Source: an uncultured virus (IMG/VR IMGVR_UViG_3300038312_000089)
Taxonomy: Duplodnaviria; Heunggongvirae; Uroviricota; Caudoviricetes
Virus record (IMG/VR): IMGVR_UViG_3300038312_000089
Reading direction: 5' to 3' (one strand)
DNA length: 64,000 bases
The stretch's first letter is position 1. Every line of letters begins with the position of its first letter. The position numbers and the translations under genes were made by a program. The notes under the pieces were generated by a model, which saw only the letters and a list, made by a program, of their open reading frames with translations, was not told where the DNA came from and searched no databases. This document shows positions 1 through 64,000 of the stretch, one piece after another.

Positions 1-279
1 GATGCCGCGAGAATCCGCCTCCGCAAGAACGCAAGCGGAACGGGTGACGGCTTGTTACGGCTCAACGGAGCGGAGTACGCCACCGCTACAGACGGCTCGA
101 TTGTGATTGATGATTTTACCACTGGCGACATCGAGATAAAGCTCATGGCAGCGGCAACACAGGAGCTTGTTCCGGGCAACTATGTTTACGATATCCAGCT
201 CATTACCGCAAACGAGGTGAAGACGCTAACATCGGGCGTGTGCAAGGTGACTGCGGATGTAACCAGGGCGACGGCATGA
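1..279 (+). CDS. 3' end of a long tail fibre/tip protein (partial; paralog of 32033..34156)
   Basis: Translation aligns with the C-terminus of 32033..34156 (LRLNGAEYATATDGSIVIDD...ADVTRA); first 98 nt are identical to 33878..33975. Confidence 0.8.
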   Translation, partial: DAARIRLRKNASGTGDGLLRLNGAEYATATDGSIVIDDFTTGDIEIKLMAAATQELVPGNYVYDIQLITANEVKTLTSGVCKVTADVTRATA

Positions 280-1076
280 CCGGCACACTATTAGTTGTAC
301 TCTCGGATACTCATATCGGTAGCAGTACCGCTGTATCGCCGCTATCCTTCACGGTCCATAACCGCTCAAGTTACGAAGCGCAGGTTATGGAAGCCAACCG
401 CCTCCAACGCTGGCTTTACACGAACTGGGTTGACTTCTTCGAGTACGTCAAAGAGAGAAAGAAAAAGAAACGCGTTATTGTTGTGCACCTGGGTGACGTA
501 ATAGATTTTAACCATCACGGGAGTACGCAGTTAGTGCAGGAAGTCGGCGATCAGGTGAAAATGGCAGTCGAGTTGTTAGAACCTTACCGCAACCTGGCTT
601 CCACCTTTGTCGGCATTCTTGGGACCGCCGCTCACGCCGGGCAAGACCACGCCACAGAAGTTGACTTGTACCGGCAACTCGGCGCGGATTACATTGAGCA
701 GCAGATGACCGTTGACATTGACGGCGTGACAGTTGATTTGGCTCACCACGGCAGGATTGGCACGCGCCCCTGGACTTCCGGCGCGGCAAGTCTGGCAAGC
801 GAGATTATGCTCGATTATGCGCAAAGTGGGATACCCTTGCCTAACTATATATTCCGTGGGCACTATCATCAGATTGATGACAGCGGTGGCAAGTTCGTCA
901 ATACGCGACTGATTCAGTGTCCGAGTTGGCAGTTGAAGACCACATTTTCAAACCGAGTCGCTGGCAATACAAGACGCTCTGACATCGGCGCGATATTGCT
1001 CAATGGCGGCAAGTTGGATCTAAGCAAGGCGCGTTACAAGGGGCAACCTGACGGGAGGAAAATAATTTGTCTATGA
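276..1076 (+). CDS. Calcineurin-like metallophosphoesterase
   Basis: SDTHIG, GDVID and GHYH metal-binding motifs; ATG at 276 overlaps the upstream stop. Confidence 0.8.
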   Translation: MTGTLLVVLSDTHIGSSTAVSPLSFTVHNRSSYEAQVMEANRLQRWLYTNWVDFFEYVKERKKKKRVIVVHLGDVIDFNHHGSTQLVQEVGDQVKMAVELLEPYRNLASTFVGILGTAAHAGQDHATEVDLYRQLGADYIEQQMTVDIDGVTVDLAHHGRIGTRPWTSGAASLASEIMLDYAQSGIPLPNYIFRGHYHQIDDSGGKFVNTRLIQCPSWQLKTTFSNRVAGNTRRSDIGAILLNGGKLDLSKARYKGQPDGRKIICL

Positions 1077-1294
1077 CCGAATACGAACTACTTGAAGAAC
1101 TGGCAAAGGAACTCTACCTGCCATCGCTTGACGCGGATGAAGTTACCGCCGCAATGGTTGCGGATTACACCGGAGTAAGCACCTCGCAGGCAATGCGCAC
1201 CTTACGAGCCAAAGAGTCGGCTGGCTTGCTCACGTCACGAATGGTCAAGATGCCGAATAATCATCCGGCTCGTGCTTACAGGAAGGCGGCGTAA
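1073..1294 (+). CDS. Small winged-HTH DNA-binding protein
   Basis: TAAMVADYTGVSTSQAMRTLRAKESAGLL is HTH-like; coupled to the upstream gene. Confidence 0.6.
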   Translation: MTEYELLEELAKELYLPSLDADEVTAAMVADYTGVSTSQAMRTLRAKESAGLLTSRMVKMPNNHPARAYRKAA

Positions 1295-1295
1295 C

Positions 1296-1493
1296 GTGCC
1301 AGTCTATACGTATCAATGCGCATCGTGCGGTCACGAGTACGAGTATTTTCAGCACTATACGGACGACCCGATCACCGTTTGCCCTGACTGCGAAACGCCG
1401 ACCTTACGCAAGACTTACACGCCGACGCCCGTTCACTTCAAGGGGCACGGTTATTACGTAACCGACAAGTACGATCCGGCGAAGGCGGGATAA
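1296..1493 (+). CDS. FmdB-family zinc-ribbon protein
   Basis: (M)PVYTYQCASCG...CPDC...FKGHGYYVTD signature. Confidence 0.8.
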   Translation: MPVYTYQCASCGHEYEYFQHYTDDPITVCPDCETPTLRKTYTPTPVHFKGHGYYVTDKYDPAKAG

Positions 1494-1675
1494 TGACCGA
1501 TGATATTCACGTTATACCAGTTTACGACTTGCACGAACATATTATTGGAGCGGAATGCCCTTGCGAGCCAACGGTAGAAGTCGAGGGCGCAATTCTGATT
1601 TACACTCACAATTCTTGGGATTGTCGTGAGGCGGTTGAGTGGGCTGAAGAGTTGTTGCACTTGCAACCTCAATAA
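1493..1675 (+). CDS. Small Cys/His-rich hypothetical protein
   Basis: Coupled ORF with HxxxxxCxCxP and H-N-S-W-D pattern. Confidence 0.55.
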   Translation: MTDDIHVIPVYDLHEHIIGAECPCEPTVEVEGAILIYTHNSWDCREAVEWAEELLHLQPQ

Positions 1676-1701
1676 CGCCTATTTGCAGTTATAACTGAAT
1701 C

Positions 1702-1870
1702 GGGGGTGACGGGCATCGTCGCAAAATTAGTTTAGGCAGCGATGTGGACAGAGAGTGGTTTGCGCAGACCCACACGCTGACAGTAAACAAAACGAGAGTT
1801 TTGAGCCGGTGCAATTCCGGTCTCGCTTAACAATTTTGTGAACGGCGGTTCGACTCCGCCCACCTCCACA
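1702..1870 (+). ncRNA. ssrA: Miniature tmRNA-like RNA (Ala acceptor stem, T-arm, P2 helix, short tag ORF)
   Basis: GGGGGTG/CACCTCC-A acceptor stem with G3:U wobble; T-arm GGCGG-TTCGACT-CCGCC; helix CGCAAAATT/AATTTTGTG; internal frame 1783..1830 VNKTRVLSRCNSGLA*. Confidence 0.75.
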
Positions 1871-1930
1871 GCCTCGTCTACCATGCGTAGAAAGAGATCT
1901 TTCACCGCTGATTAGGCGGTGAATGCATTT

Positions 1931-1962
1931 AAAAAAGCACCTACTGAATGCGGGTGCTTTTT
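1931..1962. terminator. Intrinsic terminator, probably bidirectional
   Basis: AAAAAAGCACC-loop-GGTGCTTTTT; preceded by a second hairpin TTCACCGC/GCGGTGAA. Confidence 0.75.
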
Positions 1963-2016
1963 GTTATACTCACAACGCAATCGCGAGACTAATTTCAATA
2001 TTGGTGCACAAAACGC

Positions 2017-2044
2017 TTGACATCTGCTCATAATTGTGTATAAT
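2017..2044 (+). promoter_or_regulatory. Consensus sigma70 promoter for the phage A early operon
   Basis: TTGACA-16 nt-TATAAT, then AGGAG RBS before ATG 2101. Confidence 0.8.
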
Positions 2045-2100
2045 CAACACAAAAATAAGAATTACCTAAAATTAAAAGATTAATATCAGAAAAGGAGCAT

Positions 2101-2289
2101 ATGTACGATAGATCAGATTTACACCTCATCCAGCAAGATTCAGAAAATCCGCAATCCAAGATCACCTGCCCAAAATGCGAGAGTTATCTCGTGGAGAGGC
2201 AGGGCGACCCGTGGACGTACACCTGTTTGGACTGTCTGAACACGTTTTCAGTCGGTCCAATGGACGATGACGATTCAATTCCATTTTAG
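2101..2289 (+). CDS. Small zinc-ribbon protein with acidic DDSIPF tail
   Basis: CPKC...CLDC; C-terminus resembles the SSB-Ct motif. Confidence 0.6.
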   Translation: MYDRSDLHLIQQDSENPQSKITCPKCESYLVERQGDPWTYTCLDCLNTFSVGPMDDDDSIPF

Positions 2290-2301
2290 AGAGGAGCAAC
2301 A

Positions 2302-2562
2302 ATGAACAACACCGCGTACAAGTTGAGAAAAATTTTGGAATCTGTCGAGCGTGTGATGAAAAGATATAACCCAGAGCGAGACCTTATCCCTAACACGCCG
2401 AGCGTCACGCATTCGGACATGACTGCATTAGAGGCGGTATCGGAACTAACAAAAATTGTTATGGGATTAGTTAGTGTGGTCGAAGGACTGCAGGAACGAG
2501 CGTTGGCAGATGACAGCGGAAGTTACGACGGTTTGATACCAGACGAGGAGCAGAAATGTTAG
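2302..2562 (+). CDS. Hypothetical protein
   Basis: RBS GAGGAG; operon context. Confidence 0.55.
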   Translation: MNNTAYKLRKILESVERVMKRYNPERDLIPNTPSVTHSDMTALEAVSELTKIVMGLVSVVEGLQERALADDSGSYDGLIPDEEQKC

Positions 2563-2843
2563 CAGAGTTTTTCGTAGGATTCGGAATTATCTGCATCCCG
2601 ATAACCCTGGGCGCACTGGCAACCGGCATTATCGAGACGATCCGAGAGCGGAGGGTGAGATGACTAACAACTATCGCGAACACTACATTTTCCAGCTCAA
2701 AAAGGAAAACCAGTCCCTGTGGGGAGAGTTGTCCGAGTTAGATCGGAACAGCCCTGAGTACAAATGCGTTAGAAAGGAGATCGAAAAAAACGACACTGAA
2801 ATATCCGCAATGCAAGACATCATCAAGAGAGCAAAGGAGCAAA

Positions 2844-3503
2844 ATGAACAAGTCAGAATCAATTCAGAACTTATCAGCAGCCTTATCTAAGGCACAAGCG
2901 GAAATGCCTGCTATCAAGTTTGACAGCAAGAATCCGTTTCTCAAAAACGATTATGCCAGTTTAGGCGCGATTATAGCGGGGGCGCGACCCGTAATCGCGA
3001 AGCACGGTTTGTCAGTCAGTCAACTCACTTTTGGCGAAGAGGGCGTGGCTGGCGTTGAAACCGTGCTAATGCATACATCCGGCGAATGGATCAGCAGTTC
3101 TATCTCAATGCCAGTCGGCGAAGAAAAAGGCAAATCCAGCGCACAGGTTGCAGGTTCAATTGTAACCTACTTGCGCCGGTATTCTCTCGCTTCAATACTT
3201 GGTATCTATTCAGACGAAGACGGTGACGGCAATAAAGTTGAACCGGAACGCAAGCCGACCCGGGTTGCATTGCCGAAAGAAAAATCAGTTGACGATCCGA
3301 TGACCATTGAACGCGCAATGAAAGTCCAGAATAGCGAAGGCGTAAGTTACGGTGACATTCCCAACGACAAGTTGCAAGCGATGATTATCGGAATCAACAA
3401 GGGCTTGCAGAACGGTTTGGACGACGAGAAACGCGCCGAATACCTGGAAAAGAAACAGGCTATCGGTGTCATTCTCAAAGCGCGCGCTAACAAAGAAATT
3501 TAG
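2844..3503 (+). CDS. erf: ERF-family ssDNA-annealing recombinase
   Basis: KNPFLKNDYASL and GSIVTYLRRYSLASILGI...EDGDG motifs. Confidence 0.9.
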   Translation: MNKSESIQNLSAALSKAQAEMPAIKFDSKNPFLKNDYASLGAIIAGARPVIAKHGLSVSQLTFGEEGVAGVETVLMHTSGEWISSSISMPVGEEKGKSSAQVAGSIVTYLRRYSLASILGIYSDEDGDGNKVEPERKPTRVALPKEKSVDDPMTIERAMKVQNSEGVSYGDIPNDKLQAMIIGINKGLQNGLDDEKRAEYLEKKQAIGVILKARANKEI

Positions 3504-3572
3504 GCGCGGGTTTCCTCCTCCTTTTCCCGCGAAGCCTGCTGGCCGGCTTGGTAGACCAGCAGAAAGATTGAG

Positions 3573-3944
3573 ATGGACATTTACGAAAAGATTGAAAAAT
3601 ATTCAGATTTAGGTGTAGGAATTGACCTGATTAATCAAGAAAAACAATCACTAATTGATCAAGTTTTGACGCAAGAAATCAAAGAAAAACTTGCAGAAAT
3701 TGATGCAGAATTTGATCCAAAAATTGAGCAACTTTCGCAAGAAAAATCAATGCTGGAAGCCGACATCAAACAGGAAGTTTTGACCGCTGGCAGAACCGTC
3801 AAAGGCACATATCACAGCTTTGTTTGGTCGAAACCGCGCGTAAGCTGGGACACGAAAGCCCTGGACGGTTACGCCGCAGCTCATCCCGAAATCCAGGTAT
3901 TCCGGAGTGAAGGTTCTGCAAGCGTGAGTGTGAGGCGGGCATGA
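3573..3944 (+). CDS. Gam/Gp157-like coiled-coil protein
   Basis: Coiled coil plus VSWDTKAL...SVSVR C-terminus, next to ERF. Confidence 0.45.
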   Translation: MDIYEKIEKYSDLGVGIDLINQEKQSLIDQVLTQEIKEKLAEIDAEFDPKIEQLSQEKSMLEADIKQEVLTAGRTVKGTYHSFVWSKPRVSWDTKALDGYAAAHPEIQVFRSEGSASVSVRRA

Positions 3945-4321
3945 ATCCCAGCGACTACTACCGCATGAAATCTGCTGAAATCAAGGAAGCCGACATCCGC
4001 CTGGTTGCCGCTTGTATGAGCGACCACGTTGGCGAAGAAAACGCTGTCAGGCTGGAATCGCTTGTCTCACGAAGTGGATTAGGTGAACGCCAGGTACGAG
4101 ACATCCTCGAAGTATTGGTCAAGGATTATGGATGGCCGATAGGTGCTCACGCTGGCAAAGCGGGGCGTTGGATTATCGAGACCGAGCAGGAACGCTGGCA
4201 CGTTGCCAATGAACTGTTGAGCCGCGAGAATGAGTTGAGAGCACGCCGAAAGGCAATCGAACAGGCACAGTTACCGGCTCGATTGGAGCTCGATAGAGCA
4301 CCGCAAATGGGGCTGTTCTGA
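3941..4321 (+). CDS. Winged-HTH protein (distant homolog of 38766..39140)
   Basis: HTH-like segment, AGKAGRW, ends QMGLF; precedes the replication gene as in phage B. Confidence 0.5.
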   Translation: MNPSDYYRMKSAEIKEADIRLVAACMSDHVGEENAVRLESLVSRSGLGERQVRDILEVLVKDYGWPIGAHAGKAGRWIIETEQERWHVANELLSRENELRARRKAIEQAQLPARLELDRAPQMGLF

Positions 4322-5100
4322 TGGCATACACAAACACTGATTACAGTTTCTGGACTAATCCAAAAGTCAGGGCAGCTGGTAAAGACGCGGCGTTCCTTTA
4401 CATTGCTGGCAATGGTTTTTGTAACGAGTATCTAACGGACGGCTTCATTTCAGACACCGACATCGAAACAGTTGCTTTCAACGCATTCCAGCGACAGCCA
4501 AAAAAAGCGGTTGAATCGTTAGTCAGAGCGGGATTGTGGGATCGCGTTCCTGGCGGTTATCAAATTCACGACTATCTGGACTACAACAAAAGCAAGCAAG
4601 AGATTGAAGAATTGCGAAGCAAAAAATCATATGCTGGTAAGAAGAGCGGTCAAGCACGTGCTCAAGCAAGTGCTCAAGCACGTGCTGAACCAGATGATAT
4701 AGCACCTGCTCAAGCACCTGCTCAAGCAAAAACCAAGCAATATAACTATGTCTCTATATCTAATCTAAATAATACTACTCTACCCCCCTTACCCCCCAAC
4801 GAAATTGTTCAATTTGGGAATGTCTATAATGACATAACCGGCAATGATCCGCAATTCACGCCGGAAGAAGTTGACGCTATTCAGGAAATCATCAAGGCTG
4901 GAGGCACGACCGCCGATTACCGCAAGGCTCTTGAAGGTATGCGAGCAAAGCGCTACACAGTTACCACGATGGCATCTGCGTTGAAGTGGACGCTTGGCGA
5001 TATTGAGAAGCGCAACAATGGTTACAAGCCTACGAAACAACTTAGCGCCGGTCTGGATGAGATTCTGGCAGACGCGCCGATATTCGCGGAGGACAAATGA
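4321..5100 (+). CDS. Phage replication initiator
   Basis: N-terminal TDGFI...LVRAGLW...YQIHDYLDYN domain; internal iteron repeats. Confidence 0.75.
   Translation: MAYTNTDYSFWTNPKVRAAGKDAAFLYIAGNGFCNEYLTDGFISDTDIETVAFNAFQRQPKKAVESLVRAGLWDRVPGGYQIHDYLDYNKSKQEIEELRSKKSYAGKKSGQARAQASAQARAEPDDIAPAQAPAQAKTKQYNYVSISNLNNTTLPPLPPNEIVQFGNVYNDITGNDPQFTPEEVDAIQEIIKAGGTTADYRKALEGMRAKRYTVTTMASALKWTLGDIEKRNNGYKPTKQLSAGLDEILADAPIFAEDK
4650..4728. repeat. 12-nt iteron array (TCAAGCAcgTGC), putative origin of phage A
   Basis: About five copies inside the initiator gene, followed by AT-rich sequence. Confidence 0.7.
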
Positions 5101-5284
5101 GCACACAATCTATGAGAGCAGAACAGGCGAGATTTGAGACGTGCCAGAATTGCAAGCGGTGGCATAAATGGGATTTTGATCCTAATGATGAATTTGGCAG
5201 GTGTGGCAAGTATGGACAGCGCTATGCTATGACGCGCGCTTATGACACATGCGTAAATTTCAAGGCGAAAAAAGAGGCGAAGGC

Positions 5285-5710
5285 ATGAGCACGCTTGCAG
5301 AAACTACGTTGGTCATGAAACGGCTCTCGTCTGCTTACGGCCAACCGGTAGACATTGAGCGAGCACGAGCTTACCATCAGGTACTCGGTCACAATTCACG
5401 AATGGTGTTGGCAGAAGCGGCGACAATCTCATTGACTCGTGGGTCGCAATTCTTGCCGAAGCCGGTTGAGTTGATCGAGATCATCCAGCGTAACAACCTG
5501 ACCACTCGGTGGATGGGTGCTGACAAGTTCGATGAGCGGGCTTGGTGGCTTGCGTTTGTGAAAGGCTATGTCACAAGCGATGAGTTCAGCCAGGCTGACG
5601 TTGACACCATTTATTCAGGCGTGAAGGGTTATGAGCCATACAAGGAAGTCAAACAAATACCCGATAGCCCTGAAAAATGGCGCAAGGCGTATGAGCAGGT
5701 GACGAAATGA
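5285..5710 (+). CDS. Helicase loader/inhibitor-like protein
   Basis: Follows the initiator; AYG...FLPKPVEL pattern. Confidence 0.5.
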   Translation: MSTLAETTLVMKRLSSAYGQPVDIERARAYHQVLGHNSRMVLAEAATISLTRGSQFLPKPVELIEIIQRNNLTTRWMGADKFDERAWWLAFVKGYVTSDEFSQADVDTIYSGVKGYEPYKEVKQIPDSPEKWRKAYEQVTK

Positions 5711-5885
5711 CCGCCTCTCACATTTGCGCAGATTGCAAGTATTTTAAAACCTCGTTCACAGTACCACGAGGGTCGGAACCAAAAGAGATCATATTCGAAT
5801 GTCAGCAAGGGCACGCGCCGATAGCATGGTTCAACGGCGAGAATTGCCAGGAATATCAACCTAATCAATCAGAGCAACAGGAGCA

Positions 5886-6440
5886 ATGATGGAATTTAGG
5901 AAATTTGACAAGATCGCAAGGCTATCCCGTGAGATTGTGGTCACGGAAAAAATTGACGGCACGAACGGCTTAATTGCCATTGGTGAGGATGGCGAGTTTC
6001 AAGTTGGCTCTCGTAATCAATGGATCACGCCAGAAAAAGATAACGCTGGTTTTGCAAGGTGGGCATACGCTCATAAGGATGAATTAATGCAACTGGGAGT
6101 AGGCTTTCACTATGGCGAATGGTGGGGACAAGGCATTCAACGTGGATACGGCTTGAAAGAAAAGCGTTTCAGCCTGTTCAATACTTCCCGTTGGTCTGAT
6201 GATACTGTGCGCCCTGCCTGCTGTCACGTTGTGCCAGTTTTGTACACAGGCATTTTTGACACGGAGATGATTCAGATTTGGCTGGATTGGCTTGGTCGCT
6301 GTGGGAGCGTGGCTGCCCCGGGGTTTATGAATCCAGAAGGGGTGGTTATCTACCACGTTGCAGGAAACGTCTACTTCAAAAAGACAATCGTAGGGGATGA
6401 TCAACCGAAATCAATCAATCAAAAACAGGAGCAAAAATGA
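5886..6440 (+). CDS. Compact RNA ligase (Rnl2-like adenylyltransferase domain)
   Basis: TEKIDGTN motif I, GSR, YGEW, EGVV, FKK. Confidence 0.85.
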
Positions 6441-6931
6441 CAAGTCATTTAATGTGTAGTCATTGCAAAGCAGATAAATCAGTAGACGAGTTTTCGGTTC
6501 ATAGTCGTAATAAAAATAGGGAAGGGAGGGCTTATGTTTGTAAAGAGTGCGATAACAGTGAGAAAAGAAATTCGTACATTCCAAAAGTTAGAAAATATTC
6601 AAGTAACATATCGCGATTTGAAAAATCATACCGAGTCAATCCGGTTACAGGTTGTTGGGATTGGATTCGTTCAACTTGTAATGATGGATATGGAGAGTTT
6701 TCATTCAGGAGCGTAACAGACAACAAAATGAAAATTGTTCGCGCAAACAGAGTCGCTTGGATGCTTTTTCGTGGAGAGATTCCTGACGGATATTATGTTT
6801 GTCACAAGTGTGACAATCCAAAATGTGTAAACCCCGATCACTTATTTATTGGAACGCCTGCGGACAACTCGAAAGACATGGTAAACAAAAACAGACAATT
6901 CAAAGGGAGTAGAAAATGTATTCAAAAATAA
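6437..6931 (+). CDS. Free-standing HNH endonuclease with N-terminal zinc finger
   Basis: [35 protein letters not shown]. Confidence 0.9.
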
Positions 6932-7287
6932 TTATTATCGGCAATTTAGGACGCGATCCAGAACTTAGATTTTTGACAGACGGCACACCCGTCACGACAT
7001 TCTCAGTAGCGACTTCGCGCAAGTTCGGCGACAAAGACGAGACCACCTGGTTTCGCGTTACTGTTTGGAACAAGCAAGCGGAGTCGTGCAACCAATATCT
7101 GCACAAAGGCTCGAAGGTGTTGGTCGAGGGTCGCTTGAGACCAGACGAAAGTGGCAATCCCACCGTGTTCCAGCGCAAGGATGGTAGTTGGGGCGCAAGT
7201 TACGAGGTAACGGCGGAAACCGTGCGATTTTTGACACCGAAGGGCGAAGAAAATGCCGCGGCGGTTGATGAAGAATATCCGTTTTAG
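6916..7287 (+). CDS. ssb: Single-stranded DNA-binding protein
   Basis: [24 protein letters not shown], acidic EEYPF tail. Confidence 0.95.
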
Positions 7288-7657
7288 GAGAGGTGAGAAA
7301 TGACAGAAAAATCAAAAGTTGTTTTTAAAAAGTGCAATGGATTCTACCGAGTTTATGTTGACGGTTGGAATTTAGGGACAATTATTGAAGAACAGTATGA
7401 GTGGTTCTTTGAAACGTTCACGTTTACTATTCGTGCAAACAAAAAAGTGCTCCGTAAGATCGCAAAGAAGTTGAAGCAGCTGAATGGAGGTAATCAATGA
7501 GCAGAGTACGAGAGCGTTACTTATGGGTGGCGGGAATCATGTTCCTTTTCGCATGTTTAGCCCTCGCTCTTGATTGGGTCATATTGCAAACGGTGTTGGT
7601 ATATTGGATTGGCTTATGCATTGGGCGTTTCGTTGAAAGCGGTAAGGAGCGTGAACA

Positions 7658-8245
7658 ATGAGCAACTGTAAAACTTATGGCGAATGGTGCGCCGAGATCA
7701 AGCCAGACGATCCAAGAAGTGAAATTCTGAACAGCTGGCGACAAAGCGCGTACGAGCAGAACAAGCGCATTGCAGAGCTTGAGGAACAAGTCTGGAATTT
7801 GAACTTAGAAAACGAGCGATTGGAAGAAGCCTACTGGATAGACGAAACAATATCACCTGATGGGACGTTGAAGCCGAGTGTTCGCAAATTGTTAGAACGT
7901 CTTGAAAAGGCTGAAACAGATTTGAGATTAAGTGATGATTTGGTTAAAGCGTTAGACAACCGCATTGTCAAGCTTGAGGCGGCGCAGCGCTGGAGAGTTG
8001 TTGCCGATGGAGAGTTGCCAGATGACGATGTAGAGGTATTTGTTCTGCTTTACGGGTCTTCTGTCTCCACAGGAAAGCACTATCGCGATGCGCGTCATCT
8101 TGACCTCGAAGATAATTCCTACGATCTTAACTATGTCATTGGCGACTGTTGGTTGATAGGTGATGACGAAATCACGTATGCGCAACACTGTTACAACGCA
8201 GTCACCCATTGGATGCCACTGCCACAGCCACCGGAGGTGAAATAA
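7658..8245 (+). CDS. Coiled coil plus DUF551-like domain protein
   Basis: C-terminal VTHWMPLPQPP. Confidence 0.7.
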   Translation: MSNCKTYGEWCAEIKPDDPRSEILNSWRQSAYEQNKRIAELEEQVWNLNLENERLEEAYWIDETISPDGTLKPSVRKLLERLEKAETDLRLSDDLVKALDNRIVKLEAAQRWRVVADGELPDDDVEVFVLLYGSSVSTGKHYRDARHLDLEDNSYDLNYVIGDCWLIGDDEITYAQHCYNAVTHWMPLPQPPEVK

Positions 8246-8937
8246 TGTGTAAATTTTTTAGTTTTGTAACAGACCCAGTCAACCATCCAGCAGAGTATTA
8301 CTACTTGGACTGGCAGTATCGCAAGGAAAACCTCAAAGCGGATGACGCTGACAGTCACTCGCACATCTGTAAAGAGTTTAACTTGCGTGAGGATGTGTGC
8401 AACAAGTATGAGTTCAATCCGCTGACGAAGAGGTTTGTAATTGACCAGATTAATGCCGAAAGGGACGACAGCAAAGCGGCGGAGAAATGGGCAAACCGAC
8501 TGGACTACAAGACAGTGGTTGAGCCGCTGATTATCAAACCGATTGTTAATCCGCTAGAGTCGCCAAAAGCGGAAAAACCAACCAACGAGCAGATTGGTTG
8601 GCTGAAAGAGTGGACTTCGGTCTGGACTTCGGTCGGGGCTTCGGTCTTGGATTCGGTTAGGACTTCGGCATGGGCTTCGGTCAGGGCTTCGGTCTTGGAT
8701 TCGGTTAGGGCTTCGGTCTGGGATACGGTCAGGGCTTCGGTCTTTGATTCGGTATTGGCTTCGGCATGGGCGTATATTTCAACTTTTTTCGACGTCGAGT
8801 ATAAATTCGACTATTCTTCCGCCATCAAGCTGTGGGAGTCAGGACTTGTTCCTTCATTTGACGGCACGACATGGCGGTTGCACAGTGGCGAGAACGCGGA
8901 CGTTGTGTTCGAGTGGACACCGGAGGTGAAGGAATGA
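8245..8937 (+). CDS. Phage protein with internal tetrapeptide (xxSV) repeats
   Basis: MCKFFS start; WTSV/WASV/LDSV repeats encoded by 12-nt units at 8611..8772. Confidence 0.7.
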   Translation: MCKFFSFVTDPVNHPAEYYYLDWQYRKENLKADDADSHSHICKEFNLREDVCNKYEFNPLTKRFVIDQINAERDDSKAAEKWANRLDYKTVVEPLIIKPIVNPLESPKAEKPTNEQIGWLKEWTSVWTSVGASVLDSVRTSAWASVRASVLDSVRASVWDTVRASVFDSVLASAWAYISTFFDVEYKFDYSSAIKLWESGLVPSFDGTTWRLHSGENADVVFEWTPEVKE

Positions 8938-9140
8938 ACATTATCAAAGTGATTGTGGATGAGTTGCCGAGAAGCGCAAGCAGCTGTCCTGCAACCGATA
9001 GATTTTGGCCTGGTTTCGACGAGGTGAAAGACGTTACCTGCAAGTTTACTGGTGTGGTTCAAATGAATGTATTTGAATTTTTTTCGGAACGCCGCCCGAA
9101 TTGCCCGTTGGTGGAAGCGGAAAAGGAGCGTGAGGAATGA
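8934..9140 (+). CDS. Small Cys-containing protein (shared with 40436..40630)
   Basis: CPATDRFWPGFDEVK...RPNCPL. Confidence 0.65.
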   Translation: MNIIKVIVDELPRSASSCPATDRFWPGFDEVKDVTCKFTGVVQMNVFEFFSERRPNCPLVEAEKEREE

Positions 9141-9396
9141 GTATAAGCGAAAAAGCGAATGACCTATTGAATAAATTTGGCAGAACCCAATCCGATTTTA
9201 TGGTTTGGAACACGCCAGATAATGCAGTAGCACGAGATAAAGCTCGTCAAGAAATCTCTGACTACATTGAGGAGCTTGAGGCGGAAAATGACCAACTCAC
9301 CGCTCATAGTGACATAGAGCGGCAGGGTGATAAGTCGTCTAACGATACACAAACGCAAACAATCGTGTACGGGAAAGAGAATTCGGAGGTGCAGAA

Positions 9397-9828
9397 ATGA
9401 CCAAAGACGAATTGAAATCAATATTAGAACAGCATAGGTTGTGGGTAGAAGGCAACGGAGGCAAACGGGCCGACCTGCAATATGCTAACCTGCAAGATGC
9501 TAACCTGCGAGGTGCTGACCTGCCATGCGCTGACCTGCAATATGCTAACCTGCGAGGTGCTGACCTGCGAGGTGCTGACCTGCGAGGTGCTGACCTGCTA
9601 GGTGCTGACCTGCGAGGTGCTAACCTTGATTATTCCTGCCTCCCCCTTTGGTGTGGTAGCAAGGGCATGATAGTTGACCGGCGCATTGCGGCACAAATAG
9701 CGGCTCACTTTTGCGCGTTGGATTGCGATGATGCTGACTATCAGGCGGCACGAACCGCAATATTGGAGTTCGCAAGGACGAGCCACAGGGCAATGGATTT
9801 GGGACTGGTAGAGGAGCGTGAGGAATGA
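9397..9828 (+). CDS. Pentapeptide-repeat protein
   Basis: Tandem A(D/N)Lxx repeats; 15-nt DNA repeat. Confidence 0.9.
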
Positions 9829-10391
9829 GTAAAGAAATAAAAGTACCATTGGATGTTGCTCGGTATCAGGCTCATAGATTGCTGGATCTGCTGGAGCCAG
9901 TATGTGAGCGGATTGAGATTGCGGGATCCATCAGACGGCAATGCCTGGAAGTAGGGGATATCGAGCTCGTAGCTATCCCCAAACCTACCCGGGGCTTGTT
10001 TTTCCATAAATGGGACACCCAGATAATCATTGACAGGATTTTTGAGATTGATAAGCTGAGTTTTCTACGAGAGTCTGACGAACCGCTGTTTACCAAACGC
10101 GGTGAATGGTACGCCCAGTTTACGATATTTGGCATGAAGGTTGACCTTTTCATGACTACACCCGAGAAGTGGGGTTGCATCTTCATGATCAGGACTGGCT
10201 CCGCAGATTTCTCGAAGCGGATGATGACAAAGAAATCGGGGGGCGGCTACTGCCCGGATCATCTGTACTTCAAGAATGGAAGATTGTGGGATGGCGAAGA
10301 GGTTCTGGATACACCTGAAGAGGATGATGTTTTCAGGCTGTTAGGCGTTCCCTGGATGGATCCGGTAGAGAGGAGCGTGAGAGATGAGTGA
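9825..10391 (+). CDS. Minimal PolX/Pol-beta-like nucleotidyltransferase (palm and thumb only)
   Basis: [40 protein letters not shown]. Confidence 0.85.
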
Positions 10392-10701
10392 AAAAACTAT
10401 TGAGGAATTGGAATCAGAAATTGAATGTTTGCGCAAAGAAGTTTCTTACTGCGAGGGAATGATGGGTTGGGGGCGCGACTTTGTATTTTGGAGTGCCAAA
10501 CGGTCAGTATGTTTAGACAAAATTGAAACAATAGAGGCAGAAATTAGGAGACGAGGCAAATGAACAGATGGCGTGCCGAATACGATGATGGGATAAGTGT
10601 GCCGTATGAGGCTTTGAAAAAGTTGGTTAAACGTGTACGAAAGGAGCGTGAGAGATGAGTGAAATGTCAGACAATTTTAAGCAGTTGCGGAAGGGGGCGG
10701 C

Positions 10702-11046
10702 GTGAGTAGTCAGAATAAGCCGACAATCGCTGAATTAGCCGCTCAGTACAAGGCGCGTGGATACGCGGATTATTACGCCTGGGACCGCTACATTGCAGAT
10801 ACTGGATTGAATCCGATGGTAGACGCGAAAGAGTTTTATCGCATTTATGCCAACATTACGGCTGAAATTGTTGGACCCAAGCTACCGGCAAGTTGGGTCC
10901 CAACGCACATTGACACGTTGTGTGGTCGTCAGGTCCAGATAAAACACGAGAATGGCGTTTATTTTATGGTGTGGGATAACGGCGTGACTGGCAGCGATCC
11001 GGACGCTTTGCACCCTGCCGACAGATATGCGGAGGTGCAACAATGA
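10702..11046 (+). CDS. Hypothetical protein
   Basis: ORF with RBS in the early-gene cluster. Confidence 0.5.
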   Translation: MSSQNKPTIAELAAQYKARGYADYYAWDRYIADTGLNPMVDAKEFYRIYANITAEIVGPKLPASWVPTHIDTLCGRQVQIKHENGVYFMVWDNGVTGSDPDALHPADRYAEVQQ

Positions 11047-11295
11047 CCCTACTCGACATAGCAATCGTGATTGTTGCGCTTGTGGGAATTGTGCAGCTCG
11101 TGCTGTGTTTGATGGGTGAAGAATGAGCATATCTGAAATTGTAGAATCCTACCGTGAGCAGTTGCTCGATTGGTACGCTCAAGGCAGATCATACTTCTGG
11201 ATGGCAATGCAGATCGGACTGTCAGACCGTTCGTCGTCTGCCGTGTCAGTTTGGTTCAGACGGCAGGGCATCTGGCGAAAACCGAAAGGGGAAAA

Positions 11296-11634
11296 GTGAG
11301 CGATAGCAAACTTGAAGACTTGTTCGCATTTCAGCTTGACGCGCTTGGGCTGACTGGTTATGTCCGAGAATATCCGGCGATACCAGGGCGCAAGTTCCGT
11401 TACGATTTCGCGTTTGTGAAGGAGCGGCTGCTGGTCGAGGTGAATGGCGGAACGTACGCGAAGGGTGCACATTCTACCGGTCAAGGGATCGCACGGGACT
11501 ACGAGAAAATCCGATTGGGGCAGGATTGCGGATGGAAGGTGTACCCGTTTGATGGCAAGGCGATCAAGAGCGGTGAAGCGGTTGAAGTAATCAGGCAGGC
11601 ATTGGAGATAAATGAAAATTCCGACATTCGATGA
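11296..11634 (+). CDS. PD-(D/E)xK endonuclease (DUF559/Vsr-like)
   Basis: REY...RKFRYDFA...LLVEVNGG...H...RDYEK...GW. Confidence 0.8.
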   Translation: MSDSKLEDLFAFQLDALGLTGYVREYPAIPGRKFRYDFAFVKERLLVEVNGGTYAKGAHSTGQGIARDYEKIRLGQDCGWKVYPFDGKAIKSGEAVEVIRQALEINENSDIR

Positions 11635-11765
11635 AATGATAATTGGCAAAACTATGATCGTCAAAGTTAAAATACCGGATAAGTATGTGTTGAGGTACGC
11701 ATTTGCGCGATTTCTAATCCGGTTGGCAGCAAGGGTGCTGGGTTGCCGCATTAAGTTGGAGTCGC

Positions 11766-11951
11766 TTGACCAATCCGGCGGCTGAAATATGCCGGATGCT
11801 CGATGAGGAATCCTTACGGGTACTCGTCACAGCATTACGGGCGATCACAGACAGCCCGGAAGGTTACGGCACAATCGAAGTAAACGTAGCGAAAAGGCAG
11901 GTCAACAACGTCAAGGTAACAACGAGCCTGAAGGCGCATAGAGACGAATAA
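11766..11951 (+). CDS. Small DUF2292-like protein
   Basis: GYGTIEVNV...VKVTTSLK; lies directly before a structured leader. Confidence 0.45.
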   Translation: MTNPAAEICRMLDEESLRVLVTALRAITDSPEGYGTIEVNVAKRQVNNVKVTTSLKAHRDE

Positions 11952-12004
11952 TTAGCAAGTTACAACTGAATAGCAGTACCAAAGCGTGACTCACGCGGAA
12001 CATA

Positions 12005-12057
12005 ACCCGGAGTCGTTTCCACAAAACAAGTGGAGCGGCTTCGGGTCTTTTTATTTA
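12005..12057 (+). terminator. Intrinsic terminator/attenuator before the phage A late region
   Basis: ACCCGGAGTCGTTTCCAC/GTGGAGCGGCTTCGGGT stem plus T-tract. Confidence 0.75.
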
Positions 12058-12072
12058 ACTTTGGAGACGAAA

Positions 12073-12312
12073 ATGGAAATTGAAGGGTATGAGATAGACG
12101 ACTTATTTGACAGCGAGAATCTGGAAAGTATTGAGCGCAAGATTGACTTTGAACGGTTGCTCTCGACATTGAGCGAGCGAGACCGGCGCATTGCGGTGCT
12201 TTATGCGTTTGGGCATACGCAGGAAGAGATTGGGGTGATTGTGGGGCTTACACACCAGCACATTAGTCGAGTTTTGGCAAATATGTGCAAAAGTACCCTT
12301 GAAACTCGATAG
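12073..12312 (+). CDS. Sigma70 region-4-like HTH protein (possible late regulator)
   Basis: LSERDRRIAVL...GHTQEEIG..VGLTHQHISRVL. Confidence 0.75.
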   Translation: MEIEGYEIDDLFDSENLESIERKIDFERLLSTLSERDRRIAVLYAFGHTQEEIGVIVGLTHQHISRVLANMCKSTLETR

Positions 12313-12621
12313 AGAATAGGAGCACATTAATGGTGAGAAATTGTGTTTGTGGCAAACCTATCCCACATAACCGGCAGCTGTGCGCCAGCTGCATTATTGA
12401 ACATGGCAGTGATCAGACGAAATGGGCTGAATGGTTGAAGTTTTGGGTGCAGGATTATCAAAGGGAACTCGACTGTGAAAATATGCACCGTCACCTCTCG
12501 ATTGATGTGAACGATGGCATTGTAGAGACAAAGCCGATATTCAAGCTCAATGGTTGTCGCACTGAAACGCACTTGTACGAGGATCGGGAAAAATATTAGC
12601 CGTTACGAAGACAGCAGGTAT

Positions 12622-12732
12622 TCGAGCTATGGGGCTTGCCGGCGAGCCTAATCACCGGCATTGAATTATTAGTCATCGCAAAGACACTGTTCATCGAGCT
12701 ATGGGGCTTGCCGGCGAGCCTTATCACCGGCA
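12622..12732 (+). repeat. Two 39-nt direct repeats (72-nt period), each a predicted H-type pseudoknot
   Basis: TCGAGCTATGGGGCTTGCCGGCGAGCCT(A/T)ATCACCGGCA at 12622 and 12694. Confidence 0.85.
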
Positions 12733-13000
12733 ATTGATAACTGGAGAAAAAATGATTGGGAGCAAAAACAAATTCTGCAGTTCAGAAAACATCTTCACAG
12801 ATGATTTCATCGAAAAAGAATTGCAATTGATTGATAAAGCTGAATCGAAGGATGTGCCAGAATTCACAACAGCCCGTGATGATGCTTTGATGTATTTTGA
12901 AGAGGCACTGAAGAGGATCAGAGCGCTTGAATATGAACTGGCAGAGATGAATAAGCTTTGTATAACCATTGTGAAGAATTTTTTGCACGGAGGCTAACTA

Positions 13001-13333
13001 ATGGATTTTGACGTAACGGTATTAGGCATTGTGATCGGCTTTATGGTACTCGCGAACCGTTTGGTTGCCGCGCTTATCACGCCGGTGTTTGACAAGTACG
13101 GCTGGGACAAGTTCTGGCTGATGTTCGTGAGTTGGGCTATCGCAGGCGTGCTTGTTTGGCTTGCTGACATCAACCTATTCGCGGCTTACTTCCCCTCCGA
13201 GTTAGTAGGCAAGATTCTGACCGCGATTGTGGCAGGTGGCGGCGCAAATTTGCTTCACGATCTGTCCCAAACATCTTCAATCAGCATATTCAAGTTATCC
13301 GCTGAAGACGATGACGAAGAGGCTGCCGGATGA
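13001..13333 (+). CDS. Holin-like membrane protein
   Basis: Three hydrophobic segments, GGGANLLHDL motif. Confidence 0.7.
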   Translation: MDFDVTVLGIVIGFMVLANRLVAALITPVFDKYGWDKFWLMFVSWAIAGVLVWLADINLFAAYFPSELVGKILTAIVAGGGANLLHDLSQTSSISIFKLSAEDDDEEAAG

Positions 13334-13385
13334 CGGGCGGCGAGTTCGTCCTTGCGATAGTCACGTCAATTCTCGGAGGAAAGTA

Positions 13386-13769
13386 ATGGAGTGGATGCCA
13401 GTTTTATCAAAGGTTTTAGAAGCGATTTTGATCGCGATTTTGCCGCCACTTGTGGCATTTCTTGTCAGTGTCGGGCTGGCTTATGCGAAGCGAGTTTGGG
13501 GCGACCTGAAGCAGCGTTACCCAACCGTGACCGAGTTGATCGAAGAAGCTGCGGTGTTTGCAGTGCAGGCTGCAGAACAAGCCGGCGCTGGAAAGCTGAT
13601 CGAGGATAAGAAAAAATACGCGATTCAAATTGCCGAAGCGTGGCTTGCAGCAAATCACATTACTACAGATTTACATTTGATTGACGCTGCGATTGAAAAA
13701 GCCGTGCTGGAGCTGTTCAATAGCGATGAAGTGCTGGAGCCACTTGGCTTTAAGGAAACTTCCGGATGA
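13386..13769 (+). CDS. LL-H-family holin
   Basis: N-terminal TM; AVQAAEQ...KKKYA...IDAAIEKAV. Confidence 0.8.
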   Translation: MEWMPVLSKVLEAILIAILPPLVAFLVSVGLAYAKRVWGDLKQRYPTVTELIEEAAVFAVQAAEQAGAGKLIEDKKKYAIQIAEAWLAANHITTDLHLIDAAIEKAVLELFNSDEVLEPLGFKETSG

Positions 13770-14143
13770 CGGGGGCGGAAGTTATCCCCCAGATTGCCTG
13801 GGAACAGGCCGTCTACGTTAGTTTATTTATCGTGCTGATTGTTGTTCTGATCAACTGGTTTAGTAAGCAAAGCGACAAGTGGCAGCAGTTTATCGAGGCA
13901 TCCAACGAAAAATGGCGTGCGTTCAGCGAGAAACAGCGCAATGAAAACAATTACGCGATGGGCGACGTGAACGAGAGCCTATCGAATCTGACACGGACAA
14001 CCGGTGATCTGGCTCGCTCGGTTGAAGAGATGCGCTCGGATATTAACGCTCACGATCAGCAAGCGAAAGAGATTCTTGCGCTCGTGTCGAAGCCGCAGCC
14101 GAAGCCACGTGCGAAGAAGACGGTTGCGAATGACGGTCAATAA
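13766..14143 (+). CDS. Membrane-anchored coiled-coil lysis-module protein
   Basis: N-terminal TM plus coiled coil; coupled to the holin. Confidence 0.55.
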   Translation: MTGAEVIPQIAWEQAVYVSLFIVLIVVLINWFSKQSDKWQQFIEASNEKWRAFSEKQRNENNYAMGDVNESLSNLTRTTGDLARSVEEMRSDINAHDQQAKEILALVSKPQPKPRAKKTVANDGQ

Positions 14144-14402
14144 TTCCGGCGGGCGTGAATGCTTGTGGACTTACGAGCGGATGTTGCGGATGACGAGGGT
14201 CGTTTGGCAGAGACAGTAGCAGTCGAGTTTGAAGCAGAGATGCGGCAAGTCAAGTCAATGGCAGACGGCACGTACAACCTTGTGCTGAATGTGCCGGAGT
14301 ATTGCTTGCCACAGGTTCAAACGATGATGGGCTGGTTGAAAAGCCTTATTCGCGTTGTTATGGCTGAAGAGCAATAGTTCATAAGTGCAGGACTAAAAAA
14401 GA

Positions 14403-14765
14403 GTGGCAAAGACCGAGAAGTTCACACCCGACGAAATTATTCAGGCTATTGAAAAGTCTGAATATGGTACGCCGTCTGAAATTGCTGACGCGCTGGGATG
14501 TTCGGATCGAACTATTTACAAATACATCGAACGCTATGAAACAGTAAAGAGCGCAATCGGTTTGCGAAAAGAACGCCAAAAAGATTATGTCGTAGGCAAA
14601 CTGTTTTCTGAAATCAAAAAAGGCAATATCACTGCAATTATTTTCTACCTGAAAACGCAAGCCAAAGACAGGGGCTACGTTGAGCGGCAGGAAGTGACGG
14701 GGGCGGATTCAAGTCCGATCGAGTTGATTGTCAAGTATGCAGACAAAAAGCCAAGTGGCGAGTAG
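14403..14765 (+). CDS. terS: Terminase small subunit (HTH)
   Basis: HTH; AIIFYLKTQAKDRGYVERQEVTG; precedes TerL. Confidence 0.8.
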   Translation: MAKTEKFTPDEIIQAIEKSEYGTPSEIADALGCSDRTIYKYIERYETVKSAIGLRKERQKDYVVGKLFSEIKKGNITAIIFYLKTQAKDRGYVERQEVTGADSSPIELIVKYADKKPSGE

Positions 14766-15999
14766 GCAATATGTGCTTACGCTGCCAAACCCTCATTCGG
14801 CGCAATTGGAGTTCATTGACTCGCCGGCAAAGCGCAAGATTATCCGCGCTGGCAGGCGTGGCGGTAAGACGGTTGGAATGGCGATCTATGCCGTCAAGAA
14901 GTTTCTGGATGGACGGCGCGTTCTCTACGCCGCACCAACAGCCGACCAGCTTGGTAGGTTTTGGGTTGAAGTAACACGCGCTTTGATGCCGGCAATTGAT
15001 GCAGGCGTACTTTACAAAAATGAAACGGATCACATTATCGAGCGGACTGGCACGGAACAAAGGATCAGGGCAAAGACAGCATACAACGCGGACACGTTGC
15101 GCGGCGATTATGCGGACTTGCTCATTCTGGACGAGTTCCAGCTTATGAGCGAGGACACTTGGAACGCGGTAGGCGCGCCTATGCTTCTGGATAACAACGG
15201 CGATGCGGTATTTATTTACACGCCGCCGTCATTGCACTCACGATCTGCAAGCAAGGCAAACGACCCTCAACACGCCGCCAAGATGTTCAAGCGCGCGGCG
15301 GCTGACACGTCTGGCAGGTGGTCAACCTTTACATTCTCCAGCCATGAGAATCCGTATTTGAGCAAGGTTGCGCTGGAAGAAATAACCAGCGACATGACCG
15401 CGCTTGCGTACCGTCAAGAAATTCTGGCGGATGATGTGGACGAAGTACCAGGAGCGTTATGGTCACGCGTTCGAATTGACGAAAGCAGGGTGACCAACTT
15501 TCCCGATCTTACCCGCGTGGTTATTGGCGTTGACCCTACTGCAAGCGCAGGCGGGGACGAGGCCGGCATTGTGACTTGTGGAATGAGCGGATCTGACTAT
15601 TACACATTGTCGGACGATAGCCGGCAAGGCACGCCGCAAGAGTGGGCAAGCGCGGCGGTTGCGGCTTACCACAGGCATAAGGCGGACTGCATCGTGGCGG
15701 AAAAGAACAACGGCGGCGATATGGTCGAAGCGGTCATCAAGCAAGTTGACCCGAATGTGAACGTTAAGTTAGTTTGGGCATCACGCGGCAAGGTGACACG
15801 CGCAGAACCAATCGCGGCAATTGCAGAACAAGGGCGCGACCACCACGTTGGATATTTTCCGCAATTGGAAGACGAATTGTGCATGTGGCTACCAGGCGAG
15901 GCAAGCCCGAACCGGCTGGACGCGAAGGTGTGGGCATTGACGGAATTATCAGGCGGATCACAGGTAAGCGTAATCAAGAATCCGTTTTATGAATATTAA
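14728..15999 (+). CDS. terL: Terminase large subunit
   Basis: AGRRGGKT Walker A, LILDE Walker B, GVDP nuclease motif, SPNRLDA. Confidence 0.95.
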   Translation: MSSMQTKSQVASRQYVLTLPNPHSAQLEFIDSPAKRKIIRAGRRGGKTVGMAIYAVKKFLDGRRVLYAAPTADQLGRFWVEVTRALMPAIDAGVLYKNETDHIIERTGTEQRIRAKTAYNADTLRGDYADLLILDEFQLMSEDTWNAVGAPMLLDNNGDAVFIYTPPSLHSRSASKANDPQHAAKMFKRAAADTSGRWSTFTFSSHENPYLSKVALEEITSDMTALAYRQEILADDVDEVPGALWSRVRIDESRVTNFPDLTRVVIGVDPTASAGGDEAGIVTCGMSGSDYYTLSDDSRQGTPQEWASAAVAAYHRHKADCIVAEKNNGGDMVEAVIKQVDPNVNVKLVWASRGKVTRAEPIAAIAEQGRDHHVGYFPQLEDELCMWLPGEASPNRLDAKVWALTELSGGSQVSVIKNPFYEY

Positions 16000-16011
16000 A
16001 AGCGAGGCGTT

Positions 16012-17355
16012 ATGGGCGTAATGGACAATTTCAGAAACTGGCTGCTTGAACCGCTACTTGGACGTGAGGCTGTGGAGCGTGCAAGCGCTTCTACGCTCAA
16101 GCGGGAATACAGGCGTGGGCAGCACAAAGCACCCATCAAGAGCGCGGACGATGCCATCATTGTCAACTTCATTGGCTTACTGGTGGACAGGTCGGTTGCC
16201 AATTTGTTCGGCAAAGAGCCGGAGTTTGACCTTCCAGGTGAAAGCGATTCACTTCAGCAAATTTACATTGACGAGGTATGGCGTACCAACCGCAAGATGC
16301 ACCTGCTCAAGCAATCGGCTGTGTACGGTGCTGAATCAGGCACGTGCTATGTCAAGATACTGCCAGATGCTGCTGTCACAAAAGAGGGCAAACTAATACC
16401 ACGACTGGTTGTGTTGGATCCTGCAACCGTCACAATGGACGCGTTACCAGAGGACATTGACACGATCTATCGCTACACCATCGCGTACACGCTTATTGAC
16501 CCTGTTACCAACAAGGAAAAGGGATTCCGACAAGTCACCGAGCACGACATTGAGAGCGGTTACTGGAATATCACCGACTACGAATCTATCAACGGTGCAA
16601 AGTGGACGGTAACGAATGAACAGGTGTGGGAATGGGACTTCGCGCCGATCGTGCATTGGCACAACCTGCCGGATGTGGGGAGCGTGTACGGGCGACCGGA
16701 CATTACCGCAGACCTGATTGACTTGCAGGACAAGATCAACTTCGTATCCAGCAACACCGCGAAGATCATCAAATATCACGCCTATCCCAAAACGTGGGCG
16801 CGTGGATTCCAGAACTCCGGCAAGATCGCGTGGGGTGTTGACGAGATGATCACAACATCCGATTCCAACGCGCTCATTCAGAACCTCGAAATGCAGTCTG
16901 ATTTGAGTTCGTCATTGAGTTTCATCCGCTACTTGCGACAAGCCTTGTTTGACGTGAGCAGAGCGGTTGACATTGACTCAATGGCTGACAAGTTAGGCAG
17001 TTTAACGAACTTTGGCTTGCGGGTGTTGTATCAGGACGCCTTGAGCAAGCTCGAAGAGAAACGCGGCTTATATGGCGAGGGCATTATCGAGATCAACCAC
17101 CGATTGTTGGAACTTGCGGGTGCGCCTGACAAGGACGGCGGCGAGGTAGTATGGCCGGACGTTATGCCTGAGAATGAGAGCGAACTGTCACAGGCGATCA
17201 AGACCGACTTGGAACTTGGATTAGTCAGCAAGCAGACAGCAGCAGGCAAGCGCGGCTACACGTGGGCGGATGAAGAAGAGCGGATGACCGGCGAGAAGGC
17301 GGCTAACGACAACATCGGTGCCGCGTTGTTACGAGCGTTTGGGCAAGGGGAATAA
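16012..17355 (+). CDS. Portal protein (SPP1 gp6-like)
   Basis: 447 aa directly after TerL; PIVHWHN...YG..D..DLIDLQDKIN. Confidence 0.85.
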   Translation: MGVMDNFRNWLLEPLLGREAVERASASTLKREYRRGQHKAPIKSADDAIIVNFIGLLVDRSVANLFGKEPEFDLPGESDSLQQIYIDEVWRTNRKMHLLKQSAVYGAESGTCYVKILPDAAVTKEGKLIPRLVVLDPATVTMDALPEDIDTIYRYTIAYTLIDPVTNKEKGFRQVTEHDIESGYWNITDYESINGAKWTVTNEQVWEWDFAPIVHWHNLPDVGSVYGRPDITADLIDLQDKINFVSSNTAKIIKYHAYPKTWARGFQNSGKIAWGVDEMITTSDSNALIQNLEMQSDLSSSLSFIRYLRQALFDVSRAVDIDSMADKLGSLTNFGLRVLYQDALSKLEEKRGLYGEGIIEINHRLLELAGAPDKDGGEVVWPDVMPENESELSQAIKTDLELGLVSKQTAAGKRGYTWADEEERMTGEKAANDNIGAALLRAFGQGE

Positions 17356-17847
17356 ATGGCAGGAATGAGACAATGCCCGGTTTGTGGCAAAGACTTTTAC
17401 GATGCGTCACCAAATAACACGAAAAGGACTTGCAGTAATAAATGCCGATACGCTTGGAATTATCGAGACCCTGAAAAAAGCTTTGATCGTAAATTCAAAA
17501 TGCGATTGCAGGTACTGAAACGCGAATATCACATTGTTTACGACACAGAAACAGTTGAGCGCATAAAGGTAGATGTAAAGACTGGCAAATGTATGACTTG
17601 CGGACGCGAACGCGCGGCAGATGAAAAAGATTTTCACATAGACCACGATCATATAACCGGAGCGTACAGGGGACTTTTATGCCCACGATGTAACACGTCT
17701 CTTGGGTATGCGAATGAAGATCCCACTCTGTTAGCTTCTTGGATTGTTTACTTGATGAAAAACAATGCACGGGGAATAGATTGGTCTGTGTTAGGGCGAT
17801 ACAGTATGCCAACTGATTTTTATGAAACGGTTTATGGAGCTGAATGA
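17356..17847 (+). CDS. Endonuclease VII-like free-standing nuclease
   Basis: CMTC...HIDHDHITGAYRGLLCPRCNTSLG. Confidence 0.85.
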   Translation: MAGMRQCPVCGKDFYDASPNNTKRTCSNKCRYAWNYRDPEKSFDRKFKMRLQVLKREYHIVYDTETVERIKVDVKTGKCMTCGRERAADEKDFHIDHDHITGAYRGLLCPRCNTSLGYANEDPTLLASWIVYLMKNNARGIDWSVLGRYSMPTDFYETVYGAE

Positions 17848-18020
17848 AAGACGAACATTGTTGTGAAAAGTGCGCGCAAAATCAAGAGGACGAACTTGAA
17901 AAGATAATCTCTTGCAAGTTGCTAACACCTAACGAAAAGGCCAGCATCATCGAAGCAAGGCGTATTACGAAACTTGCCGATGATTTTGCCCGCAAGTATG
18001 TCATGAGGAGTAACTAACTA

Positions 18021-19007
18021 ATGCCAACAGCAATTGACATCGCGATTGCGTTCAAGGCGGCGATTGACCGGCAAGACGCGGCGGCTCTCACAAGGCTTGC
18101 GAAGACGTACAACGGACTTTACAAGCGGTTATTGCCGAAGATGGATTCGCTTGTGCTGGCAATGAGCAAACTTGATAAGCCAACGAACGGACAGATCCAC
18201 CGGCTTGCGCAATACAAGTCATTGATGAGTTCGGTTGAAGACGAGTTGAAAAAGTACGCGGCTTATACCGAGTTAGAGATACGGGCGGAAACCAGGGCGG
18301 CTGCCGATCTTGCGGTGAAACAATCACAGGCGTATATGGCTCAATTCGGGCTGTCAATGGCGCAAAGCGTACCAACCGATGCCTTGATTAATATGCTGGG
18401 ATTCCTAAGTGAGGATAGCCCGTTATGGAAACGGTTGAGTATGTATAGCGCGGAGCATACGGCAAGGCTCGCAGACGCGCTCACAGAGGGAATTGCATTT
18501 GGATACAACCCGACTAAGGTTGCTAAAACGTTTGAGCGGATTATGGGCGGTGGTTTGACAGATGCAATGCGAATGACACGGACCTCGATGCTCTACGCTC
18601 ACAGGGAGGCAAGCAGGGCACAGTACATAGCGAACGCGGACATTATTGACGGGTGGACATGGTGGAGTTCGAGGGATGCCAGTACTTGTTTGGCTTGCCT
18701 ATCACAGCACGGCAAGGTGTTTCCGTTGAGCGAGCGAATGAGCGGACATTACAACTGCCGGTGCACTTCACTGCCGCATATAACCAGGTGGAGTGAGGCC
18801 AATCAATCAGGCGAAGACTGGTTCAAAGAGCAACCAGAAGCGATGCAGAAACAGATGATGGGGGCGCAAACGTGGGATGCCTGGCAAGGTGGGGCGTTCA
18901 AGTTTGACGAGTTTGCGACCCACAAACACGATGACATATACGGCGACATGTTGAGCAAAAAGCCGTTATGGGAATTATTGGGCGCAGAGCCGCCATATAC
19001 AAAATAA
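18021..19007 (+). CDS. MuF/SPP1 gp7-like minor head protein
   Basis: TCLAC..HG...HYNCRC motif. Confidence 0.85.
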   Translation: MPTAIDIAIAFKAAIDRQDAAALTRLAKTYNGLYKRLLPKMDSLVLAMSKLDKPTNGQIHRLAQYKSLMSSVEDELKKYAAYTELEIRAETRAAADLAVKQSQAYMAQFGLSMAQSVPTDALINMLGFLSEDSPLWKRLSMYSAEHTARLADALTEGIAFGYNPTKVAKTFERIMGGGLTDAMRMTRTSMLYAHREASRAQYIANADIIDGWTWWSSRDASTCLACLSQHGKVFPLSERMSGHYNCRCTSLPHITRWSEANQSGEDWFKEQPEAMQKQMMGAQTWDAWQGGAFKFDEFATHKHDDIYGDMLSKKPLWELLGAEPPYTK

Positions 19008-19041
19008 TTGAGCCGCGAGAGCGGAAACTACGGAGGATTAA

Positions 19042-19602
19042 ATGCCAAAAAACGAAGACCCTAAAAGCGAGATGCTTGACGCAGAGGCACAGGTTGCCGA
19101 TGTAGCGGTTGACGAAAAACAGCCTGAGACTTTTGACGAACAACGCGCAATGGAGCTCATTCGCAAACAGCGTGAAGAGTTGAAACAGGCGAAAAAGGAA
19201 GCGGCTGAACTGGAACGCTATCGCAAAGCGGAAGAGGCTCGCAAACAAGCGGAGATGTCAGAGACAGAACGCTTGAAGGCAGAACTTGACCAAATGCGAG
19301 GTGAATTGAAGGTGAAAGCCGTGCGCACAATGCAAATTGAGGTGGCGGCAAAACTGGGATTACCAACCGCATTATCTGACAGGCTTCATGGCGAGACGCT
19401 GGAAGAGATGGAAGAGGATGCAAAGGCAATTTTGGAACTGCTGCCCAAACAAAAAGCCGCACCGAATGCAGGCGCAACCAACCCGGGTGAGCAAGCCTCG
19501 AAAGAGGAAACGCGTGCACAAAAGCTAACGCGGCTAACCGGTGGTGAAGTTGACATCTGGAAGGGCGGCGGAATCAACTGGGGTCCAGACAACCCCTTGT
19601 AA
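19042..19602 (+). CDS. Head scaffolding protein
   Basis: Coiled coil; AEMSETERL, RLHGETLEEMEEDA; precedes the capsid gene. Confidence 0.8.
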   Translation: MPKNEDPKSEMLDAEAQVADVAVDEKQPETFDEQRAMELIRKQREELKQAKKEAAELERYRKAEEARKQAEMSETERLKAELDQMRGELKVKAVRTMQIEVAAKLGLPTALSDRLHGETLEEMEEDAKAILELLPKQKAAPNAGATNPGEQASKEETRAQKLTRLTGGEVDIWKGGGINWGPDNPL

Positions 19603-19615
19603 GGAGTAATACATT

Positions 19616-20455
19616 ATGCCCGCATCAACTTATGATGACATCAAAACTTTGGTCGCAAACGTTTACGAACTTGCGCTGTTTACCGCGCAGGAAGGCAACG
19701 TACTCGCACCGTTAGTCACAACTTTCGGCGACTATCAGGGTCTTGCACCCCGCGTCTACGGCGAATACAGCGGCGGCACTTTTAGTTCAATCGCTGGCAC
19801 TGTGGATATGACCGCTTCAACCTTCAGCGCGACCGCTGGGGGCACAATCACGCCTTCAACCTATGGGCAGCAAATCTCGTTGACCATGAACCGCATCAAG
19901 AGCGATCCTGCCGGCGCACAACGTGACGCAGGTCGTTATCTTGGTGAAACCGCTGCCGCCCACATTGACACCAACCTTGCTGGCACTTTTTCCGGCTTGA
20001 CCGGCGGCACCGTTGGCACTGCTGGCGGCACATTGACTTGGGCAAACATCTTCAACGCACAAGCTATTATGCGCGGGAACAAAATCTACGGTCGTTACTC
20101 GGTCGCGCTCCACCCGATGCAATGGTATTACCTGACCAGTGCGTCAACTGGCGTGCCTACTCTCATGCAGAGCGAGGATCTGAAGAACCGCTTTATGAGC
20201 GGGTTTTACCAGGCGTCGCTTGACAACATGGACTTCTTCGTTGACGCGAACATCGCAGCTGGTACTGCATCAATTGGTGCAATGTTCAGCAAGGAAGCCC
20301 TTGCCCTTGACATTCGTCAGGGGTTCACCATCAACCCGCAATGGGATGCCTCATACGCCGGTGTCGGCGCATGGGAGCTCAACGCTTCAATGGTCTACGG
20401 CTTCGGCGTATATCGCCCGACCTACGGCGTACAGCTCAAGGGTAAAGCAACCTAA
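19616..20455 (+). CDS. Major capsid protein
   Basis: Position after scaffold, 279 aa, LHPMQWYYL and MVYGFGVYRP. Confidence 0.85.
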   Translation: MPASTYDDIKTLVANVYELALFTAQEGNVLAPLVTTFGDYQGLAPRVYGEYSGGTFSSIAGTVDMTASTFSATAGGTITPSTYGQQISLTMNRIKSDPAGAQRDAGRYLGETAAAHIDTNLAGTFSGLTGGTVGTAGGTLTWANIFNAQAIMRGNKIYGRYSVALHPMQWYYLTSASTGVPTLMQSEDLKNRFMSGFYQASLDNMDFFVDANIAAGTASIGAMFSKEALALDIRQGFTINPQWDASYAGVGAWELNASMVYGFGVYRPTYGVQLKGKAT

Positions 20456-20557
20456 AAATTGACTTGATGGGCAAGGATAGAGCGTATACCTCGACAAACG
20501 GCATGCTCCACCGCTTCCTTGCCCTACTGGAGCGCAAGCTGGAGGCTTGAAAAAGAC

Positions 20558-21742
20558 ATGAGAATCAACTGGTTTAGCAATTCACCGGCAGCCTGCACTG
20601 GGTATGGTTGCCAAACAAAAACATTCACACCGCGTCTGGCGAAGTTATTGGACGGCGGTATCTCGATTACAGCATTCTACGGCGTACAAAGCGGTGTACT
20701 GAATATCAACGGTATCAAAGTTTATCCGAGTTTCAAACACCCTTATGGGCAAGATGTTATCGGTGCGCATGCTGTTTGGGATCAGGCGGACGCGGTGATT
20801 ACTTTGCTGGACATTTGGGTGGTGCAGTCTGAAAACATTCCGATGCCCTGGTTCCCCTGGTATCCGATTGATCACGAGCCGATGCCGGACAACGTACTCG
20901 CATCGGCTCGCAAGGCGACCAAAGGGATTGTAATGAGCAAGTTTGGTAAGCGCATGGCAGAGCAAGCAGGACTTGACGTTTGGTATGTACCTCACGGCGT
21001 GGATACAAAAATATTCAAACCGGTGGATAGAGTAGAAGCACGTGAGCACGTTGGCTGGGATCAGGACAAATTCATTGTCGGCATGGTCGCAGCGAATAAA
21101 GGAAACCCGTCACGCAAGGCGTTCTATGAGCAAATAGCCGCCTTTGCTGCCTTGCACGCCGCCCACCCTGACACGATGCTTTATTTGCACACCGATGATG
21201 GTACTCACGGCGGTGATGTTGTGAACCTCATCAAGTTTATCAACCGAATGGGATTGAAGATCGGTGAAGACGTAAAGATATGCGACCAATATATGTACGG
21301 GTTAGGCTTTCCTGACGAGTACATGGTTGACATATACAACGGGATGGATGTACTCACAAACGTTGCGCTGGGTGAAGGATTTGGCATTCCGATTCTCGAA
21401 GCGCAAGCCTGCGGAACGCCGGTGATTGTTGGCGACTGGACTTCGATGAGCGAGTTGTGTTTTGCGGGCTGGAAGGTGCTAAAAGAAGAAGCGCTGCCGG
21501 TCTATCACGACTTCTTTGACGCGTTCCAATGGCAGGCGACCACAGCGGCAATCTACGACCGCATGGAACAAGCCTATGCAGCGAAGGGCGATTATGAGTT
21601 GCGCAATCAGGCAAGACGCGGCGCACTGCCATACGATGCCGATGATGTTACCAGACAGTACTGGAAGCCGGTATTGAAAGAGATGGAACAGATTATCAAG
21701 GCTGGCAATCCTATTAGTTTTGAAGACGCGGTAAAAGCGTGA
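20558..21742 (+). CDS. GT-B (family 4-like) glycosyltransferase
   Basis: TGYG, VPHGVD, GEGFGIPILEAQACGTPVI. Confidence 0.9.
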   Translation: MRINWFSNSPAACTGYGCQTKTFTPRLAKLLDGGISITAFYGVQSGVLNINGIKVYPSFKHPYGQDVIGAHAVWDQADAVITLLDIWVVQSENIPMPWFPWYPIDHEPMPDNVLASARKATKGIVMSKFGKRMAEQAGLDVWYVPHGVDTKIFKPVDRVEAREHVGWDQDKFIVGMVAANKGNPSRKAFYEQIAAFAALHAAHPDTMLYLHTDDGTHGGDVVNLIKFINRMGLKIGEDVKICDQYMYGLGFPDEYMVDIYNGMDVLTNVALGEGFGIPILEAQACGTPVIVGDWTSMSELCFAGWKVLKEEALPVYHDFFDAFQWQATTAAIYDRMEQAYAAKGDYELRNQARRGALPYDADDVTRQYWKPVLKEMEQIIKAGNPISFEDAVKA

Positions 21743-22206
21743 GCACACTGCATTTAGGCTGTGGTATCAGACCGCTCGAAGGCGCAATCAATCACGACCT
21801 CGAAAAACACTCTGATTTTGTGGATGTAGTTTGGGATTTAGACGTTACGCCCTGGCCGTGGCAGGACGAGGAATTTGACAAGATTATCGCGTTAGATGTG
21901 CTTGAGCACCTGAAGCGGGAAGTCTACGAATGGCTTGACGAATGCTGGCGGATATTGAAGCCAGGAGGACTACTCGTTATGCGCTTGCCCGCTTGGGATC
22001 ACGAATGCGGGCATAGAGACCCAACACACCGGATGTTCTTCCACCCTGAAACGTTTGCTTACTGGGATAAACGTACTGAATGGCACAAAAACTATGGCTG
22101 GTATTACTACCGCAAAAGCAACAAATGGTGGGTGACTGAAACGGTTGAGCGGCGGGATGCCGGCGCAAACTGGTTCTACGTCTTGCGAAAAGAGGCGGAG
22201 GAATAA
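21739..22206 (+). CDS. Class I SAM-dependent methyltransferase-like protein
   Basis: LHLGCG, VLEHL, WRILKPGG, DPTH. Confidence 0.85.
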   Translation: MSTLHLGCGIRPLEGAINHDLEKHSDFVDVVWDLDVTPWPWQDEEFDKIIALDVLEHLKREVYEWLDECWRILKPGGLLVMRLPAWDHECGHRDPTHRMFFHPETFAYWDKRTEWHKNYGWYYYRKSNKWWVTETVERRDAGANWFYVLRKEAEE

Positions 22207-22209
22207 AAA

Positions 22210-22782
22210 ATGGCACGAGCAGGAATGCAAACATTGATTGACACGGTGCGGGGGTACGCCAACGCCGCGACGGATGAGTGGACGGTCACAACCGATTCCA
22301 GCCTGGTTGAGTATTGGAGCGATGAAGAAATCCAGCGCGTGTTGGACCGGCACAAGACCGAGTACATTCACGAGCCGCTTGAACCGATCACCTCTTATTC
22401 GTCAGGCAGCGCGGTCATGTTGCGTTATAGCACCGGCGTTCACAATCTCGAAGGTGGAACGGAATTCAAGGTCGAAGACGTGAGCGGTACTGTGACACCC
22501 GCCTCGGTTGATTATGCGCGTGGCATTGTGACATTCTCGACCGACCAAAGCGGGAAATCCTACTGGTGGAGCGGGTATGAATATGACTTGCACGCCGCCG
22601 CTGCTGACATATGGCGGATGAAAGCGTCTCACGTGGCAGGGCTGGTTGACTTCTCGACAGACGGGCACTCGATTAAGCGAAGTCAACAGGCGCAGCAATA
22701 TCTGAATATGGCGCAATACTACCAACAGAGATCAACGACTGAGAGTGTCCAAACCGCGCGGATTGTGAGAGATGACCTATGA
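22210..22782 (+). CDS. Head-tail adaptor
   Basis: Gene order; YDLHAAAADIWRMKA...FSTDG. Confidence 0.65.
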   Translation: MARAGMQTLIDTVRGYANAATDEWTVTTDSSLVEYWSDEEIQRVLDRHKTEYIHEPLEPITSYSSGSAVMLRYSTGVHNLEGGTEFKVEDVSGTVTPASVDYARGIVTFSTDQSGKSYWWSGYEYDLHAAAADIWRMKASHVAGLVDFSTDGHSIKRSQQAQQYLNMAQYYQQRSTTESVQTARIVRDDL

Positions 22783-23144
22783 GCATTGGCTTGACCGTCA
22801 AAGAGTTGGCTCAAATGCGAGAGGATATCGAAGACTTGATGCCCAGTGTTTGTGACATTTTGAGCGTGGCTTACACCTCGGACGGCGAAGGTGGAATGAG
22901 CGAGGCGTGGGGTACGGCAATTGCGGATGTGAAGTGCCGGCTCGACTATCGTTCCGGCTCTGAAAAAGTGACAGGCGGCGCGGTGCAATCGTATAGCAAG
23001 GCCGTGTTGAGTCTGCCTTATGGCACAGCAATCACAACCAGCCATCGGGTCAAGATTGACAGCGCGGTTTGGTCTGTGAAAAGCGTGAACGAAAAGCAGA
23101 GTTGGGATGCCGTGAGACGGGCTGAATTGGAGCGTGTGCGATGA
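22779..23144 (+). CDS. Head closure protein
   Basis: SDGEGG..W motif; gene order. Confidence 0.7.
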   Translation: MSIGLTVKELAQMREDIEDLMPSVCDILSVAYTSDGEGGMSEAWGTAIADVKCRLDYRSGSEKVTGGAVQSYSKAVLSLPYGTAITTSHRVKIDSAVWSVKSVNEKQSWDAVRRAELERVR

Positions 23145-23467
23145 GCATAAGCGTGAGCGTGGATACAACAAAGATAAATGAATTGCTTGCTACGATTCCA
23201 GGGAATAAGAACAAGGCAGTAAGAGAAGCGGCGAATTATATCTTGGGCGAAGCTCGGACACTTGCGCCAGTTCGTACTGGTTACTTGAAAAGCAATAGCG
23301 AAGTAGAGGGTGAAGGCGGTAACTCGCTAATCAAGTTCAACGCTGAATATGCCGCTTACGTAGAGTTGGGCACTCGGAAAATGGCGGCTCAACCGTTCCT
23401 AACACCGGCAGTTGATAGAGGTGGGGAGCGATTGACCGCATTACTGGCAGAAGGGCTGTTCAAATGA
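23141..23467 (+). CDS. HK97 gp10-like tail completion protein
   Basis: APVRTGYL, YAAYVELGTRKMAAQPFLTPA. Confidence 0.9.
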   Translation: MSISVSVDTTKINELLATIPGNKNKAVREAANYILGEARTLAPVRTGYLKSNSEVEGEGGNSLIKFNAEYAAYVELGTRKMAAQPFLTPAVDRGGERLTALLAEGLFK

Positions 23468-23874
23468 CATCACCTTACAACGAACTCAATGCAGCAATTT
23501 ACACGCAATTATCAGGCGGTACGGTGCTCACAAACGCGCTGGGTGGCACCTGTATCTATCACGGCGTTGCGCCTGAAGGGGCTGCCTTACCTTACGTTGT
23601 TTGGAGTTATGCCGCTGGAGGTGCTGACAACTTCACACCGCGAGAAAGCGTGCAACACGTAATTTATGTCAGAGCTTATGCCGATGATGCAAAAGAAGCG
23701 GCAACAATTGACGGGCATATCAACAACCTGCTCAATGGGACATTATCCGTGACCAACTGGAACAACTTTTGGCTGGCACGTGAAGAAGATTTTTTACTGC
23801 CAGAAATTGACGAGGCAGGAAAACATACGTGGGCTTGCGGTGCTTATTACCGCGTGCGCATGGACAAATCATAA
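23464..23874 (+). CDS. Tail terminator protein
   Basis: Gene order; APEGAALPYVV. Confidence 0.7.
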   Translation: MTSPYNELNAAIYTQLSGGTVLTNALGGTCIYHGVAPEGAALPYVVWSYAAGGADNFTPRESVQHVIYVRAYADDAKEAATIDGHINNLLNGTLSVTNWNNFWLAREEDFLLPEIDEAGKHTWACGAYYRVRMDKS

Positions 23875-23892
23875 AAGTCATAGGAGAAAACA

Positions 23893-24291
23893 ATGGCTGA
23901 AATTACTGGAAAAAACTTAGTAGCACAATGGGTTAGCGGCGGTGGAACAATCTTACTCAATGCAGATTTCCGCACGCTCTCAATCAATCCGAACATTGAC
24001 CTTGCGGAAACTACTGCCGGTGCCGATGCTGACAAGACCTACATCGCCACAATCAAGGATGCCACAATCGAATGGTCTGGCTTGTACCAGTCAAAGGGCA
24101 CGGCTCTAATGAACGCGCTTGAAGCAGGCACGGGCGGCACGTTGATTATCTATCCTGAAGGTACTGCAACCGGCTATCCGAAAGAAACCTACCCTGCAAT
24201 CGCAATGGGCGCAAAGATGAACCTGCCTTATGCAGACGTAGTTGAAATCAGTTGTACGTTCCAGAAGAACGGCGCAAAGACGGTGGCGTAA
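23893..24291 (+). CDS. Major tail tube protein
   Basis: Gene order; AETTAGAD, IYPEG. Confidence 0.7.
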   Translation: MAEITGKNLVAQWVSGGGTILLNADFRTLSINPNIDLAETTAGADADKTYIATIKDATIEWSGLYQSKGTALMNALEAGTGGTLIIYPEGTATGYPKETYPAIAMGAKMNLPYADVVEISCTFQKNGAKTVA

Positions 24292-24293
24292 CG

Positions 24294-24721
24294 ATGGTTG
24301 AACTTAGTAACGGAGCAAAGATTGAGTACGACTGGAGCGCTATCACCCAAAAGGAATGGCGGGTATTGATCGATAAGGAAACCGACGAGGACACCAACGA
24401 CATTATCGTTGGCAAGCTGGTTGGAATGACCGCCGATGAGCTCTCCGATCTGAGCCCGATTGACTATCGCAAGATCGCAGTCGGTATTTGGGAATCATTC
24501 AAGGAAGCCAGCGATTTAGACAACTCAAAAAACTAAGCGGGCGCGTCTACATGGCGGTTGTCAAGAAACAAGGGATGCCCTGGGAGTTCTGGCGATGGGA
24601 ACTTGTGAAAGAGACTGGGTGGACGTTGGAATATGTAGACGCGCTCTCAGTTGCCGATATGAATGAGTGGCTGCAAGTGAGAGACGGATTGGGGAAAGCG
24701 AAAAGGACATTGGTGAAATAA
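24294..24721 (+). CDS. Tail assembly chaperone pair with programmed -1 frameshift (G: 24294..24536)
   Basis: Slippery A AAA AAC at 24527..24533 before TAA; the -1 frame stays open to 24721 (GWTLEYVDAL). Confidence 0.8.
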
Positions 24722-26764
24722 ATGGCGATGCAGGTAGCAAGTCTTTTCGCAAGTATTGGTGCTGAAACTTCCGGGCTTGAGAAGGGGTTAAGTAATGCGG
24801 AATCCTCAATTCAGAAAACCGCGAAAAGCATCAATAAGTTCGGCGATGGATTCGATAATTCACTGAAGGGAATGGGGCAAGGCGCGGTTGCATTCGGGCA
24901 AGACTGGTTAAAAACGATGGGAGCAATCGGCACGGCGGCTGCTCCAGCTATAGCGACAGTGGTCGCATTAAAAAAAGTGCTTGACTTTTCTCACGAAGGC
25001 GCACAACTTCAGCGTCTTGAAGACACCTCATATTCATTAGCAAAATCAATGGGCATGGATATGAATAACATTATGAATTCTGTCCGATCTGCTTCCCTCG
25101 GCATGGTGTCTGATTCTGACATAATGCAGTCGTCAGCGCGTGCAATGATGTTAGGCGTAGGGAACAGCGCTGAACAAATTGCTCAATTGATGGAGGTCGC
25201 GGCTATGCGCGGCAGGGCGATGGGGATTTCAACCACGCAAGCCTTCAACGACATCATTACTGGTATCGGGCGAATGAGTCCGTTGATTCTTGATAACCTC
25301 GGTATTGTCACTGGCGGTCAAAAAACATTTGATGATTATGCAAGAAGTATCGGGAAAGTCACCGATGCTTTGACGGATGCCGAAAGAAAACAAGCCTTGA
25401 TCAATAAGGCAATTGAGGGCACTGCACCTCTTTTGGAAGCAGAAGGCGGATTGGCGAGAGATGTCGCAGGCAATTGGGAGTATGCGACCGCTCAAATCAA
25501 GACTTACATCGACACACTAAAAAAAGCGATGGCGCTTGAGCGAGGCGGCGAAGGCGGGTTTGACTATGCTAACGGGATGCCAGTTGGGAAAACTGGCGGG
25601 ATGGGTTACATAGAGGGTATCGGTCTTGCCTTCGAGCGGGCGAACATTGATAAACAAAACAAGGATTTGATAGCCCTCGCGGTAAGCATCGGGCTCGTCT
25701 CAGAAGCCGAACAGACCTGGGCTAACATGCCGATTATTGGAACGCGAGATGAACGTGCAAGTTGGGTCGCATCACTGATGCCTGCGCTGAATGAATACAA
25801 CCGGCTTGTTACTGAAACCGGAATGTCATCTACCAAAGCAGCGGAGCAAGTGAAATTTCTTTACGAAACCTATGGTACAGGTGCATTTATTAGCAACGCT
25901 GACGAATGGGCTGCTGCAAATGACCGTGTTTGGATGTCTATGGACTCTACTACACAATCTACAAATCAGATGTCAGAGGCTGCGCTCGCTTACCAAATAA
26001 GGTTGAGGCAATGGCGCATTGAATTAGCGGAAACCGCGCAAGTCTTGCGCGAAGATCTTGCAGATGCTTACACAACGGTCGCGCAAGCAGAGCAAGAATG
26101 GAGGCTCGGCGTTAGCGGTGATCTAAAAGGCAGACTGGACGAAGAGTGGGAAAGCGGAAAAATAGGCATCGATAAGTACAAGTCATCGTTGGATATACTC
26201 GACAAAACGTATGGCACGAATTATGTCATGCAGTTTGAAATGAAAATGGAGCTTGACGACCTGTTCAAGACATTGCTTGAAAATCCAGAAGAGTTTGCAG
26301 AAAAAGCGAAAGCATTTGAAGACGTGTTTATGCCGTTAGATTCGTCTGTTCAAAATGCGATGGCAGCCGTTGGCAACCTTCAAAAGCAATTGTCAGCATT
26401 GGAACGTACCTACAACGCAAAAATAAATATTGTCATTGCGACCTACGGGGCGGGTGTCGGCGGCAACTTAGGCGACTTGGGCGGTGACTTAGGTGGTTTA
26501 GGCGGAAGTGAAGGCGGAGACAGTGTAACACCAGGATTGAATGCAATGGGCGGGTACGAGTTAGCAGGTCAACCTTACATTGTTGGTGAAGCAGGCCCAG
26601 AGTTGTTTATCCCTGACGTGAACGGAAGGGTATATAGCAACGCGTCAAGCAGCGCGATGTTAGGCGGTGATAACAGCGATCTGCTCGCGGCATTAGGCAA
26701 ACTACCGAGCGCGTCTGATATTGCAATGGCAGTCAGAGACGCTTTGTTGATGGTGGGCGCGTGA
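24722..26764 (+). CDS. Tape measure protein (phage A)
   Basis: 680 aa, Ala/Gly-rich, ILDNLGI, C-terminal YIVGEAGPELFIP. Confidence 0.9.
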   Translation: MAMQVASLFASIGAETSGLEKGLSNAESSIQKTAKSINKFGDGFDNSLKGMGQGAVAFGQDWLKTMGAIGTAAAPAIATVVALKKVLDFSHEGAQLQRLEDTSYSLAKSMGMDMNNIMNSVRSASLGMVSDSDIMQSSARAMMLGVGNSAEQIAQLMEVAAMRGRAMGISTTQAFNDIITGIGRMSPLILDNLGIVTGGQKTFDDYARSIGKVTDALTDAERKQALINKAIEGTAPLLEAEGGLARDVAGNWEYATAQIKTYIDTLKKAMALERGGEGGFDYANGMPVGKTGGMGYIEGIGLAFERANIDKQNKDLIALAVSIGLVSEAEQTWANMPIIGTRDERASWVASLMPALNEYNRLVTETGMSSTKAAEQVKFLYETYGTGAFISNADEWAAANDRVWMSMDSTTQSTNQMSEAALAYQIRLRQWRIELAETAQVLREDLADAYTTVAQAEQEWRLGVSGDLKGRLDEEWESGKIGIDKYKSSLDILDKTYGTNYVMQFEMKMELDDLFKTLLENPEEFAEKAKAFEDVFMPLDSSVQNAMAAVGNLQKQLSALERTYNAKINIVIATYGAGVGGNLGDLGGDLGGLGGSEGGDSVTPGLNAMGGYELAGQPYIVGEAGPELFIPDVNGRVYSNASSSAMLGGDNSDLLAALGKLPSASDIAMAVRDALLMVGA

Positions 26765-28416
26765 AATTCGACAGCATAGCGTGTGAATTCAGGCTTCAGG
26801 ACGCGTGGGTTGATCTGAACCAATACCGGCTTCAGGCAGCGGGCATAAACGCGTCAACGGGCATTCGCAGCAGCAGACCGATCGACCGGGTGGCTTCAAC
26901 GGGTCAACTGACGCTTGTACTGCACAACGTCAATAATCTGTTCACTCCGGGTCACGTCAACTGTATGCCTGGATTCCAGTCGGGAATGCGGTTCAGACTT
27001 GCGTTTACCTACGAGGGGCGAAGAATGACCCGTTTTTACGGCATTGTACCGCCTGATGGCATTGAGATAGGCACAACGCAGTTCATGACGGTGACAAGGG
27101 TCAAAGTGCTCGATTATATGGAGCAGTTTGCGGTGCATCAACTTAACCTGCCAGCCTACACAACCAACAAACGGTTGGAGCAGGTGGTTGCCTTGATCCT
27201 TGCCAATATGCCGGTCAAACCGCTCTCAGTTTCGTATGGCACGGGCAAGTCAACGTTTGCAAGTGTGTTTGATACCTTGCGGGATAAGACCCGCGCAATG
27301 CAGGAAGTCAGTAAGGCGACACTGTCCGAGTTGGGTTACGTCTACCTGAAACAGACCAATGACTGTGATGAGGTGCTGACAGTCGAGAATAGGGGGCAGC
27401 GAAGCGGTAAAACGTTGGCAAAAGTCAACGTACGGACTACAACAGTGACAGACACCCGTATAACGCAAGCCGGCGATGTCCGAATTACAGAAGACGGCGA
27501 CACTCGCGTTCTGCAGCCTGAGTTTACAACGGTTGATGCCGTGTTCAATAACAACTTCCGCTCGGTTGTTGTAAAGCATGCGGAGGCTTATTACAACCAG
27601 GTTGACACGAAAGCTTATCCGCGCAAGATAGACACAAGTAATGTGATTCTGTTTTCGCTCGAACGCGCATTAGAGGTCGGAGCGAATCAGACTGTCACCA
27701 TGAAGGGGCGATTCAGAGATCCGAACCAGGAAGCGCAAACAGTGGCGGCTCTATCCACTGTTACGCCGGTTGCCGGCACAGACTACATCTTCAATGCGGC
27801 GGAGGATGGGTCGGGTGCAAATATCACGGCTGATCTGCAAGTGACGGCGGTCTATGGCGCAAATGGTGTAGATTACACGCTCACAAACAAAGGCTCAATA
27901 ACCGGCTATGTCACGCAGTTGCTGGCACGGGGCAAAGGCGTTTATATCTATCGCCCCGTCGAAAAAACGACAGAGGATTCAGCACTGGTTGCCACTGATG
28001 GGGCACGAACGCTCAACCTCGACTTGTTATATCAGGATAACACCCTTCAAACGGTTGACATCGGTTCGGCGCTACTCGCAAAGCATAAGCAGAAATACAC
28101 GACCGTTCAGAGCATAACGCTTGTTGCCAACAGAGATGATACCTCCTATCCGAACGCTTATAGAGGTTACTACAAAGACTTTCTGCTCAATGCGTTCCTG
28201 GATCTGAACATCGGTGACAAGATAAAAATCATCGTACCGAGCGCGGGCATTGATCAGGATTATTTTATCCAGTCGATCGATTTTTCAGTCACGTCTGGCG
28301 ACATCGTCACTTATTCATACGGGCTACAGAATTCGATGTACGAAACATACGACGCCTGGATTCTTGGTGACGCGACCTACGGCGTGCTGGATACCACCAC
28401 GATCTTGGGTTATTAG
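26761..28416 (+). CDS. Tail tip/hub protein
   Basis: Follows TMP; ends WILGDATYGVLDTTTILGY. Confidence 0.65.
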   Translation: MKFDSIACEFRLQDAWVDLNQYRLQAAGINASTGIRSSRPIDRVASTGQLTLVLHNVNNLFTPGHVNCMPGFQSGMRFRLAFTYEGRRMTRFYGIVPPDGIEIGTTQFMTVTRVKVLDYMEQFAVHQLNLPAYTTNKRLEQVVALILANMPVKPLSVSYGTGKSTFASVFDTLRDKTRAMQEVSKATLSELGYVYLKQTNDCDEVLTVENRGQRSGKTLAKVNVRTTTVTDTRITQAGDVRITEDGDTRVLQPEFTTVDAVFNNNFRSVVVKHAEAYYNQVDTKAYPRKIDTSNVILFSLERALEVGANQTVTMKGRFRDPNQEAQTVAALSTVTPVAGTDYIFNAAEDGSGANITADLQVTAVYGANGVDYTLTNKGSITGYVTQLLARGKGVYIYRPVEKTTEDSALVATDGARTLNLDLLYQDNTLQTVDIGSALLAKHKQKYTTVQSITLVANRDDTSYPNAYRGYYKDFLLNAFLDLNIGDKIKIIVPSAGIDQDYFIQSIDFSVTSGDIVTYSYGLQNSMYETYDAWILGDATYGVLDTTTILGY

Positions 28417-28425
28417 GAGACAACT

Positions 28426-28926
28426 ATGACATATACAACACCACGAACGTGGGTAACAGGCGAAACCGTCACAGCGGCAATGATGAACGCACAAGTCAGT
28501 GGGAATGTGGCTCACATTTATGAACTGGCACGAACAAGAACCATCACGATTGAAGCAGTGGGCGTTGAAGAACCAACCTATAAAGGGACGGTACACAGAT
28601 ATGTTATTCCAAGCGCATTTAATGGCGGAGTCATCACAGCGGCTGACATGGCAATAGCAACCGCAGGCACGGCGGGAACGGTCATCATGCAGTTGGAACG
28701 GGACAGGGGCGGCACGGTACGCAAACTGCTATCAACCACAGTAGTTGTTGACCCTACCGAGCGGACATCTTACACCGGTCGAAGCGGTGTTATTGACACG
28801 ACCTATGCCACGCTTGCGACAGGTGACTGGCTAAACGTTGTGCTTACTGATCACGGCGGGGGAACGGTGAGTGCAAACGGCGGGCAAAAGGGATTGTACG
28901 CAATTGTGACAGTGAGTATCACCTAA
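28426..28926 (+). CDS. Minor tail protein
   Basis: TYTTPRTWVTGETVTAAMMN start typical of tail-fibre adaptors. Confidence 0.6.
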   Translation: MTYTTPRTWVTGETVTAAMMNAQVSGNVAHIYELARTRTITIEAVGVEEPTYKGTVHRYVIPSAFNGGVITAADMAIATAGTAGTVIMQLERDRGGTVRKLLSTTVVVDPTERTSYTGRSGVIDTTYATLATGDWLNVVLTDHGGGTVSANGGQKGLYAIVTVSIT

Positions 28927-29537
28927 TGATAGTCAACACATCTAACGTTGATTTTGTGATCACACCTGCCTTCACATTGCCGACTGGTACACACCGATAT
29001 GTGCTGTTTATGATCGGTGATATGGGCAACGCGAGTTCTTACTTTCCGAACTCCGTAGACATTGCAGGCACAGCGGCAACGATGATCACAAAAACAGAGC
29101 CAACCGCAGAAGCGGCTCAAATTTGGGGAGCGAACATTCCTGACAGCGTAGCGGCTGGCTCTTACACGATCACGTTTGACGGCACAAGTTTTCAGCGTTT
29201 TCATATCGCCGTATTTACCGGCGTAAGCAGTGATCCAGTTGTTGACTCGGATTCATTCCGCAACGGGAATTCAGACAGTGATGGTGATAGTTTGACGGTT
29301 GATTGTGTCGGCGGGGGCTGGGTGCACGACATTGTTTGGGCAGGCGCAGCGAAAACCAACGATGGGGCGCAAACCGGTATTTACAACGTCACTGGCAGAG
29401 CTGGTATCAGTTACAAAAGCGGGCTGGCTCACGGCACTACCTCGATGAGTTGGACGTGGACGGACTCCCGCTCCGCTCACGCGGTTGTATCACTCAGGCC
29501 GTTCCGTGCTACTGCCGGCGGCGTAGTTATTTTTTAG
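28926..29537 (+). CDS. Minor tail/receptor-binding protein
   Basis: Thr/Ser/Gly-rich beta composition; gene order. Confidence 0.5.
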   Translation: MIVNTSNVDFVITPAFTLPTGTHRYVLFMIGDMGNASSYFPNSVDIAGTAATMITKTEPTAEAAQIWGANIPDSVAAGSYTITFDGTSFQRFHIAVFTGVSSDPVVDSDSFRNGNSDSDGDSLTVDCVGGGWVHDIVWAGAAKTNDGAQTGIYNVTGRAGISYKSGLAHGTTSMSWTWTDSRSAHAVVSLRPFRATAGGVVIF

Positions 29538-29546
29538 GAGAGCACT

Positions 29547-30032
29547 GTGGCAGACAAAAAGATTACTGGCTTGACAGAATTGACCGCACCTGCGGATAAC
29601 GATTATTCAGAAATTGTGGATACCAGCACCGGCGCAAGCATGAAAGTATCAAGAGCGAATTTATCCGGCTGGCATTTTCTCACCACTCCCCTCATCTCGA
29701 CCAGTTGGGATGGCGATAGCTTCAGCACGACCGCAAAGACGAAGATTGACCTGTCAAGCGTGTTTGGTGCGCCGGCTGGTATCAAGGCGGCACTATTTAA
29801 TGTGGCGCTCAGAGATAGCGGTAGTGCGGCGAATGAATGTCTAATATCCCTCTCTCCAAGTTCAGGCGCTGGTGGCTTATCAGCGAGATGCAGTGGTATT
29901 GCCAATGACAAGTTTGTCAATGCCTGCTTGATCGTCCCTTGCGACGCAAACGGCGACGTCTATTACGACATCGCCGCAAGCGGCACGGGTACGATGGACG
30001 TTTATCTGCAGATTTATGGTTACTGGCTATGA
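29547..30032 (+). CDS. Minor tail protein
   Basis: ADKKITGLTELT start; ends GYWL. Confidence 0.55.
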   Translation: MADKKITGLTELTAPADNDYSEIVDTSTGASMKVSRANLSGWHFLTTPLISTSWDGDSFSTTAKTKIDLSSVFGAPAGIKAALFNVALRDSGSAANECLISLSPSSGAGGLSARCSGIANDKFVNACLIVPCDANGDVYYDIAASGTGTMDVYLQIYGYWL

Positions 30033-31211
30033 CACTCCCCTTTGGCATTGACATAAGCAAACATCAAGGCACAAACGACTTCGCGAAAATGCGAGCAAAT
30101 ACGTCTTTTGTGTTCGTCAAAGCGACCGAGTCTTGGGGCTACACAGACCCAAAGTTCTACGCAAACTGGCAGGGTTTGGTCGGTCACAATAGGGGCGCAT
30201 ACTGCTACGTCTGGCTATCAGACGACCCTCTCCGACAGGCTAACCACCTTATTGATATTGTCACGCAAGCAGGCGTTGACTGGAAGTATGATCGGCTCGT
30301 GCTTGACCTCGAAAAGAGCGGACACGGGCTATCAAAAGCAGAAGTTTCAAGACGGGTACTCGTGATGATGGAGCGGATAAAAGAAATCACGGGGCGTTAT
30401 CCGATTCTTTACTCTCGCAAGTACTGGGTTCAGGACAATATGCTTATCAACGACCCACGCCTTATAAACGCCGACTGGTGGTTAGCATACTATCGAACCG
30501 CGTTACCATATCCGCTTTACACTCCCGAAATGCCGTCACCTCCGTTGATGCCTAACGGTGTGAGTAAGTGGCTGATTCATCAAACTTGTGAGCGGGGCAA
30601 GGGCAGGGAAGTCGGCGTTGGATCGTACTACGTTGATCAAGACAGGTTCAACGGAACACGGGCTGAATTGAACAGCTTCTTTGGGCGTGGTACATATGTT
30701 TATCTTCCAATCGTCACTACTCCAAAGCCAGTTGAAGACGACTGGACTGGACTACTGAGAGTGAAGTTGTGGTCACAGCACGACCCGCGTTGGGGCGGCG
30801 ACCGCATGGGTGAATCCTACTGGAGGCTCACAGAAAAAGGCTGCCTGGTTACCAGCGTGGCTATCNNNNNNNNNNNNNNNNNNNNNNNNNNNNNNNNNNN
30901 NNNNNNNNNNNNNNNNNNNNNNNNNNNNNNTGCTATTTCCTGAGATTCAAAAGGATCTCGCTGACTACACCTGGTATTGGAATGGTACTGGCTGGGAAAC
31001 ACAGGCACGCTCCATACTGAGTAGCAAACGCCCTGTGTTAGGTCTCGTGGATATGTACGCAGGCGGTGCGCTCAACCAGCATTGGGTATTGATCGTCGGC
31101 GAACACTCTGATAGTTGGTGGGCGGTTGATCCTGATACGGGCACGTTGATTAATCTCAGTAAGTACCAAAATAAAGTATATCGAATCGTTAGCTATCGGA
31201 GGACTAAATGA
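30029..31211 (+). CDS. Endolysin: GH25 muramidase plus C39-like peptidase domain (interrupted by an assembly gap)
   Basis: GIDISKHQG, FVKATE, LDLE; GCLVTS...HWV...DP; near-identical to intact 62044..63291. Confidence 0.85.
30866..30930. other. Scaffold gap (65 N)
   Basis: N run; the homologous interval 62881..63010 is 130 nt long. Confidence 1.
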
Positions 31212-31423
31212 TCACAGTAAAAGTGACGAATTGCACGATTGTTGAAAGCGAGATGGTTGTATCGTGCCAGACAACCAACACGGCGCACCCGAATATTACG
31301 CTTGAATTTTCAACCAAACACGGCTGCGGGCAAACGCTTGATGGCGTGCAGAGTGAGATTGACGGCGGCGCAAAACTGTTGTGGATTGCGTACGCAAAAC
31401 CGCAATGGGACGTTGTAGAGTAA
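31208..31423 (+). CDS. Small conserved protein (copy at 63377..63592)
   Basis: Near-identical duplicate. Confidence 0.75.
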   Translation: MITVKVTNCTIVESEMVVSCQTTNTAHPNITLEFSTKHGCGQTLDGVQSEIDGGAKLLWIAYAKPQWDVVE

Positions 31424-31434
31424 GGTAGGCTATT

Positions 31435-32022
31435 ATGGCTCATACTTGGGCTGAAATACAACCTGATGGAATTGCGGATAAGCTTTGGTATACCTCCGCA
31501 ATGTCGAGCGACGGCTCAGTCATTCTGGCTGGCGTTGATGGTGGTCGGCTCTACTTATCCACCGATTCAGGCACAAACTGGTCGGAAGTACGACCTGCTG
31601 GTGATGTAGATAAGGTTTGGCGCACCTCGTCAATGTCAAGTGACGGGTCGGTAATTTTCGCTGGAGCTTACAATGGTCGGCTCTACTTATCCACTAACTC
31701 CGGCACAGACTGGTCTGAAGTACAACCTGCTGGGGGCGCGGATAAGTATTGGCGTGCCTCCTCGATGTCTTCTGACGGGTCAAAGATTATCGCTGGCGTT
31801 AGTGGTGGTCGGCTCTACTTATCCACTAACTCCGGCACAAACTGGTCGGAAGTTCAGCCTGTTGGAGACGCGGATATTGGTTGGCAAACCATCGCAATGT
31901 CGTCGGATAACGGGTCAAAGATTATCGCTGGCGTTTACGGTAGTCGGCTGTATCTCGGCACGGAAGCGACATCATCCATCATTAACCACATTATGCACTA
32001 TCGAAGACTAATGAGCAGATAA
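31435..32022 (+). CDS. Beta-propeller (BNR/Asp-box-like) repeat protein, putative tail-associated adhesin
   Basis: Four ~44-aa repeats W..SAMSSDGS.I.AG..GGRLYLSTNSGTNW. Confidence 0.75.
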   Translation: MAHTWAEIQPDGIADKLWYTSAMSSDGSVILAGVDGGRLYLSTDSGTNWSEVRPAGDVDKVWRTSSMSSDGSVIFAGAYNGRLYLSTNSGTDWSEVQPAGGADKYWRASSMSSDGSKIIAGVSGGRLYLSTNSGTNWSEVQPVGDADIGWQTIAMSSDNGSKIIAGVYGSRLYLGTEATSSIINHIMHYRRLMSR

Positions 32023-32032
32023 GAGGTAACTT

Positions 32033-34156
32033 ATGAGCATACTCAAACAATCAACCGCAGCGACAATCAAACTTGGGCCATTCGTGGATGACACGGACGG
32101 AAAGACCGCCGAAACCGCTCTCACAATCGGGCAAGCGGATATCCGTCTCAGTAAAAATGGCGGTGACATAGCACAGACCAACAATGCGACTGGCGCAACC
32201 CACGACGAGTTGGGCTACTATAATATCCCGCTCGACACGACCGACACGGGCACGCTTGGCAGGTTGCGCGTGTTGGTCAGCAAGGCGGGCGCATTGCCGG
32301 TGTGGCAGGACTTTGTAGTTGTGACCGCGAATGTCTACGATAGCATGTTCTCAACCGACAAGCTCGATGTGGCAGTAGTTGAAATGGCAACCGATGTTTT
32401 GACAGCCGCAAGTGTGAAAGCGGATGCGGTCACGAAGATACAGAATGGGCTGGCAACTTCCGCAGCGCTCGATACCGTTGACGCGAACGTCGATTCCATT
32501 CTCGCCGACACTGGCACGGACGGGGTGGTACTTGCATCAACTCAGGGCGCAATCACATGGGCACAGCAGAAGATTGTGGCTGATGTAGCGAATGAAGGGG
32601 CGTTAGATATAACCAATACTAATGCGGAGGGTATTGGTCAACGCAATTTGGGCACAAAAATTGGGCAAGCAAACATTGCAATCAATACTAATGCGGGCGA
32701 AAATGCAATTGGTCAGAGAAACTCAGGTACGTCAACCAACGGCAACAACACTGCTCTTGTTTACGGACAGCAGAACAAAACAACGGTAATATCAGGCGCA
32801 GCACTCGACAGTGAATCTGTTAGTGGTTTTGACTCGGCACTTGCTCTCGAAGCGACCCTCACTGCTATCAAAGGCGCTGGTTGGACAAATCAAACCCTTG
32901 TCAAGATTGTCACAGACATTTCTGCTATCTCGGCTGGCTCTGGGGCTACTCCTCAACAAATCTGGGAGTACGCAACTCGTACCATTACTGGACTTCCAAC
33001 AATGCCAACCGACTGGGTAACGGCTGCAGGCTTGAAAGCTGATGCTGTTACTGAGATTCAAAGTGGGCTTGCTACGGCTGCGGCGCTTGACGCGGTAGAC
33101 AACTTCATCGACACTGAAGTCGCGGCTATCCTTGCGGCGGTTGACACTGAAGTTGCGGCGATCAAAGCCAAAACCGATAACCTGCCCGCTTCCCCCGCTG
33201 CTGTTGGCTCTGCAATGACATTGACTGCTGCTTACGATAAGGCTAAGGATGATGTGCTCACGCCATTGGCAGTTGTAGACGGGATTGTAGATGCAATCAA
33301 GGTACAAACCGATAAGATACCTGCTACTCCTGCATCGGCTGGTGAGTACACAGCCAACATCGGGGCGATAAAGGCGAAAACGGATAACTTGCCGCTATCT
33401 CCTGCATCGAGCGGAGAATACACAAGCGCATTGACAGCTATTCAAAACGACCTCGACAATCCTAATCAATATAAAGCAGACGTGAGCGGACTGGCTACTC
33501 AGACAAGTGTCAACGCAATCCCGACAACGCCTTTATTGGCAGCGAACTACATCGCGCCTGATAATGCGGGTATTGCGGCTATCAAGACCAAGACCGACAG
33601 CCTCACTTTCACCACGCCAAACAAGGTTGACGCTTCAGCTACGGTGAATCCCACTGGTATTGCAACATCAGCGGAATTGGAGATTGTCGGCGGCAAGGTT
33701 GACGGCGTGTTGAACAAGCTCAATGTCAGCTCTGTCGAGTTTGTGACCGCGGTTGTTGGCTCGACCATAACCATACTGAGAGGCGATACTTTATCCGCTC
33801 GACTGCTTGATTTGGGTGATTTTACTCAGTATGTGAGTCTGGATTTTACCGTGAAACTAGTGAGTGGCGAACTTGACGATGCCGCGAGAATCCGCCTCCG
33901 CAAGAACGCAAGCGGAACGGGTGACGGCTTGTTACGGCTCAACGGAGCGGAGTACGCCACCGCTACAGACGGCTCAATTGTTATTGATGATCTTACCACT
34001 GGCGATATCGAGATAAAGCTGACCGCAACGGCAACACAGGAACTCGTCCCAGGAAACTACGTCTACGATGTGCAGATCATTACCGCAAACGAGGTCAGAA
34101 CGCTCACAGCGGGCAAACTTGAAGTTGTTGCAGATGTAACCAGGGCGGTTGCATAA
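32033..34156 (+). CDS. Long tail fibre-like protein
   Basis: 707 aa, Ala/Thr-rich with AIKAKTDNLP repeats. Confidence 0.7.
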   Translation: MSILKQSTAATIKLGPFVDDTDGKTAETALTIGQADIRLSKNGGDIAQTNNATGATHDELGYYNIPLDTTDTGTLGRLRVLVSKAGALPVWQDFVVVTANVYDSMFSTDKLDVAVVEMATDVLTAASVKADAVTKIQNGLATSAALDTVDANVDSILADTGTDGVVLASTQGAITWAQQKIVADVANEGALDITNTNAEGIGQRNLGTKIGQANIAINTNAGENAIGQRNSGTSTNGNNTALVYGQQNKTTVISGAALDSESVSGFDSALALEATLTAIKGAGWTNQTLVKIVTDISAISAGSGATPQQIWEYATRTITGLPTMPTDWVTAAGLKADAVTEIQSGLATAAALDAVDNFIDTEVAAILAAVDTEVAAIKAKTDNLPASPAAVGSAMTLTAAYDKAKDDVLTPLAVVDGIVDAIKVQTDKIPATPASAGEYTANIGAIKAKTDNLPLSPASSGEYTSALTAIQNDLDNPNQYKADVSGLATQTSVNAIPTTPLLAANYIAPDNAGIAAIKTKTDSLTFTTPNKVDASATVNPTGIATSAELEIVGGKVDGVLNKLNVSSVEFVTAVVGSTITILRGDTLSARLLDLGDFTQYVSLDFTVKLVSGELDDAARIRLRKNASGTGDGLLRLNGAEYATATDGSIVIDDLTTGDIEIKLTATATQELVPGNYVYDVQIITANEVRTLTAGKLEVVADVTRAVA

Positions 34157-34221
34157 GGCGCAGGTTACCTGCAGGCCTGACAGCACGATACAACAGAGAG
34201 TCCAAAATAATGGAGGAAAGA

Positions 34222-34447
34222 ATGAGTAAAAAAAACAAAAAAATGCTTTGCGAAAGCCAAGTGGCAGCAGTTTTCTTGAATCCCGCCCAAACCAGCACCA
34301 GAGTAGGGCAGCTGTGGAGAGGCCAAGAGGTAACCATCGTAAAAATGGATGGTGACTGGGTAAGGATCGATCAGCCAGAGGGGTTGGGTGATCAAGGGGC
34401 ACCTGATAGATGCCCCTGTTGAAAATGAAACACAGGTAAGATCATAA
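34222..34447 (+). pseudogene. Frameshifted SH3b-domain gene
   Basis: VGQLWRGQEVTIV..DGDWVRI..PEG; removing one G at ~34381 restores GWVIKGHL...*. Confidence 0.6.
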
Positions 34448-35365
34448 CCCCCAATTTGTGACAGGGCTGGCTCTGCGATGAGCTGCCTGGATATCCACCT
34501 GTGCAATTGCCAGGTAGCGCTTGACCATGTCCAGGGTGGAATGTCCAAGGATCCTTTGCAAGGTATAGATATCACCACCATTGCGCAAGAAGTTGATGGC
34601 AAAGGTGTGACGGAATCTGTGGATGGTGGGATCCTGGACACCTGCTCGTTCTCCCAAACGATAAATCGATTTTAGGAAGTTATCTCTAAGGAGCGGAGTG
34701 CCATTGACCGTGGCAAAAGCGGGTGAATTGATCAGCATGTCTGGACGGGTTGAGAAGTAGGACCAGATTGCCTGAGCGGTTCTGCTCGAGATAGGGATCT
34801 GGCGCTCTTTACGCCCTTTCCCCATTACCATGATGTTTCGATTGCGTAGATCCACATCCTTGATCTTGAGACCGCAATACTCGCTTGCCCGGATGCCAGT
34901 ATCCAGGAGCAGAAACAGGCTTGTTTTCAGGCGTAGACCTTCGGGGTAATCAGTTGCCGTCTCACGTTGGCCTGGGAGCAAGTAGAGCTTCTTTTTTTGG
35001 CAGCTTGCCAACATGGCCTTGATATCTGCTTCGGTATAGGGCACAACGGCGATTTCATCCGGTCTGGGCGGTTTGTAGGTTTGAGGCACTTTTTCATCAA
35101 CGAGTTTTTGCTGGTATGCCCAGGTCCAAAGAGCTGACAATCCGGTATGGTAGTTTTGCAAGGTCTTTTTTTTGAGATGTTGATACCGACTTATGAAGCC
35201 TGCAATGTGTTCGACGTTGATGTCATTGATTAGCAGATCTTCACCGAGGAAAGTTTGGAACTTGCGGAAAGTGTTGAAGTAGTCCTGGATGGTATGGGGT
35301 GAGAGCTTTGGCTCCGCAAAGAGGATGTAGCCTTCGAGTGCTTGAGATAGCGTTAGTTGTTTCAT
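34442..35365 (-). CDS. int: Tyrosine integrase (phage B)
   Basis: GIRASE, GKGRKER, HRFRH, LGH, RY catalytic set; RBS before ATG 35365. Confidence 0.95.
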   Translation of the reverse strand: MKQLTLSQALEGYILFAEPKLSPHTIQDYFNTFRKFQTFLGEDLLINDINVEHIAGFISRYQHLKKKTLQNYHTGLSALWTWAYQQKLVDEKVPQTYKPPRPDEIAVVPYTEADIKAMLASCQKKKLYLLPGQRETATDYPEGLRLKTSLFLLLDTGIRASEYCGLKIKDVDLRNRNIMVMGKGRKERQIPISSRTAQAIWSYFSTRPDMLINSPAFATVNGTPLLRDNFLKSIYRLGERAGVQDPTIHRFRHTFAINFLRNGGDIYTLQRILGHSTLDMVKRYLAIAQVDIQAAHRRASPVTNWGL

Positions 35366-35554
35366 AATCCGTGCTGCCTCCTGAACAGCCTTTAGTGGTT
35401 GGGATAACGCTGGTTTTGGTTTGGAATAAAAAAAGGACACCAGCTTTTTTTTATACTGGTGCCTTCCTGCCTCAATCCGTGCTATACGGAGTGGCTTATC
35501 CGTACTATCCGAGGGTGTATTTGAGGCTTTTTCCCTCGTTGGGACTTGTTACAA

Positions 35555-35596
35555 TGGGCACTGGCAGGATCGAACTGCCGACCTCACAGATGTGAA
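35555..35596 (-). mobile_element. att core: 3' half of tRNA-Val(CAC), probable attP
   Basis: Minus strand TTCACAT-CTGTG-AGGTC-GGCAG-TTCGATC-CTGCC-AGTGCCC-A; no 5' half; flanked by ATCCGT(G/A) repeats. Confidence 0.85.
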
Positions 35597-35723
35597 CCCT
35601 ATGACCGTTTTTAGGGGGTTCGGATAGCAAGGCTTTCAATATCCGTGAGCTATGAGGTCTTTTGATGCTCTTATCCGTGATGTCTGGAGAGTGCGCCAGT
35701 ATGTTGAATATTATGGTAAAGTG

Positions 35724-36092
35724 CTATTCGTTTGTTCCTAAAGCGGAAAGTTTTTTTGCTTCTTTTTTTGTGTATGTCCTTACTAGAACATGCACATTTA
35801 TCTTCCCTAAGTTAGTTTCTTTTAGTTTTGAAACTGAAAACTTGATAATATGACCATGTTTCGCGGCTTGGATGATCAGATCCGAATCAAACCCCCTTAT
35901 TTCGCCGATCTCTGCATTATCTTCATCTGTAATAACCACCCACTGAGTTTCGTTAAAATCATCGTCATATTTAGACTCAACTGAACCCTTTAGTTCATCT
36001 CCGATCTTTAGATGAGCGATATTGTCCTGTCTAGGACATCCAGCATCGTCTTCAAGAGTGGTTCCAGTCAATCGCACAATTTTCTCTATCAT
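35724..36092 (-). CDS. HIRAN-like domain protein
   Basis: GTT...RQDNIAHLKIGDEL..E..YD...EIG pattern; coupled to the repressor. Confidence 0.55.
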   Translation of the reverse strand: MIEKIVRLTGTTLEDDAGCPRQDNIAHLKIGDELKGSVESKYDDDFNETQWVVITDEDNAEIGEIRGFDSDLIIQAAKHGHIIKFSVSKLKETNLGKINVHVLVRTYTKKEAKKLSALGTNE

Positions 36093-36700
36093 TACAATCT
36101 CCTACGAATTTCAATGACTTTACCAATAATTGTTATCGGAAGGGCGGCGACCTGGTCGGAATCGAAAAAGACCGGGTCATAGGCAGGGTTGCTGGGGATG
36201 AGCATGATCCCTTTTGGAGAGAGCTTCACGCGTTTGATGGTGAAATCTTCCCCATTGACACGGACAACAGCTATTTGTCCATTTTCGACATATTCCTGTT
36301 TTTCGATGATGACAATATCGCCGCTGCGAAGATCTGGCTCCATGCTATCGCCCTTGACATGGAGAGCAAAGAGCTCGCCGTGTTTGACAAAGCGCGGGTA
36401 TATGTCGATGTACTCTTCGATATCTTCAATGGCTTCGATAGGGGTCCCTGCAGGAACGGATCCAAGCACAGGGATCATACGACTTGTTTCAGTTTGTGGT
36501 TGGCTTATCTTGCCTAATAGGTAGTCTACGCTGACGTCAAGATTGATTGCAATTTGAGCGAGAGTTTGGGTATCGGGATCCCGTGTCCCCGTCTCATAGG
36601 TCGAATAGGCTTGTCTCGAAACAGAAATGAGACTGGCCAGTTTTTCTTGGGTGAACCCCTTTGCTTTTCTGGCGTTCTTCAAACGTTCCATGTTGATCAT
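36092..36700 (-). CDS. CI-like repressor (XRE HTH plus S24 peptidase)
   Basis: RLKNARKAKGFTQ..YETG; VPAG cleavage site, GDSMEP, TIKR. Confidence 0.95.
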   Translation of the reverse strand: MINMERLKNARKAKGFTQEKLASLISVSRQAYSTYETGTRDPDTQTLAQIAINLDVSVDYLLGKISQPQTETSRMIPVLGSVPAGTPIEAIEDIEEYIDIYPRFVKHGELFALHVKGDSMEPDLRSGDIVIIEKQEYVENGQIAVVRVNGEDFTIKRVKLSPKGIMLIPSNPAYDPVFFDSDQVAALPITIIGKVIEIRRRL

Positions 36701-36714
36701 CCTTTCAGTTTAAT

Positions 36715-36822
36715 GCAACTCTATGTAGCACGCAATGTAATTATACTAATTTCTACAGAATGTGGAAATTGCTCTTGACAATTCTACGCAGAGTGGCTTA
36801 TACTAATGCCACAGAGAGTAGA
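36715..36822. promoter_or_regulatory. Lysis-lysogeny switch: promoter TTGACA-18-TATACT (36775..36804) and four 15-bp imperfect palindromic operators
   Basis: GCAAC-N5-GTAGC 36715, TCTAC-N5-GTGGA 36752, TCTAC-N5-GTGGC 36783, GCCAC-N5-GTAGA 36808. Confidence 0.75.
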
Positions 36823-36835
36823 TAGAGGAAAACAC

Positions 36836-37039
36836 ATGAAAGAATTAGTCGAAATCAGGAAAAATCGAAAACTCACCCAGCAAGAAGTAGCTGATTTAGC
36901 AGGCATGAAACGGTCATATTACGGAATGATTGAGACTGGAATCAGGCGCCCTTCCCCGGAAGTGGCTATGCGGTTGGGGAAAGCACTCGATTTTGACTGG
37001 ACCCGATTTTACGAACCAGAAAAAGAAACCGAAGAGTAA
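36836..37039 (+). CDS. Cro-like XRE regulator
   Basis: LTQQEVA..IETGIRRPS; divergent from the repressor. Confidence 0.9.
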   Translation: MKELVEIRKNRKLTQQEVADLAGMKRSYYGMIETGIRRPSPEVAMRLGKALDFDWTRFYEPEKETEE

Positions 37040-37420
37040 AACAAAAGGAGCCTGGTGAGATGAACAAACGCAATGAGAAGTTTGAGTTCAAAGTGAAGCT
37101 GGCTGACACCTGGGAGGAATCTCCGGTCTTATGCACCAGGAAGATCCGTATCTCCCGAAATTCTCCTGAGGCGTATGAATTCGCCCAGAAGCTTTCGAAC
37201 ATGCTTGATAAAGAAGTGCGCTGGCAATTTGCCTGGGGGAACCAAGGGCACTACGTCTCACCAGAAAAAGAACCCGAAAAGCAGTAGAAAGGATTGTCAT
37301 GTTACGCGATGCACTAGTACTTTTATCCCCGTATTTTGTTTTCATCGTCCCAATGGTCCTGTATGCGTTTTGGCAGGAAGAGATCGCACCCCGGCTTAGA
37401 GATCATAGATCGTAACAGGG

Positions 37421-38383
37421 ATGCAGATGGAATCTGGTAACGAAGCAAAGCAAGCAGCCTGGCAAGACGCAATCCGGCTCTGGCTGCATCGGCAGAACAG
37501 CCGGCACACGGCTCAGTCCTATCGATCGAGCCTGACTGGCCTGCTTGCCTATTGCGGAAAGCCTGCCTGGGAGATCAGCCGGAAAGATATTGCCGGCTGG
37601 CTGGCAGATCTGCACCAAGCGGGCAGGTCGGATGCGACGGTTGCGAGCCGGATCAGCGGGGTCAAGAGCTTCTACAACTTCGTAATTCGTGAATATGTCA
37701 CCCTGGACATGGACGGCGAGGAGTATCGTCTTCGTGAGGACAACCCGGCTGCGAGCTTCAAGCTGCCAAAAGTCGAACGATATGGTAAGGCGCTGTGCTG
37801 GGATGAAGAACAAGCCGGCGCATTCCTGCGAGCCATCAATACAGACAACCTACCAGGACTTCGAAACAAGGCTCTTTTTGCAGGGTATCTACTGACAGGG
37901 CTCCGAAATTCTGAGCTCCGGCAGCTCCGGTATGAGGATCTTGAAGTGCTGCCAGGTGGGATAGTAATTATGAGGTACCAGGGCAAAGGCAAGCCCAACC
38001 AGACCAAAGAAGTTTACCCACCAGTGTACGAAGCGATCATGGCATTTGCTGATGCAGAGCAGAAGTTCACTGGTTTTGTTTTCCACCGGTATACAAACAC
38101 GGGGGAAATTGTTGATCTGCCAATCTCGGACCAGACGGTCAGAGACAGTCTCAAGTATTACGCCCGAAAAGCCGGCCTGCGTACCAGGGGATTGAAAGTG
38201 CACAGTTTACGGCACACAGCGGCTTATTTGAGAGCACAAGCTGGCGATGATGAAGACACGATAAGGAGGTTCCTGAAACAAAACAACGTTGAGACCACGA
38301 GATTGTATTTACAGAAGCTGATGCCAAATCCGGATAAGACCTGGATGACGGTAAGCGAAATGTTGGGGCTTGCGAGCTCCTAG
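37421..38383 (+). CDS. Second tyrosine recombinase (Xer/resolvase-like)
   Basis: GLRNSEL, KGK, HSLRH, TTRLY; second His position reads Q. Confidence 0.9.
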   Translation: MQMESGNEAKQAAWQDAIRLWLHRQNSRHTAQSYRSSLTGLLAYCGKPAWEISRKDIAGWLADLHQAGRSDATVASRISGVKSFYNFVIREYVTLDMDGEEYRLREDNPAASFKLPKVERYGKALCWDEEQAGAFLRAINTDNLPGLRNKALFAGYLLTGLRNSELRQLRYEDLEVLPGGIVIMRYQGKGKPNQTKEVYPPVYEAIMAFADAEQKFTGFVFHRYTNTGEIVDLPISDQTVRDSLKYYARKAGLRTRGLKVHSLRHTAAYLRAQAGDDEDTIRRFLKQNNVETTRLYLQKLMPNPDKTWMTVSEMLGLASS

Positions 38384-38401
38384 GAAAAGAAAAAAGAGAG
38401 T

Positions 38402-38429
38402 GGTTGGGATAATACGCATTATCCCAAGC
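38402..38429. promoter_or_regulatory. dif-like 11-6-11 recombination site
   Basis: GGTTGGGATAA-TACGCA-TTATCCCAAGC, 18 nt after the recombinase stop. Confidence 0.7.
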
Positions 38430-38443
38430 AATGAGAGAAAAAC

Positions 38444-38719
38444 ATGGAAAAACCCTTTGCTTTAAGAGATATCCATTATCAACTTCTAAGATGCATTGAG
38501 ACCTTCATTCAGTGGAACGGTTACTCTCCTTCCGTCCGCGATTTGGTCGCAATAATGGGTAGAACCAGTACGTCCCATATTTCAGGGCTGCTCAAAGATC
38601 TTGCGGCAAAGGGTTTTATCAGGCAGACGCCAGGCATTGCACGAAGCATCGTGCTTGAGCGTCTGCCTGAGGTTAATAACAAACCTGGCTACCAGTCAGG
38701 AGCTGTTAGCCAGGATTAG
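38444..38719 (+). CDS. LexA DNA-binding-domain-only protein
   Basis: GYSPSVRDL..MG.TSTS...L..KGFI...PGIARSI. Confidence 0.85.
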   Translation: MEKPFALRDIHYQLLRCIETFIQWNGYSPSVRDLVAIMGRTSTSHISGLLKDLAAKGFIRQTPGIARSIVLERLPEVNNKPGYQSGAVSQD

Positions 38720-38765
38720 TGCAGAGTCCTCATGGGACTCTCCAATTATAGCAGAGGTAGTAATC

Positions 38766-39140
38766 ATGGAAGAAATTAAAATGTTGACTGATCTGGAAAA
38801 ACACATTTTGGAGCAACTGGAAAACCGAGGTTATGAATATCCTTTGAACCGGGATGACCTGGCAGGAAGACTGCGCTGGCGGAGTTTGATCGGCACAAAA
38901 GATGATCGGGCAATGCGGGGTGGAATTGAGAGCCTGCGCAAACAAGGTTACCTGATCTGTCACCGCAAGGGTAAGGGCGGAGGGTATTACCTGGCACGAT
39001 CTAAATCCGAATATGAGGATTTCAGGATCCGTGAATACAAATCAAGAATTATCAGCCTGGCTGACACACTGCGAGAGATGGACAAAAGCGCAGAGTTGCA
39101 GTTTGGTGAAGCCATTCAATTAGACCTGTTCAAAATTTAG
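38766..39140 (+). CDS. Winged-HTH protein
   Basis: DRAMR..IESLRKQG..I...GGYY; ends QLDLF. Confidence 0.6.
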   Translation: MEEIKMLTDLEKHILEQLENRGYEYPLNRDDLAGRLRWRSLIGTKDDRAMRGGIESLRKQGYLICHRKGKGGGYYLARSKSEYEDFRIREYKSRIISLADTLREMDKSAELQFGEAIQLDLFKI

Positions 39141-39142
39141 CT

Positions 39143-39952
39143 ATGGCAAGGTCATTACTTCCACCCAGATTTGTAGCCGTCCCTACAGATATTGCCTATG
39201 ACACGTCGGTACCATCGGGCGTGTTCAGGACATACGTGCAAGTGAGAGGGCTGATGTGGGGTCAGGAAAGCGAATCCCAAGATTTTACGATTGACCAACT
39301 AATGGAGGTGACAGGACTATCTAGATCCGCACTATACGGGCACCTGGGGATATTGAGAGATCGCGGCTGGCTGCTGTCCAGCAGTACTCACTATTCTCGG
39401 ATCACCATCTATCTGCATGGAGGTGCTCAAGCAGCGGAAGAAACGAACAATGAAACTGTGGATAACCCTGTGGATAACTTGTCCAGAAATCTGGACAGCT
39501 CTATTAAGGAGGATGTTAAAGATTTTAAGTCTTTACCCCCTGAATTTAACCTACCTCCTGATTATCTTGTTAATCCGCGCGAGAAATCTGTCCAAAAATC
39601 TGGACAAGGTGTCCAGAAATCTGGACAGGTGTCCAAAAATCAGGACAAACATAATGGCTGGCATGATGTGATCGACCGCCCTCTGGAAGGCAAGCTGGAA
39701 CGGTTGGGAGTATTCCCACAAGTTTATGGCCAGGTGGCTGAAGCTGTGCGATCGGGAGAATGGACCTTGGAAAAGGTCAAAGAGCTCGCGGACGACATTC
39801 TCGATCTGGGCGATTCTGCCGGGCCAGGGGTGTTTGTTTTCCGCTTGAAAAACAGGATCCGGCCGGAAACAGCGGCCGAAAAGCAAGAGAAGACCGTCGA
39901 AAAATACCGGAAACTGTATCGGGACAAGAGCGAGGTGAAAAATGGCGCGTAA
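39143..39952 (+). CDS. Replication initiator (phage B)
   Basis: N-terminal HTH; internal iterons and DnaA boxes. Confidence 0.75.
   Translation: MARSLLPPRFVAVPTDIAYDTSVPSGVFRTYVQVRGLMWGQESESQDFTIDQLMEVTGLSRSALYGHLGILRDRGWLLSSSTHYSRITIYLHGGAQAAEETNNETVDNPVDNLSRNLDSSIKEDVKDFKSLPPEFNLPPDYLVNPREKSVQKSGQGVQKSGQVSKNQDKHNGWHDVIDRPLEGKLERLGVFPQVYGQVAEAVRSGEWTLEKVKELADDILDLGDSAGPGVFVFRLKNRIRPETAAEKQEKTVEKYRKLYRDKSEVKNGA
39457..39647. repeat. Putative origin: two DnaA boxes plus four palindromic 18-bp iterons
   Basis: TGTGGATAA at 39457 and 39469; TGTCCA(G/A)AAATC(T/A)GGACA at 39480, 39589, 39610, 39630. Confidence 0.8.
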
Positions 39953-40435
39953 GGAAGATGTGATCATCCGGGTTTTGGTGGACAGTGCGGCTGAGATCGG
40001 GATCGTGAAAGGGTTGCAGGCGTTTGCGGCGAAAATGGCGCCGCTGATCCTGCGGCTCGAGCGGGAAGGCAAGCTCAACGAGCTGCAGATCGCCCTGGCT
40101 TTAGGTTGGGACGGGCCGTTTATTTTTGGCAACCGGATCAACCGCAAGAAGTTTGCGAAGATCATCCTGGACAAGTTGCAGTTGGCGCTCATTGCCAACG
40201 CAAACCCGGGAAGCGCACTGGCACGTACCCAGCGCGAGAAGCAGATGCAGCTATGGTAACCCTGGCGCAGTTTGCAGGTCGTTTGGTTTGTTCCTTGCTG
40301 GCAATTGCGGTGATCTGGATGGTTTTGATTATCACGGTCCAGGTTGGAGTGTTGCTTTGGCGGGTGAACCATGAGGAAGTTGAGGAAAAGGATGAATGAT
40401 CTGGTTCTACCTCCCGACCATGTGGACGGTGAGCG

Positions 40436-40864
40436 ATGAAAATCGTCCAGATTGTTGTAGACGAGAGACCGCGAAGTGCAAGCAGATGTCCTGCAACCGA
40501 TAGATTTTGGCCTGGTTTCGACGAGGTGAAAAACGTTACTTGCAAACTCACTGGCGGAGTGGACCAAATGACTCCACGTGAATTTTTTGCACAGCGATGC
40601 CCGAATTGCCCATTAGAAGAGGAGCGTGAAATGACTGACCCAATGGTCATCAAATTCGAATTTGTTACGAGGGACATCTATTTCGTCTCTAGGAAAAACG
40701 GTAGAGAACAGGGGAGGTTGAGACTGACCGAGGGGACATGGCGGTATAAGGACACGAGCGTTTTTTATCTTACCGCCCTCGAACTACGAGCAATAGCCGA
40801 TAAGCTGGACCAACTGAATCGGCTGAATGACAAGGAACGCAGAGCGACTGATGAGCAGAGCTAA
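40436..40864 (+). CDS. Fusion ORF: homolog of 8934..9140 joined in frame to a second small gene
   Basis: First 65 aa match the phage A protein; junction GAG CGT GAA ATG. Confidence 0.6.
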   Translation: MKIVQIVVDERPRSASRCPATDRFWPGFDEVKNVTCKLTGGVDQMTPREFFAQRCPNCPLEEEREMTDPMVIKFEFVTRDIYFVSRKNGREQGRLRLTEGTWRYKDTSVFYLTALELRAIADKLDQLNRLNDKERRATDEQS

Positions 40865-41426
40865 AAAAGTACCATTGGACGCTGCTCGGTATCATGCTCA
40901 CAGATTGCTGGATCTGCTGGAGCCGGTATGCGAGCGGATTGAGATTGCGGGATCCATCAGACGGCAATGCCTGGAGGTAGGGGACATTGAGCTCATTGCT
41001 ATCCCCAAACCCACCCGGGATCTGTTCGGGGTCCGTAAATGGGACACTAAGGTGATCATTGACAGGATTTTTGAGCTTGATGAACCAGGCTTTCTAAGAT
41101 CTCCTCAACTTATCTTTGAGGGGATGCCGCTATTTACCAAACGAGGTGAGTGGTACGCCCAGTTTACGATATTTGGCATGAAGGTTGACCTTTTCATGAC
41201 TACACCCGAGAAGTGGGGTTGCATCTACATGATCAGGACCGGATCAGCAGCATTCTCGAAGCGGATGATGACAAAAAAATCGTGGGGTGGTTATTGCCCG
41301 GATCATCTCTATTTCAAAGAAGGGCGCTTGTGGGACGGCGAAGAGGTTCTGGATACACCTGAAGAGGATGATGTTTTCAGACTGTTAGGCGTTCCCTGGA
41401 TGGATCCGGTTGAGAGGTTCGAATGA
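40851..41426 (+). CDS. Minimal PolX-like nucleotidyltransferase (second copy)
   Basis: Highly similar to 9825..10391. Confidence 0.85.
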   Translation: MSRAKKVPLDAARYHAHRLLDLLEPVCERIEIAGSIRRQCLEVGDIELIAIPKPTRDLFGVRKWDTKVIIDRIFELDEPGFLRSPQLIFEGMPLFTKRGEWYAQFTIFGMKVDLFMTTPEKWGCIYMIRTGSAAFSKRMMTKKSWGGYCPDHLYFKEGRLWDGEEVLDTPEEDDVFRLLGVPWMDPVERFE

Positions 41427-41890
41427 GCGAACCGGTAATAAGCGTAAGGGGCAACTTGCTTATCAATAACTTTGCTAATCGTGTGAGGTTGCACGTCCTG
41501 AAATGGGCTGTTACCGTTGCGAGAGGTGAATCGTTCTCAACACCAGAATTGACGAAAGCAACAGAAGAGGAGTCAGACGGATTCGCCATGCTGAAAAGAT
41601 ATATTGCCCGATTAGAGTCAAAGGCAGAAAGGCTGAAGGACCGGAGCAAATTTATGGCTAAGAAATACCAGGCAATTACGCGCACAGAGATGAGCGAAGA
41701 TGATCTCACGGAATTCTACAGGCTGCTCTATGCCTGGGAAGATGCCAGGGACGAGTACATGCAGGCTCTTGGTGGGACGACATTCAACCAGGACGATGTG
41801 AAGGCAAAGGCAGCAGCCTCGGTAGAAGCCAAAGCGCAGCTGGAAGATTTCGTAAAGGGATTATGCAAAAGGGAAGAGGTGAACAAATGA
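41423..41890 (+). CDS. Hypothetical protein
   Basis: Coupled ORF. Confidence 0.55.
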   Translation: MSEPVISVRGNLLINNFANRVRLHVLKWAVTVARGESFSTPELTKATEEESDGFAMLKRYIARLESKAERLKDRSKFMAKKYQAITRTEMSEDDLTEFYRLLYAWEDARDEYMQALGGTTFNQDDVKAKAAASVEAKAQLEDFVKGLCKREEVNK

Positions 41891-42396
41891 AAGCAATCAG
41901 CATCAAGCAGCCCTGGGCGTGGTTGATCGCCACTGGGTACATGACAGTGGAAAACCGGAAGTGGTATACGGCGCACCGGGGCGATATCCTGATCCATGCC
42001 AGCAAAAGCAAGAAAGATCTTGAACGGGATATTGACCATGTAAGAAGGGTTTTCATGATTGGGATCGACCCTGAACGGCTGGAGTTTGGAAAGGCACTGG
42101 CAGTAGCTGACCTGATTGGCTGTACCAAGGAACCAGAGGCGCGGGTCGATCAGTACTGGCACAAAGAGGGCTATTTCGCCTGGATCCTGCGCCGGATCCG
42201 TCCGATTGACCCGTTTGAAGTTCGGGGAAAGCTGAATTTATTCGAGGTCCCATTCTCCTGGGGCGAGTACCCTGAACAGCTCGGGCAGCCTATCACGTTT
42301 GCCAGGGCTGTGTTTACGATGTTTCAAGCAGAGGTTGTTGACGCGTTCGGCGGTGTCAACGACTGGCCGGCATATTTGCGACCAAGTAAGTTCTAA
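41887..42396 (+). CDS. ASCH-domain protein
   Basis: MKAISIKQPWAWLI..G...VENR.W...RG.ILIHAS. Confidence 0.9.
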   Translation: MKAISIKQPWAWLIATGYMTVENRKWYTAHRGDILIHASKSKKDLERDIDHVRRVFMIGIDPERLEFGKALAVADLIGCTKEPEARVDQYWHKEGYFAWILRRIRPIDPFEVRGKLNLFEVPFSWGEYPEQLGQPITFARAVFTMFQAEVVDAFGGVNDWPAYLRPSKF

Positions 42397-42409
42397 GAAA
42401 GAGGGTTAC

Positions 42410-42622
42410 ATGCCAGAAGAGACAGTGATCATTGAGTGTCAGAAATGCGGCCGGGAGGTCGGGAGATTGAGCGACTTCAAGGGCCGGCAGATACTGATCG
42501 TGAACGGGATCGCAACTACCTTCTGGCGGGGTGTTTGCGTAGAATGCGGCAGGGAGTTCCACTGGGACATGGGGACGAAGGCGCTGGCAGAGTTGATCAA
42601 TCAGATGCTTCAAAAGGAGTGA
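42410..42622 (+). CDS. Small zinc-ribbon protein
   Basis: CQKCG...CVECG. Confidence 0.65.
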   Translation: MPEETVIIECQKCGREVGRLSDFKGRQILIVNGIATTFWRGVCVECGREFHWDMGTKALAELINQMLQKE

Positions 42623-42637
42623 TCAGTCTGGGACAGA

Positions 42638-42666
42638 TTGATTAATTACCGGTAGGTAACTATACT
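42638..42666 (+). promoter_or_regulatory. Sigma70-like promoter of the cargo island
   Basis: TTGATT-17-TATACT. Confidence 0.6.
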
Positions 42667-42703
42667 ATCCTAGGGAATCGGGATCATTAACAGGGAGGGT
42701 AAC

Positions 42704-42988
42704 TTGAAGTATTATCTAGTTACGTATGATTTGAATACGAGTGGACAGAATTATCGAGATCTGTTGAACAAGATCAGAGGTTGTGCGGAGTGGGCAAGGT
42801 TATCAGAATCTTCCTATGCTGTGGGAACATTGAAGACCCCACAACAACTCTTTGATGACCTGAAGACCTATTTAGACAGCAACGACCAACTTTACATAGT
42901 CAATATTACAAAACCATACACAGGTGTTGGGCCTGAAGAAGTTAATAAGTGGTTAGAAAGCAAACTACCAAACACATCCCTTTGGTAG
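42704..42988 (+). CDS. Small Cas2/VapD-like ferredoxin-fold protein
   Basis: YLVTYDL start, SESSY, LDSNDQLYI; 94 aa. Confidence 0.6.
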   Translation: MKYYLVTYDLNTSGQNYRDLLNKIRGCAEWARLSESSYAVGTLKTPQQLFDDLKTYLDSNDQLYIVNITKPYTGVGPEEVNKWLESKLPNTSLW

Positions 42989-43125
42989 GATAGACCAACA
43001 TTTACCGATTCCCAACCAACCAACCAACAATTCTTTTTATTCGTTGGTTGATTTTTGTATAGTAAATGGAACAGGCAGGTATAATGTGGGTACCAAAGGC
43101 GCAAACAAACCAGGAGGTAAAGCAT

Positions 43126-44607
43126 ATGTCACTCGAGAACCGCACGCTCTATTTTGGGGATAATCTGCAGGTAATAGAGGAGAGATTTCCCGACAACTTT
43201 TTTGACTTGATCTACCTGGACCCGCCATTCAATTCAAATCGAAATTACAACGTGCTATTCAAAGAAGGACAGGTGGACGCTACGGCCCAAATCAGGGCGT
43301 TTGAGGACACTTGGGAATGGTCCACCCCTACCATCAGACTTTTTAATGACCTGAAGGAAAGCAAAAACCCACAGATCGCAATCATGATGCAGAGCCTGTT
43401 TGAGATCATGCGAGACACTCCAATGATGGCTTACCTGGTGAATATGACAGCAAGGCTGATCCCACTGCAGAGAGTGTTGAAGGAGACCGGATCCATCTAC
43501 CTGCATTGCGACCCTACCGCAAGCCACTACCTGAAAATGATCATGGATGTTGTGTTTGGGAAAAGGAACTTCGTTAATGAAATCATTTGGAGTTACAAAA
43601 AATGGTCTGTTGCTGAAAAGAGTTTTTCACGCAACCATGATGTAATTTTATTTTATGTCAAAGATAGAGATAAATCTAAGTTCAACATACAATACCAATC
43701 AAGAGCTGAATCGACATTAAAGAGATTTGGGAATAAAACAATCGTTTCTGGTTTTGATGGGAATGGTAAAAGAATCCCATCCACCACAACCGAGGTCGAA
43801 TCGAGTGGTGTCAAAATGTCTGACGTATGGGAAGTGTCTATTATTGCTCCAGTCTCTAATGAGCGCCTCGGTTATCCAACTCAGAAACCAGAAGCATTAC
43901 TCGAGCGCATCATCCAGGCATCGAGCAATAAAGGTGACTGGGTATTGGATCCATTCTGTGGATGTGGAACTACCGTAGCTGTTGCAGAGCGATTGAACCG
44001 GAAATGGATCGGCATTGATATTAGTATGCAAGCGGTGAACGTGATCAGGGGGCGAATGACGAACCACTTTCCAGGGATCAAGGTCAACATTGACGGGATC
44101 CCGATGGATTACGAATCAGCTGCGGCACTGGCTGAAAAGGATAAGTTTGCCTTCCAGGACTGGGCGATAACCCTCGTAGGCGCAAACCCACCAAGTGGGG
44201 TGTCGAAAAAGGGCGCAGATAGAGGAATTGATGGGATCATCCTTTTCAGAGAAAAAGTTGATTATTCTAACCCGAAACTGCGCAAGATCGTTGTTCAGGT
44301 AAAAGGCGGAGGGACTAACAGGGGAGACGTTGCCAGGCTAAAAGGCGACCTGGATAGAGAGGATGCCCCGATGGGAATCCTGATCACACTCAAGGATGCC
44401 ACATCTGAGATGAAACGTGAAGCGGCTTTGTCCGGAGAATATCAGTACACTCAATCGACCGCATTCCCACGGATCCAACTGTTATCGATCCGGGAATGGT
44501 TTGAAGGCAAGGAGCTAAAGCTGCCGGCTGACACAGTAAACCCGTTCAAAAAAGCGGAAGCCAAAAAGGGTAAGGATGTCGGGCAGCTGGAAATCGATTT
44601 GGAATAA
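43126..44607 (+). CDS. Beta-class N6A/N4C DNA methyltransferase fused to a C-terminal PD-(D/E)xK (Mrr-like) nuclease
   Basis: YLDPPF, YPTQKP, DPFCGCGT; ADRGIDG...VQVKGG. Confidence 0.9.
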   Translation: MSLENRTLYFGDNLQVIEERFPDNFFDLIYLDPPFNSNRNYNVLFKEGQVDATAQIRAFEDTWEWSTPTIRLFNDLKESKNPQIAIMMQSLFEIMRDTPMMAYLVNMTARLIPLQRVLKETGSIYLHCDPTASHYLKMIMDVVFGKRNFVNEIIWSYKKWSVAEKSFSRNHDVILFYVKDRDKSKFNIQYQSRAESTLKRFGNKTIVSGFDGNGKRIPSTTTEVESSGVKMSDVWEVSIIAPVSNERLGYPTQKPEALLERIIQASSNKGDWVLDPFCGCGTTVAVAERLNRKWIGIDISMQAVNVIRGRMTNHFPGIKVNIDGIPMDYESAAALAEKDKFAFQDWAITLVGANPPSGVSKKGADRGIDGIILFREKVDYSNPKLRKIVVQVKGGGTNRGDVARLKGDLDREDAPMGILITLKDATSEMKREAALSGEYQYTQSTAFPRIQLLSIREWFEGKELKLPADTVNPFKKAEAKKGKDVGQLEIDLE

Positions 44608-44675
44608 TTTAAGGTTTCTCACTGGTGTTTTTGGTGAAAATAGCATGGCGGTATAGTAGAATAACCATTGTGCTT

Positions 44676-44748
44676 GCCCCCATAGCTTAATGGAACGAGC
44701 TTTTCATTTGCGATGATTAAGATGGGAGTTCGAGTCTCCCTGGGGGCA
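44676..44748 (+). tRNA. Atypical tRNA-like gene, anticodon TGC, no G3:U70
   Basis: GCCCCCA/TGGGGGC-A acceptor stem, D-arm, T-arm GGGAG-TTCGAGT-CTCCC; anticodon stem has only 3 pairs. Confidence 0.75.
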
Positions 44749-44766
44749 TTCACCTTTTATATTACC

Positions 44767-44795
44767 TTGACAGTTTCTAAAGAAATCCTTATACT
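44767..44795 (+). promoter_or_regulatory. Near-consensus sigma70 promoter for a small downstream RNA
   Basis: TTGACA-17-TATACT. Confidence 0.75.
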
Positions 44796-45020
44796 TTAAC
44801 CATCATCGCAAATGATAGACGTATCCATTGAGCAACTCGGAAAAAGGAGAAAAAAGGAGCACTATCCCATCTCTCCGCCGTCAAGCCGCCGCCCTCTGAA
44901 TCCCCTTCAGGGGCGGTGTGCTTTAAGGTGACAATGCCTGAATGAAATTCTTGTAATCACCCCCTATATATGGTATTATATTAGGTAGAAAACCGAATAT
45001 CTGGCGTTTGTTGGCTTCCA

Positions 45021-45068
45021 ACCAACCATTGATCTTGAGAGAGATCGCGTGGTTGGTTTTTCGTTTTT
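45021..45068 (+). terminator. Terminator/attenuator in the phage B late leader
   Basis: AACCAACCA...TGGTTGGTT stem plus T-tract. Confidence 0.7.
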
Positions 45069-45104
45069 AAGCGCCTGGAGCGACCAGGAGAAGGATGGAG
45101 TTGA

Positions 45105-45443
45105 ATGCAACCAATTGAGTTTACCCCTGAGATGATTATCAATGTGATCGCTGTGATTGCCAGTTTGCTAGCATCATACTTCCCGGCGCTCTCAACCTGG
45201 TTCGCAGGATTGAGGTCGGAAGTGAAGAGCGGGATCATGTTGATCGGGATGGTGATTGTTACAGGAACGATCGTCTTGTTAGTCAACATGGGATTGATCC
45301 CATCCACAGCGGGCCCGATTACATTGGCCCAAGCCGTTTACGCATTTATCCAGGCCTTGATCTTTAATGCTGGGACTTACATCGTTTCACCACAAACCAG
45401 CAAGGTCAAGCAGGTCAAGGCAACCCGCAACCTGGCAGGATAA
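45105..45443 (+). CDS. Holin-like membrane protein
   Basis: Three TM segments; first gene of the late operon. Confidence 0.65.
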   Translation: MQPIEFTPEMIINVIAVIASLLASYFPALSTWFAGLRSEVKSGIMLIGMVIVTGTIVLLVNMGLIPSTAGPITLAQAVYAFIQALIFNAGTYIVSPQTSKVKQVKATRNLAG

Positions 45444-45446
45444 CGA

Positions 45447-45953
45447 GTGGATCTGTTACAGATCATCCTGATACTGATCCCCGTCGCGCTGGGAAGCGGC
45501 GGCCTGGGTTCAGTGATCGCGACCAACATTGCCAACCGTCACAAAGCAAAAGCAGAAGCTGAGAAAGCTGAAGCCGAAGCGGTGAAGATCAAAGCTGAAG
45601 TTGAAAAGGTGAAGGCGGATATCGTCGACACGTTGGCCGAGCATTATGCCTCCGAACTGACTGCGTTACGTAACGAATCAAAAGATATGAAATCCCAGAT
45701 TGCTAACCTGAATATTGAAATCGCCCAGCTTAAATCAGAACGAAAATCCGGCGAGGTCACAATTGAAACATTGACAAAGAAGAACACGGAGTTGACCTCG
45801 CAAGTCCGGGAGTTGACAGAAGCGTCGGAAAAGAAAGATGCGCGGATCCTGGAGCTTGAGAAACAGGTGGCTGTCATCCCAGGGCTTGAGAAGCGCATTG
45901 CTGAGCTCACTGCTCGGCTGGATGCTTTCAATGGGAAGAGTAACTGTGACTAA
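45447..45953 (+). CDS. Membrane-anchored coiled-coil protein
   Basis: N-terminal TM (LGSGGLG) plus long coiled coil. Confidence 0.6.
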   Translation: MDLLQIILILIPVALGSGGLGSVIATNIANRHKAKAEAEKAEAEAVKIKAEVEKVKADIVDTLAEHYASELTALRNESKDMKSQIANLNIEIAQLKSERKSGEVTIETLTKKNTELTSQVRELTEASEKKDARILELEKQVAVIPGLEKRIAELTARLDAFNGKSNCD

Positions 45954-46287
45954 TCGTCCGTTACGCCCATGCTCGTATCCTGGCTGCCCCAACCTGGTGA
46001 CAAGTGGGCGGTGCCAGGCGCACGCATCCACGGGTACCGGGTGGACCAGAGACCGGAACCGGCAGAGGTTGTATGACCGACGTTGGCAGTCATTCCGGGT
46101 AGCGTTCCTGGCGGAGCACCCTTGGTGTGTCGCCTGTGAGCGCGTAGGCATTACAACACCAGCAGAACATGTGGACCATGTTACGCCGCACAAAGGCGAT
46201 CCACAAAAGTTCTGGAGTGGTCCTTTCCAGGCCTTGTGCCCGAGCTGTCACTCGAAGAAGACAATCGAAGAGACGGGGGGGGGATGA
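45946..46287 (+). CDS. Terminase-associated HNH endonuclease (HK97 gp74-like)
   Basis: PCSYPGC, CVAC, VDHVTPHKGD, LCPSCHSKKT. Confidence 0.9.
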   Translation: MTNRPLRPCSYPGCPNLVTSGRCQAHASTGTGWTRDRNRQRLYDRRWQSFRVAFLAEHPWCVACERVGITTPAEHVDHVTPHKGDPQKFWSGPFQALCPSCHSKKTIEETGGG

Positions 46288-46362
46288 AAAAGTTTCAAGT
46301 AGGCGGGTGTCGAGCGCAGGTGGTCACTTGCACGAAAAAAAATCCCAATGTGGAGAATTCCG

Positions 46363-47004
46363 ATGCCTGCTAAAAAACCAGCAGATTTGGTGGTCAGACA
46401 TGAAACTCTGGGTGAAAAAAATCAGAGATTATCAGCAGAAAACGTGAATAAAACGGGTAGAAGTTTACCAACTTCAGCACCCAAAGAGCTGAAAGGCCAC
46501 ACGTTTGCCAGGGAAAGCTGGCGAAGGCTGATGCGCGAGTTTGACAGCCTGAAAGCGGAGCGGGTGGACAGTCAGGACCGTGATCTGCTGATTGCTTATT
46601 GTCTAACCCTGGAAGAAGAACAGGATTTGCTGGTCATGCGAACAGCCGCCCTGTCAGATTGGAAAGATCGGCGTGAGGATGTGCTCTTGCATCGCAAACA
46701 CATGGCGGATTATGACCGGGAAGGTGAAACCTGGGATGTGCTGGTAAAGCAACTGGTTCAGATTGTGAACAAGGTGCAGTCCGCTTACAAAACCGTCCTG
46801 GATATTGATGCCAGGTTGGACCGCAAGCGGTCGAGCCTGCTTGGTTATCAGCAACAGATGTACCTGACACCGCGCTCGAGAGCTGGAGTGGTCCCTGAAC
46901 GAGCAGAAGAAGAGGACCAGCTGGACGAGATGGAGAAGCTTTTAGGTGATCCAGCTTTCCAGTTTGAAGCGATCGTGAACAAGGGAGGAAAGAATGCCGT
47001 TTGA
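46363..47004 (+). CDS. terS: Terminase small subunit (P27-like)
   Basis: APKEL...W..L...YC...LTPRSRA. Confidence 0.8.
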   Translation: MPAKKPADLVVRHETLGEKNQRLSAENVNKTGRSLPTSAPKELKGHTFARESWRRLMREFDSLKAERVDSQDRDLLIAYCLTLEEEQDLLVMRTAALSDWKDRREDVLLHRKHMADYDREGETWDVLVKQLVQIVNKVQSAYKTVLDIDARLDRKRSSLLGYQQQMYLTPRSRAGVVPERAEEEDQLDEMEKLLGDPAFQFEAIVNKGGKNAV

Positions 47005-48571
47005 CCAGGTCAAAGCGGACCGCGCTTGCGCATTCTTCTCCATGTTGAAACACACCGATGGGAAGTTCTATGGTCAGCCCTTCAAGCTGCTGCCCTGGGA
47101 AGAGAATATCTTGCGGGATGTGTATGGAACCGTCAAAGAAGATGGTACCCGGCAGTACCGATACATCTGGGTTGAGGTTCCGAAGAAAAATGGAAAATCG
47201 GAACTTGGAGCTGGGGTGGCGCTCTATCATCTGTTTGCCGATGGAGAGATCAACGGCGAGGTTTATGGCTGCGCCGCGGATCGTGACCAGGCGTCCATTA
47301 TCTACGATGTAGCCAGCAAAATGCTTGAGCTGGTTCCAGCGATGCGGAAGCGCTCCAAGATCTTGCCATCTTACAAGAAAATTACCGATAAGGTAAGCGG
47401 AACGCGCTATAAGGTGTTGAGCTCAGAGGCGTACACGAAGCATGGATACAAACCTTCCGCTGTGCTGTTTGATGAGATCCACGCGCAGCCAAACCGCGAG
47501 CTGTGGGATGTTATGACCCACGGATCCGGTGCTTCCCGCGCCCAGCCGATCTGGTGGAACTTTACCACCGCAGGCAAGGACCCTGACAGGGTGAGCATTG
47601 GCTGGGAGCTGCATGACTACGCCATGAAGGTTGCCTCTGGAGAGATCTCGGACCCGTCCTGGTATGTAGCAATCTACTCCTACGAGGGCGAAGATATCTA
47701 CAACGAGGAGAATTGGTTTGAAGCCAACCCCTCCCTTGGTGTAGCCAAAGATATCGAGTCAATGCGGGATGCAGCCAACCGGGCAAAAAACAGCCCTGAT
47801 GTCGAACTGAACTTCCGTTGGCTGGACTTGAACCAGTGGGTGACGACAAAGCTCACCAGCTGGATTGACCTGGGAGTATACGATCAAACTGAGGAAGAGA
47901 TCCCGGACGAGAAACTGCTTGGAATGAAATGTTTCATTGGCCAGGACGCTTCTACTACAACCGACCTTTCCGCTATCGTAAGGCTATTCCCACCTCAACC
48001 AGGATTAGATCACTGGCATTTCAAGAGCGACGCCTTTATTCCGCGCAACACATTGCTTGATCGGGTCCGAACTGATCATGTCCCCTATGACAAATGGGAG
48101 ATAAGCGGGCACGTACACGTAACAGATGGAGACACGATCGACCATTGGGCAATCCTTGACAAGATCCTTGAATACAAGGGAATGTATGACGTGGTTGAGC
48201 TGGTCTCAGACCCTGCGTTTGCGGTCATGTTGACTCAGGCTGAAATCAAAGAAGGGGTCAACGTAGTCACTCAGCAAGGTACTTTTGCAGTCCTGACAGA
48301 CCCAATGAACACTGTTGAAACCCTGATGCGTTCCGGACAGCTGACCCATGAACACAATCCACTCTTGCGATGGACCTTCGGAAACGCCTCGATCGCGACT
48401 AACGGATCAGGATTGAAAAAGCTTGTCAAAGAGACTAAAGGAAAGAGCGTGATCAGGACCAAACGAATCGACCCAGTTATGGCGCTGGTGCTGGCAATGT
48501 GCCGGGCGCGGTTCTACGACCAGGCCGACAACCTCGAGGAACGGATCCTCTCGGAAGGATGGGGTATGTGA
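46994..48571 (+). CDS. terL: Terminase large subunit
   Basis: PKKNGKS, FDEIH, RIDPVMA. Confidence 0.95.
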   Translation: MPFDQVKADRACAFFSMLKHTDGKFYGQPFKLLPWEENILRDVYGTVKEDGTRQYRYIWVEVPKKNGKSELGAGVALYHLFADGEINGEVYGCAADRDQASIIYDVASKMLELVPAMRKRSKILPSYKKITDKVSGTRYKVLSSEAYTKHGYKPSAVLFDEIHAQPNRELWDVMTHGSGASRAQPIWWNFTTAGKDPDRVSIGWELHDYAMKVASGEISDPSWYVAIYSYEGEDIYNEENWFEANPSLGVAKDIESMRDAANRAKNSPDVELNFRWLDLNQWVTTKLTSWIDLGVYDQTEEEIPDEKLLGMKCFIGQDASTTTDLSAIVRLFPPQPGLDHWHFKSDAFIPRNTLLDRVRTDHVPYDKWEISGHVHVTDGDTIDHWAILDKILEYKGMYDVVELVSDPAFAVMLTQAEIKEGVNVVTQQGTFAVLTDPMNTVETLMRSGQLTHEHNPLLRWTFGNASIATNGSGLKKLVKETKGKSVIRTKRIDPVMALVLAMCRARFYDQADNLEERILSEGWGM

Positions 48572-49785
48572 GCAAGAAACAAGTAATCAACAAAGCAGTG
48601 ATAACCCCGATTCCAGCTGAGATGCAGCCTGGTGACAATAACTTTGTACTCTATTGGCCACCAATGGCGACAATTGGAACCATTAGCGTGGAAACGGCCA
48701 AGAAGCTGTCTACCGTTTACCGCTGCATGAATATCTTGAGCGACGACATTGCCGCTCTGCCCTTTCAGCAGTTTGAGCGGCTGGAAAGAGGCTCCAAAAG
48801 AGTCAAGCCAGATGGAGACAGCCGAAATGTGGCTTATTTGATTGAAATTGAGCCTAACAGATGGCAAACACCTTTTGTGTTCAAAAAACGGCTGATTTTG
48901 GACTTATTGGGCATGGGCAATGCCTATGCCTGGAGACCGGTTAGCACATACCCAGAAATCTATCACCTGGAAGCAAGCAAGGTACGGCCGGTGTTTGATA
49001 AGAAAGGCAACCGCTATTTCCAGGTGTTGTTTGACAATGGGGAAGTCAAAAATATCCCGGATCCCGAGATCCTGCAACTGATGATCAACCCGGATAAGCG
49101 GGGAATGTTTGGTAGGTCAGTGCTGGGATACGCGTCCGATACGATCAGCCGACAGATCGGGGCCAACAACTCGAGAAACACCCTGATGGGCAACGGACTG
49201 TTACCTACTGCCATTCTGAAGGTAAATGGTGCAATTGGGGAAGAAGCCAGGCAGAAGGTGAAAGACAGTTATCTAAAGTCAGCCACAGATGGTGTGATGG
49301 TGCAAGACAGTGCCATTGTCGATTTCAAACAGATCACGATGAACGCGTCTGATGTGCAGTTCCTGGAAAGCATCCAGGCGACAGAAGTTGAGATCGCGAA
49401 CTATTTTGGCTTGCCACAGTACAAGCTCAATTTAGGAAAGCAATCCTACCAGTCAAACGAACAGCAGCAGCTGGATTATCTAGGGACCACCTTGAACCCC
49501 TACCTGGTGCAATTTGAACAGAGTGCCAGGCTGAAATGGCTGGCAACTGAGGATCAGGACGCGGGATTCTTCCGCTTTGAGCGCAAAGCCCTGATGCAGC
49601 TGGACACGAAAACACAAGCTGAGTTTCTGCACACCCAAATATTGGATGGCATTTATTCACCCAACGAGGCCCGGGCTATCAATGACCTGGAACCCTACCC
49701 GGGTGGAGATCAGCACTACTTCCCTGGCAATATGGCAGTAATCACTGAGAAAGGGCTAACCATGCCCGGCAAGGAGACGGAATGA
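48568..49785 (+). CDS. HK97-family portal protein
   Basis: VYRC..ILSDDIA.LP, GNAY, SPNEAR..DL.P..GGD. Confidence 0.9.
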   Translation: MSKKQVINKAVITPIPAEMQPGDNNFVLYWPPMATIGTISVETAKKLSTVYRCMNILSDDIAALPFQQFERLERGSKRVKPDGDSRNVAYLIEIEPNRWQTPFVFKKRLILDLLGMGNAYAWRPVSTYPEIYHLEASKVRPVFDKKGNRYFQVLFDNGEVKNIPDPEILQLMINPDKRGMFGRSVLGYASDTISRQIGANNSRNTLMGNGLLPTAILKVNGAIGEEARQKVKDSYLKSATDGVMVQDSAIVDFKQITMNASDVQFLESIQATEVEIANYFGLPQYKLNLGKQSYQSNEQQQLDYLGTTLNPYLVQFEQSARLKWLATEDQDAGFFRFERKALMQLDTKTQAEFLHTQILDGIYSPNEARAINDLEPYPGGDQHYFPGNMAVITEKGLTMPGKETE

Positions 49786-50624
49786 AATTGAATTTGCAAG
49801 AGAAAACGATTCCAAATGAACACAGGCGCACCCTGGCATTTGATGCCGTGGGGAACGGCGAGGTGGAGATCTACTGCTATGGTGACATCATGGACAGCTA
49901 CTGGTTCTATGACCCGGTGCATCCACCTCTGGGGTATGTCACACAGGACGCGATGAAAGAAGCCCTGGACCAAGCGGGTGGGAAGCCGGTTCTACTGCGG
50001 ATCCATTCATCGGGTGGGGACATGATGGCAGCCAGCGCGATCAGGGCATTGCTGATGTCGTATTCAGGCAAAATAACCTGCCAGATCGACGGGTTGTGCG
50101 CAAGTGCGGCAACGTACATCGCTACTGCGGGGGCAAAGGTGGTCATGCAGGACAGCGCATTTTTCATGATCCATGACCCCTGGACGATCACGATAGGCAA
50201 TGTGGACGACCACCGGGTGACGATCAGCATGCTCAAAGAGCTGAAAAAAGGGATTGTTGAAGCGTATATGGCAAAAAGCACGCTTGAGCAGAATCAGATC
50301 GAAAAAATGATGGCTGACGAGACCTGGATGAGCGCACAGACTGCGCTTGAGAATGGTTTTGTAGATGAGATCATCAGCCAGCCGGCATCCGCAAGAGCAG
50401 CCGTTATGGCAAAGGATTCTCTGCCAGTGATGAATCACGCTTTGCAGGGATACCGGGAGGTGCCGGAAGCGGTGAAAAAAATGATGAATGTTACGGAGGC
50501 TCCGGCAACCAGCGTGCCGGAAGAAGTCACCGATACAGAGCCCGACCAGGGCGAAATTGAACGCGAGAGAGCCGTCCAGGCACTGCGCGAAAAATCCCAA
50601 AAACTCAAGGAGATGAGAATATGA
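49782..50624 (+). CDS. ClpP-like prohead protease
   Basis: IHSSGGD, ASAA, MIHDP, ETWMSA...GFVDEI. Confidence 0.9.
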   Translation: MKLNLQEKTIPNEHRRTLAFDAVGNGEVEIYCYGDIMDSYWFYDPVHPPLGYVTQDAMKEALDQAGGKPVLLRIHSSGGDMMAASAIRALLMSYSGKITCQIDGLCASAATYIATAGAKVVMQDSAFFMIHDPWTITIGNVDDHRVTISMLKELKKGIVEAYMAKSTLEQNQIEKMMADETWMSAQTALENGFVDEIISQPASARAAVMAKDSLPVMNHALQGYREVPEAVKKMMNVTEAPATSVPEEVTDTEPDQGEIERERAVQALREKSQKLKEMRI

Positions 50625-50989
50625 CCACATTCAAAAGTGCGTATGACCTGGCGCAAAAACGCGTGCAGGCCGTGAATGAAAAGGCTCAGGAGATTGAAAC
50701 CCTCCTGGCTGGCACCGAGGAAGACGTCAATGCTGCTCTGGCTCTTGAGCCCGCGCTGGACGAGGCTCAAGCCGAAGCACAAAAGGCGATCGACCTTTAC
50801 AACAAACTGACCAAAGCCGGCGATTTCGCTGATAGCACAGCCAGTTTGTTTGTACCTGTATCAGAGGCAGCTGCTGAAATTGAAGCAGCTAAAAGCACCA
50901 TGACCCGCGAGGAATTCGACGGGATGAATTTCAGTGAGAAGACTGCGTTCATGAAACGCGGTGGCAAAGTCACTGAAGAAAAGGAGTAA
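50621..50989 (+). CDS. Coiled-coil scaffold/delta-domain-like protein
   Basis: Helical; ends MTREEFDGM...AFMKRGGKV. Confidence 0.55.
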   Translation: MTTFKSAYDLAQKRVQAVNEKAQEIETLLAGTEEDVNAALALEPALDEAQAEAQKAIDLYNKLTKAGDFADSTASLFVPVSEAAAEIEAAKSTMTREEFDGMNFSEKTAFMKRGGKVTEEKE

Positions 50990-50992
50990 AAA

Positions 50993-52141
50993 ATGCCTGA
51001 TTCTTTAGCAAGTCTGTTTCCAACCCTTTATGCCGGCATCGCGGAGTTCCCGCGGCGCCAGTTTGGGATGATCCGCGCCGTCCAGGTGGATGGCCAACTC
51101 TCCCGAGCCGTGCTGGGTCAAAGTGAGGTTTGGGATGTACCTCAGGTGAGCGCTGCGGTCGACATCGAACCTGCTGCAACGTTGCCCGCACCTGCTGCAG
51201 ACGTGGCAAACCCGCTCACTTACAAAATGGCATACCGAAAGGGTGTGCGCATTCCGGTTACCGGGGAAGCTTCGGAAGCAATCGGCGATGCCGCTATGGC
51301 AACCCGCCGGCAAAACCAGTATCTGCAGGCATTTGACATGCTGGCAGCCGGAATCGAAAGTTACCTGGCAGGCGTGGCGATCTTGAATGCCAGCAGGGCT
51401 TTTGGCACTGCTGACACCGTGCCCTTCACAGCCAGCACTGTCAACATGGAATATTTCGCGAAGCTGTGGGGTATCCTGGCGACAAACGACCGGTCCACTG
51501 GAGAACTCTCCCTGGTGCTGAACACAGCGACTGCGGAGGCGATGCGTGCCTATATGGGCATGTTGTACAAAGCCAACGAGTATGGCAGCGACGAGATGAT
51601 GAAAAACGGCTACCTGACCCGGATCCAGAACTTTAACCTGTACGAATCCAACCAGTTTACCAAGCACACCAAGGGCACTGGTGCCAATTATGTTTTAGAC
51701 GGTGCTCACGCTGTCGGCGCGACCGCCATCAAGGTCAAGACCGGTACCGGAACCATTCTGGCTGGGGATGTGATCTCGATCGCTGACGAACCGTCCGGTT
51801 CGAAGTACGTTGTTACCAAAGGTATTGAGGCTGCAGGAACCCTCACGATCGGTGCTCCCGGTCTGCTGGGCGCGGCTGCTGATGGCAAAGCGGTGAGCAT
51901 CCACCAGTACACGCCAAACTTCGCGTTCAACCAGTCCGCCCTGGGCTTAGGCGCGCGCCTGCCTGAGATCCCGAAGGAAGGGGATGCTGCGATTGACGCG
52001 ACCAGCATTAAGGATCCTTACACCAACCTGGTGTTTGAGATTCGCCGCTATGCGGAGTATCGCCAGATTGTGGATGAAGTCTCGATCATGTACGGCGCAA
52101 TTGTTTTAGACCCAGAGGCAATCGCCATTGGGTTGAGCTAA
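50993..52141 (+). CDS. Major capsid protein (P22 coat-like, with insertion domain)
   Basis: Gene order; GTGTILAGDVISI insertion, PKEGDAAID, IKDP.T.L.FE. Confidence 0.75.
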   Translation: MPDSLASLFPTLYAGIAEFPRRQFGMIRAVQVDGQLSRAVLGQSEVWDVPQVSAAVDIEPAATLPAPAADVANPLTYKMAYRKGVRIPVTGEASEAIGDAAMATRRQNQYLQAFDMLAAGIESYLAGVAILNASRAFGTADTVPFTASTVNMEYFAKLWGILATNDRSTGELSLVLNTATAEAMRAYMGMLYKANEYGSDEMMKNGYLTRIQNFNLYESNQFTKHTKGTGANYVLDGAHAVGATAIKVKTGTGTILAGDVISIADEPSGSKYVVTKGIEAAGTLTIGAPGLLGAAADGKAVSIHQYTPNFAFNQSALGLGARLPEIPKEGDAAIDATSIKDPYTNLVFEIRRYAEYRQIVDEVSIMYGAIVLDPEAIAIGLS

Positions 52142-52347
52142 GGCCGTCATGGCTGAGGTGCAGTTTACACCCGTGACCAAGGATGGATATCGTATGGATG
52201 TCCATCCCGATGCCCTGGAAGCCTATCTCAAGGATGGATGGGTGGTCATGGAGACTACAAAACAGACGGGAGGTGGTCCAACTCTGAAGGACACCACCGC
52301 CGAGTCTGGCCAAAAGAAAGCGGCCAAAAAGGCTGAGGTGAAATGAA

Positions 52348-52653
52348 ATGAGCATCCTGACACCTACTGAAGCAGCGACGGTTTTACGCTGCGAAATAAA
52401 CGATCAAAACATGCTGGATCTGTTGCCGCAGGTGGACGCGCATATTGAAAACGCGACCGGCTGGAAGTGGACCGAGGATGAGGTGATCAACCCGACTGCC
52501 AAAGCGGCGGCCAGGATGCTTTTGGTGCAATGGCATGAAAACCCGGCACAGCTGGGATCTGAATCGGTGCTCAGCTTTGGTTTGAACGCGGTATTGCTGC
52601 AGCTAAAAGCAGAGGCAGTCCGCTTGAATGAGCTGCTGGAGCTGAGCACATGA
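52348..52653 (+). CDS. Head-tail connector (gp6-like)
   Basis: IENATG, AARMLLVQWHEN. Confidence 0.8.
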   Translation: MSILTPTEAATVLRCEINDQNMLDLLPQVDAHIENATGWKWTEDEVINPTAKAAARMLLVQWHENPAQLGSESVLSFGLNAVLLQLKAEAVRLNELLELST

Positions 52654-52994
52654 GAATAGGGAACGCGATTACCAACCCAGGAGAGCTGCGAACACAGATC
52701 CAGCTGGAAAAACGTACCTACCAGGAAGACACAGGGGGATTCAAGCAGCTGGTCTCGGGAGAGGTAAAAACGGTCTGGTGCAAGTGGACCAACGCCCACG
52801 GCGATGAAGCCTGGCAGGCTGACGCAGCAGGTGCTTCCAAAGCAGCAACCCTGCTTCTACGATATGTGCCTGGACTGGACGAAACCTGGCGTGTACTTTA
52901 TGGCACCCAAGTCTGGGAGATCCGATCCATCGACAACATCCGTGAACGGAACGAGTGGCTGGAGCTGAAAATCAGCAGGATCGGTGTGGGATGA
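52650..52994 (+). CDS. Head closure protein
   Basis: NPGELRTQI, IRSIDN. Confidence 0.85.
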   Translation: MRIGNAITNPGELRTQIQLEKRTYQEDTGGFKQLVSGEVKTVWCKWTNAHGDEAWQADAAGASKAATLLLRYVPGLDETWRVLYGTQVWEIRSIDNIRERNEWLELKISRIGVG

Positions 52995-53389
52995 AAGCGG
53001 ATTTGAGCATGCCCAAGAAACTGCAGGAGATGATGGAGCAGTTGACTGCCCTGGAAGCAGGCAGGATTGACGAAGTCGCCGGTGAAATGCTGGATGCCGG
53101 GGCTGACGTGGCTTTGAGCGGCATGCAGCGGCGCGTACCAAAGCGTACAGGCAGGCTGCATGACAACCTGAAAAAGGGTCAGGTCAAGAGGGATGGCAAC
53201 GTCTCGCACATCGAAATTGGGTTGATTGACGCCCCCGGTGATGTTGTTCGTTATGGCACTGTCCAAGAGTTTGGCTCCAGCAGTGTCAGTGCACAATCGT
53301 ACCAACGGGCTACGATGAAAGAAGACAAAAGCAAAATCACAAAGGCGATGAAGGCTGTGCTCGAGAAAGAGCTTGGAGAACTGGAATGA
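52991..53389 (+). CDS. HK97 gp10-like protein
   Basis: VPKRTGRL, QEFGSS. Confidence 0.8.
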   Translation: MKADLSMPKKLQEMMEQLTALEAGRIDEVAGEMLDAGADVALSGMQRRVPKRTGRLHDNLKKGQVKRDGNVSHIEIGLIDAPGDVVRYGTVQEFGSSSVSAQSYQRATMKEDKSKITKAMKAVLEKELGELE

Positions 53390-53733
53390 CGATCTGGCAG
53401 AAAGTGAACGATACCCTGGCTGGGTTGGGAATTAAGACAGCCAACAACCGGCTGACTCTAAAAACCGGTGAAACCTGGCCTGATCAATACATTACCTTCC
53501 AGGTGATCTCTGCCGGTCCAGAAGAGCATATTGATGACCACGAAACAGCACGGAGCCACCTGGTGCAGCTGAATCTGTGGTCACGGAGTGGATTTGAGAG
53601 TTTCCCTGATGTGGAAACAGCCATGCTGGCAGCCGGGTTTTACTTCCAGGCTGAAAGAGACATGGATTACAACGACAAAACTGGCCACTATGGCCAAAGC
53701 AAAGATTTCCTCTATTACGAGGAGAAGGAGTAA
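53386..53733 (+). CDS. Tail terminator
   Basis: Gene order; PDQYITF. Confidence 0.65.
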   Translation: MTIWQKVNDTLAGLGIKTANNRLTLKTGETWPDQYITFQVISAGPEEHIDDHETARSHLVQLNLWSRSGFESFPDVETAMLAAGFYFQAERDMDYNDKTGHYGQSKDFLYYEEKE

Positions 53734-53735
53734 CA

Positions 53736-54356
53736 ATGGCAATTGGTTCAGGAGAATACAAAAGCCAGATCGGGCTTGACAAGCTGTATTATGCGCCTAT
53801 CACCGCGGACGATGCCACCGCGTATACACCAGGCACACCAGTTGTGCTTGCCCCGGCAGCCAGCGCAAAGCTGAGCACGACCAAAAGTATCAATACTCAG
53901 TACGCGGATGACGGGGTATTTGATACCTCAACCGCAGAAGGTGAGACCAAGATTGAGATTGAGGTGACAAACCTGCCACTGGCAACCATCGCGGAATTGA
54001 CCGGAAGGACGCTGAACACAACCAACGGGATGCTGATCGAAGGCAGCGCAGCCAATGCGCCGGATTTTGCACTCAGTTTCAGGAGCAAGAAATCGAACGG
54101 CAAATATCTCTACATTCAGTATCTGAAGGGGAAGTTTGAGATTGGCGATGCCGAATTTCAAACCCTGGAAGCCAACCCGGCTCCCAAGCTGGCAAAACTG
54201 ACCTACACCGCGATCACAACGATCCACAAATTCACGACCAAAACGGGCGTGAGTGAATCGGTCAAGGTCACGAAAGTGGACGAAGACGTGTCCGCATCGG
54301 CTGCCCTGGTAGCAGGCTGGTTCACCCAGGTGAACGTGCCGGCGACGATAGTTTAG
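53736..54356 (+). CDS. Major tail protein (phi13-like)
   Basis: IGLDKLYYA, YADDG, FRSKKSNGK. Confidence 0.85.
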   Translation: MAIGSGEYKSQIGLDKLYYAPITADDATAYTPGTPVVLAPAASAKLSTTKSINTQYADDGVFDTSTAEGETKIEIEVTNLPLATIAELTGRTLNTTNGMLIEGSAANAPDFALSFRSKKSNGKYLYIQYLKGKFEIGDAEFQTLEANPAPKLAKLTYTAITTIHKFTTKTGVSESVKVTKVDEDVSASAALVAGWFTQVNVPATIV

Positions 54357-54371
54357 CTCAATCGACAATGA

Positions 54372-54396
54372 AGGGGCGGTCACGAAACCGCCCCCT
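54372..54396 (+). terminator. GC-rich hairpin after the major tail gene
   Basis: AGGGGCGGT-CACGAA-ACCGCCCC; no strong T-tract. Confidence 0.5.
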
Positions 54397-54407
54397 ACAG
54401 GAGTAAT

Positions 54408-54919
54408 ATGGAAAAGTTTGCTATTGAAATGATTTTGTACGATGAGGACAGTAAGCCAAAAGCAACCCACCGACAGAGCTTTGTGCCCTTCCGTCTGCTG
54501 AAAGAAGCAGTCAAGTTGCAGGAATATGTAAGCGAGCTGCAGGATCCGCAAAAAATGAAGCCGGAAACGATTGATAATCTGGCTGATTTCGTGGTGGCGT
54601 TCTTTGGGAACAAGTTCAGCAGAGAAGATTTGCTGGACGGCGCCGAGCTCTCGGAAGTAATGACCGTAATTAACCAGATTGTCACCAAAATCAATGGCGG
54701 TGCAAACCCTACCCTTCCTCCGGTGGAATAGAACCGGAGGATGATGAGCGGGATATGCTGGAGGTTCTGCTGGATATGCAGCTGACACTGATCCAAGTGT
54801 TTGGCTGGTCCCTGGCAGATATCGACCGGACAGATGCAGTGAGCCTTTTTGATCTGATGCGTCATATTGGCAGGAGCCAGGCGCCGAAGCCGGTTTTTGC
54901 TGATGAAGTGGAGTGGTAA
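54408..54919 (+). CDS. Tail assembly chaperone pair with probable -1 frameshift (G: 54408..54731)
   Basis: AAACCCT at 54704..54710; the -1 frame stays open to TAA 54919 (FGWSLADID...DEVEW). Confidence 0.7.
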
Positions 54920-54921
54920 TA

Positions 54922-57402
54922 ATGGCAGGTAGCGGAGATTCACTCAGCTCTAACATGTCGTTGGACTCAACCGATTTCAAGGCGGGGATTTCTGCAGCGA
55001 ATCGGGAGCTGCGGCTTTTGGACAGCGGTTTCAAAGCCAGTGTCGCCACGTTGGGAGATTGGTCTAAAAGCTCCGATGGGCTAAACCAGCGGATCTCAAC
55101 GCTCAATCAGGCGATTGGGGTGCAAGCGGGCAAAGTTAACTCCTTGCAAGAGGAGTACTCCCGCGTGGCAGAAGAGAAGGGAGCAACGAGCCGAGCAGCC
55201 CAGGAGCTGCAAATCCAGCTGAATAAGGAAACCGAAAAGCTGAACAAAATGTCTCTTGAGCTGGTTAATACCGAAAAAGCGCTTGATGATATGGGAAGTG
55301 AATCCCAGGACACCGCCAAAGAAACAAAAAAGGTCGGCGAGGAATCTAAGAAGGCAGAAAAGGAAGTTAAGACTTTTGGCGATCGGCTGAAAGACCTGGG
55401 AAAAGGTACCGCCTCTGTGCTCGCAGGTGTAGGGGATAAGTTGGCTTCGATTGGTAAGGCGGCTGGTATTGCAATGGGCGCTATCGTTGTTGCTGCCGGA
55501 GCAGCTGCTCTAAAACTGGGGCAGGAAGTCATCAAAGCTTACGCGGCGTATGAGCAGCTGGTTGGCGGCGTGGACACGCTGTTTGGAGAGTCATCCAAAA
55601 CTGTGCAGGCGTATGCCGAAAACGCTTACAAGACCGCCGGAATGTCTGCCAATCAGTACATGGAGACGGTGACAGGTTTTTCAGCCAGCCTTATCCAATC
55701 TCTGGGCGGTGATACCGAAAAAGCAGCGGGCATTGCTGACATGGCAATAACGGATATGTCGGATAATGCCAACAAAATGGGCACGGATATCGCGTCCATT
55801 CAAAATACATACCAAGGGTTTGCGAAACAGAACTATACGATGCTCGATAACCTGAAGCTGGGTTATGGCGGCACGAAAACAGAAATGGAGCGTCTGCTTG
55901 CCGATGCTGAGAAAATTTCAGGCATCAAATATGATATTTCGTCTTTCGCAGATGTTACAGAGGCAATCCACGTCATCCAGACTGAAATGGGGATCACCGG
56001 CACGACTGCAAAAGAAGCCACAGAGACGATATCTGGCTCAGTCTCCGGGATGCAAGCTGCTATCGCTAACTTAATGGCGGGTCTTGGAAACTCAGATGCT
56101 GATATCAAAACCTTGATCGGTAATGTGGTTGAGGGGTTCCAGAACGTGCTGAAAAACATTACGCCGGTTATAGAAAACATTGTGATGGCTTTACCTCCCG
56201 CCCTAGGTGGAATAATCACCGCTATTGGGGATCTGCTGCCAACGTTGCTCACAACGGTAACTGTTCTGTTTTCGCAGGTACTGACAACTATCCTTGCGCT
56301 GCTACCGGACTTGATACCAGCAGCTGTAGGTGCTTTGATGACCATCATCGGTGCCCTGGTTGACAATCTGCCGCTACTCATTGGAGCTGCTGTACAGTTG
56401 GTCACCACGCTTGTTGAGGGGCTAACAGCCGCTCTCCCGGAATTAATCCCAGCTGCGATTGATGCAATCATAACAATTGTCCAAGGGCTGATGGACAGCA
56501 TGCCCATGCTGCTCAACGCCGCCTTGCAACTGGTTATCGGGCTGGCATCAGGGATTTCGAATGCACTGCCACAGCTGATGACCATGATCGCTACAATAAT
56601 TCCTGAAGTGGTTGTCACTTTGATTAATAACCTCCCACTTCTGATCGGAGCGGCGATGCAAGTGATAACCGCCCTGATGAATGGACTAATCCAAGCTCTG
56701 CCCGTGTTGATTGGGTATGTGCCCGAGATCATCATCGCTATCGTCGGTGCACTTTTGCAATCATTACCAATGATCTTCGATTCCGGGAAACAAATTATTG
56801 ATAGTCTGATCAATGGAATTAAGAGCTTGTTTTCAGCACTTCGAGGTAGCGGATCGGATGCGGTCAAGAACCTCGTTGCTGGGATAGGAACATGGCTAAG
56901 CAAGATGGGCTCAAAGGCAAAGGAACTCATGACCAACTTCATCAATGGGATCAAAGGGTCTTTTTCGAACCTTAGAGAGATTGGAAAAAACATCGTTGAC
57001 GGTCTTTGGGAGGGAATAACGAATAGTTGGTCGACATTAGTTGCAAACATCAAAGCGAAATTTAAAGAACTCTTCTCTAATATCAAGGATTTGCTGGGGA
57101 TTTCATCGCCATCAAAGCTCTTCGCGGATGGAATTGGAGTTCCTATCGCCCAAGGTATCGGCTTTGGATTCTTGAAGGAAATGGACAATGTGGAGCGGTC
57201 AATGCGGATGACGATCGCAGGATTGATGCCGGCTGTGGAATCAACTATCCCCGGAGGAGGTATGCAACCTGCTTTTGCCGGCGTTGGTCAGGCGAGCGCA
57301 GTGGAAAGATCGCCAGTGATAATCAACGTCAACCCCAGCGAGCCGATTGATTATGAGCTTCTGGCCAACAAAGTGGCCAGAAAAGTGACGGAGGGCTGGT
57401 AA
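54922..57402 (+). CDS. Tape measure protein (phage B)
   Basis: QNYTMLDNLKLGYGGTK, amphipathic repeats, LGISSPSK. Confidence 0.95.
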   Translation: MAGSGDSLSSNMSLDSTDFKAGISAANRELRLLDSGFKASVATLGDWSKSSDGLNQRISTLNQAIGVQAGKVNSLQEEYSRVAEEKGATSRAAQELQIQLNKETEKLNKMSLELVNTEKALDDMGSESQDTAKETKKVGEESKKAEKEVKTFGDRLKDLGKGTASVLAGVGDKLASIGKAAGIAMGAIVVAAGAAALKLGQEVIKAYAAYEQLVGGVDTLFGESSKTVQAYAENAYKTAGMSANQYMETVTGFSASLIQSLGGDTEKAAGIADMAITDMSDNANKMGTDIASIQNTYQGFAKQNYTMLDNLKLGYGGTKTEMERLLADAEKISGIKYDISSFADVTEAIHVIQTEMGITGTTAKEATETISGSVSGMQAAIANLMAGLGNSDADIKTLIGNVVEGFQNVLKNITPVIENIVMALPPALGGIITAIGDLLPTLLTTVTVLFSQVLTTILALLPDLIPAAVGALMTIIGALVDNLPLLIGAAVQLVTTLVEGLTAALPELIPAAIDAIITIVQGLMDSMPMLLNAALQLVIGLASGISNALPQLMTMIATIIPEVVVTLINNLPLLIGAAMQVITALMNGLIQALPVLIGYVPEIIIAIVGALLQSLPMIFDSGKQIIDSLINGIKSLFSALRGSGSDAVKNLVAGIGTWLSKMGSKAKELMTNFINGIKGSFSNLREIGKNIVDGLWEGITNSWSTLVANIKAKFKELFSNIKDLLGISSPSKLFADGIGVPIAQGIGFGFLKEMDNVERSMRMTIAGLMPAVESTIPGGGMQPAFAGVGQASAVERSPVIINVNPSEPIDYELLANKVARKVTEGW

Positions 57403-58709
57403 TGGGATGCAGCTTAGTCTTTGTCTCTGGCAATCAACGGATTGATCTGAATGAGAGAGTTGGCCTGTTTTTGCAGGCTGGTTATGGTCCTACGGTTGAC
57501 GTTCATGCAAAAACGATAACGGAATCAGTTAAAGTGCAAATGCGCGGACCAATCTCAGCAAACATCCAAACTTTGAACCGCTGGTTCGAACGTGCCAGGA
57601 AAAAGGATCCCGCGTTGGATCCGGTTTACCTGGAATATAAAGTGGCAGAAGGCGAGACTGCCTGGAGAAGCCAAATTTATGATGGCGCCGTGACAGTTGA
57701 CAGTGCGATCAGCCGGGAGTACACCCGAGGTCGGGTAAATGTCGAGATCTCGTTTGAACGAGACCCGTTTTGGGAGGGTCCGGAAACAGTTTTGCCAATT
57801 GGGAATGTTAATGGTGGCACTCAGGCCAGGGTTTTTAATGCCAACGATGGTGCTGGAACAGTGCCCAATCAAAGGATCAATTCTGCCTATGTGACTGCTA
57901 ACCTGATTCAGGGTGATCTGCCAACACCAGTAAAATTGACCATCGAAAATTTGTACACGTATGATCTCGGACATTTGTGGATTGGAATGAACAATACCCG
58001 CCCCAACTGGAACACCGGTTGGATGCTTGAAGCGGAAAGCGCGATTGGTGTGACGCCCGTGAGTGCTGCAGGGGCAAGTGGCGGAGCGATCGCACAAGGG
58101 CAGCTAACCTATGGATCAGCTCAACCAATTTTGCGTTGGTCTATCTCGGACACGCTCATCTCAATGATGAGGGGGCAGCGTTTGAAAATGTTACTGCGCC
58201 CCTGGTACACCGGATCCTATTCGGAATTTAAGTACAGGCTTCGAATTGTCTCTGGAGGAACAACGGTATATGAAACCGACTGGCTGCGTGAATCGCAAAC
58301 CTACGCCAGGCATTGGCTGGATCTGTTTGACTTTCGCATGCCGCCCTGGCTGGAAGGCAAAGAGAACCTGGCTGAACTAACGCTTGAGTTGTGGGCAACA
58401 CCAACCAGAGCCGGCACCTGGACCTGGGCGTTTGATGACGTGATGCTTTTTGCTGAAGATGGTTTCGTGAACCTGGACACTTTAGTGGTTCCAGGAGGAA
58501 AACTGATCATTGATGGTGATACAGGTTGGAGTGAGGATGCAGCTGGGAAAAAGAGTGGGTTAAAGAAGATGATAGGCTCGCTGATGCTGGTGCCTGGTGC
58601 TTTCCATCTGTTTTATTTCGCACTGCATAGGGTGAACATGAACCAAGCGCCTGCCGATTTTCTGGTTGGAGTGAGCGGGAGTTATCGCCCGAGAAGGTGG
58701 CTATTATGA
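57402..58709 (+). CDS. Distal tail protein-like
   Basis: Follows TMP; DPFWEG. Confidence 0.6.
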   Translation: MGCSLVFVSGNQRIDLNERVGLFLQAGYGPTVDVHAKTITESVKVQMRGPISANIQTLNRWFERARKKDPALDPVYLEYKVAEGETAWRSQIYDGAVTVDSAISREYTRGRVNVEISFERDPFWEGPETVLPIGNVNGGTQARVFNANDGAGTVPNQRINSAYVTANLIQGDLPTPVKLTIENLYTYDLGHLWIGMNNTRPNWNTGWMLEAESAIGVTPVSAAGASGGAIAQGQLTYGSAQPILRWSISDTLISMMRGQRLKMLLRPWYTGSYSEFKYRLRIVSGGTTVYETDWLRESQTYARHWLDLFDFRMPPWLEGKENLAELTLELWATPTRAGTWTWAFDDVMLFAEDGFVNLDTLVVPGGKLIIDGDTGWSEDAAGKKSGLKKMIGSLMLVPGAFHLFYFALHRVNMNQAPADFLVGVSGSYRPRRWLL

Positions 58710-60235
58710 AAGTTCGTTTTCTGCAGCGGAATCAACTTATTGAGCAGGTTCTTCCTGCTGGCTTGACAGTCGAAGTTGATCATTATAGCAAAACCGTTTT
58801 TGGTGGCTGCGAAAAAGCTGAGCTCAATATTTCAGGCAAACAAGACCAGCTGCTTGAACTGATCAACTACCTGCGAAACGGCGTGGAGATCTATGATGAT
58901 GCCGGAAACGCGGTTTGGTGGGGTTTCATCGATAGAGTGGAAATCCCAAGGGATCAGGTCATAATCAGCGCAGATCTGGAAGAAATGCACAACAAGATCG
59001 CAGTGGCTTACAACCTGATCTCCGCTGGCGGCAACACGGTTGGGATCAGACGTACTTCCCCCTGGATTTCGGATGATGATTCAGTCGCTAAGTTTGGAAC
59101 CAAAGAACTGCTCGAGAGCGGGGGATCCATGAACGCGGTGGAAGCGGTCGCAATGGCAACCAGATTGCAAAATGAGCGCGGTTTCCCAAGAGTGTTCACC
59201 ACTTCCGGAAACGCAAAAGAAGCCAAAGTCGAATGTTTGGGCTGGTGGCAGACGTTAGGATGGCGGTATACATTTGTGCCAACAGAACTTGCACTATCTT
59301 TTCAGACGATCGGGAACGCTTCCGTCCAGTTGTTGGAAGGTGTGAAAGTGGGCCAAAGCTTTTTGGCAACCTCCGATATCAACCTGGCTGAAATGGAAAT
59401 CCATATTCGAAAAGTCGGCGGACCTGGTGATGTCAGTGTTGAATTGTCTGAATCGGTTGATGGGGTCCCTGGGACTTCAATCAGAAGCGCCACCATTAAT
59501 GCCAACAATATCACAACAACAGCGGAGTGGGTGAGAGCCACCTTCTCAGAAACGCTGGTACTTACACCTGGAAAAACCTATTATTTGACCTTCAGCTCGT
59601 CCTTTTCAACTGAGAGCAGTTACCAGGTGATCACCCTTGACCCCAATCATGGCTATGGCGGTGGGGTTTTTGTTGAATTTGATAGCGGGACCGGCGCCTG
59701 GATCCAGACGACCAAGGACATGCCCTTCCGGCTCTACAACAACGTTTTGACCGAAACGTCTCAGCAACTCCAAAATATCTTGACTGATGCGGGGCAATTT
59801 TTGCAAACGATTTTTATTAATGACCGCAGCAGTCTCTATGCGGAAAGTTACCGAAACGGCGACACGACTGCCCTGACAGAAGCTGAAGATTTTCTGGAGA
59901 TCGGCACCTCGAACAACAAGCGCTTGCTCGCCAGGGTGAATCTGGATCGAACTGTTGAAGTCTGGGAGCAACCAGACGAAACTACAAACCCACCAGTCGA
60001 AATGCGCTCTGACGGCAAGCTCTATTATCCTGCCGGTTCGCAGGTTGAGGAGCATTTTGACCCCACCGGGAAATGGATCTCCATAGAACCGATTCTGTGG
60101 GTGGCGATTGAGACAACTACTCTCACTGGTAAAAAAAGCTTTTTTTGCGATGAAGTCGAGTGGAACAAAGACGGATTGAAATTGAAGCCGGCAAACTGGC
60201 AAAACCCTTACAACCTGAGGATAATCAATGGCTAA
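58706..60235 (+). CDS. Tail tip/hub protein
   Basis: Gene order. Confidence 0.55.
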   Translation: MKVRFLQRNQLIEQVLPAGLTVEVDHYSKTVFGGCEKAELNISGKQDQLLELINYLRNGVEIYDDAGNAVWWGFIDRVEIPRDQVIISADLEEMHNKIAVAYNLISAGGNTVGIRRTSPWISDDDSVAKFGTKELLESGGSMNAVEAVAMATRLQNERGFPRVFTTSGNAKEAKVECLGWWQTLGWRYTFVPTELALSFQTIGNASVQLLEGVKVGQSFLATSDINLAEMEIHIRKVGGPGDVSVELSESVDGVPGTSIRSATINANNITTTAEWVRATFSETLVLTPGKTYYLTFSSSFSTESSYQVITLDPNHGYGGGVFVEFDSGTGAWIQTTKDMPFRLYNNVLTETSQQLQNILTDAGQFLQTIFINDRSSLYAESYRNGDTTALTEAEDFLEIGTSNNKRLLARVNLDRTVEVWEQPDETTNPPVEMRSDGKLYYPAGSQVEEHFDPTGKWISIEPILWVAIETTTLTGKKSFFCDEVEWNKDGLKLKPANWQNPYNLRIING

Positions 60236-62027
60236 CAAAGACCGAATTTCAGACTTGATGAAACGAGCCGCACCCTACCTGACACGCATGTCGGATGATG
60301 TTGCATCAGATACTGTTGCTAAAGAGATCGATGCGTTGGTCCTGGCACTTGAGTCGCACAAAGCCAGCGTGGATCATGAGCCGTACGATCATACCTGGGC
60401 GGGAAATAACAGCTTCCTTAAAGATATTTTGGTCAACACAATCCTTCCACTGATGCCTGACACGTACGATATCGGCTCTGATACCTACCGCTTCAGGAAG
60501 GGGTTCTTTTCCGAGCTGTCCAGCCTGATCTTCAAAAAAGAGAATGTCGTGATCATGGATGGGCAGTTCCTGGTGACAAAGATGGCTGGGGCATTGGCAG
60601 CGACTGCCCTTGCTGGTGCTGGGGTAATGGATTTTGGCAGGGAGATGATCGTCGGAGATTTCGTCTTGTTCCGGGGTGAAGGAAAGATTGAGTACGTTAA
60701 GGTTGGTTCCGCGGTTATTATCGGGCAGACCCTCTACAATGTTTCCCGCAACCTTGATGGCAGCGGCGCCAATGATTGGTCTGAAGGAACCCCCTTTGCA
60801 GTCCTGGGTAGTGAGGGAGAGGGTTGGCTCGAACTCAATGCGATCGACCGTAAGCGGTTCAGTGTCTGGGCACAAGGCAGCGACTACAACAACAGTTTGG
60901 AGATCGGCAGGTTCGGCGATATCACCGGCTGGCAGAACGCCCCCTACACTGGGATGGGCATAGCGCTTGGTGATTATGCCAACGGCAAGTACTTGCTCTA
61001 CACCAAAACGGATGGCATGATCGTCAAGGGTGGAACCATCATTGCCGGCGATGGCAAGGTCATAATAGACGAAAACGGATTGAGATTATTCACCGAGACA
61101 GTCTATAACGATTACACATCCCCATCATCTATAAAATTTATCCATGATGGGGTTAACTTCGGAGGTATATATGGCAGCGGCAGTCCGTCTGATGTTGGTA
61201 TCCAACAAAAAATCTATGGCGCGCCAGGGCAGATAATTAATAATTGGGACATAGCAGTAGCTAAAGACACGGGTGTCGTATACAAGTTAACGAATGCCAT
61301 GAGAGAGGGGGTGTATGGCAATTCGTATATCTTGGACGTAGCTAATTATGAGGCCGAGGTTTCAGAATCAGAGTCGCTGATAGAAATTAAAGCCAGGCAC
61401 AGCCTACTTGATACCGACCCTGTTGTTTACTATACCGCCTTGTTAAAAATATGGGCGCGGGTCGATGAATCCTTGATTGCCCTTACTGCTGAAAAAATTG
61501 ATCTCACAGCTCCGAATGGGATCATTGTCACCGGCACCCTCAAAGATCAAAGCGGAGTAGAGTATCTTAAAACAACGGGCAAAGCGGCTGACAGCAACAA
61601 GCTTGATGGAAAGACGTTCGCTCAAGTGATGTTATCCATTTACCCCGTCGGTGCAATTTTTATGAGTAGCTCCTCAACAAACCCCGGCACATTGTTTGGT
61701 GGAACCTGGGAAGAATATGGACAAGGACGCGTACTTGTTGGGAAGGCTACCTCGGGAACATTTGCAACCGCAGGAAGTACTGGTGGCGCTGAAACTCATT
61801 CTCACGGATTGTCAGCAGGTTTTGCAAAGATTGCGTCATCAGTCGATGGCTGGATTGCGATGGCTCGTAAAGCGGTGTCAACTTGGACCATCACCCATAA
61901 GAACGCCGCTACAAATAACTCCACATTAGGAACGTCATCAATAGGCGCTGACTTGGGTGGTACTACCGATTCAGGCTCGACATTACAGCCCTATGTGGTC
62001 GTTTACATGTGGAGACGAACAGCATAA
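60228..62027 (+). CDS. Tail fibre/baseplate protein
   Basis: YPVGAIFMS...NPGTLFGGTW...GRVLVG...LQPYVVVYMWRRTA C-terminal domain. Confidence 0.75.
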   Translation: MANKDRISDLMKRAAPYLTRMSDDVASDTVAKEIDALVLALESHKASVDHEPYDHTWAGNNSFLKDILVNTILPLMPDTYDIGSDTYRFRKGFFSELSSLIFKKENVVIMDGQFLVTKMAGALAATALAGAGVMDFGREMIVGDFVLFRGEGKIEYVKVGSAVIIGQTLYNVSRNLDGSGANDWSEGTPFAVLGSEGEGWLELNAIDRKRFSVWAQGSDYNNSLEIGRFGDITGWQNAPYTGMGIALGDYANGKYLLYTKTDGMIVKGGTIIAGDGKVIIDENGLRLFTETVYNDYTSPSSIKFIHDGVNFGGIYGSGSPSDVGIQQKIYGAPGQIINNWDIAVAKDTGVVYKLTNAMREGVYGNSYILDVANYEAEVSESESLIEIKARHSLLDTDPVVYYTALLKIWARVDESLIALTAEKIDLTAPNGIIVTGTLKDQSGVEYLKTTGKAADSNKLDGKTFAQVMLSIYPVGAIFMSSSSTNPGTLFGGTWEEYGQGRVLVGKATSGTFATAGSTGGAETHSHGLSAGFAKIASSVDGWIAMARKAVSTWTITHKNAATNNSTLGTSSIGADLGGTTDSGSTLQPYVVVYMWRRTA

Positions 62028-62043
62028 AGCAGGAGGCTTTGAA

Positions 62044-63291
62044 ATGGATTATCCATTTGGAATTGACATCAGCAAACATCAAGGCACAAATGACTTTGTG
62101 AAGATGAAAGCCAACACCGCTTTTGTGTTCGTCAAGGCTACTGAGAGTTGGGGCTACACAGACCCAAAGTTCTACGCAAACTGGCAAGGGCTTATCGGTC
62201 ACAATAGGGGAGCGTACTGCTACGTCTGGCTATCAGACGACCCACTCAGGCAAGCGAATCACCTCATTGATATCGTGGCTAACGCAGGCGTTGATTGGCG
62301 ATACGATCGCTTGGTACTCGACCTTGAAAAGAGCGGACACGGACTATCGAAAGCAGAAGTCACAAGACGCGTACTCGTGATGATGGAACGGATAAAAGAA
62401 ATCACGGGTAGATATCCGATTCTTTACTCTCGCAAGTACTGGCTACAGGACAATATGCTTATCACCGACCCACGATTGATTAATGCTGACTGGTGGTTGG
62501 CTTATTATCGAACGGCACTGCCGTATCCTTTGTTTACACCTGAGATGCCGTCACCGCCATTGATGCCTAATGGTGTGAGTAAGTGGCTCATTCACCAGAC
62601 TTGTGAGCGGGGCAAAGGGCGTGAGGTCGGCGTTGGCAGTTACTACGTTGACCAAAACCGATTCAATGGCACAAGAGCCGAACTTGACAGCTTCTTTGGG
62701 CGCGGCACGAATATTTACCTTCCGATTATCACCAAACCAGAACCAGTTGAAGATGACTGGACTGGACTACTGAGAGTGAAGTTGTGGTCACAGCACGACC
62801 CACGTTGGGGCGGCGACCGCATGGGTGAATCCTACTGGAGGCTCACAGAAAAAGGCTGCCTGGTTACCAGCGTGGCTATCTATCTGGATTTTCTGGGAAT
62901 AGATACCGACCCAGAACAATACAACCAGTTACTTGGCATTCATGGGGGATATCAATACGTTACCGAAAATGGTATCAAATATGCGAATATGTACTGGAGA
63001 ATTCCAGGCGTGCTATTTCCTGAGATTCAAAAGGATCTCGCTGACTACACCTGGTACTGGAATGGCACTGGCTGGGAAACACAGGCACGCTCCATACTGA
63101 GTAGCAAACGCCCTGTGTTAGGTCTCGTGGATATGTACGCAGGCGGTGCACTCAATCAGCATTGGGTCGTCATTGTCGGTGAACGTGCTAATGGTTGGTG
63201 GGCAGTTGATCCGGATACGGGCACGTTGATTAATCTCAGTAAATATCAAAATAAAGTATATCGAATCGTTAGCTATCGGAGGCTTCAATGA
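62044..63291 (+). CDS. Endolysin: GH25 muramidase plus C39-like peptidase domain
   Basis: Same motifs as 30029..31211, here intact. Confidence 0.9.
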   Translation: MDYPFGIDISKHQGTNDFVKMKANTAFVFVKATESWGYTDPKFYANWQGLIGHNRGAYCYVWLSDDPLRQANHLIDIVANAGVDWRYDRLVLDLEKSGHGLSKAEVTRRVLVMMERIKEITGRYPILYSRKYWLQDNMLITDPRLINADWWLAYYRTALPYPLFTPEMPSPPLMPNGVSKWLIHQTCERGKGREVGVGSYYVDQNRFNGTRAELDSFFGRGTNIYLPIITKPEPVEDDWTGLLRVKLWSQHDPRWGGDRMGESYWRLTEKGCLVTSVAIYLDFLGIDTDPEQYNQLLGIHGGYQYVTENGIKYANMYWRIPGVLFPEIQKDLADYTWYWNGTGWETQARSILSSKRPVLGLVDMYAGGALNQHWVVIVGERANGWWAVDPDTGTLINLSKYQNKVYRIVSYRRLQ

Positions 63292-63376
63292 AGCAAGAAG
63301 TCAGACGCGGTAGAAAATTTGTAGAATACCACCTCGGCATCGGCTGGGGCGGCATAGGGTATAGAAACGAGGCAAA

Positions 63377-63592
63377 ATGATAACAGTAAAAGTGACGAAT
63401 TGCACGATTGTTGAAAGCGAGATGGTTGTATCGTGCCAGACAACCAACACGGCGCACCCGAATATTACGCTTGAATTTTCAACCAAACACGGCTGCGGGC
63501 AAACGCTGGAAGGCGTGCAGAGTGAGATTGACGGCGGCGCAAAACTGTTGTGGATTGCGTACGCAAAACCGCAATGGAACGTTGTAGCGTAA
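63377..63592 (+). CDS. Small conserved protein (copy of 31208..31423)
   Basis: Near-identical duplicate. Confidence 0.75.
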   Translation: MITVKVTNCTIVESEMVVSCQTTNTAHPNITLEFSTKHGCGQTLEGVQSEIDGGAKLLWIAYAKPQWNVVA

Positions 63593-63603
63593 GGTAGGCT
63601 ATT

Positions 63604-64000
63604 ATGGCTCATACTTGGTCGGAAGTACAGCCTGCTGGAATTGCGGATAAGAGTTGGCAAACCTCCGCAATGTCTTCTAACGGGTCAAAGATTATCGCTG
63701 GCATTAACGGTGGTCGGCTTTACTTGTCCACTAATTCAGGTACAAATTGGTCGGAAGTCCAACCTGCTGGTGATGCGGATAAGATTTGGCAAACCTCCGC
63801 AATGTCAAGTGATGGGTCTGTTATTCTGGCTGGCGTTAATGGTGGTCGGATTTATCTCTCAACCAACTCAGGCACATCTTGGTCGGAAGTCAAACCCGCT
63901 GGAGACGCGAATAAGAGTTGGTATACCTCCGCAATGTCGGATGACGGCTCGGTCATTCTGGCTGGCATAAATGACTCCACCAATGGTCGGCTCTACTTAT
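63604..64000 (+). CDS. Beta-propeller repeat protein, variant copy (truncated by window end)
   Basis: ATG GCT CAT ACT TGG start and the same 44-aa repeats as 31435..32022. Confidence 0.8.
   Translation, partial: MAHTWSEVQPAGIADKSWQTSAMSSNGSKIIAGINGGRLYLSTNSGTNWSEVQPAGDADKIWQTSAMSSDGSVILAGVNGGRIYLSTNSGTSWSEVKPAGDANKSWYTSAMSDDGSVILAGINDSTNGRLYL

Follow-up and report, generated by a model that had tools for sequence, protein, structure and literature searches.

The stretch of DNA analysed here (the window; 64,000 nucleotides) consists of two siphovirus-type units in tandem, each about 32-34 kb long, as judged from PHROGs and Pfam matches and from repeats; the spacing of these repeats, ~31-34 kb, also indicates that the two units are related to each other. 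Unit 1 extends from ~240 to 34150. It starts with an exonuclease-like gene and a set of small genes, which are followed by the tRNA-like RNA to be discussed here, Erf and a replication initiator; farther downstream it contains an RNA ligase, HNH, SSB, terminase, portal, tape measure and endolysin. Unit 2 starts at ~34400 and comprises integrase, a CI-like repressor, a Cro-like HTH protein, a tRNA, terminase, capsid and tail genes. A search of the whole window with the covariance model R1 (see below) detected the tRNA-like RNA in unit 1 only. The first-pass annotation had attributed it to a small phage, which is roughly correct for the size of one unit, yet the window holds two of them.

A few other features of the window deserve mention. 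Its first 279 positions are a 90-93% identical copy of 33878-34156, the 3' end of a 707-aa gene with which unit 1 ends; since the window opens inside this copy, a third related unit probably lies upstream. Nine tandem units of 15 nt (9458-9652) are found inside a 143-aa pentapeptide-repeat gene (9397-9828), and a run of 65 N (30866-30930) inside the endolysin gene. An RNA-ligase-family gene (5886-6440; PF09414, 6.2e-15) shares the early region with the tRNA-like RNA; the two may be connected through RNA repair. In unit 2, the tRNA at 44675-44749 is called Ala, with the anticodon TGC; its pair 3:70 is C3:G70, not G3:U70, and CCA is absent from the gene. By the textbook, AlaRS should not charge a tRNA with C3:G70.

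The slot of the tRNA-like RNA separates the exonuclease/small-gene block from the Erf operon (Table 1). A 60-aa gene (1493-1675) ends 27 nt upstream of it. The -10-like hexamer just before G1 may, by its sequence and position, be the RNA's own promoter. The terminator-like hairpin behind the trailer was out of reach of the first terminator scan, because its loop is longer than 8. The PHROGs scan revealed no integrase next to the RNA in the window. Nor did any of 125 ORF translations match SmpB (60 compared with PHROGs, 65 with Pfam, some ORFs being in both sets), which agrees with the earlier statement that the window has no smpB gene.

Table 1. Features of the tRNA-like RNA gene and its neighbourhood, lengths of its relatives and positions of two full-size tmRNAs
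Feature	Position in the window, or contig	Strand	Remarks
-10-like hexamer TATAAC	1690-1695	+	5/6 match to TATAAT; ends 6 nt before G1
RNA gene, complete tmRNA-type tRNA-like domain (TLD)	1702-1868	+	167 nt
Acceptor stem, 5' strand	1702-1708	+	G3 = 1704; fold, RF00023 alignment, family alignment
D-loop analogue, tmRNA-type, without D stem	1709-1718	+	aligned to RF00023 5' consensus
P2 helix, 5' strand	1719-1728	+	folds; variant in X18
Variable arm, three hairpins	1729-1831	+	103 nt; folds; holds the proposed tag frame 1783/1789-1830
P2 helix, 3' strand	1832-1841	+	folds
T arm	1844-1860	+	5-bp stem, loop TTCGACT; covariation at each of its 5 pairs in the family
Acceptor stem, 3' strand, and discriminator A1868	1861-1868	+	sequence, covariation; CCA not encoded
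Trailer swapped along with the RNA between alleles	1869-1933	+	65 nt; in X4 a joint 1869>1933 with 112 other letters
Terminator-like hairpin and T run	1934-1968	+	script search; identical in L001 254-296
Perfect sigma-70-type promoter	2017-2044	+	12/12 matches, spacer 16; next operon: Zn-ribbon gene, Erf, replication genes
Relatives, 66-67 nt from G1 to discriminator	L001, L004, L008, L013, L048=L049=L196, L050, L200		
Relatives, 68 nt	L003, L006=L047		
Relative, 71 nt	L051		
Relative, 73 nt	L002		
Relative, 78 nt	L215		
Relative, 84 nt	L007		
Relative, 90 nt	L010		
Relative, ~64 nt	L053, locus 6414-6479		
Full-size tmRNA	L210, 1617-2024		
Full-size tmRNA	L214, 2001-2410		

The RNA gene has all the elements of the tRNA-like end of a tmRNA. 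Its acceptor stem comprises 7 bp (1702-1708 with 1861-1867), of which G1704:T1865 is the G3:U pair. CCA is not encoded, since the bases after the discriminator are CAG. The D-loop analogue is a loop of 10 nt. P2 (1719/1720-1728 with 1832-1840/1841) has 9-10 bp, including one G.U, and closes ~103 nt, which are predicted to fold into a hairpin at 1737-1779 and two small ones at 1789-1802 and 1803-1825. The acceptor with G3:U, the missing D stem, the T arm and P2, as described in the first-pass annotation, were all recovered; so were the internal hairpin 1737-1779 and an open frame at 1783-1830 with the translation that had been given for it. The minimum free energy (MFE) fold of the entire RNA retains acceptor, P2 and T arm (z -2.3; 2 of 200 shuffles were as stable), and the arm enclosed by P2, if folded alone, forms its three hairpins with a z of -2.65, equally stable shuffles again being 2 of 200.

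The Rfam tmRNA model RF00023 scores positions 1702-1871 with 47.3 bits (E 1.3e-15) at a gathering threshold of 47, i.e., with a margin of 0.3 bits. The alignment, however, comprises the TLD and P2 only: 87 nt stand for 288 core positions of the model, and the RNA has 167 nt as against 374 model positions. The pseudoknots PK1-PK4 are not aligned, and the predicted folds, which are not pseudoknot-specific, yield three plain hairpins. ARAGORN reported no tmRNA in the window; its single hit was the tRNA at 44675. Of the two programs suggested earlier for checking the RNA, Infernal with RF00023 thus supports it and ARAGORN does not. No other Rfam family came near its threshold across 1600-2100. The family model R1 scores the RNA with 50.5 bits (E 2e-8). 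The window RNA is a real phage gene for the alanine-accepting tRNA-like end of tmRNA, having both its fold and the alanine identity set (G3:U70, A73).

Relatives were gathered via the Erf and exonuclease-like proteins, which yielded 54 loci. The search for TLDs then combined a simple finder program, two 3'-end pattern scans and R1, a covariance model built from 11 relatives, with the window and phage DS6A (see below) left out. In 18 IMG/VR contigs (15 distinct sequences) the equivalent slot is occupied by a TLD-shaped RNA of ~64-90 nt that has a stub hairpin only; the window copy is the sole long form of the family. None of the copies encodes CCA. In an alignment of 16 rows (the window, 14 relatives and DS6A) standard pairs are formed in 192 of 192 cells of the acceptor and T stems; slid controls reach 41-61%. 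Seven of these 12 pairs change on both sides, and the covariation score was reached by 0 of 500 shuffles. Covariation in relatives, which had been proposed as a check, is therefore evident. G3:U and the discriminator A are present in all 16 rows. With L053 counted, 15 of 16 sequences of the family have both, and 13 of 16 have the canonical T loop.

The deviating members are of two kinds. L003 (3992-4059), L006 (3376-3443) and L010 (3710-3799) have non-canonical T loops (GGCAGTA or TGCAAT). In the same three the D-loop analogue is without its GG and reads AAGTGTCG instead of AGGGATCG; among the alanine-type members, GG is lost in 3 of 3 with a non-canonical T loop and in 0 of 12 with a canonical one. 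This joint change may be either a joint loss or a covariation of the D-loop/T-loop contact. L053 differs in the acceptor: it has no G3:U, its discriminator is U, and R1 gives it 32.9 bits. It is either a non-alanine member or a decayed one. L010 harbours in addition an int-alpA RNA (2175-2243; RF02996, 45.1 bits versus 35.8).

Many of the copies have signals of their own. A -10-like hexamer (at least 5/6 to TATAAT) ends 5-8 nt before G1 in 8 of 16 copies, and a terminator-like hairpin is found within 140 nt in 9 of 16, both counts being made without a shuffle control; these boxes and terminators suggest stand-alone small-RNA genes. The 14 alanine-type sister sequences (66-90 nt) and DS6A leave no room for a tag. 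They show that the function of the family needs none.

Broader searches added little to this family. The INPHARED records of cultured phages gave no match to 1400-2100 or 1-12000 and, for the RNA, T-arm fragments only. An exact 27-mer of the long form found no match in IMG/VR. A 17-mer with one N hit 19 loci there, of which a single one was real (L073, the same contig as L001). L061 and L067 were rejected as relatives, being tRNA-like elements of another kind that lie on the opposite strand. L235, found via a 62-aa downstream protein, has no TLD. In genome contigs, the degenerate 17-mer produced chance matches among the matches listed; in the 80 genome-contig loci taken from them, the only TLD is that of an ordinary tmRNA, 364 nt long, from a Saprospiraceae MAG (L119). 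A 24-mer of the 3' end matches 29 IMG/VR loci, 19 of which have just the 3' end of a tmRNA gene.

The most informative relative is L001, a near-identical phage: the stretches on both sides of the slot are 97.8%, 99.4% and 97.3% identical to the window. In the slot itself, a TLD-only RNA of 66 nt takes the place of the 167-nt one. Its first 17 nt, which span the D-loop analogue, are those of the window bar one base, a 20-nt hairpin replaces P2 and the arm, and the T stem differs by one compensatory pair. The trailer differs too, as far as the common terminator. Directly after this terminator L001 has, relative to the window, a 2-kb insert (297-2295) with what appears from the sequence to be a reverse-strand integrase-like ORF and with a tRNA-Arg(CCG) at 1351-1422. 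The trailer after the short allele opens with TGGAGATTCACTA in both L001 (131-168) and L051 (7694-7720). In L001 the acceptor 3' motif CACCTCCACT is repeated 27 nt downstream; either a trace of recombination or part of a second element could account for the repeat.

Contigs of four sequencing runs were compared with window positions 1400-2300. The long form occurs in three DNA runs, each of a different study (X2, X3 and X4), and in the metatranscriptome X18. X3 and X4 hold both alleles, the short one of the L001 type being recognised by a joint 1706>1841 that contains 34 other letters. Together with L001, this shows that near-identical phages swap the alleles. The long allele, including its 103-nt arm, is nearly unchanged in five samples. 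One X4 contig combines G1708A with C1861T, a compensatory change of acceptor pair 7-66; in X18, G1721A turns the G.U of P2 into A-U. Three changes fall into hairpin 1, and one of them, T1743C, breaks a predicted pair. The sole change inside the proposed frame, A1797G (X18), is synonymous. The X18 contig (213 nt, covering 1647-1859) comes from an RNA library, in which DNA carry-over is possible; it demonstrates presence in that library but not transcription, and is a weak hint at most. A gapped, insert-agnostic scan of metagenomes returned L233 only, a 34,585-bp contig of a fermentation metagenome that is 100% identical to window 1-4368. Probably it has the same source as the window, and the scan thus provides no independent long form.

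A TLD without a message is not entirely new. Hudson, Lau and Williams listed "Mycobacterium phage DS6A (TLD only)" in 2014 and, citing Mao et al. 2009, mentioned that a similar TLD-only molecule strongly inhibits tmRNA, whether it can be charged or not, perhaps by titration of SmpB (PMC4131195, available in part). In the accessible portion of PMC11915505 the DS6A form is called CDS-less and is stated to inhibit endogenous tmRNA in E. coli. We located the DS6A RNA at ~28478-28560 of JN698994.1, unannotated, between gp33 and gp34 (tmRNA Website tmID 11587). When 27500-29500 was searched, R1 scored the locus with 35.8 bits (E 2e-6) and RF00023 with 43.2 bits, which is below threshold. Like the window RNA, that of DS6A is phage-encoded, is a complete alanine-type TLD without D stem and lies between early genes; it has no tag template, and the window RNA probably has none either. 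It differs by its ~80 nt and short arm from the window RNA with its 103-nt, three-hairpin arm and a P2 of 9-10 bp. The phage lineages differ as well, and a family with swappable alleles is documented on the side of the window.

With the one-piece tmRNA (SsrA) of RF00023 the window RNA shares G3:U70, A73, the D-loop analogue, the canonical T arm and P2. Unlike SsrA, it has neither aligned pseudoknots nor a supported tag frame, an ARAGORN call or a nearby smpB. Template-less tmRNAs are also found in organelles, to wit in jakobid mitochondria and as ~65-bp plastid genes of Mallomonadaceae (PMC11915505, as far as excerpted). Like the window RNA, these retain the TLD; they have little besides it and no tag frame. 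According to the same excerpt they differ in being accompanied by a targeted SmpB and in their presumed benefit to the cell. For the phage copy, a use directed against the host system, or one that gets around it, is more likely.

Full-size tmRNAs of phages are on record for the Bxz1 group of mycobacteriophages and for Bacillus phage G (PMC4131195, in its available part). Among the viral contigs we encountered further ones in L210/L214 (408-410 nt), L213/L219 (406 nt) and L232 (330 nt). The TLD of L210/L214 is nearly identical to that of the L001 mini allele; L213/L219 and L232 have at least the searched 3' 24-mer (T arm, acceptor) in common with the window. All of these, however, are of full length, have ordinary tag frames as read from the sequence, and their interiors are unlike the window insert. 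The tag of L210/L214, again as read from the sequence, is unusually long. In the flanks of L210, L213, L214 and the mini-TLD locus L215, none of 17 ORFs had an informative Pfam match; one NUMOD3 motif was all that appeared. The tmRNAs of L210/L214 may be phage-encoded, as their nine flanking ORFs lack an informative Pfam match and show one NUMOD3 motif. Among the papers listed by full-text searches for phage TLDs or interference with trans-translation and for DS6A, none describes such a family or a long-armed form.

What, then, does the window RNA do? It belongs with the tag-less mimics of the DS6A type, not with the working tmRNAs. We consider it probable, if far from certain, that it is a mimic of tmRNA that engages SmpB and AlaRS and interferes with the rescue-and-tag system of the host. 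The first-pass annotation had offered a decoy of this kind as one of its two readings, and it fits the evidence and the one published precedent, DS6A. In mechanistic terms, the RNA would keep the TLD and P2 of tmRNA, and a lineage-specific arm of three hairpins would replace the pseudoknots and the tag template. It would be made as a small stand-alone transcript or be cut from the end of the upstream operon. The host would trim it and add CCA, and the host's AlaRS would charge it with alanine via G3:U and A73. SmpB of the host, probably EF-Tu too, would bind it. It would then compete with the host tmRNA, and tagging, perhaps also rescue, would be blunted during infection. The competition is postulated by reference to the inhibition reported for the DS6A-type molecule. 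The arm would be a variable, swappable appendage and not a message.

The strict retention of G3:U and A73 suggests that charging matters. Since inhibition was independent of chargeability (PMC4131195, from the part available), pure titration of SmpB may be too simple a description. The T loops of L003, L006 and L010 and the acceptor of L053 further imply that not every member is able to act as a tRNA-like substrate of the ribosome. The use of the 103-nt arm, despite its near-unchanged retention, is not explained by mimicry.

A second reading, which we deem unlikely though worth keeping in sight, makes the RNA a helper instead of an inhibitor. The alanylated TLD would enter the stalled ribosome together with SmpB and take over the nascent chain. 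Without a template, the peptidyl-RNA would drop off or be hydrolysed; the ribosomes would be set free, and phage proteins made from broken mRNAs would escape the degradation tag. Charging and entry into the ribosome are compatible with the conserved G3:U and A73 (15 of 16) and the canonical T loop (13 of 16), yet the latter is lost in three members. We know of no release mechanism for a template-less tmRNA, which also counts against such a rescuer. The CDS-less tmRNAs of organelles are conserved along with SmpB and thus probably still assist with incomplete mRNAs (PMC11915505, accessible portion). The DS6A-like molecule, however, was reported to inhibit and not to rescue (PMC4131195 and PMC11915505, both in the parts available).

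Distinctly less probable is a function outside translation, i.e., a processing or stabilising signal shaped like a tRNA, by which RNase P, RNase Z or the CCA enzyme would be brought to the transcript of the upstream operon in order to cut its end or to cap it. The t-elements of plant mitochondria provide a likeness. The RNA does lie exactly between two operons, 27 nt past the stop of the 60-aa gene, the RNA-library contig begins 55 nt upstream of G1, and L053 has the shape without the alanine identity. Neither RNase P nor RNase Z, however, needs the AlaRS determinants G3:U and A73 that are kept in 15 of 16 sequences. A mere processing signal would not account for the conservation of the tmRNA-specific D-loop analogue and of the linker before the T arm either, and the -10-like boxes (8 of 16 copies) and the terminators within 140 nt (9 of 16) of the RNAs' own equally argue against it.

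The other reading of the first-pass annotation, a natural minimal tmRNA with a GLA-ending tag, fares worse and appears very improbable to us. The hairpin 1737-1779 would stand for PK1, translation would resume at AAA 1789 after UAAAC, and a tag of 13 codons would end at UAA 1828. The geometry is indeed suggestive: a hairpin, an A-rich linker of 9 nt, an open frame whose stop is preceded by a hairpin, and U/A at -5/-4. The element also exceeds the Rfam tmRNA threshold, and A1797G, as the only in-frame change, is synonymous; one synonymous change, however, carries no statistical weight for a tag. The upstream U85/A86 context matters in E. coli tmRNA (PMC2481249, as excerpted). In the window RNA, UA at -5/-4 is a feature of 2 nt that is base-paired in the MFE fold.

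The frame itself is what chance alone would give. Of 5000 dinucleotide shuffles made from the insert, 4505 (0.90) contained an open run of 13 or more codons closed by a stop; frame 0 of the insert is open over the full 103 nt, and frame 2 lacks stops altogether. A resume codon beginning with A is unusual. Moreover, the proposed message is buried in predicted pairing: the MFE fold pairs 24 of 42 frame nt and the UAAAC context as well, and the Rfam alignment and the centroid fold pair the stop codon as an extension of P2. With 1 nt between the stop and P2, the helix would presumably have to melt for the ribosome to get there. ARAGORN found no tag, and comparison of the insert with the interiors of five full-size tmRNAs revealed no likeness, the scores being at or below the shuffle means. 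In the sister alleles there is no frame whatsoever to be conserved, and a near-identical phage exchanges the 167-nt allele for a 66-nt one. The arm looks structural rather than coding. No antisense targets of the arm of at least 12 nt were seen within the window.

It would be a long shot to assume that a working, pseudoknot-free minimal tmRNA with the tag (A)KTRVLSRCNSGLA and one hairpin for PK1 shares its phage backbone with a tag-less 66-nt allele. If true, the two would be a natural on/off pair, less than 170 nt would be enough for trans-translation, and the phages would choose between tagging and blocking.

Finally, we give next to no credence to a functionless remnant of host ssrA at an integration or recombination scar, which the 19 of 29 IMG/VR loci holding a tmRNA 3' end alone as att-type fragments and the second acceptor 3' motif in L001, 27 nt downstream, might call to mind, since the acceptor stem is complete and covaries on both strands, the slot, conserved in 18 contigs, lies within the early region and has no adjacent integrase in the window, many copies possess a -10-like box and a terminator, and the long allele persists in five samples with few changes, one of them compensatory; the deleted host ssrA that had been named as a possible refutation is thus discarded.

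Tag-less mimics of tmRNA had been published for one phage only, DS6A. What is new here is a family of such RNAs in a fixed slot, the cassette-like exchange of a 66-nt and a 167-nt form between near-identical phages in the same communities, and a large structured arm. Standard annotation misses RNAs of this type: ARAGORN finds none here, and Rfam passes the long copy only. The family is nevertheless conserved and covarying, and it resides in temperate-type siphophages from digesters and fermenters. An allele turnover of this pattern is typical of genes that are engaged with host systems. The locus makes phage interference with ribosome rescue directly testable, and the allele pair of 66 and 167 nt offers a natural comparison for what the arm adds, including the long-shot case of a minimal tmRNA.

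Follow-up and report, generated by a model that had tools for sequence, protein, structure and literature searches.

A 64,000-nucleotide stretch of DNA from an uncultured virus of the Caudoviricetes (IMG/VR IMGVR_UViG_3300038312_000089), referred to here as the window, contains a compact cassette in which a tRNA-shaped RNA (RNA 1) is followed on the same strand by a predicted small RNA (RNA 2) whose 5' end is the perfect complement of the anticodon arm of RNA 1. Comparison of nine distinct cassettes supports the view that this complementarity reflects a selected RNA-RNA interaction. The reading favoured here, to which a probability of about 45% is assigned, is that of an optional and self-contained two-RNA cassette in which the small RNA would capture and unfold the tRNA-shaped RNA, with exchangeable specificities.

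The features of the locus are the following.

44634..44662, + strand: P1, promoter-like site for the tRNA-shaped RNA (GTGAAA-17-TAGAAT, 9/12)
44676..44748, + strand: tRNA-shaped RNA, scaffold S1, anticodon arm type UGC, a 73-nt cloverleaf (ARAGORN, Rfam)
44685..44694, + strand: D-arm site (tRNA nt 10-19), partner of small-RNA nt 23-32 (covariation)
44704..44717, + strand: anticodon-arm site (tRNA nt 29-42), partner of small-RNA nt 1-14 (inverted repeat, covariation)
44767..44795, + strand: P2, near-consensus promoter of the partner small RNA (TTGACA-17-TATACT, 11/12)
44802..44926, + strand: partner small RNA, predicted length ~125 nt (start inferred from the promoter, end from the hairpin)
44802..44815, + strand: seed (site 1), perfectly complementary to the anticodon arm from the predicted +1 (inverted repeat, covariation)
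44812..44931, + strand: 39-aa open reading frame, most likely no gene (ORF list; not conserved)
44824..44833, + strand: site 2, complementary to the D-arm (9 Watson-Crick, 1 G.U; covariation)
44846..44876, + strand: internal hairpin GGAGA...TCTCC, inner part variable (predicted fold)
44883..44923, + strand: GC-rich hairpin with a GGTGTGCTTTAA tail, early-operon terminator reused as the predicted 3' end of the small RNA (predicted fold; cassette-less relatives)
44951..45075, + strand: late-type promoter (TTGTAA-17-TATTAT, with TG before it) and a short leader closed by a strong intrinsic terminator, lying 5' of the late genes; a neighbour and no part of the cassette

The tRNA-Shaped RNA

ARAGORN predicts a single tRNA in the 64-kb window (44675-44749, anticodon TGC), and the Rfam tRNA model (RF00005) matches 44676-44748 at 54.9 bits, above the family threshold (gathering score 29). 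The tRNA-shaped copy of the related locus L075 reaches 53.7 bits and ranks 42nd among the 46 tRNA matches of its host genome. TAGAAT sites equivalent to P1 are found upstream of the tRNA-like genes of L137 and L132; no such site was called upstream of the gene in L075.

The acceptor and T arms of the RNA in the window are canonical, the anticodon stem has just three pairs and positions 3 and 70 form a C3:G70 pair. G3:U70 is the identity determinant recognized by alanyl-tRNA synthetase, and the tRNA-Ala genes of the host genome G001 have G3:T70 in three of three cases; a functional tRNA-Ala was rejected for the RNA of the window because this identity pair is replaced by C3:G70. The nine cassettes are built on three tRNA bodies (S1, S2 and S3) and display seven anticodon arms. 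The T-arm and acceptor are identical across all seven S1 cassettes, and this one body bears five arms with the anticodons UGC, CGG, CGC, GAC and AGC, the last two of which have U (T in the DNA) at position 37. Anticodon stems of 3-4 pairs occur in eight of the nine cassettes, compared with stems of five pairs in 36 of 45 host tRNAs. The C3:G70 pair, the five anticodons per body, U37 in two arm types and the short stems argue that RNA 1 is not a decoder, and a decoding tRNA for any amino acid was rejected, the S2 body (L132) being excepted. The latter has a canonical CU-CCU-AA loop and five anticodon-stem pairs and could be a working tRNA-Arg; the S3 body bears the anticodon GCU. The canonical acceptor/T-arm half suggests that RNA 1 would be matured as an RNase P substrate.

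The Partner Small RNA

The predicted small RNA is organized, from 5' to 3', as seed, second site, internal hairpin and terminator hairpin. Its promoter is nearer to the consensus than P1 (11/12 vs. 9/12), and TTGACA-N17/18-TATACT is present in all seven S1 cassettes. The complement of the anticodon arm begins at the seventh base after the -10 hexamer of P2, which bears out the proposal of an earlier note on this DNA that it lies at the expected start site. The same note had drawn the target as a hairpin with a 4-bp stem and a 7-nt loop; the region can be folded in this manner, but the predicted fold has instead a 5-nt loop closed by the 5-bp stem ATCAT/ATGAT. Both promoters and the terminator are predicted from consensus features, in a host that is uncultured and probably a member of the Anaerolineae.

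Coding capacity was considered as well. The internal hairpin includes a Shine-Dalgarno-like AAAGGAG, with no conserved start codon downstream. The 39-aa open reading frame noticed earlier does exist, and a peptide product was rejected since the target has no ATG in four relatives (L001, L004, L075 and L122); in addition, the counterpart in L002 and L003 stops after 10 codons and the spacing between conserved blocks across the region varies out of frame among relatives.

The terminator-like hairpin that had been placed at ~44883..44924 is also present, although a simple terminator scan of the window does not call it at ~44883-44923. Its interpretation as part of a leader of the late operon is weakened because the hairpin is the early-operon terminator of cassette-less relatives: in L134 and L135 the same hairpin stands directly 3' of the last early ORF and the cassette is absent, and L134 retains an L132-type 3'UTR despite the missing cassette. 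The retention of the hairpin in these phages indicates that the partner RNA amounts to a promoter and seed placed before a 3'UTR and terminator that existed already. On this comparison, the cassette-specific content of the predicted RNA 2 is the promoter and seed alone.

The earlier note had also pointed to T-boxes, which resemble the partner RNA in that they are leader RNAs reading a tRNA anticodon. In a device of this type, the tRNA-like RNA would bind the leader by its anticodon and its elbow or acceptor end, an antiterminator would be stabilized and transcription from P2 would continue into the late genes. The tRNA-shaped ligand, the specifier-like complement followed by a terminator-like hairpin and the GCA opposite UGC agree with such antitermination, which is nevertheless very improbable given that none of the hallmarks of T-boxes (a 3-nt codon-anticodon contact, acceptor-end sensing and an antiterminator switch) was found in the cassette and no Rfam T-box match occurs at E up to 10. 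A pairing of 10-15 nt requires opening of the anticodon stem, no conserved complement of the acceptor end was found, the antiterminator alternative is absent from the consensus fold and the hairpin is kept in relatives that lack the cassette. More generally, single and consensus folds contain no termination switch. A further suggestion of the earlier note, a sensor of anticodon nucleases, fits poorly with seven unrelated anticodon arms.

Unstranded Logan contigs from RNA libraries match 44634-44784 (X10) and 44577-44727 (X16), and no joints were reported among the contigs from RNA libraries. Contig X12 (44602-44821), which probably represents DNA, spans both arms in collinear order, and contig X17, matching 44973-45300, derives from a relative.

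Complementarity and Covariation

Positions 44704-44717 and 44802-44815 form an inverted repeat of 14 nt with 100% complementarity, its arms being 84 nt apart, as had been noted at the outset. Conservation of the complementarity in homologs, proposed then as a check, turned out strongly positive, as the nine cassettes co-vary. In all nine, the 10-15 nt that start at the seventh base after the -10 hexamer show full Watson-Crick complementarity to the anticodon arm of the same cassette. Within the S1 group the longest perfect complement starts at nucleotide 1 of the predicted small RNA in 7/7 cassettes and measures 10-15 nt, the value for L001 and L004 being only 10 nt; all 63 cells for tRNA nt 29-37 hold Watson-Crick pairs, and changes on both sides are seen at 9 of 26 paired positions. 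There are no G.U pairs in the seed pairing. The sample comprises nine cassettes from a narrow phage group, in which several records are one assembly filed twice.

The second contact involves the D-arm. For tRNA nt 10-18 of the S1 cassettes, 61 of 63 cells hold Watson-Crick pairs and the remaining two hold G.U pairs, the only deviations observed. Position 15 and its partner change together, being A:T in the window, L002 and L003 and G:C in L001, L004, L075 and L122. The S2 (L132) and S3 (L137) cassettes follow the same design as S1, with 13-nt seeds at the seventh base after the -10 hexamer, and their bodies fill the same genomic slot in phages whose large terminase subunits (TerL) are 94-95% identical. 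In L137 the D-arm site has 11 bp and is altered together with its different D-stem, whereas site 2 of S2 is weak (five pairs, two of them G.U) and only the 13-nt seed is clear. The bipartite duplex amounts to ~22-24 bp in the S1 and S3 cassettes.

These patterns bear on two explanations that do without RNA pairing. According to the first, the arms are inverted repeats of a recombinase that flips the 84-bp promoter segment, and they are kept identical for DNA reasons. A promoter flanked by inverted repeats, a second tyrosine recombinase gene of the integrase family in the early region (37421-38383) and the absence of G.U pairs from the seed pairing would suit such a switch. It is nonetheless highly unlikely: hypervariable repeats, which comprise seven unrelated sequences and measure just 10 nt in L001 and L004, do not suit a sequence-specific recombinase; the right arm begins at the predicted +1 in every cassette; and the differences in the outer D-arm repeat are solely of the G.U type, that is, pairs that are workable in RNA and mismatches in DNA. 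The orientation is the same in 31 of 31 locus copies with the tRNA 5' half (many of them duplicates, from about a dozen assemblies), and X12, the sole contig across both arms, is collinear.

The second explanation, with no RNA-RNA function, is an ordinary phage tRNA gene beside an inverted partial duplication that is decaying, or else two occurrences of a palindromic operator. Phage tRNA genes are common, and the anticodon arm of the window is itself palindromic, its complement resembling an operator that overlaps the +1. We consider this the least probable of the explanations weighed, because decay would erase the complementarity, yet seven arm types are perfectly matched; the centers of the two supposed operators are mutual reverse complements rather than copies; the arms of L001, L004, L075, L122, L132 and L137 are not palindromic; and the RNA lacks the Ala identity pair.

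Specificity of the Pairing

As a control, 114 cellular tRNAs were examined together with 260 nt downstream. The longest perfect complement of tRNA nt 8-48 measured 5-8 nt in 111 of them, 9 nt in two and 11 nt in one, compared with 10-15 nt in the cassettes. Allowing up to two mismatches, the 14-mer matches the window only at the two arm sites, so that the 64-kb window holds no further anticodon-arm targets at this threshold. Among 117 promoter-like sites of the related loci and the window, an upstream complement of the +1 region was found only in cassettes (three matches).

Predicted co-folding gives a net gain of -7.2 to -16.2 kcal/mol for cognate pairs and of about 0 to -3.4 kcal/mol between types. 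Cross-pairing is predicted to be substantial within the UGC/CGG/CGC group, for instance -14.9 kcal/mol for the tRNA-like RNA of L002 with the small RNA of L003, and specificity inside this group would depend on 1-3 loop bases. In the host genome G001, perfect matches to the L075 seed are limited to the two cassette sites and there are four sites with one mismatch; at up to two mismatches, 31 matches were obtained vs. 15 for the reversed control, which is unconvincing as evidence of extra targets. A genome-wide RNAduplex scan was dominated by long spurious duplexes.

Genomic Context and Mosaicism

The cassette is optional in this uncultured temperate phage group, the close relatives L134, L135, L140 and L142 being devoid of it. 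These phages probably infect Chloroflexota. Between the window and L131 the flanks are identical at 25-30 of 30 positions, while identity in the arm, the promoter spacer and the seed falls to 9-18 of 30; L122 combines L003-type flanks with an L075-type arm and seed. In two phage lineages the cassette recurs immediately upstream of a promoter-leader-terminator(-structural-gene) unit, which in the window corresponds to the neighbour at 44951..45075 and is also present in cassette-less relatives. This recurrence could indicate a link to late-gene control.

Such a link is central to a serious rival of the favoured reading, namely immunity of the c4/CI type, in which the RNase P-processed tRNA-shaped RNA would pair with the 5' end of the nascent P2 transcript and block or permit expression of the downstream late unit, the exchangeable arms representing heteroimmune types. 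The covariation is equally good evidence for this possibility, two antisense segments with two downstream targets on the same strand mirror the layout of c4, the cassette stands directly upstream of the promoter-leader-terminator-structural-gene unit in two lineages, and mosaic hypervariability is typical of immunity regions. We regard it as less likely than the favoured reading on the following grounds. No conserved ORF or ribosome-binding site was found under or after the targets, cassette-specific sequence is absent downstream of the seed and close relatives manage without the cassette. An alternative pairing between seed and terminator is lacking, and L003 and L122 share the terminator and differ in the seed. 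A strong terminator stands between P2 and the late genes, and neither RNA is complementary to the downstream late leader, where pairing was no better than in shuffled sequences in four phages (z from -2.3 to +0.8). Finally, the Rfam C4 family is absent among the six matches at E up to 10 in 43500-46000, and none is found at the gathering score in the whole window.

Proposed Mechanism

In the favoured reading, RNA 1 would be a tRNA-derived cloverleaf whose canonical acceptor/T-arm half provides processing and stability and whose anticodon arm serves as a freely exchangeable address. RNA 2, produced from its near-consensus promoter, would pair through the first 10-15 nt with the anticodon arm and through the second stretch with the D-arm, giving a bipartite duplex that is incompatible with the L-shaped tRNA fold. 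RNA 2 would thus be a dedicated antisense partner, either antidote or silencer, of RNA 1; the two RNAs probably titrate one another in the manner of antitoxin and toxin or of Sok and hok, and the hypervariable address may prevent cross-reaction between related co-resident phages.

The anatomy of the cassette suggests a dedicated antisense role of the downstream RNA towards the tRNA-like RNA, and not vice versa, because only its promoter and seed are cassette-specific, the seed occupies the extreme 5' end and is followed by a terminator, and P2 matches the consensus better than P1. A 5'-terminal seed followed by a terminator is the architecture of trans-acting small RNAs. Pairing itself is symmetric, so that by sequence either RNA could be the actor and the stable tRNA-like RNA is an equally possible regulator.

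An RNA-only toxin-antitoxin or abortive-infection module was also envisaged, in which the toxin would be a rogue tRNA silenced by a labile, strongly transcribed antidote. The stable scaffold, derived from tRNA-Arg, would never be correctly charged or would be mischarged, poisoning translation or tRNA-handling enzymes, until the antidote small RNA opens its anticodon and D arms; the only role of the anticodon arm would be that of an exchangeable address, and related prophages would be spared from neutralizing each other's module. The architecture, an optional cassette with the stronger predicted promoter on the antisense partner, fits an RNA antitoxin/toxin pair. The scenario of a rogue tRNA is judged improbable.

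Relation to Known Antisense Systems

Phage regulation by processed antisense RNAs, of which c4 and CI are examples, is classic though rare and known from enterobacterial phages; the comparison with P1 c4 and P4 CI drawn in the earlier note is apt. The c4 RNA has two antisense segments, a and b, and is processed by RNase P. Its type-specific differences, matched by compensating changes in the targets, account for heteroimmunity. Like the cassette, c4 (immI) of P1/P7 is a small structured phage RNA in which segments exposed in loops pair with downstream sites on the same strand, and the two pairing sites found here (anticodon arm and D-arm), with compensatory differences between types on both sides at 9/26 positions, are a c4-like trait. 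The target of c4 is the ant mRNA, its recognition elements are located in loops, and P1 and P7 are heteroimmune (PMC12197685). The differences are that c4 is not a cloverleaf, as the RNA described here is; that c4 targets cover a ribosome-binding site and control icd/ant, whereas the target in the cassette is the extreme 5' end of a predicted non-coding RNA without a conserved ORF; and that the cassette has two predicted promoters of its own.

The CI RNA of P4 is a processed antisense immunity factor that depends on tRNA-processing enzymes and pairs with nearby leader sites, and N15 has a related small processed RNA. CI prematurely terminates the very transcript in which it is itself encoded; in contrast, no termination switch was found in the cassette, and the terminator closing the partner RNA is also present in relatives without the cassette. 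RNA I of ColE1 has tRNA-like stem-loops, and complementary loops mediate its kissing contact with the 5' end of the target RNA; its specificity types determine incompatibility. RNA I and RNA II come from opposite strands and are automatically complementary, whereas the RNAs of the cassette are encoded at separate sites on the same strand, so that their complementarity must be upheld by selection; moreover, the cassette has no replication-origin context. In Sok/hok-like systems (type I) and in RNA-RNA pairs such as SdsR/RyeA and CreT/CreA (type VIII), a strongly transcribed antisense RNA neutralizes an adjacent partner with a weaker promoter, and RNA-antitoxin modules are optional and variable in mobile elements. 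Unlike Sok/hok-type pairs, the cassette has no toxin peptide, and the would-be toxin is a tRNA-shaped RNA.

Compared with these systems, the cassette appears to be a variant of phage antisense control that is new in form. Its distinctive traits are the use of a full tRNA cloverleaf as the surface for pairing, with recruitment of three different tRNA bodies, the conversion of the anticodon arm into a hypervariable address, a partner reduced to promoter and seed, and its occurrence in uncultured phages that probably infect Chloroflexota, unlike the enterobacterial carriers of c4 and CI. The finding is a warning that some annotated phage "tRNA genes" are not decoders, and the cassettes offer a natural set of orthogonal lock-and-key RNA pairs with compensatory controls built in. 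If the small RNA truly silences the tRNA-shaped RNA, a new form of RNA-RNA control would be at hand, perhaps even an addiction or defence module made of RNA alone; if the target were a rogue tRNA, this would be the first known dedicated small RNA that silences a tRNA-shaped RNA by unfolding it. No description of a tRNA-shaped phage antisense RNA was found in full-text sources, subscription journals being outside this coverage, and "tRNA" has 0 occurrences in a 2025 review of phage small RNAs.

Search for Further Members

A pattern scan of genome contigs returned 110 loci, two of them true cassettes and the others mostly alphaproteobacterial tRNA-Leu genes with a shared T-arm and acceptor, and the metagenome scan gave eight true and two chance matches. 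Scans with the S2 and S3 patterns recovered nothing beyond their own contigs. Zero additional cassettes came from methylase-based loci, and in the related loci neither a scan for promoter plus complement nor one for 12-nt inverted repeats revealed new ones. Among cultured phages, no DNA match to the cassette of the window or to that of L137 was found, and TerL identity reaches at most 44%, with Paenibacillus phages.

Organization of the Cassette

The whole 64 kb of the window contains a single tRNA according to ARAGORN (44675–44749, anticodon TGC), and the tRNA model of Rfam assigns 54.9 bits to 44676–44748. Nucleotides 29–42 (44704–44717) of this tRNA-shaped RNA (RNA 1) are followed, 84 nt away, by their perfect 14-nt reverse complement (the seed, 44802–44815). 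The first base of the seed is the 7th after the −10 hexamer of a promoter-like sequence (P2), the usual start position, and the seed would form the 5′ end of a partner small RNA (RNA 2). Promoters are predicted from consensus matches, and the host is uncultured; RNA-library data for the locus consist of unstranded contigs. The main features are:

34442–35440, integrase
36092–36700, S24/HTH repressor
43066–44607, methylase-Mrr fusion, last of the early genes
Upstream of the tRNA, P1, GTGAAA-17-TAGAAT, promoter-like and weaker than P2
44676–44748 (+), RNA 1
44767–44795, P2, TTGACA-17-TATACT, matching at 11 of 12 positions and lying between the two complementary arms
44802–44926 (+), RNA 2, predicted
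Downstream of a hairpin at about 44883–44923, third promoter-like site, TTGTAA-17-TATTAT with a preceding TG
After the early genes, in this order: membrane protein, HNH, TerS, TerL, portal, protease, and capsid genes

The surrounding gene order is that of a temperate phage (integrase and repressor, early genes, then membrane protein, HNH, and head/packaging genes). The tRNA calls, the positions of repeat and promoter, and this setting therefore confirm, as written, what an earlier note had observed: a tRNA, its 14-nt complement and a promoter at the start of the latter.

Conservation and Covariation of the Pairing

Exact-pattern scans for relatives of this tRNA body (scaffold S1) yielded 5 viral contigs, 2 true loci among 110 genome loci and 8 among 10 metagenome loci, the false genome loci being mostly alphaproteobacterial tRNA-Leu genes with the same T-arm and acceptor. 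Removal of duplicates left seven distinct S1 cassettes, each comprising tRNA-like gene, P2 and seed (window, L002, L003, L001, L004, L075, and L122), and two near-copies (L125 and L128); this is a small family from a narrow phage group, in which several records are the same assembly filed twice. All S1 cassettes share T-arm, acceptor and a TTGACA-N17/18-TATACT promoter, and between them they have five different anticodon arms (UGC, CGG, CGC, GAC, and AGC).

In 7/7 S1 cassettes the longest stretch of downstream RNA that is perfectly complementary to the tRNA (10–15 nt) begins at nucleotide 1 of RNA 2, set by definition 7 nt after the −10 hexamer; in L004 one further base upstream is possible. 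Nucleotides 29–37 of the tRNA are Watson-Crick paired in 63 of 63 cells, double-sided changes occur at 9 of the 26 tRNA positions with a pair in one or more cassettes, and where L002 and L003 differ by one loop base the target is changed to match. Just 3′ of the seed lies a second site, complementary to tRNA nucleotides 10–18 (5′ strand of the D-stem plus D-loop), with 61 Watson-Crick and 2 G.U pairs in 63 cells; position 15 is A paired to T in three cassettes and G paired to C in four. Both deviations are G.U, tolerated in RNA but a mismatch in DNA.

An ARAGORN scan of 80 loci around TerL relatives found four tRNAs, all with a downstream complement of 11–14 nt. One (L131) is the L004 cassette, and two (L132 and L133) come from the contigs of L002 and L005, which gives this phage two cassettes. 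The latter two represent a second body (S2), a 67-nt tRNA-like RNA with promoter TTGACT-17-TATAAC and a 13-nt seed from the 7th base after the −10 hexamer. With the third body (S3, L137) the promoter is TTTGCA-18-TATACT and the 13-nt seed again starts from the 7th base; the D-arm site, of 11 bp, is altered in step with the different D-stem of S3. The search among homologues that the earlier note had called for gives, in total, nine distinct cassettes on three tRNA bodies with seven arm types, every one matched, which contradicts the view of the locus as a neutral remnant. The two cassettes of the viral contig L002/L132 differ in scaffold and specificity (S1-CGG and S2-CCU) and are separated by a 101-aa ORF, a 312-aa ORF and a methylase gene.

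For comparison, the longest perfect complement of nucleotides 8–48 within 260 nt downstream of 114 cellular tRNAs is 5–8 nt in 111, 9 nt in two and 11 nt in one, and an upstream complement of the +1 region occurs at only 3 of 117 promoter-like sites in the window and related loci, all three being cassettes. The predicted net gain on co-folding is −7.2 to −16.2 kcal/mol for cognate partners and about 0 to −3.4 kcal/mol between types, with the exception of the similar UGC/CGG/CGC group (cross-pairing predicted up to −14.9 kcal/mol).

Two complementary arms flanking P2 could also denote an invertible promoter. This is unlikely: the repeat sequences are hypervariable, the position of the right arm is fixed at +1, and none of 31 locus copies is inverted, several records being the same assembly filed twice. 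Variation is instead mosaic: window and L131 are identical at 25–30 of 30 positions in the flanks and throughout T-arm and acceptor, but unrelated in the anticodon arm (16/30) and across tRNA trailer, P2 spacer and seed (9–18/30), and L122 combines the flanks and small-RNA body of L003 with an arm and seed of the L075 type. Such a pattern is that of an exchangeable specificity cassette. Non-coding sequence of L122, 600 nt 3′ of the cassette, contains three copies of a motif of the type TAYGGGCACNATGTGAC, which resemble iterons or an operator array.

Identity of the tRNA-Like RNA

Judged by its sequence, RNA 1 of the window is no working tRNA-Ala. The G3:U70 pair is the determinant that AlaRS recognises; the acceptor stem of RNA 1 has C3:G70, against G3:T70 in all three tRNA-Ala genes of the one host genome compared (G001, an Anaerolineaceae MAG). 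Ala, Pro and Val anticodons are all found on the same S1 body, two arm types have T at position 37, and the anticodon stem has 3–4 pairs in 8/9 cassettes against five in 36/45 host tRNAs. Among host genes, those for tRNA-Arg resemble the bodies: S3 and tRNA-Arg(GCG) have identical T-arms, and S1 is similar to tRNA-Arg(UCG/GCG) in acceptor and D-arm. S2, with its canonical loop (CU-CCU-AA), could still serve as an arginine tRNA. Across loci L006–L115, tRNA-Leu genes (CAA-type) of many Alphaproteobacteria match S1 exactly over the 25 nt of T-arm and acceptor 3′ strand, although the D-arm and acceptor of S1 resemble Anaerolineae tRNA-Arg.

The Downstream RNA and Its Terminator

In its consensus fold, RNA 2 starts with the seed, which is followed by a short stem whose 12-nt loop contains the D-arm site, then by a GGAG/CTCC hairpin that varies in its interior, and finally by a long GC hairpin and the tail GGTGTGCTTTAA. 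The relatives compared show no conserved reading frame in it, and the 39-aa peptide proposed earlier thus finds no support. Four close relatives (L134, L135, L140, and L142; TerL identity 90–95%) lack the tRNA-like gene and P2; the last early ORF of L134 and L135 is directly followed by this hairpin with its tail, and the 3′UTR of L132 is also kept in L134. By this comparison the hairpin is therefore the regular terminator of the early operon, and the cassette has been inserted before it in some phages but not in others. To the 3′UTR the cassette adds no more than a promoter and an antisense stretch of about 30 nt; the late-leader role suggested for the transcript is unsupported. In a second phage lineage (L003 and L075) the cassette lies between a head-morphogenesis gene and a scaffold gene, again just upstream of a unit made up of promoter, short leader, strong terminator and structural genes.

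Beyond the cassette, 44951–45075 contains a late-type promoter and a leader of ~90 nt, conserved in cassette-less relatives too, in which GTTGG...CCAAC can compete with a terminator (CCAACCA...TGGTTGG plus T-run); this leader looks like an attenuator. The window also encodes a 107-aa protein with two CxxC pairs and no Pfam match (42299–42622, +). In cassette-less L135 and L140 its gene is the last of the early genes and lies immediately ahead of the late promoter, and in L002 it immediately precedes the first cassette. This placement makes it a candidate late-gene regulator.

A Proposed Bipartite Antisense Module

The comparisons establish two adjoining predicted transcription units whose products must pair in a bipartite and specific manner, beginning at the predicted 5′ end of RNA 2 and incompatible with the D-stem and anticodon stem of RNA 1. 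Strong covariation accordingly supports the core of the earlier idea, that a tRNA scaffold serves for specific pairing between RNAs; a sensor for an anticodon nuclease is not supported.

Our main, tentative reading (probability about 0.45) is that RNA 2 is a dedicated antisense partner which captures and unfolds RNA 1, because it has the build of a trans-acting small RNA (5′ seed, hairpin, terminator), nothing else in it is cassette-specific and P2 is the better promoter. The acceptor/T-arm half would provide for processing by RNase P/Z and for stability, and with its weak D-stem and anticodon stem RNA 1 would open easily. In antisense loops a U-turn geometry speeds first contact, and that of the anticodon loop could act likewise. 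Mutual titration, with or without RNase III, would turn the module into a threshold device. The module is optional, self-contained and hypervariable, and of its two predicted promoters the stronger belongs to the antisense RNA; antitoxin/toxin or exclusion modules have this profile.

ColE1 RNA I/II is nearest by pairing geometry, whereas c4 (P1/P7) and CI (P4), processed antisense immunity RNAs, are nearest by function. In the main rival reading, less likely but serious, the direction is reversed and RNA 1 acts on the P2 transcript, as a c4/CI-like repressor would. The recurrent placement before a late-type unit is in its favor, but a search for a regulated gene found none, folds of the downstream RNA reveal no termination switch, and complementarity to the downstream leader is absent. 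T-box-like control is contradicted by the same lack of a switch and by Rfam, in which the cassette belongs to neither the T-box nor the C4 family. PMC12197685 describes c4 as an antisense immunity RNA of P1/P7, and a word search of a 2025 review of phage small RNAs gives no mention of tRNA. Full-text searches of literature open without subscription listed no paper on a phage antisense RNA that has the shape of a tRNA.

Other Features of the Window

The window holds two related prophages in tandem (1–34150 and 34150–64000), with long direct repeats of 80–95% identity 31–34 kb apart (e.g., 10083–10373 with 41127–41417 and 31206–31505 with 63375–63674); the cassette occurs only in the second. A partial tmRNA match at 1702–1871 (+), with 47.3 bits against the Rfam threshold of 47 and covering model positions 1–374 in only 170 nt, is not called as a tmRNA by ARAGORN; it may represent a piece of ssrA at the attachment site of a prophage. 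At the place in the first prophage equivalent to that of the cassette, between a small Cys-rich ORF and the next genes, there are two 39-nt direct repeats (12622–12660 and 12694–12732; 97% identical, 72 nt apart), each with a GCCGG...CCGGC hairpin. Tandem arrays with periods of 12 nt (8600–8779, 12 copies) and 15 nt (9458–9652, 9 copies) lie inside first-prophage ORFs.
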